Shown here: one piece after another, positions 1 to 64,000 of the stretch
How the letters are laid out: every line of letters starts with the position of its first letter
Position numbering within the stretch: position 1 is the stretch's first letter
Made by a program: the position numbers and the translations under genes
Assembly: GCF_009914755.1 (NCBI RefSeq)
Contig: NC_060941.1
Length of the DNA stretch: 64,000 bases
Source: the human T2T-CHM13v2.0 reference genome, Homo sapiens
Reading direction: 5' to 3' (one strand)
Notes under the pieces: generated by a model
Databases searched by the model: none
What the model saw: only the letters and a program-made list of their open reading frames with translations
Told to the model about the DNA's origin: nothing

Positions 1-2419
1 GCTGGCTCCTCTTTCAGACATCACGTCTGTGACGCATATGGTCCTGGGAGCCCTGTGTCCCCGTGGCCATGCCTCAGGGGTCCTGAAGTGCTAAGCCATG
101 AATTCATCAAATGTTGACTGAGTGTCTGCTCTGGGTTGGGCAGGCCCTGTGCATCCAGTGATGCCTAAGACAAGGACCCTGCCCTCATGACGGAGCTGAT
201 GTTCTCATCGGGAGCGGGACAACACTGAGATGTCAGGTGGAAGTGAGCACTGTAAAGAAAAATAAACCAGCGAAATGGGAAGGAAAAGGTCAGGGAAGAC
301 CTCCTGGAGGAGACAACATTTGAGCAGATGCCTGAAGACAGTGCGGGATGAGCCACGAGATGCCAGCAGGAAGAGCTTTCCAGGCAGGGAGCAGCAGTGC
401 AAATGCCCTGTGGTCGGCGTGTGCTTGGCACTTAAGAAAGTTGCTTCAGAGCTGGCAGAGCTCACAGGCCTGATCCCTACTGTAGACACTCAGCCTGGCC
501 TCCATGGATTCATTCCACATACTTTAAACATTCCAACTAGGGGCCAGCATTTTCAAATCTAAGATTTGTTTCCATAAAAAGTCCTGATTTCCAGGCTTTC
601 TTAAGAAATTGAAACCTAGAGTCAGGAGTGTCCACCCCTTTGGCCTGCCTTATCCACCCTCTTGCTTGAGTCCTGCAAGGGCTTGTGGCTCTGGCAAGAG
701 GATGTGGTTGGGGCACAGATGGCACATGCATTATCACAGGTTTCTGCTTCTTTATATTCTGTCTGGGTAAAAACATTGGTGATTGAAGCATGGTTGCCAC
801 CCAACGAGGCAGAACTGAAAGGTCGCTGAACGGTCTTGACCACATTCTCCTGGTTGTCACCAGTTGCTGGCAGTTTGTAGCAATCTCTCCACCTTTGGAA
901 AGTCGGGGGTGGGTGGGCCACCGCCCCTTGCTGTAGCTGTGCCACCCCTAACTGAAATCTCCGGCAGGTAACTTTGTCACTTGGTCAAGGTCCTCCATGT
1001 CTTTGTGCCTCAGTTTCCTTGTCTGGAGAATGGGGGAAATGAACACTGGGCTGTCTAGCTCAGGACAGAAACAAGAGCAGTCAGGGGCTTTGATGCTTTA
1101 GGGCTAAACATCTTACTTATTTTCAAGTTATGGTGAGAGAGAATGTTCAAGGATGTGCCAGCCCTCAGATTTCAGCAAAACCCAAGCTGGCATTCAGAGC
1201 CTCTGAGGTCTCAGCATGGACACACCCAGTGTCCGTCCCTTCCTTCTCCTTCCCCTCTGGGGCCCCAGCCACCTGGCTTTATCTCCCACTCTGCACCCAC
1301 TCACTGTGCGACTCATGCTTTTGAGCACCTGTTGCAGACCAGGCCCCTGCTAGGATGAGTGGCAGGCTGTGGTTTGAGCAGGCCCCTGGGGACGGGCCTG
1401 CTGCAGGCCTAGCTGTGCTCCCATCCTAGCCTGTCAGGTGGGCCCCATCCCACCCCCATGGGCCCCTGCTCTGACCCTCAGGTCATTTCCCAGTATCCTT
1501 TGCCCTCAGGCTTCTGCGCTTGGTGGTGGGGGGGGAAGGGGGCACATCTCTCCTTATGTCTCTCCTCGGATGGCCTCCTAGCAGCGGCCACCTGCCCCCA
1601 CCAACCCCATGGCTCCAGACACCCCTGCCGAGGCTCCAGCTCCCTTCGCATGAACACAGCCCCTGGGACTGGTGACCCTGTTGTTTTCTTCCCTGCCTCC
1701 AGCCTGGGATGGCGGCTTCCTGCTGATTTCAATCCTGGATTCCTCCCCAACCCGTTTAGCTCTCAGAGCCTTTATCACAGTGTGACCAGCTCCCTAGACA
1801 CAGTTCTCTCTGTTGGAGAGAACTGGAGGGCTTCTTTTTCCTGGCTGGATCCTGCCTGATTCCGTGGCCATGTCCTGACTGCACAGATCAGAGTGGTCTG
1901 GCTGTAGGCCTCTTACCTTGCCTGAATCATGAGCTTCCTGAGGGCGAGGACTGATGGGCTTCTTCCACAGTAACAGACTCAGCTTCGAGGAGGCCTCAGT
2001 GATGTCACACCTCATGATGTCAGCTGATGTCACTTCTGCAGTAGGCACAGCCAGGGCCAGTCAGGCAGCTCCAGGGCATGAAGTGTCTGTCCCTACCCCC
2101 AGCCCTGAGCATCACCTAGTGGCAGGGGAGGCCAAGAGGGAGACCCCTGGCCTGCAGTCTCCAGGGCAGAGAATCAGCCCAGTCAGCAGAGCCTGCTGTG
2201 ATCTCTCTCTTGCCCTCTCCGTACTGGCTGGGGAAGGGCCTGGACCCCAGACCCAGGACTCCTCTTCATTCTTGTTCCCACAGGCTTGGGGCCCTCACAG
2301 TCGCTCTGGGCTGACTTACTCTCAAGTCCAGCCCGTTCCTAGGATCAGGTGTTTGGGGCTCAGAGGGTTTGTTTTATGGCCTTGACTCTCATCAGGGCCT
2401 GTGGCAGAGCCCAGCTTCC

Positions 2420-2830
2420 CCTGCTGAAGCCTTTTACACAGCTAGACACAGACCCAGCTACACAAGAGTGCACAGGGACACAGACACAACTACACACAGA
2501 TACGTACATGTGCGCACAGACACACATGGGTATGCACAACACAGACACACAGGGACACATACAGTCGCACATGAGTACACACAGATGCGGACACATGTGC
2601 ACACATGGACACACATGATCACATACAGACACACAGGGACATACAATCACACATCAGTACACACAGACACACATGGACACACAGGCACACACATACAGAC
2701 ACATCTGCATAGGCACACACACATATACATGGACAAACAAATATAGATAATAGAGACATACATATCTATACCTGCATAGATACTGAGACACAGACATGAA
2801 AATACAGATACGCCCAGACACACACACATA
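2420..2830. repeat. Degenerate (CA)n/(CACAGA)n-rich simple repeat
   Basis: About 400 bp of cacacagacacacat-type low-complexity sequence; explains the spurious His/Thr- and Cys/Val-rich ORFs. Confidence 0.9.
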
Positions 2831-3496
2831 GCCTGGGGCTGTGATGGGGTAATGCCGGGTGCCTGGTATCCTGGCCCAGCCTGGTGGGGCGGCAGGCCTG
2901 AGGGTGAGTCCCTTCACCCCATTAGCGATGCATTTTCAGAAATACAGAGGCAGCAAGAGGATACCAAAGCCTTGGCCAGCATCCAGGTGGTTTCAGGTGA
3001 CATCTGTCATGCGGAGAAACACGCCTCAGGGTTCTCCTCCACCTCCCCGATGGCTGCCCTCCTGCTCACAGGCCCTCCCAGATGCCTTTTCCTTTTCGCA
3101 CCATCAGTGTCTCTGCCTTTCCACACCATCAGTATCTCCGGGTTGAGGCTGTTGAGGCTGCAGGCCCCCAGGCACGTGCCAGATGCGAACACTGTGGGCA
3201 TTTCCGCTCAGCTACGAGAACAGCACCACTGAGGCATCCAGAGGCTGCGACCTCCACCAGCAACAGTCACGTCCGTGGTGTTTGTGCTTCACTACAAGTC
3301 CCTGGCCAGCAGGCTGGCAGGTTTCATTTTCATTTTCGTGGGCACTGTGCACGACCCCATCTTCACAGGAATCCAGGCACGGAGTGGACGTCCCCTCCCT
3401 GCTGCATCCCCAGCCTTTCAGTTCTCTCCAGAGGTCAGCGCTGGATTGTTTGTGTGTCCTGCTGGAGACTCCCGTACACACAGCATTGCTATGACA

Positions 3497-3840
3497 CCTT
3501 TTTTGTGGTTCTTTTTTGTTTTGTTGGTTTTTTGGTTTTGGTTTTTTTGAGACAGAGTCTCACTTTGATACCCAGGCTGGAGTGCAGTGGTGCCATCACA
3601 GCTCACTGCAGCCTCAAGCTCCAGTGCTCAAGGGATCCTCCCAACTCAGCCTCCTAAGTTGCTAGGACTACAAGCATGAGCCACCACGCCCAGCTAATTA
3701 AACTTTTTTTTTTTTTTTCTGTATAGACAGGGTCTTCCTATATTACCCATGCTGGTCTCGAACTCCTGGGCTCAATCAATCCTCCTGCTTTGGCCTCCTG
3801 TAGTGCTGGGATTACAGGCATGAGCCTCTGTGACTGGGCC
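3497..3840 (-). mobile_element. Alu SINE (AluJ-like), full dimer
   Basis: T-rich tail, then gagacagagtctcact...ggctggagtgcagtggtgccatcacagctcactgcagcctc, a T-rich linker and gctgggattacaggcatgagcc; the 'cacagctcactgcagcctc' motif is typical of AluJ. Confidence 0.93.
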
Positions 3841-6800
3841 CTTTTCTGTGGTTCTTATTTTGAACAGAAAAGGTAGCTTGTGTGGACACTGCTCTGCACC
3901 CAGGGTTTTGCAAACCTGATGCATTGGGGAAGTGTCTCGTGACAATGGAGCTGCCGCTTCTTTTTTCCTGGCTGTTTCCCCTTCAACAGTGTGGATGTCC
4001 CCACACATTATGCACCCCACCCCATGGTGGCGTCCTGGTTGTGCAGAGAGGCTGCAGTCAGCACCCTTGCTCAGGGACCTGGTTATCTGTGAGCCAAAGT
4101 CATCAGTAGGTCTGGGGACACTCCCCATGCCAATTCTATGTCTCATCACATTCTCCTCTGGCCTCTCGGCCCCCAGCACACAGGCTTCAGCCTCTGTTTC
4201 TGCTGAAACCCTTTCTTCATACACCCTAGAACATACAACACAGGACAGAGAGAGAGACTTTAGTAGGAATACTGACATTTAAAAACTTATCAGAGACATG
4301 AAAAATCAACTACATGAAGTATGGCGGTATATTAAGGCTTTGTGAATAAAAACACAATAAAGGGTGGGTGTGTAAAGCTATTTTCCAATCATCCTTCCAA
4401 ACCAAGGCTTTTGAGGGAACAAGGCCTCCCAGCAGGTGGCAGGATGGGCCCAGCAGTGTCTTCAGCCCATTGCTCTCCTGAGTTAGGAAAGGCTGAATTC
4501 TATTTTACATGCAAAAGAAAACATTTATTTAATTAAAGATTCAAGCAACAATACAGTTCTTCATAAAACACTAAAATATTTTGACTATCGATATTTTTCT
4601 GTTGCTTTTCCTCATGAAACACGATTTGACTTTGTGAAACCTGAAGTTTCCTATTCTATCAATGAGAAGGTATATCAAATGGATAGTCCATCCAGTGTAT
4701 CCAACATCAACTACAAAATGTCTCCCTTTTTCCTAATTTTGCCTTTTTTCCCTTTGTCATTCTTGAGTCTCTGTTAGTGCACTGCAGAAGTGAAGACGTG
4801 TACTTAAAGAAATGCCAACATCTTCTGAAGATCAGATTAGATTCCATATTTTGTATTTTAGTTGATGTAATGATGATTTTAGTTATGAAGACTTTAGTTG
4901 ATGTAATGATTCTAATGAACAGGAAATATTTTGTTTCCTATTTTAAAAGATACCATTAAATCATGCTGAATATTTTTCAATTTATTACGGATGTGTATTC
5001 AAGGGGTTGCCATTTCACCTGCTTCAGTCTTCCCTCTAAACCAATCCTAAGACATACCTAGGCTGAATTCATATCACATGAAAATTCATCACATGATATC
5101 CTACTAGGTCAAAAAGTATAAAAACTGACATTATGGAGAAAGACTTCATTGCAACCAGGACAGAAAGACACTAAGGCACACAGTGCTCAGACCGGCGTAC
5201 TGACAAGATCTCTGGTGGGAGGCCATTGTCTGGACACCTGCTGGGCTTTGTCCTGGACACCATTCATTCACTTGAGCATTTTTGGTACCCACGGTTCCTT
5301 CAGGTACATCAGTATTCAGTGGCGTGCCCAGAACTCAGATGACTCTCATGTCAGGGGTGCAAAGTCAGACTCATTGCTTTGGGAAGTCCACTGGGGTGCA
5401 GGCTGTGTCAGGAAGTTTCCTGGCAGGAAAAAATCAACAGCATCAGCTAGGATGGAAGTACATCAACTGATGATGACCCTGCATATGTGGCTTTATCAAC
5501 GATGCATCTGCCAGTCTCCAAAACAGTGCAGATTCAATGCAGTCCAGGAGGAAATTCACTCACGTGACCAGGCAAAATGCAACTAACAATTCACGGTTCT
5601 TTTTGGTTGTGGAGACCTTTCTCTGGGCTACTGTTTCCCAAAGGAAAGCTGTGTCTTCAGAAACAAATAAACTGATAAAGAGATACTTTCAAATGTTTCA
5701 TGTAGAATTGTTTCTAATCTTCTAGCTATAGGATACTTCCTTTCCCAGAGAATGCACCACTCTCCTGCCTGTGCGTGGGGCTCATCTGCTCCCAAGCCAT
5801 CCAGGGCCTCTGGGTGCTATAATTCAGAGGGTCTCTGAAAGAGCACGAGGGAGACTGTTGACATGAATGGTTTTCTCTGTTGGCTACACCTGTCTTACAC
5901 AGAGTTCTATGTGTCATTCAAATACCTTCATATATTAAACTTCAGGACATTCCAAGTCTCATGAAAATCTCGCAAAGGAAATTTCCCAAGGGTTTTAGGC
6001 CCTCCTCTCCCATTTGGGAGGTTTTGTTGATTTCTAACTGCAGAATGAGGTGCTGGAACATGCCAGGTTCTGGTTCCCATGGCCGTAACAGAGCTGGACG
6101 ACAGGGGTGACCACAGAGGCACAGTCCTGAAAGCACTGCACAGTAAGAATGCAGAGTATCTACTCAGGGTAGAGGATGGCTACAGAAACATGCTCAGCTT
6201 GTCATGGTGGGTACAGTGGACATGGGAAAGGGGCACAGGAAGCTCAGCTGGTGTCTTCAGGGGCACCCCCAACCTCCACCATGATACCAAAAGAAGATGT
6301 AACTGACCACTGGGAGGAGGGCCCCACATGGTCCTGCTGTGTCCTCTTCGATCTGCTTGGCACTTTTGCTGTTGCAGAGCTCCTCTGAAGTAGGGTCCCA
6401 TGCAGCAGCAGCACTGAGGACTGCGTCCACAGTAATAGGCTGTCAGATGTGTGTGAGGCATCTCGTGCAAGGTCAACGGCAGGCCCAGTACTGCTACATG
6501 AGCAACTACTTTTTACAATTATTTTAAAACAATATATGGCAACATTGGGAAGCTGCTTTCCTTTAAAATGGTTCAATGTTTTTAGTTTGGACAAGATATG
6601 ACTAAATTAATTTTCACATGATTGTGCTCAGGCACAAGCTCATGCATGAGGCATGACCAAAAATAGTTCTGGAAAGATAAGGCCAGTCTACAAGCCAAGG
6701 GCACACGTATGATGGAGGGCACATATAGACGGTGGGGACACAGGAGGAGCATGCCGAGAAATCATGTGAACTGACCTTTCCGCCGCCAAGGTTGCAGCCT

Positions 6801-6978
6801 CCACCACTGCAGCTCTGACTCACAGTTTACATTGCTGAAGTCAAATAAAATATAGAGATGAATCTCTAAACTTAACACTGATTATTTAGGAGGCAAGAAT
6901 GGCAAAGTGGGGCATACTCACAGATCGGGTGGTCTTCAGTATGTTCCAAGAACAAAGAGAAAGTTGAGAGTTTTTATT

Positions 6979-8848
6979 TTAAAATTCATATGGAACTAAA
7001 AAGAGCCTGAATAGCCCGGGGGCAATCCTAAGCCGAAAGAACAAAGCTGGAGGCATCACGCTACCTGACTTCAAACTGTGTTACAGGGCTACAGTAATCA
7101 AAACAGCATGGTACCGGGACAAAAACAGGCACATAGACCAATGGAACAGAATAGAGAACCCAGAAATAAGGCTGCATACCTACAAGTATCTGATCTTTGA
7201 CAAACCTGACAAAAACAAGCACTGGGGAAAGGATTCTCTATTCAATAAATGGTGCTAGAATAGCTGGCTAGCCATATGCAGAAGATTGAAACTGGACCCC
7301 TTCCTCTCACCATATACAAAAATTAACTCAAGATGGATTAAAGCAGAGGTCCCCAATCCCTGGACAATGGACTGGTACCAGTCTGTGGCTTGTTAGGAAC
7401 CAGGCCGCACAGCAGGAGGTGAGTGGCTGGTAAGCAAGCATTAGCACCTGAGCTCCACCTCCCATCAGATCAGCAGCAGCATTAGATTCTCATAAGAGTG
7501 CGAACCCTATTGTGAAATGCACATGTGAGGGATCTAGGTTGTACACTCCTTTTGAGAATCTAACCAATACCTGATGATCTGAAGTGGAACAGTTTCATCC
7601 CGAAACCATCCCCCTGCCTACTGCTCTCTGTGGGAACATTGTCTTCCACAGAGTCAGTCCCTGGTGCCAAAAAGGTTGTGGACTGCTGGATTAAAGACTA
7701 AAATGTAAAACCCAAAACTGTAAAAACCCTGGAAGACAACCTAGGCAATACCATCCTGGACAAAGAAACGGACAAAAATTTCATGATGAAGACACCAAAA
7801 GCAATTGCAACAAAAGCAAAATTTGACAGATGGAATCTAATTAAACTTAAGAGCCTCTGCAGACCAAAAGAAGCCATCAACAAAGTAAACAGAAAACCTA
7901 CAGAATAGGAGAAAATATTTGCAAACTATGCATCTGACAAAGACATAATATTCAGCATCTCTATGGAACTTAAAGAAATTTACAAGAGAAAAACAACCCC
8001 ATTAAAAACTGGGCAAAGGACATGAAGAGACACTTTTCAAAAGAAGACATACATATGATCAACAAGCATATGAAAAAAAAGCTCAATATCACTGATCATT
8101 AGAGAAACGCCAATCAAAACCACAATGAGATATCTTCTCACACAGGTCAGAATGGTTATTATTAAAAAGTCACAAAACAACAGATGCTGGAGAAAAGGGA
8201 ATGCTTGTACACTGTTTGTGGGAATGCAAATTAGTTCAACCATTGTGGAAAGCAGTGTGGCTAATTCATCAAAGAGCTAAAAACAGAACTACCATTTGAC
8301 TCAGCAATCCCATTTGGGATTTATATACCCAGAGGAATATAAATCAATGCACTGTAAAAACACATGCACACAAATATTCATTGCGGCACTGTTCACAATA
8401 GCAAAGACATGGAATCAACTTAAATGACCATCAATGACAGATTAGATAAAGAACATATGGCATATATACACCATGGAATACTATGCAGCCATAAAAAATG
8501 AGATCGTCTTTTTCAGGAACATGGATGGAGTGGGAGGCCATTATCCTTAGCAAACTAAGGTAGAAACAGAAAACCAGACACCACATGTTCTCACTTATAA
8601 GTGGAAGCTAAATGATCACAACACATGGACACATAGAGGGGAACAACACACAGTGGGGCTTACTTGAGGGTGGAGGGTGGGAGGAGGGAGAGGAGCAGAA
8701 AAGATAACTAGTGGGTACTGGGTTTAATACCTGGGTGATGAAAAAAATCTGTACAACAAACGCCCATGATACAAGTTCACCTACGTAAACTGATAACAAA
8801 CCTGAACATGCATCTTCAAACCTAAAATAAAAGTTTTTTTAAAAAAAA
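6979..8848 (+). mobile_element. 5'-truncated LINE-1 (old L1PA/L1PB-type): ORF2 3' end, 3'UTR and A-tail
   Basis: ORF2 hallmarks (aaaattcatatggaac, aacaaagctggaggcatcac, aataaatggtgct, gaaactggaccccttc); 3'UTR with ctcacttataagtggaagctaaatga and a G-rich tract; aataaa plus A-run at ~8826-8848; imperfect ~20-bp TSD agaaag(t/g)tgagagtttt(t)att on both sides. Confidence 0.95.
7344..7688 (+). mobile_element. MER1B-like hAT-Charlie non-autonomous DNA transposon inserted in the L1
   Basis: Begins cagaggtcccca and ends aaaaaggttgtggactgctg; internal ggccgcacagcaggaggtgag and cagcattagattctcata; perfect 8-bp TSD gattaaag at 7336-7343 and 7689-7696 (hAT signature). Confidence 0.92.
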
Positions 8849-9116
8849 GAAAGGTGAGAGTTTTATTAGAGAAATGTTAGGTATTGTTTGGAAAGAAAGC
8901 ACATTGGCTCTGAAGAAGCTTCTGGGAGCTGGTGAGCTCTGACTGGTGAGTGACAGCTGGAGGTAAGGTTGGTCTTTGAGTCAGGGCAGTGTGTTTGAGG
9001 AAATAAGAGCTTAAACTGGTCCTCCGGTTACAGCTAGGCTTGTGGAAAATTCAATTTTCAGAGCAGGTTCTCTTGGTATGACCAGTGCTCTTGTCCTGCA
9101 AGCCTGTCCCCATGCC

Positions 9117-9718
9117 ATGACCACCCAGTAGACAGTCCCTCAGGGCCCGGGACCATGGGGCTTCTGCATCATGGGCAGCAAGGACTTCAAGCATCCTCTT
9201 CATTTCCAGGTCACCCCCGGAAGCAAGGCTGCTGTAGCTAATTTGTGTATCAGAGATGTAATCACAGCCATGGACTGGGGAAATACCAGCCATAGGGCAC
9301 AGTGGGAAGCTCAGAACAAAATCAAAAACAGCGCAGATGACATGACTCTCATTGGAGCCAGATCTGAAGATAAAATCTGGTCTCTGGTGACAGAGGAAGA
9401 GGAACATCATCCATACAAGATGAAATTAGCCTCTGCACCCCAGGAGGTCCTGCACGTAGGAAGGGCCCATGTCCGAAGCGCCATGCCCTTCACCACCTCA
9501 CCGGCCTCCAGCACTGCCACCAGGATTATCACGAGTCAGTACAACCATCCAGCTGGCCTCTGCTCCATCAAAAAATCTCCAGCTTTATCCACGCCTTGCA
9601 TTCAAAGACACTGCCAGGGGCAGGGTAGCTGCAGCCCCTCAGAGCAGGCTTAGCCTCCAAGCAGTCTCTCATTGACAACCTGAAGTTTACGAGACTATTC
9701 CAGAGAAACAGGAGTTAA
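9117..9718 (+). pseudogene. PDLIM1: Processed pseudogene of PDLIM1 (CLP36/Elfin): PDZ domain and mid region only; symbol given is the parent gene
   Basis: ATG at 9117 reads MTTQ*TVPQGPGPWGF, then VTPGSKAAVANLCIRDVITAMD...EAQNKIK...ARSEDKIWSLVTEEEEHHPYKMKLASAPQEVLHVGRAHVRSAMPFTTSPASSTATRIITSQYNHPAGL. This is colinear and intronless against recalled PDLIM1, with a stop at codon 5 and frameshifts. It ends at a QEKQELN-like sequence; no LIM domain follows. Confidence 0.93.
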
Positions 9719-12348
<2,630 letters not shown>

Positions 12349-12897
12349 TAGCTTTTTGTTTGTTTGTTTTAGCTTTCTCATGGTGCTGAGTGTGTCTGTA
12401 GTTAAACAGCCCCTTGTCTTCATTCCCAGGAGCCAGCTGAGGAGGTGTGTCATGCAACTTGCCCCCCAGCCCTCCCCTTCTAAGGAACCCCCACACCTGC
12501 TCTGTCTTCCTGCTACAGTCTCTGAGAAAAGCCCTTTCATCTGTCAAGAACTACAAAAGTCATTCTTTAAGGTAAGAAAATGTGAGGAGCTGATCCATAT
12601 AGGAAGTTAGAAATACGTACATCAATCAATTCCTATAAGAAAAATGTATAAAATGCCATTTAGTAATGAAAATCTCCTACATTTGCTACCACAAAAGGGA
12701 GAATTGTATCATTTTAAAATGTGGGTGAAAATAAAATAGAAGTATTTGTTAGTGAATATTTTATCCCTGTGAAATACATGCTCCTAAATATAGATAACAA
12801 CTGAGGAAGAAGACCAGGCAAAGTCAAAAACAACTAAGACAAACAAAACCAAGAAAGCAAGTGTCTCAATGGTTGTGACAAATGGAGGAAGGGAGCT

Positions 12898-13217
12898 TGT
12901 CTTGGTCTGTTTCGTGTAGCTATAAAGGAACACCTGAGAGTGGGTAATTTATAAAGAAAGGAGGTCTGTTTGGCTCACGGTCTGCAGGCTGCACTGAAAT
13001 TACATGCTGAGACAGGAGGCAAGGGAGACAGGGGATGTTCAGGCTCTTTTTAACAACCAGTTCTCCCTGTGATTAATAGAGCTCAAGAGCTCACTTACCC
13101 CTGAGGGAGGGCATTAAATCCATTCACGAAGAATCTGCCCCCGTTAGGCCCCACCTCCAACACTGAGGATAAATTTCAACATACGATTTGGAGGAAACAA
13201 ATATCCAAACTATAATA
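12898..13217 (-). mobile_element. MaLR solo LTR (MST-like), internally deleted
   Basis: tgtcttggtctgtttcgtgtagctataaaggaacacctgag...gggtaatttataaagaaa...ttaggccccacctccaacact...atatccaaactata matches the reverse complement of MST LTRs. Confidence 0.85.
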
Positions 13218-15659
13218 GAACTACCCAGGAATGAACTTGGGCAGAAACAGGAATAAAGATTCCCCATTCTGGAAACATCTGCACAAGGTGGCCAGAAGTG
13301 AAAAAATTGAGAAAGTCCATGCCGCCAGGGAAATGGAGTGAGGCTCTAAACACATTAATATAAAGGGCAGGATAGGAGCTTTGCTATTGAGGAGACCTCC
13401 AGACAGATGCCTGCAAGCACCTTTGTAGTCGTAAGCACTGCTTTGCTGTGTAAACCATTCTTGGTCAACATCCTAACTTGATCTCACTCCCACCTGCCTT
13501 ACCTGTGGAAAGCCCTTTTCTCCTTCAAGACTCAAAAAACTGTGCTTTCCTTGAAATGGTATTTGTAATCAATAAAGGGTAAAAATTAAATACTGCATAA
13601 CTAGATTCATGAAAGCAGAACACATAGAACAAGAGCATATTCAATACAGGCAAAACATCTGTTCACAGATTTGCTCCTGTGAATGGAGAAAAATGAAATA
13701 TAATTTTTTAAATTGGCAGTAAAATCAAAAGTTTATTATAATTAGTACTAGTACAAAAAAAATTCTTAACCTGTGATTCTCAGAGGGAGCTTAGAGAAAT
13801 AGAAAAGAACAGTAAGGGCTCGTCTTTGGTGTCAAAGGGACAGCCCCAGAAAATCAAACTGCTTGGGGAGTGGACACTCTTTCTCTCCCAAAATGCCACC
13901 TTCCTCCCAGCTCACCCTCACCTACCACCAGCTGTCCCTGAAGAACACCAGTGAGGATCAATTGCTCTTCTGTGTTTGTACCAGCAGTGCTAAATAAACA
14001 ATGAAACAGACACAAAGTTAAAGTTACCTGATCCAAAAAGGAGTGAAGCCTAGACCCCAGCCCACTGACTCAGTCTCTAAGACCCCCTACTCAAATCTTC
14101 AATCAACAGTGGAGATGGCTGTGAGCTCTTCTGATTCCAGATGACAATACTCCTCCCTTTAATTATTTGATATGTTTAATTATGTAAGTAAATTTAATAT
14201 AAAAATCATTGCATTAGAGTTCATTGTTTTTATACAAGATTCAGTGTGAGATCAACTTCATACTTACAATTTGTCACACTTATAGAGAACTGAGAAGAAT
14301 CACATTATTTAAAATCTTAGCAAATGTGCATAATTCCTTTGGATAATTTTAAAGTGATAGGATTGGATCACATATGATGCAATTGCCTGGGTCTGTTTTG
14401 TTTTTAGATGTTTTTATCTCTCATATTGTGAATCTCATATTTATGTGACTATCAGAAGATTTTATTTTTATTATGCATATTTAGTATAAAATGATCATAC
14501 AGTGAAGAGTGTGTAAAATCAAAATAAAATGCCATTCATCACCTCTGGCTCTCATTCCAAGAGATAGTCATTGGCCATTTCTCATGCAAATTTCCTGAAG
14601 AGTTCTAAGTAAATAGAAGATCTATGTACACACACTTAACCTATACAGGAGTTTGGTCCTCAGTCTTCGCTCATATCCTTTAATGAGATTTATAATTAGT
14701 CCCACTGTTTCCATGGAACAAACTCAACCATTATAATACCTGTGTGTCTTTCTATGATCTTGTATGACCATCATACCAAGAATACTTCTAGGAATCCCAA
14801 GTCTTTCCTGTAAGATTCTTCTGCTCTATGTGGTCTCCACCTGGGACGCATGATGGTTTTCAGTGGTGTCTGGGCTGGTTTCAGACGTGGATGGCTGCAC
14901 TCGTGCCTTGGAAGGGTTGCTTCCAGAGAACCTGCACCTGGCCTCCAGCCTGCTGGTCTCAGGTGGTTGGACTTCTTCCATGGAGGCTCAGGGATCATGA
15001 AAAGAAAGCCCCAAGAGACAGGCAGGGAAAGGTGCCAGTGTCCTCAGTCCTGGGCCAGAAACCAGCAGGTGAATCTTTCCCCGCCCTTCAGTGGGCACAG
15101 CTGTCTCAGAGCCCGCCCTGTTTCCAGTTGAGGGGACGTGATCCCCACCCACCAGCAAGAGGATTGGACACTCAACTCATTCAGCCTTGACTCATCCTGG
15201 GTCACACTAACTCAGCCAAGGCTCCTGTTTGCCCAGCCAGGGCTCCAATTTGCCACCTGCTGCTCCCCGACCGAGGCGAGGCCTCCCTGGCCTTGGTGGA
15301 ATCACTGAGGGTGGTCATTTGCATCCTTGGACACAGGCCCAGGCAGAGTCATCCAAACACCCACCATGGTTTCCTCAGCCACCAAGTGCCTAGGTTGGGA
15401 TCCCGGCCCTCAGGGTGGGCCACATCTGGTGGACTTGAAGGTTCTGTGGACCCTCGCTGCCCCCTCCTGCCCTCACCAGGCTTCTACACACCTGGGGTGT
15501 GGGTTGGGTTTGAGTCTGAACAGGCCATGTCCAGGGAGAACTGTAGGGCTCACCCCGCAGTCCTGAGCAGTCTCATTTTCGTTTCCTCCTGCAGGTGGCC
15601 AACAGCAGGATTCCCTAGGGTCTCTGCATCTGAGCTGCAAATATTCAAAGATGCTTTAA

Positions 15660-16250
15660 GGACCATTTGTATTCACATTTTTCTTTTTTTCTGTCAATTT
15701 CAAGACTTTTCAAATATTAGCTAGATTAACCTTCTATCTGCTGCAAACATTGTCTCCCAATTTTTTACTTGTATTTTGCTGTCATTTATGGTGTTTTTGG
15801 CCATGTAGAAAGGTTTCATTTAATATTTATGTATTAATTTGCTAGTTCATTCTGTGAGTGCATCAGATTCTTTGAAGCATAATGATAAAAGCCTTCTCTA
15901 CACCCAGGTTTTCACAGAATTACTCATGTCGATTCTGGTTCTTACATGGTTTCAGTTTCCACATTTAAATCTCCAGTCGATTGGAGTTTGATCTTGTGTG
16001 ACATGTGAGATGTGTACCCAATCTCATTGTTTTCAGGATGGCCATCTAGTTTTCCCAGCACCATTTATTTAAAAGTCCATCTTTTCCTCAGTGATTTGAC
16101 ATGATGCCTTTATCATATACCAAATTCCCACACATAGCTGGGATATTTCCAGGCTTTGTAGTCTTCATGGGTGAGCTGGTCTATTGCTGTGCTGTATATT
16201 ATGGCTTTAGTAGAGACACTTTGTAGTATATTTTAGATCTGGCAAAATAT
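15660..16250 (-). mobile_element. Ancient LINE-1 (L1M-type) ORF2 fragment
   Basis: T-rich antisense L1 motifs: acatttaaatct, ggatggccatctagttttcccagcaccatttatttaaaag, ccatcttttcctcagtgattt. Confidence 0.7.
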
Positions 16251-18049
16251 GTGTGTGTGTGCATGTGTGTGTGTGTGTAGATATAGATATATGTAATTGA
16301 GTCAGCTGCCTTCAACCCCAGTTCATTTTTTTCAAGGTGTTCCTAGCTCCAGTGGAAGAGAGCAACTTAGTCTTTTTGTATATACTAATTTGTTCTGGGG
16401 ACCCTCACAGCCCTGTTGCTTTGTGATAGCTTTATGCCTAGCAATAGAAAGGCTTTCTTTGCACCCTCTGGAACCTTTGTACATGCTTTGCGCTTCTTTT
16501 CTTTGAATATTTGGCAAAAGGATCATTCCGATGACTGCTTTGTAGTCAGTGTGATGTTTGAAAGGTTTATGTGCTGTAGATCAAGGAAACCCTGATAGTG
16601 AGGCTGTGACAGAGTGTACTTAATTTGCATTCAACTTTCTTTTCTTTCCATTCCTTTGTGAGAAAGGGTCTAAAATGGATCTGTGATATCAAAGCCTGTG
16701 GGTGGGCCATTGGGTGCAATTGCAGCATATCCAGTGGACTGTGCCCAGAGGAAATGTTTCCTAGGAACTAGCACAGTATTCCCTGTTCGATGCTCTAATT
16801 ATATGCTAAATTGTGTGCCTCTGAGCAATGGGAACCCTTGGAAGGTCAAGTACCCTCTCCGGGGCAGCAGCACCTCTGCCTGGAGGCCCAGAGGCAGAAT
16901 CTGAGGGCAGAGGCGGCAGCAGGAGCGGGGTTGAGGCCGAGGCTGCTTACCTAATCCCATCATGAGATTAGGAAGAAAATGCCCTAGGAATCTCTCAAAC
17001 CCGCTATTCATTATGACCCTCCCTCCCTCCCACACCTGCAGTGGCTCCCTGCTGCCTGCAGAGATTAGTTATTCAGGGCCTCACCAGGAGTGGACTTGGA
17101 AACCCTGGGGTCCTGCTGAGCCAGGCCATTTAAACCACATACATTGAAACTTCCTGCTTTTCATCCTCTGCTCCTGGCTCCTCTCCACGACCCCACTTGT
17201 CCCAAGCCTCTCTCCATGGGCCACAGAGACTGGTTTACTCCCTCCCAACTATGAGTTCTCTTAGAATATTTTTGTGTAAACAAGGTCTCAGTAACTAAAT
17301 CCTATTTCCATCTCCCTGCATCAGTGTTCTCTGGCTGGGTGGGCGGCGCTCCTTTGGCTCAGTCCTGCTGATGTCCTTAAAGGCCTCAGCCCATGGAGTC
17401 AAAGCCTGGGGCCAGTGGCTGCAGGATTCTAAACACTGTGGGCACTCAGTTGTGGGGCTGGCTGTGGGACTGTGTGAGGGCAAGAAGCATCCAGGGGTGG
17501 ATGTGGCCAGGGATGGGAGGAGTCATCTGAGAGGTGAGCAGGACAGCCACCAGTTCCCCGGGAGAGGGGATTCTTAGGAATTCAGAAATTCAGCCCCCAT
17601 GACTGTGGTGAGTGAGGAGGAAGAATGTGGAATTGAGAGATGGAAGATGAGGAAGGAATTGGCCCCAGCACTGGAAAGCCATCCCTCCTCTTGTCCTGAA
17701 AGCCCACTTCTCCCACCTGGACGTGCACCCCATCTCCCCAGGAGGCCCCGGAGCATGGCTGCACTCTGGCCTGCAACCTGCCCCATGGAGCATGTCCCTC
17801 TTGTCCTTGCCATAGTCTCTCTGCTGTTGGGCAGTGGCTTGTGATGTTTCTCATGCAATAGATGACCATTCCATTAGGATGAGTACAGTGTCTGTAAATT
17901 CCTGCCTGGGTTCCCCTTCCTGTCATACATGCAGGAAGGGAAGTCACTCCAGGGACCCCGAAAGATTCTCTAATTCCAAGAGGGTGCCCAGGAGCCTGGG
18001 AACTTCTAGGCAGGGAGGGGAGACCAGGAGGCTGATCATGGCCCAATCA

Positions 18050-18600
18050 AGTTATTGAAGAGTTTTGAGGGTTCTTTATGTGTTCTGGATGTGAGTCCTG
18101 GATCAGACTCCCAGTCTGTGTTTAGTCATTTCTTCCTCTTAAGAGGGTCTTTCATAGAGCATGAGTTATTTTGATGACTTCCAATTTATCCACTTCTCTT
18201 TACAGATCGTGTTTTTGCGGTCAAGCCTTCAAAGATCTTTACCTAGCCCTAGATACCTAACTTTTCTCTTAGAATCCTTTTCCCTAAAATTTTCCAGTTT
18301 TGTGTTTCACATTGAAGTGTGTGATCCACCTCGAGTGAATATTTGTACACGGTGAGGCTTCAGAGTCTAGGTCAAGAGCTCTCTCTCTGCCTGCCTGCTT
18401 GCTGTGCCTGTGATGTGCAATTTCCCTACTTCCATGTGACAGAGAGGCCACCTTTCCTCCCATGAATTGCTTGAGCACATTTGTCAAAAATCACTTGGAC
18501 ACTTTAATTTGGGTCTCCATTCTGTCCTGTTGATCGAAGTGTCTGTCCCTCTGCCTATGAGCACAGTCTTTATTCACTGCATTAAAAGTGTTGAAATAGG
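18050..18600 (-). mobile_element. Ancient LINE-1 (L1M-type) fragment
   Basis: gagttttgagggttctttatgtgttctggat, gatctttacctagccctagat, gatccacctcgagtgaatatttgta, ttgtcaaaaatca; resumes after the Alu at ~18920. Confidence 0.65.
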
Positions 18601-18611
18601 GGCAACTTTAT

Positions 18612-18920
18612 TCTTGTTTTCTTTCTTTCTTTCTTTTTTTTTTTTTTTTTTTTGAGTCAGAGTCACGCTCTGTTGCCCAGGCTGGAGCACATAATCTTGG
18701 CTCGCTGCAATCTCTGTCTCCTGGGGTCAAGTGATTCAGCCTCCCGGGTAGCTGGGATTACAGGTGTGTGCCACCAGACCCAGCTAATTTTTGTGTTTTT
18801 AGTAGAGACAGGGCTTCGCCATGTTGGCCAGGCCAGTCTCCAATTGCTGGCCTCAAGTGATCTGTCCACCTCACCCTTCCAAAGTGCTGGGATTACAGGC
18901 ATGAGCCACCACCCCTGGCC
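18612..18920 (-). mobile_element. Alu SINE (AluS-like)
   Basis: Poly-T, then gagtcagagtcacgctctgttgcccaggctggag...tttttagtagagacagggcttcgccatgttggccagg...ccaaagtgctgggattacaggcatgagccacc. Confidence 0.95.
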
Positions 18921-19674
18921 TTGTTTTTCAAAATTGCATTAGCTTTGCCAGTTCCTTTGCCTGTCCATATGAGCTTTTTTTTTTAAGGTAAGTATGCCTA
19001 CTTTCAGGCGGGGCTGTCTTGTGGTGAGGTGAATGTGGTCGGCTGTGAGTTAATTTCCATGTCTCTAGCATGGCATCAGCTCCTTCCAGTGGCTGGAGAG
19101 CAAGCGAGTGCTACTTGAAGACCTGTGGGGCTCCCTGTGCTCTTTGTCCTGCCTGGTAACAGCTTCTCCTTCCACTGCCAGGTGTGCCAGGGCTCTGTCC
19201 TTCCTGCCTGCCCCTCAGCCTCCCTCCCCACTGTCAAGACACAGGCTGGGCCAGGAGTGCTGGGTTCCCATACAGGGAGGGGCAGGGGAAGCTCGGGGTC
19301 AGCTGAGGCTAAGCTAAGAGTCTGGGAGCAGTGCTGGTGTCCCCAGCTTCCAACTGGGGTGGATGGGATCTCTGGGGACATGTGAAAGCAATTCTCCTCT
19401 CAAATATTCAGTCATGGCCATTGTTCCTCATCCTTCTGAACTTAGAGCCTCAAGACTCCCAAATCTTAATTCCATGTTCAGGATATGTAAAGTTCTGGTC
19501 TCTTTTTGCCCTGGAGACTGAACAATAGAACTGTGACTGTCTGGTTCCCGTGCAGCCCCGGCACCCTGGTGGCTATGCAGTTCAGTAGAACGAGGGCACG
19601 GAAGGACTGACAAGACCAGGTCCTGACGCTTGTTCTTTGATGAGTCTTCTCACTTTCTAAGTCCCTGAGTGCTT

Positions 19675-19740
19675 GGGTTTGTTTTTTGTTTTTTTGTTTG
19701 TTTGTTTGTTTGTTTGTTTTTTGTTTTTTGTATTGGTTTT
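19675..19740. repeat. (GTTT)n / T-rich microsatellite
   Basis: gtttgtttgtttgtttgttt run seen directly. Confidence 0.85.
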
Positions 19741-21824
19741 CTAAAGGCAGTATTCACAGAAACAAGTGAAGAAACCTGGGATGACCATGGGTGTCCCACA
19801 TGGCTTCAAACCCCCTGCCAGGTGCTGGTCAGTTTCCAGAAGTCAAAGCCGGCTCTCTGAAAGAACTGAAGCCAAACTTTTCCCTCAGCCCCAGTTCCTG
19901 GGATATTCTAAACTTCCCCCAAACTCAGCACAGAGAGGAAAAAACACTGTCCTTCCTTGGTAAATAAATGTATCCATTCAGGAAGATTCAGCGTGGCTGG
20001 TAGTGAGAAGTAAGGCCATCATGTTGCTGGGATTGAGGATGGAGGAGGACTTTCTGGGTGACTCAAGGAAACTGCCAGGTGTGAGCATGGCCCATGGCCC
20101 TGCTGCTCTGTTCCGGGCTGTCAGGATCTGGCTGGGAAAACATTCCCTAGAAGCCTGAGAGTGGGTGACTGCAAGGTTGCTTGGTTTCTCGGATGCTGCC
20201 TGTGACCTTCTTATTGTGTGGAGCTCTCTGACACTCAGGCGCACAGAGCTGCAGCCCTCTGCCCTCTGCTGTGCTCGGGGAGGTGGGTGCTCTGTAATCA
20301 CAGGGTGGCTCTGCCTGGGCCTTGAGCTCCCCCTTGGGTGGGCTTCTTTTCCTTGTGTTGGCTCCAGGCATGAGCCTGCCGTCCTCTGGAGGCTCCAGGC
20401 AATGGCTCACTTGTCTCTGGGTGTCCATATGCTCTTTACCCAAGAGATGGCTCTGCTGCTTAGTGGATCTGGGCTCTGTCCAAGGCTTCATGCCATGGCT
20501 AGGTTTACCCTTCCCTCTCTTCAGAAGAAGAAATCACTGACACTAAGTTCCTCTTATTGGACCCCATGGCAGGAACTGGGGTGCAGGACCTGCTCATCTT
20601 CCTGGGCTAGGGGTCTTGAGTCCCGTACACCTATTTCTCCCTCCACTGCTAAGGGTCTCTGGCTGCTCTTGAGTCGATGACAGATTCTTGTCCTGTTTTG
20701 CTGCCCTCTGTAGCCTGTAAGCAGAACCAGAAGGGACACTCTCACAGCCTGTTCGCCACAGAATCCAGGAGGCAGGTCCATTTTGGTGAGTTTGAGATCC
20801 TGAGAGGGAGTGATTAAGAATCATGTGATCAATAATCTTACATGGGTTTCATTGAGATCTGTCTCATTTCCGTGTTATTCATTTTTAAAATTGATTGATC
20901 CTGTGTATAGTGTAGGTGCAAAACTAAATAAAAAATAAATACACACATACATATATATACATTGATTTTAAAAATATGGTCTTCTGATCCTTCTCCACCA
21001 ATCTCAAATAAAGAATTCTTTTCTACATGGATTTCTAAATTGTGGGGCATGGAATCTCAGCTGTTCAGGCACATGCAGGCTGCATTCTGCAGGGTCCAGC
21101 CCCTGAGACAGCTCCTGTGGGTCCCACCAGCCTGCCAGAGGCCAGCAGCACTATCCAGCCCAGCCCATCAAAATGGAATGGCATGGCCCAGAGACTCCTG
21201 CATTGGGCAGGTGGCAGGGGGCAGGGAAGCTGGTCCACAGCCTGCACTGCAGTGTGGGGCTTAGCCCTGGAAGCCTGCCCCATGCCTAGCAGGGGGTCCC
21301 TGCTCAACCTATTCTAGACTACTGCCCTGCTCAGCCTCTGTCCTGCTCAACCTATTCTAGACTACTGATGTTTAAATCTCCCAAGAGTCCCCATCCCTAT
21401 GTCTTTCCATCCCAATAATAAATTTAGAAAAATGGGAGTTGGGAAGGGAAGATGAAAGCCTACTTCTTCAGTGGGCAGCCCTTGGGTTTCATTACCTGAT
21501 TTGGGTACTTGTTTTTTCCAAACTGGCAAATGTGGACACCACCGAATGCAGTCAGATGGCAGAAAGATGATTCCAACTCCATACAAATGAAAAAAATGGA
21601 ACCAAAGTTCCAGGGCTCACTAAAATGCAGAAGAAACCAAACAAAATTCTTCATCATCTGAAGCTCACAGCCACCTCAAGCACCTGAGCAGAGAATGTGC
21701 TCTCCTGACTAGAGTTTAGGCCCACATCACAAAGCATCCTGAGCTCTGGGAGGGGACGAAGGAGGCAGGTGAACCCTCCCTACTATCCAGCCCAGCGGAT
21801 CGCCCAGCCCACTGGGCCACCAGA

Positions 21825-22372
21825 TTCTCACATCATTTGTCACTGGGGAAATGAAACTCAAAACCATAATGAGATAGCACTTCATACCTACTAGGATGCC
21901 TGTAATGTTTTTAATGGAAAATAACAAGTGTTGGCAAGGATGTGGAGAAATTGGAACTCTTGTATATTGCTGGTGGGAATGGAAAATGGTGCAGCCGCTG
22001 TGGCAAATGGCATGGAGTTTCCTCAAAAAGTTAAACATAGAATTACCATATGGCCCTGCATTTCCACGCCTAGGTATAATCCCGAAGGCATTGAAAATAG
22101 GGACTCAAACAGATACTTGCATGCCAGTGTTAATAGCAGTATTATTCATAACAGCCAAAAGGAGTAAACAACCCAAGTGTCCAGCAACAGATGAAGGAGT
22201 GCAGAGTGCATCAAATGTGGTGTATACATACAATGGATTGTTATTCAGCCATAAAAAGAATGAAGTCCTGATACACATGACCACATGGATGAATGCTGAA
22301 AAAATGATGCTAAGTGAAACAAGCCAGTCACAAAAGGCCACATGTGTGATTCCATTTATACAAAACAGCAAA
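21825..22372 (+). mobile_element. LINE-1 (L1M-type) 3' fragment
   Basis: aaaaccataatgagatagcacttcatacctactaggatg...aacaagtgttggcaaggatgtggagaaattggaactc...gccataaaaagaatgaagt; ORF 21896-22429 resembles the L1 ORF2 C-terminus (CWQGCGEIGTLVYCWWEWKMVQPLW). Confidence 0.9.
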
Positions 22373-22797
22373 TGCCTTAGTCTGTTACGTGTTGCTATAA
22401 AGGAATCCCTGTGGCTAGGTAATTTATAAAGAAAAGAGATTTGCTTGGCTCACAGTTCTGCAGCCTGTATAGGAAGCATGGCACCAACATCTGCTTCTGG
22501 TGAGGCCTCAAGGAGCTTCCACTCGTGGCAGAAGGGAAAGGGGAGCCAGTGTGCACAGAGGTCACAGGGCAAGACCGGAGGCAAGAGAGAGAGGGAGGAG
22601 GTGCCAGGCTCTTTTTAACAACCAGCTCTCCCAGGAACTAGTAGAACAAGAGCTCACTCACCCTGAGGGAAAGCATTAATCTATTCATGAGGAATCCACC
22701 CCCATAACCCATATACCTCCCATTAGGCCCCATCGCCAACACTGGGGATAAATTTCGACGTGAGATTTTTAAGGGGTCAAACATGCAAACTACAGCA
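22373..22797 (-). mobile_element. MaLR solo LTR (MST-like)
   Basis: tgccttagtctgttacgtgttgctataaaggaat...ggctcacagttctgcag...aggaagcatggcaccaacatctgcttctggtgaggcctca...ctcccattaggcccc...caaactacagca. Confidence 0.9.
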
Positions 22798-23554
22798 TTC
22801 TCCCCTATTGAATGCTACCAAACATTTAAAGAAGGATTAAAGCCTATCCATTCCCCACCAGGTGGCTGTCTCCACAACATGGCTTTTTCCCCTTGAAGAC
22901 CATCAGGAGAAGAGCCTGTATCTCTGCATCTGTGGAAATCGTCTTTGCCATGTAATGTGCCATAACCACGGGAGTGAGATCGCATCACATCCCAGGGCCA
23001 CCGCTAAGGAGGAGGGTGAGGATCTTGACCCTCATCTTAGAATTCTGCCCTGCCTGGCTTCCACTTGTCCTCTTCTAAATCCATCTTAACTCATTCCTTT
23101 GGTGCCTGTTTTTACTGCCTAAATTTTGGCAATAAAGGGAGGAATAAAAACACGTCATTTTTATTCTTTTTTTGAATTCTCATTACATGTACACACAAGA
23201 AATGTGTCACATGAAGGAAATGTATTTAGAATACCAGTTTTCCTATTTGATTCATAATATTTTTCCAGGGTAAAATTGCCAAAAGAATTTGGAAGCCCAG
23301 AGCAGGACATGATATAAATTAATGCCAGTGATCTGTAAATTATACTTTATTTCATAAAATGGTAAATTTTCCCTTTAGTCTGGTCAATTTTATGCAATTT
23401 GGCATCACGTTTTATAAATGTGTTACCCTTTTGAACATTTACTGAACTGAATGCACAAAGAGAAGTATAAAAGAAAATCTGGAAGCACTTGTTGGTTTTA
23501 TTTTAAGGTTGGAAAAGAATATAAAATGGAAGGCATGTATTAATTTTGGCATGG

Positions 23555-24017
23555 ATATATTCATTTCCTGTGGTTGCTGTAACAAATTACCACAAACTTA
23601 GTGGCTGAAGACAACAAATATTTATTCTGTTACAGTTCAGAGGCCAGGAGTCCTAAACCTGCCTCACTGGGCTGGAATCAATGTGTCAGCAGGGCTGCGC
23701 TCCCTCCACAGGATCCGGGAGACCCCAATCCTCACCTTCTCCAGTTTCTAGTGGCTGCTGGCCACCTCCACCCTCTGCCTCCATGGTCACATGGCCACCT
23801 CCTCTTCTGTCTGTAGTAAAATCTCCTCTGCCTCCCTCTGATAAAGACACATGTGATTGCATTTAGGACCACTTGGGTCATCTATCATAATCCCCCACTT
23901 CTCAAGACCTTAATTTAAATCACATCTGCAAAGAGCCTTTCTCTGTGTCAGGGAACTGTCCTAGGTTCCAGGGATGAGGGCCTGGATAATTCAGGGGCCG
24001 TGATTCCACCCACTGCA
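23555..24017 (-). mobile_element. MaLR LTR (MLT1-like)
   Basis: ctgtggttgctgtaacaaattaccacaaacttagtggctgaagacaac...cagttcagaggccaggagtcc...cacatctgcaaaga...aggttccaggga. Confidence 0.85.
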
Positions 24018-24509
24018 ATGTGTCTTCTCTGACCCTGCTTGAGTGTGCTGGCAAGGACTGCTGCCTTGTCATCCATTCGTATTAGTGTCTGCAGCATTTG
24101 GCAATATGGTGTTTCTATTGAGAGAAAGTCATAATCAAGTAAAGTTCCTTTTTTTTTCCCTTTGCCTCAGAGAGAAAAATCTCCATTCCACTATTCTCCC
24201 AGATCAGCTGCTTTTGGAAGGCAGGGAACAAGGCAGCATCAGTGAATTCCACAAGCACTGACCCGTTGCCACATTCCTTTGATATAAAGTAGCTTCCTGA
24301 GTCAGAGCAATTCTGAGTGGGACACCATGATGGTGAAAAGGTCTGTGGTTAACAGATCATACTTCCATGGAAGGATTGCGGGCAGAGAAGATAAGCCCAT
24401 ATTCAGAGTAAGTGCCTCTTCCAGGGAGAACATCTTGCTGCCCTCTTCATCCTCGAAGTGATCAAATGCAATCAGTCTGCCATGGGGATCCTGGGAAACG
24501 GTGTCACCT

Positions 24510-24755
24510 CAGGCTTTTCCTTGGCTTGTAGATGGCCATCTTCTCCCTGTGTCCTCACATGGTTGACCCTCTGTGCACACCTTCATCCTAATCTCTTCTT
24601 ATAAGGACATCAGTCCGATTGAATTAGGGCTACCCTCATCACCTCACTCCAATTTAATTACCTCTTTAAAGATCCCATCTTCAAATGCAGTCACATTCTG
24701 AGGCACCAGGGTTAGGGCTTCAACATATGAATTGCGGGGACACAGCCCATAGCAT
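24510..24755 (-). mobile_element. MaLR LTR fragment (MLT1A/B-like)
   Basis: ttccttggcttgtagatggccatcttctccctgtgtcctcacatgg...cttcttataaggacatcagt...ggttagggcttcaacatatgaatt. Confidence 0.85.
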
Positions 24756-25348
24756 GAGGCAAACAGCTCCCTTGCATTTGATGGGCGAGCACAGGAGGAG
24801 CCAGGGGTGGAAAAGTCGTTTGATAGGTGAGGGATGATTCGGATGAAACAGACAGAAAATGCAATTTAGAAAGTGGAGTTTGGGTACAGCCTCATCACGG
24901 GAGCTGCTCTGCATTCTCGGGTCATGCAGGCTGGCATCTAATGCCAACTTTCCCCTGTGCATCAGCGCCTGTAGCCTCCATGTCCTCCTCACCTATGGTG
25001 GCCTCCACAGACCCCACTCAGCCCCTTCCATCAGCACCACCTGCTCCCCATCTATCACTTCTTCCTGGGAGAGCCCCACTCTTGGTCTTTTCTAAGCCTG
25101 CTTCATAGTAAGTGGCTGAAACCTGTGGGATAAGCTCCCATGAGGTTGTAGATTCTGCTGCCATAAATGTATGGTCTGACCATTGGTCAACTCTAACATT
25201 ATGTGGGAACTGTCCATCCATCCGTGTGTCCATCCACCCATCTGTCTGTCCATTCATCCATTACAGACAAATTCGAAAAGTGCCTTCCTTATGAGCTAGA
25301 ATGTCTGTGCACAAAACAGACAAAGTTGGCTGCTTCTTGGAGCTTACA

Positions 25349-25520
25349 TCAGAAATCTCCAAACTTTTTCTATAAATGGTGAGATATTAAATATTTTAGG
25401 CTTTGTAGGCCATATGGTCTCTGTCACAACTACTCAATTCTGCCATGGTTTTGTAAAAGCGGCCATCAATAATTCATGAACAATTCATGAAATGAGTGTG
25501 GTTCTGTGCCAAAGGACATT
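25349..25520. mobile_element. MER58-like hAT DNA transposon fragment
   Basis: aaactttttctataaa...aaatattttaggctttgtaggccatatggtctctgtcacaactactcaattctgccat. Confidence 0.75.
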
Positions 25521-25830
25521 GGGATTTCATTCCACGCTCATGCATCATGAATACTATGCTTCATTAATAGAGCACAAAGGAAGCCTTCCTTTGACCCTAA
25601 AGAACCATGTTATCTGCACATTACAATTGCTTTGATTCCTACTGTTTTTGTCTTCATGCTGCCATCGTGGGTACGTAGCACACTGTCAAATAAGGCTTTA
25701 TTGCCTCTTAGTTCACGTAACAAAAATACTTCTGTTTTGTAAGTTCCCTCGTTTAAAGAGAAACATGCTTCATCTGATTTAGATATATCAGTCTATTCCA
25801 ACTTAATTTGGAGTCTTAAAAATTAAGGAT

Positions 25831-25955
25831 GGCCAGGCATGGTGGCTCACGCCTATAATCCCAGCACTTTGGGAGACCTAGGAGGGAGAATTGCTTGAGT
25901 CCAGGAGTTCAAGACCTGCCTGGGCAAAACAGTGAGACCCTGTCTCTAAAAAAAA
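25831..25955 (+). mobile_element. Alu monomer (FLAM-like)
   Basis: ggccaggcatggtggctcacgcctataatcccagcactttgggag...aggagttcaagacc...gagaccctgtctctaaaaaaaa; single arm of ~125 bp. Confidence 0.9.
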
Positions 25956-28714
25956 TTAAAGATGCATTGTTTGAACATATACCTTACTATTTTAGAGGTG
26001 AAAGTTTTATTTTTTTATCTTAGATACTGATGAATAGATGTTTAATTGTTGCCAGAATTCAATGAACAGCCCATGTTACTGGTGGTGGTGTCAGTTGTTG
26101 CAACTAGTTTAGACACTATTTAATCACTTATCTTCCAAATGTCATTCTCTTTGCTTAGCAAATGTATTTCTGTGAATGTACAATGAGTAAATAATGAAAC
26201 ATAAAGGAAAAAAGACAAGCTTAAAATTGGAATCTCGTTAAAATTTTCATTCTGTATTGTTATTTACTACCTAACCTGACCCCACTGGGACTTTCGATAA
26301 ACATGATTTTAAGTGAATTTTGGTGATTTTTCCACCCTAATCTGAATAACTTCACTGTGTCCTCTGATATCTCGTTGCTGGAAAAGATATTTGGCCAACT
26401 GAGTGCTGGTAAAAACAAGACTTCACTGTATTCATCAAGGATGTGTGGGCCTGCTACAGATCCTGGAGTCATGTCAATTTAGCAAACGCACAAGAGCCAG
26501 ACACCAGTGCCTGGAGTTGAGTCCCTTACAGTGTTCCCCAGATGAAGCAATACATCCTGATGACTAGTGTTTTCCTGGCCTCCACAGGTTCCAGTTGAAA
26601 TCCCTTGCCTAGACACATTCCAGGAAAATGGCTCCAGGGTACTATTATCATGAAAGTTTCCCCTTAAACCCAAAACAAGCAACAACAAAATAAATAAAAA
26701 CATGGAAAGGTTGATGTATGTGCTTAGTCAAACAGTCAAAGAGCAGGAAGTATTCTATTCCCATATTAGTTTTGAGATTCACATTGTTTGGCCCTTTATG
26801 TCACTTGAACATCATAAAAATGGCAGTATTGAGCCCAGAATCTACGACTTACAATTAATAGTGGGATTCACTAATGGCTCCTTTTGGGGGCATGACTTCC
26901 TTCTGCCATTTTCTGAGCAGAGTGCCTTCATTGCAAGCCCTCGCAGAAAATCCCTTTTCAAAGGCAGACGATGCAACATGTGCCACATCCCAGCATAGGT
27001 CAGCTGACTTAAGACTCGAAATGCTTTCATGGATGCTGTCCATGTCAGCACCAGGATTTTCACTGCTGAAAGCAGTTCAGGCAAACACACACACACTGAG
27101 GCCACACAGGGAAAAACACATAGTGGAACACACATACACACACACACATACACACACGACACAGGATGGCTTCGGGGCCAGTTAACCCAAACTCTCCCGG
27201 GACTCACTTGTGGCTCCAAGTTTTCTGTTACCCCGGGAAACAATAAAAGTGGCTCTAGCTTCCCTTTTTCCAGTCACCCGCCCCATGTTCTCCAATGCAG
27301 ACCCTGTTCCTCCCTTAGCATGAATGTTCTGGAAACAGATGTGACTCCACGCCCCAGCTCGCCTGCATGTCCCTGCACCTTCATTTCCCAGGCATGGCCA
27401 TGGGAAAAAGTGCGGGCCACAGCTGGTTCAGAGCAAGGGGGATGGGACGCTGATGGGAGCTGCCCAGGCCTGGGACTGGGCTCTGATTTTTGTCCTTTTT
27501 AAATGTACAGTCCTGCTTCTTGTCCATAGCTCTTTGCTGGTCAATCTCCCCAACGCCCATTAGCAGAAAGGCAGGGGCTTTTGATTTGGGTCATTTCAGC
27601 CAAGGGCCAGCCAGTGTCTTCCAGGGGCTGGCGAGGGCGTGGGGTGCAGAATCACTACGGATGCGCCTGCTATGTAACTCAGGGTAAAGTGTAACTTGGA
27701 AATGAAAATATTCTGTAAGTCAGGAGTTATTTCCGGTCAGTAAAAAAATTCAGTAAATAGTTTTGCACATTTGAATGAAAATACAGTCAATATGAGCCAT
27801 CCTTCATAATCCATGTGGATGGTCTTCCTCAGGCAAGCTCAAAGTTTCCTGTTTTCTCTGTCCTCCTCCTCCCCGTTCCCCAGCACACACCCTACTCCAG
27901 ATGATATGCACTGACAGGCCTTTTGAAACCCTTTACTGCCTTTACACGGCCCACACCACCTGGACAGCACCCTTTTCCCAACTCAGAAAATGGCCCGGGG
28001 TGCACAGCAGCCCAGCCTGCCTGCCTTAGTCCCTGCCAGGATGGATTTCTGCAGCCACTTGTGCAGCAGTGGCCGGCCCAGCAGCAGGGAAGTGTGGAGC
28101 AGGGCACTGAGCGAGAGGAGTCGTCTCTGACTCCAAAGAGGACGTAAGTCAATGCCAACACCATAGATCCAAGATCTAGAAGAATGCCCCAGAAAATCAG
28201 GGCAGGCTGTTCATGCACTCATAAGCCAAGACATCTGTCTGCATTTCTGTCTGTGTCCACCTGAGAGCTACCCTTAGCTCCATCCATCTACTTACACAAC
28301 TTTCTATCTTTACAGCATCTTTCTGTCTACCTGTTGCTCGGTTAGTGGATATTTGTCTCTGTCTCCACTTTCTGCCTGTCTGTTAGTCCACGTCTGTCTC
28401 TCTGCCTGTCTTTCTGCTCATCCAACCATCTCTTTTTATCTGTGTGTCAATCTTCCTGCCAATTTGCCTCTGTCATTCCCAATGCCTTCCACCCCTGTGC
28501 CCTCTCCCAACCTCACCTTGCCACATCCTCAGTGTCTAGGTGTCTGGTGTCTTTAATCTCTCAGTCACTTGACTCCTTCCACAGCTGGTGGCTCCCCAGT
28601 CTCAAACTACAGACCCGACCTCTCCTCCAATGTGTCTGAAATCCAGACAGGCTGGTGGCTCAACATACAAGGTTTTTGTGGCAACTTCTTTTTCTTTCCC
28701 CACTTAAAAAAAAA

Positions 28715-29300
28715 TTAAGGTGTAATGTACCTATACTCATCCTTTGCTGTGCACCCTCCTGTGAGTTTTGACAAAGTGCACATATCCGTGTAGCCATGAT
28801 CAAGACACAAAGCCCCAAAACTGCCTCCTGTCCCTCGTGGTAACCATGCCTCCACCCTCAGCTCCTGGCAGCTACGGATGTGTTCTCCATCCCCTACCCT
28901 GTTCACAGCTTCCATGGACACATGTGGGACCCACAGCAGGAAGTGGCGGGGCCTGGCTCCTTCCGCTCTGCCGCTTCCTTTGGGACACATTTGTGGTGCC
29001 AGGTGTCAATATCCTCCCTTCTCCCTGCTCGGGACGCTTCCATCTCGGAGTGGGCCATGGCTTGCTTGTCCCCTCACCAGGTGAGGCACGTGTGGGCCAC
29101 TTCCTTGTTTGGGGGATTACTAGTAACACTGCTATAAACATCCACTTACAAGTTTTTGTGTGAACATGAGTCTCATTTCTCTTGAGTAGTACCTAGTTGA
29201 CAAAAGGTGGGATCATCTGACAAGTGTACGTTTAACTTTATCAAGAAACTGCAAACTAACCTCCAAAGTGGCTGTGCCTTTGTTTGCATTTTAAAGCATC
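28715..29300 (-). mobile_element. Ancient L1 (L1M-type) 3' fragments
   Basis: gagttttgacaaagtgcacatatccgtgta and aacactgctataaacatccacttacaagtttttgtgtgaacat...aactgcaaactaacctccaaagtggctgtgcc. Confidence 0.65.
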
Positions 29301-40920: not shown

Positions 40921-43899
40921 AACCCTCCCCAGGGGTGCTGGGAGCCCCCTCACTGGGCACTTGGTGAATACAGCACCACAAAGACAGACCCAGAAGGGGA
41001 CCCTGGCATAGAAACCCTAGCACCACAAGCTAGACAATGTCTCAAGAACACTCCTGCGTAAACACAGGTGTGGCAAGATGTTACACAACCATGCGGCCTT
41101 CAAGGTCGCAATATAAGAAATATAGGACAATATCCTCCACCAGGGACACACAGGCCTTTTTGGCTCTTGCTCAATGGGGTGCATACAGTGAAATCAGACA
41201 AGACATGAAATCAGAGAAACTGTTTTGCTGGAAGAGGCCTTAGCAAGCAAGAAGGCTGGCTCCCCATTTCACAGATGGGAGAACCAAGTCCAAAAAGAAA
41301 AAGAGACTTGTCCCAGGTCACAAAGCAATTCAAGGGCCAAGACAAGGTGCTCACTACTAAAGTTAGGACCGTTTTCCGCAGACACCCGGGTTGGCCTGCC
41401 AGGGTCCCAGGGTCGCCGGGAGGGGAATGGGAGAGGGGCGCTGGGGTACACTACCTGAGCTAGACAAGGCGGTTTCAACACCAAGGGGCAGTGAAGCAAA
41501 CCCAGGAGGGAGAGAGCAGGCAGTGGGGAGAGAGCGCGGGCCCGGCAGACCCCCGGAGATCCCTGCTTTCCTGCTGGCCACAGTGCCTACAGACGCAGCC
41601 TCCCAGCGACCAGTCCACTTGAAGAACAGACCAGGACCTGGGCTGGGAGCTTTTAGAGAGGATGCCAGACGGCAGTTGCCACGTGACCTAAGGGTGGGGT
41701 CCAGGAGTCACCGGGAGGTGCTTCCGGATGGAACTGGATGCCCCATGCCCACTGCCCTGAGGCCCTGGGCTTCTCAGGTTTCGGTGACATCCGGGAGGAG
41801 CTCAGGGCAAGGCCTGGACCCACATTCCCAGACACCAAGAAAGCACTGACCGGAAGGGAGAGTGCAGGGGCCTGCATCACCCAGGGTAAGACATAGGGAC
41901 TCGGAGGGGGAGGCGCCAACAGCCCCCATCCCCCATGCAGAGACTGTTCAGCTAGCTAGGGCGCCTCACGAGGCACGAACACAGCACTCAGTATCTATCA
42001 AGTGCTTACTACCTGCCACGTGCTCTTCTAAGAGCTTTAATAAACTGATTCATTTAATCCCTTCCATCACACTGTGATTATTATCCCCATTTTCCAGATG
42101 AGCAGATGGAAGCCTAGGAAGATTGAGTCACTGTGAGGGTTACACAGCCTTTCGGGAGTGAAGCTTCCAGGCTGGGCTGTAGGGGTGAAACCAGTGCCCC
42201 ACAACACCAAGACCTGAGGCCTGACTGTGTGCGTGGCACTGCAATCCTTTTGGTCCCAAGCCCCTGCAATCCCAGGTGGTGATGAGATGTAGACTGCCGA
42301 AAATTGGCACTCAAAAGCACAGGTTCAAGGGCCCTCACCAGCACTCCAACCCACGGCCACTCACCCTCATTCGGAGATGGGGCACTCTACCTCATGATCA
42401 AGCCTCACCGTTGGAAGACCCCTTGGAGATCACTCAATGCAGGGAAGGCTGGCACACGCCTCCCTGCCCAAGGTGCCTGCTCCAGCCTCACCCAGGCAAG
42501 CACCATTCCTCAGCCACAGAGCTTCATCCACTGCATCCGGGGCAGCTCAGAATCTTTCCTAATCCAGGCACCATTCATAAGATGCAGGACTGGGGCCTGG
42601 AAAGCCCAGCCCTTCCTTTGCAGATGGGGAGACTGAGGCTCTGAGCCAGTGGTGCCCTTGCTCCATCACATAGGGTGTGAGAGGCAGGGCTGGCTGCAGG
42701 GTTAGGGGCTCTCCCTCATGCCAGGCCCTGCCCTGGGTGTAGGACCACATCAAGGCTAGGCTGGGCACAGGCAGCCAGGAGGGGCACTCCTGGGGACACT
42801 GCCAGAGCCAGGAGTGGGAGGCAAAGACGTGCTGGGCACACTGGGGCAGTGAGGAAGCTTGGCTGGATGGGGGAGAACCCAGGCTGGTGTGGAGGGGAGA
42901 GGGAGAGTGGTGGGTGGCATTCCTATGTCTCATAATCTGGGAAGAAGATGATGACCTCTTACGCCCAATCCCCTTTCCAGGCCAAACTTCCCCACCAGAG
43001 ACTCACCTGGCCTCTGTCCACCAAGCTAACCCATGGCCCTCAAACATTTGGGTCCAATGCCATGATGGCTTCCTATGCCAACTGCAGGCTAGGCACGAGG
43101 AGAGAGGCAGCAGCAACACATCACTGTGTGCAGGGCATGGGGCGGTGGGTGCCCCACTGATATCCTAGGCCCTTACCACCTCAGGCCCACCTGTCTCAAT
43201 TCCTACATGAACCAGTGTCTCTCTGCCCAAAAGCTCTCTCTAGCCATGGGCAAGCTCTGCCATTCAGAGGGCAGGCTGAGGAGCTGATGCTGCCAGGACA
43301 GCTTTCAGTCAGTGACTGATGGGAGCAGGTGGCTGGGCCCCAGCAAGCTGCCCCTGGGAGGGGCACTGCTTCCCTGGCCTCCCCAGCGGGAGTCGGCTCC
43401 AGTGCCCCAGCAGTAACTGTATCAATGACATGCCCTTTATCACTTCCTTCTCTTTCTCACCTCATTTCCTTATTTCCTGGGATCACCTCCCAGGAAACCA
43501 CTTGTGCTGGAACTTTTGTCTCCTGGGCCTTCCTCATAGGGTCTCCAGCAGCCTCTCCACAGCATAGGCTCTTGAACCCTGGCCTCCCCTCCTGGATGCC
43601 CCACAACACCAAGTCTCCTCCTCCTCTTCCTCCTCCTCCTCCTGCCCCACAATACTGAGCCGCCTTCTCCTCTGCCTCCTCCATCTCCTCCTCCTCCCCT
43701 GGCACCCTTTAGGATCCTCTAGCACTGGGCTTTTCCCATTCAGGCCAGAAGCTACTTCCCACCTTGTGTGAGAGTTGATCTTGCCCAGGCCCCATCTCTG
43801 ACCAAGCTCAGAGGCCTAGAGAGGCTGATGCAGGTACTAGCAAAGAGGGGCACCCAAGAAATGCGCCCCAGCCAGATGAAGGGTGAAGGACTAAGCAGC

Positions 43900-44255
43900 T
43901 GAATGGGATGGATGAGGAGATGGGTGGAACAGTGATTGAATCAACAGGTGGGTGGTCAGGCAGATGGGTGGATAAATCGGGTTGACAGATGGGTGGGTGG
44001 ACGATAGGGGTGAGCAGATAGATGGACTGGCTAAGTGGGTGGAAGGATGGGTGGATGGATGGTTGAGCAGATGAATGGGTGGGGGAATGGGTGAGGAACG
44101 GATGGCATGGGCGAGGGGATGGATGGAGGGGTGGAGGCATGGGTGGGTGGATGGAAGGCTGAGCAGATAAATGGGTGGGGGAATGGGTGATGAAAGGATG
44201 GCATGGTGGGTGGAGGGGTGAAGGATGTACAGATGAGAGTCTGGTGGAAGGAATG
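43900..44255. repeat. Degenerate (GGAT/GGGT)n simple repeat
   Basis: ggatggatgggtggatgg-type tract containing an internal ~58-bp duplication (~44053 and ~44149). Confidence 0.85.
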
Positions 44256-44294
44256 CCTAGATGCACAAGAGCATGTCAATGACTTCACTCTTAC

Positions 44295-44416
44295 CTCTTG
44301 AGTTCTATCTTCTACGTAATGGTGCTGAGTGGGCATGGTACTGTCTTCAAGGCTGAATTAGAAGTGGCTGCCATTTCCCAGGCACCAGCTGGAAAGGATC
44401 CAGTCACTAGAACATC
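44295..44416 (-). other. KCNJ17: 122-nt non-coding 5'UTR exon of the Kir2 gene (exon 2 equivalent)
   Basis: Acceptor tcttttaactttAG|gatgttctag at 44418-44417 and donor ctcaagag|GTAAGAg at 44294. Size and the ~6.65-kb intron agree with the recalled KCNJ12/KCNJ18 exon 2. Confidence 0.75.
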
Positions 44417-44888
44417 CTAAAGTTAAAAGAGTAAAGCCAAGTTACTGCAGGCAGTGCTGCTCTTCTCAGAGGGGCTCACAAGTAAGACATAACCACATGA
44501 ACCCACATTTCTGCTCACTTCCCCAGGGCCCCACAGGAGATGGAAGGGCCTCTGGCCTGCACCTTTGATGCCCCACACCTTCACAGCATAGCAACCATCC
44601 AGAACCAGAGAAGAGCAGAACAAGATGGAGTGTCAGAGAAAAATGACAGCTGACAATTATTGAGTGCCTATTGCATGCCAGACACTATAGTAGGCATTTT
44701 ACATACATCATCTCACATAATCCTCACAATTCCACAAGGTTGGAACTATTGTTGTTACTATTCCAGAGAAGTAGTTAATGTGGTAATTCTCTCACTGTCA
44801 CAAAGGAATTCAGGCCCTCAGCCTGTACTCCCAGCCACCACCTGCAGAGCCTTCCCAACGCCAACCTTGGAGCCAGTTGTGAATAGCT

Positions 44889-45840
44889 GGGTGGGTGGAT
44901 GCATGAATGGGTGGATGGATGGATGGATGGATGGATGGATGGATGGATGGATGGATGGATGATGGATGGGTGGGTGGATAAATGAATGCAGGGATGAATG
45001 GGTAGGTGGATGGATAAATGGATGAGTGGGTAGATGGATGAATGAATACATGGGTGGGTGGATGGATGGATGGGTGAATGAGTGGTTGGGTGTAAGGGTG
45101 GATGGCTGTATGGAGGAGAGGATGGATGAGTGGATGAATGGATAATAGGATGGAAGGATGGATGGATGGATGGATGAATGGATGGATGGATGGATGGTTG
45201 GATAGATGGATGGATAAGTGTGAAAGTAGATGATTGGATGGATGGATGAACAGAAGGGTAGATGGGTGGGTGACTGAGCGGATGGGTAGATGAATGAATG
45301 GAGGGATAGATGGGTGAATGGGTGGATGGATGGATGGGTGGATGGATGGGTAATGGGTGGGTGGATGGATGGATAGATGAATGGGATGGATGGATGGGCA
45401 GATGATTGGGTGGATGGATGGGTGAGCGAATGAGTGGATGGGTGAGTGAAGAAGTGAATGGATAGAGGGATGGCTGGGTGGATGGGTGGGTATATGGTTG
45501 GTGGGTGGATGAACAGATTAATGGATGAATGGGTGATGGGTGCATGGATGGACGGATGGATGGAATGTTGGGTGATGGATGGGTGGAGTGAATGAGTGGA
45601 TGAGTGGATGGGTGGATAGATGGACAGGTGGATGAGTGTATGGGTGGGTAGAGAAATGAATGGATAGAGGGATGGAAGGGTGGATGGATGGATAGATGGG
45701 TGAATGGATGGGTGGGTGGATGGGTGGGTAGATGGATAGATGGATGGGTGGATGGGTGTGAGGGTGGGTGATGAGTGGGTAGATGGATGGATAGGGTGTT
45801 TGGGCAAGTAGGATAGATGACTAGATGGATGAGCAGGTGG
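44889..45840. repeat. ~950-bp (TGGA)n/(GGGT)n tetranucleotide tract
   Basis: Pure (GGAT)n at ~44913-44960, then degenerate units; source of the spurious HPSI-repeat ORFs. Confidence 0.95.
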
Positions 45841-47596
45841 GCACACGGCTAACTACATGGATGGGCACACATCAGTAATTTGCCAGAGATTTGCCTTGGG
45901 TACACATACATCCTACATGGTCCCTGCAATCCCAAAGATGCAATTTCCCTGCCTGTCAAAGTGGTCCCCCTGCCTTCCTATCCAGTGTGCTGTGAGAATC
46001 AGAGAAGAGGTTGGTGGGAAGGGGCTCTGAGGATCTCCATGGTGAGCCACCTGACATGCTTCTCACCTCAGCACCTCCCAGCCATGGAGTTCATGGGGCC
46101 TGCCCTTTCCAAGGTTACAGCCAAGGCTGGTTTGTCACACTGGTTTTTCTGGCTGGAATTAAGGCAAATGTTGGTGAGTCACCCCCACCTCACCAGCCTC
46201 CTGGGACAGGTGACAGTGGTTTAGAGGCACACAGACCTAGATTCAAATCCCCGCTCTGCCCTTCATAAGCTGTGTGACCTTGAGTGAGTCACTTCCCCTC
46301 TCTCAGCTTGTTCTGAAACGGGATGGCCTGCCTGGTCTCTAGTGGCCCTTCAGTCCCTCTTCACCCTCCAAGTCCCCCAATCCCCAGCCCCTTCTTCCCC
46401 ATCCCTCATCATTCTGGGAGCAGAAGCCACAGGCCTACACTTTGCCTCTCTCAGCCATTCCACCCTCAAAACTGATGGGGACACAGAGGTTCAGAGATGG
46501 ATGGGTGGATGGATGGACAGGTGGATGAGCTGCAGAGGTTCAGAGAGGTTCTGTCACAAGCCAACATCACAGAGATGGGGACCTCCACAGCAGGGACTTG
46601 GGTCCACGCCCTTCCCCGAGTGGGCCAACACTGTGCTTGGCCCTGCATGCTTGGCAGCTGGCTGCAGTCATCCCAATGCTCACAGCCCTGCCTTGGAGGG
46701 GGGACAATTCTCCCCTCTGGACAGATAGGAAAACTGAGGCTGAGAGAACCTAAGTCACCTGCCCAGTCACCTGGAGCTGGAACTCTGAGCAGCGAAGGTC
46801 GGATATTGCCACAGGGCCATGGGAAGCCAAGCAGGGGTGGGGGACAGAAGTGTGGGCAGCAGCATCTATCCACATCCTGCTGGTCACCTGGCTTGCACCA
46901 GGCTCTCCCAACCTCATCCCTCACTCCCTACTACCTGGAAGGGGCATTCCCCAGACCACAAATCCAGCTGGATTTGTTCTTATCTAGGAGGAAGGCAAAA
47001 TTAGCTCTACTCTACACAGGGGTACTGAGACGTAGAGCAGAGAAGAGACTTTCCTGAAGTCACAGTGCAGGGCAGGACCCTGCAAACAGGAGCCAGCCTT
47101 CTGGATGCCCTGGCCAGAGCTCCCACCACCTGCAGGGGCCACAGCAGTCGCCATGTGAGCTCACCCTGCCAAGTCCCACAAATGCTTCCCGGGTTTATGG
47201 TCACAATCCTGGATGAGGAGGTGGGCTGCAGGGGCAGTGCTTCCCCATGACCACGACTGAGGGCCAACAGGCCGGGCTGGCCCACAGCATCCCGCAGGGG
47301 AGGGCAGGGCCTGGGCTGAGGATGGGGCTGAAATCCCCCATGGAACAGGGCAAGGCACTTCCCCTTCCTGAGGCTCAGCTTCCCCTGAAAAATGAGGCTG
47401 GTGTCGCCTGCCAGGCCTCTCAGAGGGTGTGCCATGAAATTGAAGGTGGTGACGAAGCTGCAGTCCGGGCACTGGGCCTTGCCCCAGCGGGTCTCTGGGA
47501 GGTGGCAGCCGTCACCCTCCCTGGAGAGGCCTGGCAGCCCCCCAGCTGACTGGGGCCTGAAACTCCCCATCTGCAAAATGAGGAGACCCCACACAC

Positions 47597-47790
47597 CTCG
47601 GGAGACTGTCACGAGGGTAAGCCAAGCCCTGGCTTCAGTATCTGTCCCACAGAGACGATGCAGCAGTGTGGGTCCTGCAGGCGTTCACTGTGATGGGCGT
47701 TCCTGACACCATGCGGGCACTGAAAGCAGAAACAGGCTTCCCAACAGGACGGAAAGCTGGCTGTGCCCAAGCCTCCCTGTGGCCTGCTGG
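47597..47790 (-). other. KCNJ17: Candidate first exon (KCNJ18 exon-1 equivalent); 5' boundary approximate
   Basis: Donor cccgag|GTGTGT at 47596; ~3.2 kb upstream of exon 2 and ~250 bp downstream of a DR4 element, as recalled for KCNJ18. The start site is not visible in the sequence. Confidence 0.5.
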
Positions 47791-48037
47791 ATGTCCTCAG
47801 AAGCCCCCCTGGCCCGCAAGGAGCTACAAAACTCACAAGGGCAGGATCTGCCTCGCTGTTCCATGCTCGGGATGCACCCGGACCACAGAGGATGCTCAGA
47901 AAGTGGAAGCTGCAGGAACCTTGAGTGACACTGACCCCTCACATTCTGTGGCGTAAAGATGGGGGCTGGACATATGGACCCCAGAAAGAGGCTGCACCAA
48001 GCGGCCAGAAAAGGCAAATGTCCACCCTTAAGCCCTG

Positions 48038-48053
48038 AGGTGAGGCCAGGTCA
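48038..48053. promoter_or_regulatory. DR4 nuclear-receptor element (thyroid hormone response element-type): AGGTGA ggcc AGGTCA
   Basis: Two half-sites (one perfect AGGTCA, one with a single mismatch) 4 nt apart, seen directly. Reads TGACCTggccTCACCT on the gene strand and resembles the TRE I recall for the KCNJ18 promoter. Confidence 0.75.
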
Positions 48054-51000
48054 GAAGATTCTGGCCCCACAGGGTGGACGACAGTCACACCAAACACCAG
48101 GGAACGTTTCTGACGGTATTTTTATCTTGAGAACATCCTTCTTCACAGAGGGTGGGGGCAGGAGGGAGAGAGGGTGTCCTTGGCCCCAGGCCCCTGGGAG
48201 AAGCAGAGAACAGAGGCCCTGCAGTAGTGCCCTCTGCTGGGGTGGCCATCACAGACACTGCCCCATCCCTGGGCTCCATTAAGTCCTACGAACAGGGGAG
48301 ACCTGGAGGGTCTTGGGGCCCTTCTAGGACTCCTGGTTCTGCCCCAACTTGCTGTGTGACCTGGAGCAGGGCTCTGTCCCTCTCTGGGTCTCCCTCTTCA
48401 AGTCCTCACTGGGCACCGAGGACTTGAAGAGGAAGCATTGGGAGCCTGCCTTCATGGGGCACCCTGCCTCACAGGGCAGATGGTGAGAAGTCAGCAGTCA
48501 TAACTCACTGGGCCCTCAGGAGTCCAGGGGAGGTGTCTAACCCAGTGGCAGGAGGGGTGCTTCCTAGAGGAGTATCTGCCAGTGGGGAGGCAGCAGCGAG
48601 CAGCAGGGGAGAGAACCCCGCCTGAGACCAACCATAGCACAGTGACACAGCTAAGAGCACCAGAGTCCTGCAGTCTTGGTGCAGATTCCAGCTTCACTCT
48701 CCAGGCACTGGGCCTTGGGCAAGACCCACCCTGACTGTGTGCAAACCAGGGGGCTGGCCCAGCTACTCCACAGAAGTCCTGCCAGCCCTCCATTCCAGGA
48801 TCTAAACTATTCGGGGTTTGTGGGGAAGGTGTGACGAGATGGGCACAGCCGTGACACCATCATATCATGGAAGCTCAGCGTGTGCAGGCACAGAGGCCAA
48901 GGCATCACCCCAGGGGGCCTCAGATGTCATATTAATGAGCCTAGACTTGATCCCAAAGGCAATGGGGAGCCCAAGAGCCATAAGAGAGCTTGAAACTATA
49001 AGAGTTCTGGGGCAACAAGGCATGAATTCAAATCGTGTATCCATCCCTTCCTGTGTGGCCTTGGGCAAGCCACATAACCTCTCTGAACCGCAGTTTTCTC
49101 ACCTATAAAATGGAACTAATCATAGCACCTATCTCATGTGGTTGCAATGGGGTTTCCATGAGTGAACACATGGTGACTGGCCAGCTAGGAACTCCCTGTC
49201 CCCCCACCCTCTCCCCTCATCACAGCTATGAGCCTCTGCCTCACCCTGCAGAGAGTCACAGGCCCCTTTAGGGCCTCAACTGGACCCCACTCCAGGCAAG
49301 AAGGAATGATGGGCAGGAAACCCAGCGGGAGGCACAGGTCAGCAAAGGCACCCTGGCCTCTGATTTTCATACAGCTGTAAATTTTCCAGCTTCAACTTAA
49401 TTGGAGTCTCAGACACGTCCTGAGCAGCCAGCATGTGCACAGGAGAGCAAGGACCCAAGGTAAGGACACAAGAAGCATCCTGGGACCAGAAAGACCACCA
49501 AAGGAAAGGCTGGGAAATTTGCCAACATAAAAATATGTATGATGTTGTCAAAACCAATCATAAGTAAAATAAAAGAAAAATAATGTGTTTGTTTAAATCG
49601 GACCCATGTGCTTAATATATAAAGAGTTCTTATGGATCAATAAGAAAAAAAGGACACAGTAGGAATGAGCAGAGAGCTAGGGTTGGGCTTCCAATGTCTC
49701 TGGAATGTCCCACACCTCAGAGCCTCAGCCAGAGCTGGCCCCTCACCATGAAATGCCTTTCTCTGCCTCTCAGAATGCAATGCATCCTCCAAGCTCAAAG
49801 GATGCCTCCTCCATGAAGTCTTCCAAGAGTTCCCCAAGTCCCTTGCTCCTCCGTGAGTACTCCTAGCATGTTTCTTGAGCCCCTAGGACCCAGTACTTGG
49901 CTTCTGCTCACTGCATCACAGAAGTCCCAGGTGGGGTGGCCCAAGCTTCTTTGAGAGGAGGAAATGAGGTGCAGAGAGGAGCCATGCCCAAGGTCACCAG
50001 TCTGAGCCAGAGCTGGGCCTAGCACCCAGGTGTCCTGCCTCTGTCCCTCTGTAATCCAGCCACCAACCCCTCAGTGAGCCCTCCAGGCCTGCCTTGCTCC
50101 CAGCAAGGAAGTCCCCAGCTTGAGGGGTGCATTTATTTCTTCACAAAGGGCCAGCCAGGATTAGGGCCTCAGCCCCCCATAACCTGTCTGCTCTCTGTAG
50201 GGGAGCACGTTACAGTTGCTTTCTTAGCTTCCTTCTTTTATTTTGTAAATCTGGCCTTATTTCAGGTACAGAAGATTCCCTGGGAGGGCCTGACAGACTC
50301 TCAGGGCTCTGGGGTTCACCCTACCATGGGCAGGAGGCTGACCTCAGAGATGTAGAGTCCAGGAAAATAGGGTAGGCCTTCCAGAAAGCCTATCGCTCTG
50401 CCCCAGGCCCCATTTACAGTTCAGATCTGTGAGCGCGCCACGGCCTGGCACTGCTGCCAGAATCACACTCAGCACTGACTCACACGCTCAGCGGTGTCTG
50501 CCCAGCCTCTACTATGTGCTGACATCATGCCTGGGGACCCACATGCTGCTGGGGCAAGACAGACCAAAAAAAACAGGCTGAGGGAAAAAAAAAGAACTTG
50601 AGTAAATCCAGAGATGGGTGGAGACTATTCCAAAGGTCAGGGAAGACTGCCTGAGTAGGTGACATCTGGAGAGCTAGTGAGAAGAGAATGAGAGAAGAGG
50701 GTACTCCTTGAAGTGGGAACTGTAGCCACAAAGGCCTTGAGGCTGAGGCCAGGGGAGGGCAGCGGGGCTGAAGTGAGTGTGCCAGGGAGGTGGGGGAAAG
50801 GGAGGCAGGGACAGCAGATGGATGGCGAGACAGAAGCACACAGCTCAGAAAGGGAGGGGACTTGGCCGAGGACGTGCAGCACGCTGGGCAGATGGGAGCA
50901 CCTCTTCATCGATGGTGCTCAGAGGAAGCTGCATGCCAGACACTACCCAAGGCCCTCTCTTCCCCATTCTCCCTCAAACTCCTATGCATCCTTCAACACC

Positions 51001-53009
51001 CCTTTCCAAGCCCCACCCCTTGTGCTTCCCTCTGTCCTGGATCAGACCATGCTGGGTGCAGCCGGTCTTTCTGAGTCCACCAGGCCAAGGGTCTCCTGAG
51101 GGTAGAACCTGGGTCTGACTGCGTTGAGGGGCCTCAGCACAGAACCAGGTCCCTGGGGGAAGTTAAGGGATTGGGAACTAGGATTCTGTCCCTGTGCCCC
51201 AAGAGTGCTCTAGAGTCCTTAAAGTCTGAATCACAAGACGGCAGGCAGCACTGCAGCCCACCCAAGGCCACTCCAGCTTCAGCTCACCATGGGACCGCCC
51301 CGTCCCTGTCCCCTCTGGGTCTCAGTTTCCCCATTTGTCAAATGAGAGGTCCCATACCTTGGGAACAGGGCATCTCCACCTTCCTCCCTTATGAACTGCT
51401 CACAGCAGGGTGGCCCCTGCAGGAAGAAAGCATGGCTGTCACTCTCTGACCCCTGCTAAGCTCTGAGCTTGGCCCACAGGGCAGGAAATGTCAGCTTTCT
51501 GCCAGGCTGGCAGGAGAGTTCCAGCTGAGCCTGGGGGTGATGGGAGATCCTCTCTGCTCTATGGCCTTGCTGGGGTACTCACAATGCCTAGCCTGGGCAT
51601 TTCACCCACAACAGCCAGGTGTGGGGGCCTGGGGATGCAGCTGACCCTGACCACTTCTCCCCCACCATGGCTTGGAAACTAAAGCTCAGGTCCCCAGACC
51701 CCCAGGAGGGCTGCCCAAGGACCCTGGGGACAAGGCAAGAGGGCCGGGCAAAGCAGGGGCAGGCTTTGCAGTCCCCAAGACAGTGGAGCAGGTTCCCGGA
51801 GGTCCTGCCGCAGAGCCCAAGGACAGAAGCCAGCGCTTTGTGAACTTGATGGGGGAAAAATCATCAACTTCCCCGCCTTCAACCTCTCTGTGAAATGTAT
51901 GCTGGACACACCGAGCCTGGGCTCACCCCAGGCCCTATAGCAATGCAGACCGCTGGAGCTGCACAGCTCTCCTCCCTGCTCCCATGGAGTCGGTAGGACG
52001 GCTGCCACCAGGTCTTGCTAGTTAAGGCGCTTGTAGGCATCAGCATTCTAATTACTAGATCACACATTTTAAAAGAATGTTTTGATAAGTACTGCATCAC
52101 TTACTTCTGGTTTCCTCTGTGGCCCTATATGGGTTCTCTCTTACACTCAAAAGTGTTATTCTGAGAAGGAGGATGTCAAAGGCATCCCTAGCACACGAAC
52201 AGCTCAGCACGCTGCATCAGAGGGAGAAGGGCTGAGCACCTGCCAGCTCAGGGCCAGGGCCTTGTCGGGAAAGGACAGGGCAGCCTGGCCCCTCGCCCAC
52301 CCATCCAGCCACTTGTTCATTCCCCGTTCATTCCATAAACAAGTCTTTCCTGAGCACCAAACCCATTTGAGGCTCTGTGCGGGGTGTAGCATGAAAAGGG
52401 TGGTCAGCCCTGTGCCCGGCTCCTCACAGATGGGGGGAGACAGACATTCCAGGAGAAACCGGAGAAACACAGGAGATTCCGGCTACAGGAGGGACTGTGT
52501 GGCCACCCGGGAGGAGGGAGTCGAGGCCAGCTGGGGGTCAACAGGGCTGGAAACAAGAGCAAAGTCCCCAGCCCAGGACACAAGGCAGGTTGTGAGGAGA
52601 CAGGAGGGAGGGGCAGGGAAATGAGCTCTGAGAGGGGACAGGGTGGGGGCAGGCCGCTCAGAGGTCAGGAGCTTGCTCCCCACCCCCAGGTGGCCTTTGC
52701 ACGTGCAGCCCACCCAGGTGGGGTGGGGAGCCCTTCAGGCCACATGGAAGGGTCTGGAAGCACTGGCTGCACTTTTTCCTGCACTCCCTCTAGTACTAGG
52801 TAGCAGGTGGCCCTACATGGCCTGATTTCAGAGTGAGGAGACTCAGGCTCTCCATAGCTAGATGGTGGCGAGCGGGGCCCCACAGAGGCTGTTCTGACCC
52901 CATACCACCTTGCACGGACCTCTTACTGCCACACACGCTTTCCAACCCCAGTAAACTGGAAGTGCGCAACTGCTGTGCATCAGGAACACTCATCACTGTG
53001 ACACATGCC

Positions 53010-53125
53010 ACTTCCATTCACATTAGTTTCTTTTGATAGAGGCAAGAAACTGGGGATCGGTTAGGATGAGTGTCGTGCCTAGGGAAACGCAGCCAGTCCA
53101 TGGCAAAGCTGGGATAGAAATTCAC
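53010..53125 (+). mobile_element. MIR fragment truncated at the satellite junction
   Basis: ttttgatagaggcaagaaactgggg...ggtta...tgcctaggg..acgcagccagt...tggcaaagctgggatagaa resembles the MIR core, then stops abruptly. Confidence 0.55.
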
Positions 53126-55664
53126 CGCCCCTTATGCCCGTGGCAGTGGCACGATGCTGTATCCTGCCTGGGCTCTGGCCTCTGCTCTGTCCTCCCTCTT
53201 GCTCTGCCTCCCCTGTTTCTCAGGGGCCTGGATGCCTCTCGCTCTGGCCAAATGTCTTCAATAAAGATGACTTCCCAGTCTGTCAGGGAGACACTTCCTG
53301 GAGATCCATCTCATGATTGTTTCTCTCTCCAAATGTGTTTCTGCTTGATTGGGCAGGTCTCATGACCCTGGAGCTCTTGGCTTCCACACTTGTCTCAGAC
53401 AGGGAAGCTTCCTTCTTCTCCAAGTTTCCCCTCATGGGTGGGTGGATTGCCTAGGATGAGCACTAGGCAAGTGTGACCGGCCTTGTCTTATAGGACAGGT
53501 GGTGACGCATTTCCTCTGCACTTCCTGTCTCATTCTTCAGGGACATCCTCTCCTCTCCTCCTGGGTGGGTTGACTCCCTTGAACTTCTGGCTGAAACCAA
53601 TGTCAGGGAACCAAAGGGACTTGACTGGGGCTGAGGCTGGGGTTGGGGCTGGGTGCAGGGGAAGTTGCGTCAGGGCGACCAGGCCGGTGGAGGATAGGGG
53701 TGGGACGAATTTTGCAGAAACCTCTTTGCTCCTCTTGCAGGCATTTGAAAACGTGGCTTGGGTCAGGCACAGGCCCCACCAGCCCCCCGGGTTGCAGGTG
53801 TTCTTTGATTTTCCTTGGCATTGATGGAAAGGTCACTCGTACCCCCTTCCAACGGCACATGCCTGGACAACACCGTTTGTTTCACCGTCGCCCCACATGC
53901 CTCTGGTGACACACATTCACACGATCTGCTGTGACATATGGCAGTGCCACACGTGGTCACATGGTCTCCACCTCGGATTCGCCCCTGTTACTATTTGCAC
54001 GTGTCCTGTAAAGCGCGGTCGGCCATCCCCAGCCCCAGGGCTTCTAGAAGCGGGGAAGGTCATTGCTCTTTCAAAGGAGGAGGGAGGCAGAGGGCTGATG
54101 GATCAGTGAATTTTCAGCTGACACTACGCCTTGAGACCTATGGGATCATTCTGTGCTGCAGCGAGGCCCTACCTGCCTCACTAGATGTGGTGACCCCATA
54201 CTATCTCACACGGAGGGAGCCAAACTCAGATCTCAAAGGTAGTCCCGAGAACACAGCAGGCGTCCTGAAGCTCCCCCTCCCTCGGTGGAAGTCAGCTTAA
54301 GGAGGACCTGAGGACAGGACTCCTGGGGCTTTGGCCCTGGGACAGGACACCCGCGGCTCCCTCTCCCACGCCACCACAAACTGGACCCCGGATCCAGCCG
54401 CGGCCGCGGCTGCAGCAGGAGCCTCGCTGCCGCCGCGCAGCGGTGGCGTTATTTAAATGGGACACAGCCTGACTGCCTGGAGCGCAGCGCCAGTCGCCCA
54501 GCCAATGCGCACGCGCCAGGCGCAAGCGGCTTCTCCCATCACAGTGCTTCCCACGGTTGTCTTAGAAACCAGTTCCTGAGGCTTGGCACAGCAGGAGCCC
54601 TCCGTGGCAGTGCTTGGGTGTCGGGGCTCTGAGGCTCCGGCCTGACCTCTCCACCGGCTCGACAGCAACGTCTCAGGATGCCACTAGTCACAAAGGGCCG
54701 ACCAGGAGGAGGAACCCCCAGGCGGAGTCCGGGGCAAGCAGCACCGCATCCCAGCCTCAGGACTGCCCGAGGGTGTTGGCGAGAGTCTCTGCAAAAGTCG
54801 TGCCGCCGTGATCTCGAGGACAGGTCGGCCTGCGTGTTCCTGGGCTGCTCTCTCAGACGAGGGTGGTTCTCGTGGAGAGCAGAACCTCTTTGCTCCTCTG
54901 GTAGGCATTTGAAAACGTGTTTTGGGTCAGGCATAGGCCCCCAACCAAACGGGTCCCAGGTGTTCTTTGATTTTCCTTGGCATTGAGGGAAAGGTCACTC
55001 GTTCCCCCCTTCCACTGGAGCATGCCTGGACACCACTGTTTTTTCGCCGTCGCCCCATATGCCTCCGGTGACACACATTCACACCATCTACTATGAGATA
55101 CGCCAGTGCCACCCGTGGTCACATGGTCTCCACCTCGGATTCGCCCCTGTTCCTGTTTGCACGTGTTCTGTAAAGCGCAGTCCGCCTTCCGGAGCCCCAG
55201 GGCTTTTAGAAGTGGGACAGGCCACTGCTCTTTCAAAGGAGGAGGGAAGAAGAGGACTGATGGATCAGTGAATTTTCAGCTGACACTATGCCTTGAGACC
55301 TATGGGATCATTCTGTGCTGCAGCGAGGTCCTGCCTGCCTCACCAGATGTGGTGAGCCCACCCTTTCTCACGCGGAGGGGGCCAAAATCGGATCTGAAAG
55401 GGAGTCCGGAGAACACAGCAGGCGTCCTGAAGCTCCCTGTCCCTGGGTGGAAGTCGGCTCAAGGAGCTCCTGAGGACAGGACTTCTGGGGGTTTGGCCCT
55501 GGGACAGGACACTCGCGGCCCCCTCTCCCATGCCGCCCCAAACTGGACCCTGGATCCAGCCGCCACCGCGGCTGCAGCAGGAGCCTCGCTGCCGCCGCGC
55601 AGCGGTGGCGTTAATTAAAGGGGACACAGCCTGACTGCCTGGAGGGCAGCGCCAGTCGGCCCAG

Positions 55665-55680
55665 CCAATGCGCATGCGCA
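55665..55680. promoter_or_regulatory. CCAAT box overlapping a perfect NRF1-type palindrome TGCGCATGCGCA; variants in each repeat unit
   Basis: ccaatgcgcatgcgca here; related ccaatgcgcatgcgcg at ~56804 and ~57968, ccaatgcgcacgcgc at ~54502, ccaatgcgcatgctc at ~59129 and tgcgcatgcaca at ~63365. Confidence 0.6.
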
Positions 55681-58600
55681 AGGCGCGAGCGGCTTCCCCT
55701 GTCACAGTGCTTCCCACGGGTGTCTTAGCAACCAGTCCCTGAGGCTTGGCACAGCGGGAGCCCTCCGTGGCAATGCTGGAGTGTCGGAGCTCTGAGACTC
55801 CGGCCTGACCTCTCCACCGGGTCGACAGCAAAGTCTCCAGATGCCGCGAGTCGCAAAGGGCCGACCAGGAGGAGGAAACCCCAGGTGGAGTCCGGGGGAA
55901 GCAGCGCGGCATCCCAGCCTCAGGCGTGCCCGGACGGTGCTGGCGAGAGTCTTCCCAAAAGTCGTGTCACCGTGATCACGAGGAGAGGTTGGCCAGCGTG
56001 TCCCTGGGCTGCTCTCTCACCCGAGGGTGGTTCTCGTGGAGAGCAGAACCTCTTTGCTCCTCTGGTAGGCATTTGAAAACGTGTCGTGGGTCAGGCACAG
56101 GCCCCCAACCCCATGGGTCCCAGGTGTCCTTTGATATTCCTTGACATTGATGGAAATGTCACGCCTGGACACCACCGTTTTTTTCGCCATCGCCCCATAT
56201 GCCTCCGGTGACACACATTCACACCATCTGCTGTGAGATACGCCAGTGCCACGCGTGGTCACATGGTCTCCACCTCGGATTCGCCCCTGTTCCTGTTTGC
56301 ACGTGTCCTGTAAAGCTCAGTGGGCCTTCCGGAGCCCCAGGGCTTTTAGAAGCGGTTCAGGCCACTGCTCTTTCAAAGGAGGAGGGAAGCAGAGGGCTGA
56401 TGGATCAGTGAATTTTCAGCTGACACTATGCTTTGAGACCTATGGGATCATTCTGTGCTGCAGCGAGATCCTGCCTGCCTCACCAGATGTGGTGAGCCCA
56501 CCCTATCTCACTCGGCCTGGGCCAAAATCAGATCTGAAAGGGAGTCCGGAGAACACAGCAGGCGTCCTGAAGCTCCCCCTCCCTGGGTGGAAGTTGGCTC
56601 AAGGAGCTCCTGAGGACAGCACTCCTTGGGATTTTTCCCCAGGACAGGAAACCCGCAGCCCCTCTCCCACGCCGCCCCAAACTGGACCCCGGATCCAGCC
56701 GCCACCACGGCTGCAGCAGGAGCCTCGCTGCCGCTGCGCAGCCATGGCGTTATTTAAAGGGGACACAGCCTGACTGCCTGGAGCCCCGCCTGAGTCGGCC
56801 CAGCCAATGCGCATGCGCGAGGCGCGAGAGGCTTCTCCTGTCACAGTGCTTCCCACGGTTGTCTTAGAAACCAGTCCCTGAGCTTGGCACAGCAGGAGCC
56901 CTCCGTGGCAGTGCTTGGGTGTCGGGGCTCTGAGGCTCCGGCCTGACCTCTCCACTGGGTCGACGGCAATGTCTCAGGATGCCGCGAGTCGCAAAGGGCC
57001 GACCAGGAGGCGGAAACCCCAGACGGAGTCCGGGGGAAGCAGCAAGGCATCCCAGCCTCAGGCCTGCCCGGACGGTGCTGGCGAGAGTCTTCCCAAAAGT
57101 CGTGTCGCCGTGATCACGAGGAGAAGTCAGCCTGCGTGTCCTTGGGCTGCTCTCTCACACGAGGGTGGTTCTCGTGGAGAGCAGAACCTCTTTGCTCCTC
57201 TGGTAGGCATTTGAAAACGTGTCTTGGGTCAGGCACAGACCACCCACCCAACGGGTCCCAGGTGTTCTTTGATTTTCCTTGGCATTGGTGGAAATGTCAC
57301 TTGTTTCCCCCTTCCACCAGAGCATGCCCGCACACTGCTGTTTTTTTCTCTGTCGTCCCATATGCCTCCGGTGACACACATTCACACCATCTGCTGTGAG
57401 ATACGCCAGTGCCATGCGTGGTCACATGGTCTCCACCTAGGATTCGCCCCTGTTCTTGTTTGCACGTGTCCTATAAAGCGCAGTCGGCCTTCCGGAGCCC
57501 CAGGGCTTTTAGAAGCGGGACAGGCCACTACTCTTTCAAAGGAGGAGGGAAGTAGAGGGCTGATGGATCAGTGAATTTTCAGCTGACACTACGCCCTGAG
57601 ACCTCTGGAATCATTCTGTGCTGCAGGGAGGCCCTGCCTGCTTCACCAGATATGGTGGGCCCATCCTATCTCACTCGGAGGTGGCCAAAACCGGGTTTGA
57701 AGGGGAGTCGGGAGAACACAGCAGGAGTCCTGAAGCTCCCCCTTCCTCGGTGGAAGTCGGCTCAAGGATGTCCTGAGGACAGGACTCCTTGGGATTTTTC
57801 CCTGGGACAGGAAACCCGCGGCCTCCTCTCCCACGCCGCCCCAAACTGGACCCCGGATCCAGCCGCCACCGCGGCTGCAGCAGGAGCCTCGCTGCCACCG
57901 CGCAGCCGTGGCATTATTTAAAGGGGACACAGCCTGACTGCCTGGAGCGCAGCCTGAGTCGGCCCAGCCAATGCGCATGCGCGAGGCGCGAGCGGCTTCT
58001 CTTGTCACAGTGCTTCCCACGGTTGTCTTAGAAACCAGTCCCTGAGCTTGGCACAGCAGGAGCCCTCCGTGGCAGTGCTTGGGTGTCGGGGCTCTGAGGC
58101 TCCTGCCTGACCTCCACCGGGTCAACGGCAATGTCTCCGGATGCCGCGAGTCGCAAAGGGCCGACCAGGAGGAGGAAACCTCAGGCGGAGTCCGGGGGAA
58201 GCAGGGCGGCATCCCAGCCTCAGGCCTGCCCGGACGGTGTTGGCGAGAGTCTTCCCAAAAGTCGTGTCGCCGTGATCTCGAGGAGAGGTCGGCCTGCGTG
58301 TCCCTGGGCTGCTCTCTCACACGAGGGTGGTTCTCGTGGAGAGCAGAACCTCTTTGCTCCTCTGGTAGGCATTTGAAAACGTGTCGTGGGTCAGGCACAG
58401 GCCCCCCACCCCCCGGGTCCCAGGTGTTCTTTGATTTTCCTTGGCATTGATGGAGAGGTCACTCGTTCCCCCTTTCCACCGGCGCATGACTGGACACCAC
58501 CGTTTGTTGAACCGTCGCCCCATATATCTCCGGTGACACACGTTCACACCATCTGCTGTGAGATACGCCAGTGCCACGCGTGGTCACATGGTCTCCACCT

Positions 58601-59574
58601 CGGATTCGCCCCTGTTCCTGTTTGCCCATGTCCTGTAAAGCGCAGTCGGCATTCCGGAGCCCCAGGGCTTTTAGAAGCGGGATAGGCCACTGCTCTTTCA
58701 AAGGAGGAGGGAGGCAGAGGGCTGATGGCCAGTCAATTTTCTGCTGACACTACGCCTTGAGACCTATGGCATCCTTCTGTGCTGCAGCGAGGCCCTGCCT
58801 GCTTCACCAGATGTGGTGAGCTCACCCAATCTCACTCGGAGGGGGCCAAAATCGGATCTGAAAGGGAGTCCGGAGAACAAAGCAGGCGTCCTGAAGCTCC
58901 CCGTCCCTGGGTGGAAGTCGGCTTAAGGAGCTCCTCAGGACAGGACTCTTGGGGGTTTGGCCCTGGGACAGGACACCCTCGGCCCCCTCTGCCATGCCGC
59001 CCCAAACTGGACCCTGGATCCAGCCGCCGCGGCGGCTGCAGCAGGAGCCTCGCTGCCGCCGCGCAGCGGTGGCGTTAATTAAAGGGGACGCAGCCTGATT
59101 GCCTGGAGTGCAGCGCGAGTCGGCCCAGCCAATGCGCATGCTCGAAGCGCCAGCGGCTTCTCCCATCACAGTGCTTCCCACGGTTGTCTTAGAAACCAGT
59201 CCCTGAGGCTTGGCACAGCAGGAGCCCTCCGTGGCAGTGCTTGGGTGTCGGGGCTCTGAGGCTCCGGCCTGGCCTCTCCACCGGGTCGACGGCAATGTCT
59301 CCGTATGCCTGCCGCGAGTCGCAAAGGGCCGATCAGGAGGAGGAAACCCCAAGCGGAGTCTGGGGGAAGCAGCACGGCATCCCAGCCTCAGGCCTGCCCG
59401 GACGGTGCTGGGCTGAGTCACCCCAAAAGTCGTGCCGCTCTGATGTTGAGGACAGGTCGGCCTGCGTGCCCCTTGGCTGCTCTCTCACCCGAGGGTCGTT
59501 CTCGTCGAGAGCCGAACCCTGCAGCCTCAGGGGTTGCCTGGTGGTGTGTGTTTCAATGCGTCTGCTGTATGACT

Positions 59575-59582
59575 CTGTGTGT

Positions 59583-59614
<32 letters not shown>

Positions 59615-59700
59615 CTTCCGTTCTCTCTTCTGTCTCTCAGTCTGTGTTTCTTTCCCTCTCTCTGTCGGTTTGTGTGTTTGTGTCCGTGTGTGTGTGTGTC
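59575..59700. repeat. (GT)n/(CT)n microsatellite inside the long repeat unit
   Basis: gtgtgtgtgt tract seen directly; absent from the 1.16-kb monomers. Confidence 0.9.
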
Positions 59701-62700
59701 TTCGGCTGAATGTGCCCTGTGCGCCACAAAGCGATTTCTCGCATGGCGACCTGCCTTTGGTGAGCCTCTTTCTGCGTTTCTGCCTGGCTCATGAGGCCGG
59801 TTGTCAATCGTTTTCGCCACCGCGGAGCTGCTTTGGGTGTGTGAAGACCAGACCCACGTGAGGAGATGCATCGGTCCCAGAGCAATTGAAATCTCCTCCC
59901 CATCCTGAGCAGCCTCTTTTCTAGTATCAAGATAAACACACTGCAGCCGAGTACAAGAGCCCCACAGGAGTTCTTTGTCCCACAGGGGAGGAGCGGACCC
60001 ACGTCAGAGAAGATGATTTTATCTTTTCACTGCTCTTCTGTGAGAAATGAAGCCACAGCACGATACAGTCTGCAAGAGGAAGCTGGAAATGGGAGATGGC
60101 AACAATCCCTGTCACTAGAACGCTGGCCTCTCTGGACAAGCCACCCTTTTGGAACCCCTCCCCTTATGCCCATGGCAGTGACACAGTGTTATATCCTGCC
60201 TGGGCTTCGGCCTCTGCTCTGTCCTCCCTCTTGCTCCTTCTGTTCTGTCCTCCCTCTTGCTCTGCCTCCCCTGGCCTAGATGCCTCTCGCTCTGGCCACA
60301 TGTCTTCCCTGTCCGTCAGGGACTTCCCAGTGCTTGACTTCCCAGTCTGTCAGGGAGACTTTTCCTGGAGATCCCTATTATGATTGTTTCTGTCTGCAAA
60401 CCTGTTTCTGCTTGATTGGGCAGATCTCGTGACCGTTGAGCTCTTTGCTCCCATAAGTGTCTCAGACAGGAAAGCTTGCTTGTTCTCCGTGTTTCCCCTC
60501 ATGGGTGGGTGGATTGCCTAGAATGAGTGCTAGGCGACCGTGACTGGCCTTGTCTTCTAGGACAGGTGGTGTAGCATTTCCTCTGCACTTCCTGTCTCAC
60601 TCTTGAGGGACATCCTCTCCTCTGCTCCTGGATGGACTGACTCCCTGGATCTTTTAGCCGTAATGGATGTCAGGGAACCAAGGGGACTGGGCTGGGTCTG
60701 GGGCTGCGGCTGGTGCTGGGGCTGGGGCTTGGTGCAGGGTACTTTGTGTGAGGGCTACCTGGGCGATGGAGCTTTGGCGGTGGGTTGAATTTTGCGGAAA
60801 CCTCTTTGCTCCTCTGGCAGGAATTTCAAAATTTGGCTCTGGTCAGTCACAAGCCCCCTCCTGGTTCACAGGTGTTCTTTAATTTTTCATTGCTGTGATG
60901 GAAATGTCACTTGTTCCCCCCTTCCACCGGGCACATGCCTAGACACCACCGTTTGTTTCGGCTTCGCCCCACATTCCTCTGGTTACACACATTCACGCCA
61001 TCTGCTGTGGGATGGGCCAGTGCCACGCATCATCGCATGGTCTCCACCTGGGGTTCGCCCCTGTTCCTGTTTGCACGTGTCCTGTAAATTGCAGTCAGCC
61101 TTCCGGAGCCCCAGGGCTTTTAGAAGCCGGGCAGGCCAGTGCTCTTTCAAAGGAGGAGGGAGGCAGAGAGCTGATGGATCAGTGAATTTTCAGCTGACAC
61201 CACGCCGTAAGACCCATGGGATCATTCTGTGCTGCAGCTAGGCCCTGCCTGTCTCACCAGATGTGGTGAGCCCATCCTATCTCACTCGGAGGGGGCCCAG
61301 ATTGGATCTGAAGGGGAGTCCCAAGAACCCAGCAGGCATCCCGAGCTCCAGCTCCCTTGGTGGGAGTCGGCTCAAGGAGGTCCTGACGACAGGACTCCTG
61401 GGGGTTTGGCCCTAGGACAGGACACCCGCGGTACCCTCTCCAACGCCGCCTCAAACGACCTCGGATCCAGTCGCTGCGAAGGCTGCAACAGGAGCCCCTC
61501 TGCTACTGCGCAGTAGCCATTGTTTCAAGGGGCAGCAGCCTGACTTCCAGCACCGGAGCTTTAGTCGACCTAGCCAATGTGCCTCCACGAGGCTCTAGCT
61601 GATTGTCTCGTCACAGTGATTTCCACTGTTGTCTTGATATCCAGTCCCTGGATTTTGGCATAGCAGGAGTTCTCCATGGCTGTGCTTCGGTGAAGGGGCT
61701 TTGTGCCTCCGGCCTGTCTTGCAGGAGTTTTAATACCCTTCCCATCCTGTGCTGCCTCCTTGCTAGGATCAAGACGACTGCACCCCAGCCAAGGACAAAG
61801 GCCTCACAGGTGCTCATTGTCCACCCGCAGGAGTGTGCCCACAGACCTTCAAGAAGATGGTTCTCACTCCTCTCGCCCTTTGCCCTCATTGAGAAATCTA
61901 CCCACAGCTATACACTGGGACGGAGAAGGAAGCTGGCTACAAGATGGGGCAAACATGTCTGTCACTCAAACGCTGGCCTTCTGGCCAAGTCACCAATTTG
62001 GCACTTTTTCCCAGATGCCCGTGATAGTGGCATTGTGCTGTGGCATTGGCCTCTGCTCTGTCCTCCCTCTTGCTCTGTCTGCCCAGTTCCTGTGAAGCCT
62101 AGAGGCTTCTTAGTCTGGCTCAATGTCTTCAACAAAGAACACTTCCCAGTCCATTAGGGAGAAATTTCTTTGGGGTCCCTTTTATGATTGCTTCCCTCTC
62201 CAAACCTATTTCTGGATGATAGGGTGTGATGATCCTGGAGTTCTGGGCGTCCATACCTGTCTTGGACAGGGGAGCTACCTTTGTCTGCATGTCCCAATGA
62301 TGGCTTTGTGGTCAGTCCAGGAAGAGCGGGAGGCAACCCCACCGTGGCTGACCTTTGCCTTCTAGAAAAGTTAGTGTTGCATCCCACCTGCCCTTCCTCT
62401 CTCATTCCTGAAGGCCATCTGGTTCCTCTGCTCCTGGGGAAAGTGCCTCCAAGCACTGAATCTTTTGGCTGCCATGGATATCAGGGAGCCAAACGGACTG
62501 GGTTTTTCTGGGTGCAGGGGAGGTGGCGTCAGGGGTACCTACCGGTGGCGGGATGTCGGTGTGGTGTCGTTTGTTGAAACCTCTTGGCCCCTCTGGCAGC
62601 CATCCCTGAATGTGGCTTGGACTCAGGCACAGGCCCTGTCTCACAGGTTTTCTAGTGTGCTTGGCTTTTCCTTGGCTTTGTGTGGGAGGTCCCAGCGACC

Positions 62701-63701
62701 CACCTGCGCACACCTGGATGTCACTATCTGTCTCAGCATCGCCCCATACGGCCTCAAAGACACACACTGACTCCATCTGTTCTTGGGGAACATTAGTGCC
62801 ACGTGTGGTCACATTGGCTCCATCTTGGACTCGCCTCTGTCTCTCCTTGCACATGTCGTGGAAAGCAGTGTCGGGATGCCAGAGCCCCGAACCTTGGAGA
62901 TGAAGTCAGGCCACAGCTCCACCTAGGAAGGAGGGAGGCAGTGGGCTCATGGATCAGTGCATTTTCAGCTGACAGTATGCCTTGCAGCCCTTAGGATCTT
63001 TCTGTGCCCCAGCGAGACCCTTCCCGCCTCACTGCATTGTAACCCCATTCCTGATCACCCCGTGGGATCCATAGTCAGATCTGAAGAGGAGTCCAGAGAG
63101 CCCAGCCGCACCCTGAAGCTCCTCCTCCAATGGGAACCGAAGCAGAAGACCGATCAAGAAGGTCCTGTTGACAGGACCTCTATGGGTCCAACCCTTGGGC
63201 CTCCTGCAGGACCCTCTCGTAGTCCTCTTCCCACCCGCCGCCTCGGACTGCGCTGCCGCCGCCACCGCTGCCCCAGTCCCCAGTCCCCTCAGCCGCGCGT
63301 CGCCGCCATTTTTTAAAGGACCCGCCGCCTGACTCCGGAGCAAGCGGGGATTCGGCCTCGCCAGTGCGCATGCACAAGGCCTGAACCTCCGCTTTGGTCG
63401 TAGTGATTGCCACTGTTGCCCGAGGATGGGTCCCTGAGACTTTGCGAAGTAGGAGCCCCGTGTGATTGTGCGTCAGAGTCGGGTCTGAGAGCAGTCCTGG
63501 CCAGGGCATTAAGAGGATGGTCTCCGGAGCCTGGGATTCTCGGAGGGTCGACCACCAGGAAGAAACCTCAGGCGGATCGCCGGGGCGGCAGCGCGAGATC
63601 CCAGCCTCAGGCCTGGATTCGGGGAGGGTGGACGAGGGCCCTCTCCCAATCTTCACTTCACCCGCCGCCGCCCCAGTCCCCGCAGCCGCCGCTCCGCGGT
63701 C

Positions 63702-63853
63702 ATTTTTCTTTTCTTTCTTTTTCTTTTTTTATAGTCGGAGTCTCACTCTGTCACTCAGTCGAATGCAGTGGCGGGATCTCAGCTGACTGCAAACTCTGCC
63801 GCCCGGGTTCAAGTGATTCTCTTGCCTCCGCCTCCCGAGTACCTGAGACTAGA
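63702..63853 (-). mobile_element. Alu right-arm fragment within the satellite
   Basis: T-rich tail, then ggagtctcactctgtcactcag...gcagtggcgggatctcagctgactgcaaactctgcc...gggttcaagtgattctcttgcctccgcctcccgagta. Confidence 0.85.
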
Positions 63854-64000
63854 GGGATTAGTCAGAGTCGGGACTGAGACCAGTCCTGGCCAGGGCATCA
63901 ACAGGATAGTCTCTGGAGGCCGGGATTCACGGAGGGTCGTCCAGGAGGAAGAAACTGCGGGCGGAGGGCCAGGGAAGCAGCGCGGGTTCCCAGCCTCAGG

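What the first reader, a model, noticed from the sequence alone, without database searches (positions are those of the whole stretch)
54190..59160. Each monomer looks like a promoter + first exon + splice donor cassette aimed at the channel gene
Seen on the minus strand of each unit: NRF1-type TGCGCATGCGC overlapping ATTGG (inverted CCAAT); ~45 bp later an AT box (TTTAAATAA or TTTAATTAA); a GC-rich ~240-nt stretch; then a donor-like ccga|GTGAGAtag (plus-strand ctatctcactcgg at ~56503 and ~57666, variants in other units). A divergent unit has a YY1-type ccgccattt at ~63303. Established: NRF1 binding is blocked by CpG methylation; SST1/NBL2 methylation changes in cancers and ICF syndrome. Inference: a tandem battery of methylation-gated promoters ~10-15 kb upstream of the exon-2 acceptor (44416) could drive chimeric satellite-channel mRNAs when demethylated.
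Basis: partly seen in the sequence, partly recalled or inferred. Interest (0 to 1): 0.7.

Follow-up and report, generated by a model that had tools for sequence, protein, structure and literature searches.

The report
Decaying SST1 satellite promoters beside KCNJ17
These repeats are copies of the known human satellite SST1, each with promoter-like motifs, joined directly to a copy of a potassium-channel gene that left its original promoter behind; they likely act as a mostly silent two-way promoter, and the family's strong splice signal points away from the channel gene, so satellite-channel hybrid messages are possible but unproven.

Summary
The motifs are real. Five cores carry CCAAT next to an NRF1 site (4 of 5 fit the consensus) and an AT box 44-45 nt away, beyond shuffle expectation. 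They belong to the SST1/NBL2/MER22 macrosatellite, whose monomers are already known to have promoter activity and divergent polymerase peaks. The 'first exon + donor aimed at the channel' part is weak. The named donor scores 5.1 of 12.9 bits, 64% of shuffles match it, and it is not conserved in the family. The family's conserved strong donor (GG|GTGAGT) lies on the plus strand, pointing away from KCNJ17. That is the strand inferred for the published NBL2 RNA, and all 5 cores here have lost the site. The AT box aligns with the A-run of a YY1 site that these units lack. New here: the array abuts the breakpoint (53124) of a KCNJ12-derived duplication that left the KCNJ12 CpG-island promoter 22 kb behind, and KCNJ18 has the same junction. 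A candidate internal exon 1 lies at about 47.6-47.9 kb. Leaky chimeric transcripts after demethylation remain possible (about 0.2); no RNA data were available.

The parts
53125..64000 (.). SST1/NBL2/MER22 macrosatellite cluster (SST1 homology continues to about 64630, beyond the window)
   Evidence: Self-BLAST and unit mapping; 84-85% identity to the 1.4-kb chr14 array
53719..58346 (.). Four short units (1138-1164 bp): the full unit minus about 1.28 kb, joined at an AACC microhomology; the TG/TC tract is deleted
   Evidence: six such junctions in the KCNJ18 copy
58347..60798 (.). Full-length 2452-bp SST1 unit holding the fifth core and the TG/TC microsatellite (about 59560-59705)
54502..54516 (.). 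CCAAT + NRF1 site, core 1 (TGCGCACGCGC, fits consensus)
55665..55679 (.). CCAAT + NRF1 site, core 2 (perfect)
56804..56818 (.). CCAAT + NRF1 site, core 3 (perfect)
57968..57982 (.). CCAAT + NRF1 site, core 4 (perfect)
59129..59143 (.). CCAAT + NRF1 site, core 5 (one mismatch)
56750..56758 (.). AT box (also 54449, 55611, 57914, 59075); aligns with the A-run of the YY1 site in chr4/9/14/19 units; YY1 core absent
56506..56514 (-).
54167..54175 (-). Best minus-strand donor candidate, CAG|GTAGGG (9.0 bits), in the gene-proximal unit; CTG|GTGAGG (8.7) at 55343 and 56483
57079..57087 (+). Dead copy of the family's plus-strand donor GG|GTGAGT (also 54778, 55941, 58241, 59410); no GT in 5 of 5 cores
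61737..63615 (.). Older unit of the chr4/chr19 type with an intact YY1 site (63302-63312, minus) and NRF1 with one mismatch (63365-63375); weak donors on both strands
53124..53125 (.). Junction between SST1 and KCNJ12 intron-derived DNA (KCNJ12 chr17:21,348,687); same junction at KCNJ18 (21,636,091)
47597..48053 (-). Candidate internal promoter and exon 1: DR4-like element 48038-48053, donor GAG|GTGTGT (8.2 bits) at 47596; identical in all three paralogs. That this is the KCNJ18 RefSeq exon 1 is recalled, not shown
44295..44416 (-). Candidate non-coding exon 2 (122 nt) with three upstream ATGs
36291..37645 (-). Last exon with the KCNJ17 ORF (432 aa); selectivity filter TISYG, and E139K, D173N relative to KCNJ12

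Best explanation
The five cores are tandem copies of the SST1 macrosatellite's promoter-like NRF1/CCAAT module, joined to a KCNJ12-derived duplicate that lacks the KCNJ12 promoter; they likely work as an inherited, decaying, methylation-silenced two-way promoter that would give mostly non-coding RNA when demethylated, not as first exons built for KCNJ17.
Shown: SST1 identity, the motifs, loss of the plus-strand donor and absence of the YY1 site in 5 of 5 cores, no extra conservation of the motifs, and the shared junction in KCNJ17 and KCNJ18.
From print: NBL2 monomers have promoter activity and are transcribed on demethylation; active SST1 units show two opposite polymerase peaks; centromeric arrays are inactive in CHM13.
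Inferred: NRF1 binding gated by methylation at this array, initiation on both sides of NRF1 with the stable RNA running away from the gene, and KCNJ17 being started, if at all, from the internal exon near 47.6-47.9 kb.
For: - 84-85% identity to the chr14 1.4-kb array; the CCAAT+NRF1 20-mer occurs 195 times genome-wide with at most 1 mismatch, against 0 for the reversed control, so the module is a family trait.
- Across 9 lineage representatives NRF1 ranks in the top 2% of windows, the AT/YY1 box in the top 6% and the plus-strand donor in the top 11% (GTGAG in 9 of 9).
- The plus donor scores 8.8-9.8 bits in most chr19, chr9, chr14 and chr17-major units; 149 exact and 36 near-exact context matches. 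It is dead in 5 of 5 window cores.
- PMC6009586: the repeat's sense strand starts GA-rich then CA, and TNBL is antisense. The TG/TC strand is the window's plus strand, so TNBL is inferred to run away from the gene.
- In 12 KCNJ17+KCNJ18 units NRF1 is intact in 5 (CpG-matched mean 5.2), the donor in 5 (mean 6.9) and CCAAT in 11 (mean 9.3; 37% of windows as good). NRF1 consensus is met in only 2 of 7 KCNJ18 units.
- The tree separates the five cores from the chr4/9/14/19 transcribed class with 100/100 support.
Against: - YY1 orientation in the chr4/19-type units and the 45-nt CCAAT-to-AT-box spacing both fit a minus-strand start, toward the gene (positional rules recalled).
- Fair minus-strand donors exist in 3 of 5 cores (9.0, 8.7, 8.7 bits), only 2 strong competing acceptors and 2 AATAAA lie before exon 2, and the intron would be an ordinary 9.8-14.4 kb.
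- CpG o/e is 0.46-0.73 against 0.05-0.29 in the 46-53 kb flank, and CpG transitions are only 3.9 times the non-CpG rate, which fits partial germline hypomethylation.
- The strand of TNBL rests on one sentence about the repeat's start; the primer table was unreadable and the reporter orientation is not stated in the methods.
- The PRO-seq statement is for the class; the per-locus table was not seen.
- The plus-donor rank (top 11%) is modest, and the 9 rows are related.
Confidence: 0.6

Rival explanations
1. Promoter capture: when demethylated (sperm, placenta, tumours, DNMT inhibition), the cores start minus-strand transcripts that splice from CAG|GTAGGG (54172) or CTG|GTGAGG (55343, 56483) to exon 2, making SST1-KCNJ17 mRNA for a likely non-conducting, dominant-negative Kir subunit; likewise for KCNJ18.
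For: The duplicate lacks the KCNJ12 CpG island, 22 kb outside the junction. NRF1-CCAAT-AT-box order and spacing fit the minus strand. The splice path is open and the exon-2 sites are intact. [quoted passage not shown]
Against: No selection on the motifs; YY1 absent; NRF1 is broken in 5 of 7 KCNJ18 units and the CTG|GTGAGG donor is strong in only 2 of 7. The family's donor and RNA point the other way. None of the 10 paper searches showed such a transcript in listings or passages read.
Confidence: 0.2
2. The array works at a distance: as an NRF1 cluster that enhances, or as heterochromatin that damps, the internal promoter 6.4 kb away, so copy number (5 cores here, 7 at KCNJ18) and methylation would tune KCNJ17/KCNJ18 output without chimeric RNA.
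For: Active SST1 units have promoter/enhancer-like divergent peaks; the array is the nearest CpG-rich element; the candidate internal promoter is intact.
Against: The enhancer signature is reported for the chr4 and chr19 arrays, a different clade. A 766-bp KCNJ18 promoter fragment works alone in reporters (PMC6186026). No contact or expression data were available.
Confidence: 0.1
3. Inert relic: the units are too decayed and too firmly silenced to initiate in either direction in any cell type.
For: Units differ by 7.5-11.4% within the window and the motifs erode at the background rate; the class is inactive in CHM13 PRO-seq.
Against: 4 of 5 NRF1 sites are intact; the closely related NBL2 monomers with the same core reach a third of CMV in reporters; CpGs are retained.
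Confidence: 0.1

Closest known systems
NBL2 / SST1 subfamily 1 arrays and their TNBL RNA (PMC6009586; passages and sections 15 and 24 read, supplement unreadable)
   Same: 84-85% identical; same CCAAT+NRF1 core and AT box without YY1; methylation-dependent internal promoter in print
   Different: NBL2 keeps the plus-strand GGG|GTGAGT donor and the TG/TC tract and has a different deletion (about 1.06 kb). The units here lost both and have no PRDM9 13-mer. [quoted passage not shown]
Transcribed SST1/MER22 units on chr4, chr19 and monomers on chr9/13/14/21 (10.1101/2021.07.12.451456, section 8 part 1; PMC3018141, passages)
   Same: Homologous NRF1-centred core; the 63.3-kb unit here belongs to this clade (79-82% identical)
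   Different: They carry the YY1 site, lack CCAAT and keep the strong plus donor; the five cores form a separate clade (100/100).
LINC02002 starting inside a chr17 SST1 element (10.1101/2021.07.12.452052, passages)
   Same: An annotated RNA that starts in SST1 and runs into neighbouring DNA in the same pericentromeric region
   Different: Non-coding, runs into alpha satellite; I could not determine its direction relative to the core.
Promoter exaptation by 5'-truncated segmental duplicates, and D4Z4/DXZ4 internal bidirectional promoters (first recalled; second from PMC5687341 passages)
   Same: A duplicate that lost its promoter sits beside new promoter-like DNA; a macrosatellite with a promoter in each unit
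   Different: No transcript from the array into KCNJ17 is shown, and a candidate internal exon 1 exists.

Membership tests
SST1/NBL2/MER22 macrosatellite | GC-rich tandem monomers of 1.4-2.5 kb | tested here: met
   GC 0.59-0.62; full unit 2452 bp; the short units are deletion derivatives
SST1/NBL2/MER22 macrosatellite | Sequence homology to the acrocentric 1.4-kb arrays and the chr4/chr19 2.5-kb arrays | tested here: met
   84-85% to the chr14 array; cores align with chr4 and chr19 units. Those arrays were identified by chromosome, period and GA/CA tract, not by a library label
SST1/NBL2/MER22 macrosatellite | RepeatMasker/Dfam SST1 label | not testable with these tools
   No repeat library on hand
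SST1 subfamily 1 (NBL2 proper) | Shared ~1.0-kb central deletion and PRDM9 motif | tested here: not met
   Different 1.28-kb deletion; 0 CCNCCNTNNCCNC in 53125-64000. The cores still group with sf1 in the tree (98/97)
Highly transcribed SST1 class (chr4/19 arrays; chr9/13/14/21 monomers) | Same phylogenetic cluster; YY1-bearing core | tested here: not met
   Not met for 5 of 5 cores; met for the 63.3-kb unit
Pol II promoter, NRF1/NF-Y type | Consensus NRF1 and CCAAT sites in CpG-rich DNA beyond chance | tested here: met
   4 of 5 NRF1, 5 of 5 CCAAT; 3 of 2000 shuffles
Pol II promoter, NRF1/NF-Y type | Factor binding and mapped capped starts at this locus | not testable with these tools
   No ChIP, CAGE or PRO-seq data; supplementary tables not readable
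First exon of KCNJ17 | Strong, conserved 5' splice site on the gene's strand | tested here: inconclusive
   The named site fails; other sites of 8.7-9.0 bits occur in 3 of 5 cores but are not family-conserved
First exon of KCNJ17 | Spliced reads joining it to exon 2 or 3 | not testable with these tools
   No RNA data; RefSeq lists a single-exon model only

The most novel reading that the evidence does not exclude
KCNJ17 and KCNJ18 were born when a promoterless piece of KCNJ12 was joined to an SST1 array whose NRF1-CCAAT-AT-box modules face the gene. Satellite demethylation in germ line, placenta or tumours switches on spliced SST1-KCNJ17/18 mRNAs, so a macrosatellite's methylation and copy number control a dominant-negative Kir subunit and the periodic-paralysis channel Kir2.6.
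Probability: 0.18. Interest if true: 0.68.

Novelty: new member of a known kind. Interest (0 to 1): 0.33.

Why it matters
If chimeric transcripts exist, a cancer- and sperm-hypomethylated satellite would directly drive protein-coding channel genes: KCNJ17, whose filter mutation (TISYG) fits its RefSeq label of negative regulator, and KCNJ18, linked to periodic paralysis. Even if they do not, the comparison gives a motif map of the SST1 promoter: NRF1 in the middle, YY1 facing one way, and a conserved GG|GTGAGT site about 280 nt the other way. This predicts where the two divergent PRO-seq peaks and the unmapped TNBL start (RACE failed) should lie. It also shows that KCNJ17 and KCNJ18 share a satellite junction, which I did not find in the papers searched.

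Tried and rejected
- Idea (recalled) that SST1 monomers are the promoters of TEKT4 pseudogenes: rejected; tektin matches lie megabases from the chr13 and chr14 monomers, and no paper held 3 of the 4 terms.
- Direction of LINC02002 from the side on which alpha satellite lies: inconclusive; no 171-bp array in 24 sampled stretches around the SST1 clusters at 22.96 and 23.04-23.10 Mb (one weak 167-nt lag hit).
- Placing KCNJ18 exon 1 from the published TRE position c.-594: the DR4-like element falls at c.-635 to -620 in my numbering, 26-41 nt off, so suggestive only.
- Selection on motifs within the 12 local units: none found.
- An 18-kb genome search returned only simple-repeat and interspersed hits.
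- N-terminal extension through exon 2: none, only upstream ORFs; two in-frame extensions appear only if exon 2 is skipped and the weak donor is used.
- Origin of SST1 from a KRAB-ZNF promoter: considered, not tested, because no annotation outside the window was available.
- The original KCNJ18 paper, a second KCNJ18 paper and the journal version of the PRO-seq study were not held. Unseen supplements (NBL2 primers, per-locus SST1 PRO-seq and methylation tables, long-read CAGE peak tables) bear directly on strand and activity.

Full report
What is there. From 53125 to past the window's end lies a cluster of homologous GC-rich units. It holds the tail of a full unit, four short units of 1138-1164 bp, a full 2452-bp unit (58347-60798), a degenerate unit, and an older unit at 61737-63615. 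The short unit is the full one minus about 1.28 kb, joined at AACC. The units are 84-85% identical to the 1.4-kb chr14 array and align with chr4 and chr19 arrays, so they are SST1/NBL2/MER22. I had no repeat library; the name rests on chromosome, period and the GA/CA tract described in PMC6009586 (section 24), PMC12657243 and PMC3018141 (passages).

The observation. NRF1 fits the recalled consensus in 4 of 5 cores. The NRF1/CCAAT pair is rare in shuffles (3 of 2000; pattern chosen after the fact), but it is one ancestral event: its 20-mer occurs 195 times in the genome, against 0 for the control. The donor is weak. With a matrix from recalled frequencies it scores 5.1 of 12.9 bits, against 10.3 for the exon-2 donor. 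1286 of 2000 shuffles match it, and within one unit it ranks 7th of 56 minus-strand GT sites.

Comparison across the family changes the picture. In 8 of 8 chr4/9/14/19 units sampled, the AT box reads TTTAAAAAATGGCG, a YY1 site (172 genome matches for its 21-mer). The five cores keep the A/T run but lack the YY1 core, and they have CCAAT where those units do not. In contrast, a near-perfect site, GG|GTGAGT, sits on the plus strand 275-283 nt from NRF1 in chr19, chr9, chr14, NBL2 and the large chr17 array at 23.04-23.10 Mb. All 5 window cores have lost this site. At KCNJ18, 4 of the 5 units my anchor caught have lost it and 1 keeps it; 2 of 7 were missed. So the family does look like promoter plus donor, but the donor faces away from the channel. 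PMC6009586 says each repeat starts GA-rich then CA and that TNBL is antisense. That makes TNBL the TG strand, which is the window's plus strand. This is my inference; the primer table was unreadable and the reporter orientation is not stated.

Is the local array under selection as a promoter? In 12 units from KCNJ17 and KCNJ18 (mean 5.6% from majority), NRF1 is intact in 5, CCAAT in 11, the AT box in 8 and the donor in 5. None exceeds matched windows. The tree puts the five cores with NBL2 and apart from the chr4/9/14/19 clade (100/100). That clade is the one reported as highly transcribed with two opposite polymerase peaks, while centromeric arrays are called inactive (10.1101/2021.07.12.451456, section 8 part 1; per-locus table not seen). 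Only the 63.3-kb unit belongs to the active clade, and its donors are weak (at most 5.7 bits within 420 nt).

Homology to KCNJ12 ends at 53124, exactly where SST1 begins, and KCNJ18 has the same junction. The KCNJ12 CpG island (o/e 0.94 at 21,325,001) lies 22 kb outside the duplicated block. So both duplicates lost their promoter and gained an SST1 array whose YY1/AT-box polarity faces the gene. Better minus-strand donors exist at 54172 (9.0 bits), 55343 and 56483 (8.7). Only 2 strong acceptors and 2 AATAAA lie before exon 2. CpG retention (o/e 0.46-0.73; CpG transitions 3.9 times background) fits partial germline hypomethylation, as reported for NBL2 in sperm (PMC5687341 passage). [quoted passage not shown] The product would be a 432-aa subunit with TISYG, E139K and D173N, in line with the RefSeq label 'negative regulator'.

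What the gene likely uses instead. A donor (8.2 bits) at 47596 and a DR4-like element at 48038-48053 are identical in all three paralogs. I recall KCNJ18's exon 1 lying about 3.4 kb before exon 2, which fits. The published TRE position c.-594 (PMC6186026, parts 1-2 of 4 and passages) is 26-41 nt from my numbering, so this is suggestive, not shown. The original paper was not held.

Verdict. The finding is a real promoter-like module of a known promoter-bearing satellite, decaying at background rate, most likely silent or giving non-coding RNA (0.6). Promoter capture by KCNJ17/18 is open but unproven (0.2); enhancer or silencer action (0.1) and full inertness (0.1) remain. In 10 searches I saw no listing or passage describing the SST1-KCNJ junction or the motif map; most subscription papers and several supplements were out of reach. 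Other papers seen as passages only: 10.1101/2021.07.12.452063, PMC12767296, PMC12644668, 10.1101/2022.08.15.504037 (49), PMC8582499, PMC13701484.

Noticed in passing
window 34968-53124 vs chr17:21,636,091-21,654,271 and 21,348,687-21,366,889: KCNJ17 and KCNJ18 share the SST1 junction, yet KCNJ18 is closer to KCNJ12 (2.0%) than to KCNJ17 (2.7%); private changes 303 (KCNJ17), 177, 172 in 18,066 columns. Suggests faster change in KCNJ17 or KCNJ12-KCNJ18 conversion.
   Followed up: partly
window 34966-34968: About 1.5 kb present in KCNJ12 (21,366,889-21,368,434) is absent at the same point in both KCNJ17 and KCNJ18, a second shared mark.
   Followed up: no
window 36291-37589 (minus): The KCNJ17 ORF is open but has G145S in the selectivity filter, E139K, D173N and a one-codon deletion relative to KCNJ12.
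   Followed up: partly
L014/L013, chr17:21,627,344-21,635,501: The paralogous array before KCNJ18 has 7 cores against 5 here, so it is probably copy-number variable.
   Followed up: partly
L064, chr17:22,960,173-22,961,800: An SST1 unit cut off about 170 bp left of NRF1 keeps NRF1 and CGG|GTGAGT. The recalled plus-strand 5' end of FAM27E5 would fall about 55 nt right of NRF1; recalled and unverified.
   Followed up: partly
chr17:23,036,600-23,101,300 (L040-L042, L047): A large homogeneous 2.35-2.37-kb SST1 array (27 exact donor-context matches) with perfect NRF1, CCAAA in place of CCAAT, and an intact plus donor.
   Followed up: partly
window 63472-63611 and 63861-64004, Alu at about 63703-63855: A 140-bp piece of the YY1-type unit is duplicated across an Alu; the copy keeps CCA|GTGAGT just past the window. 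The predicted lncRNA LOC124907937 starts 2 kb further on the same plus strand, outside SST1.
   Followed up: no
window 44888-45792: A 900-bp (TGGA)n tract just upstream of exon 2, also present in KCNJ12.
   Followed up: no
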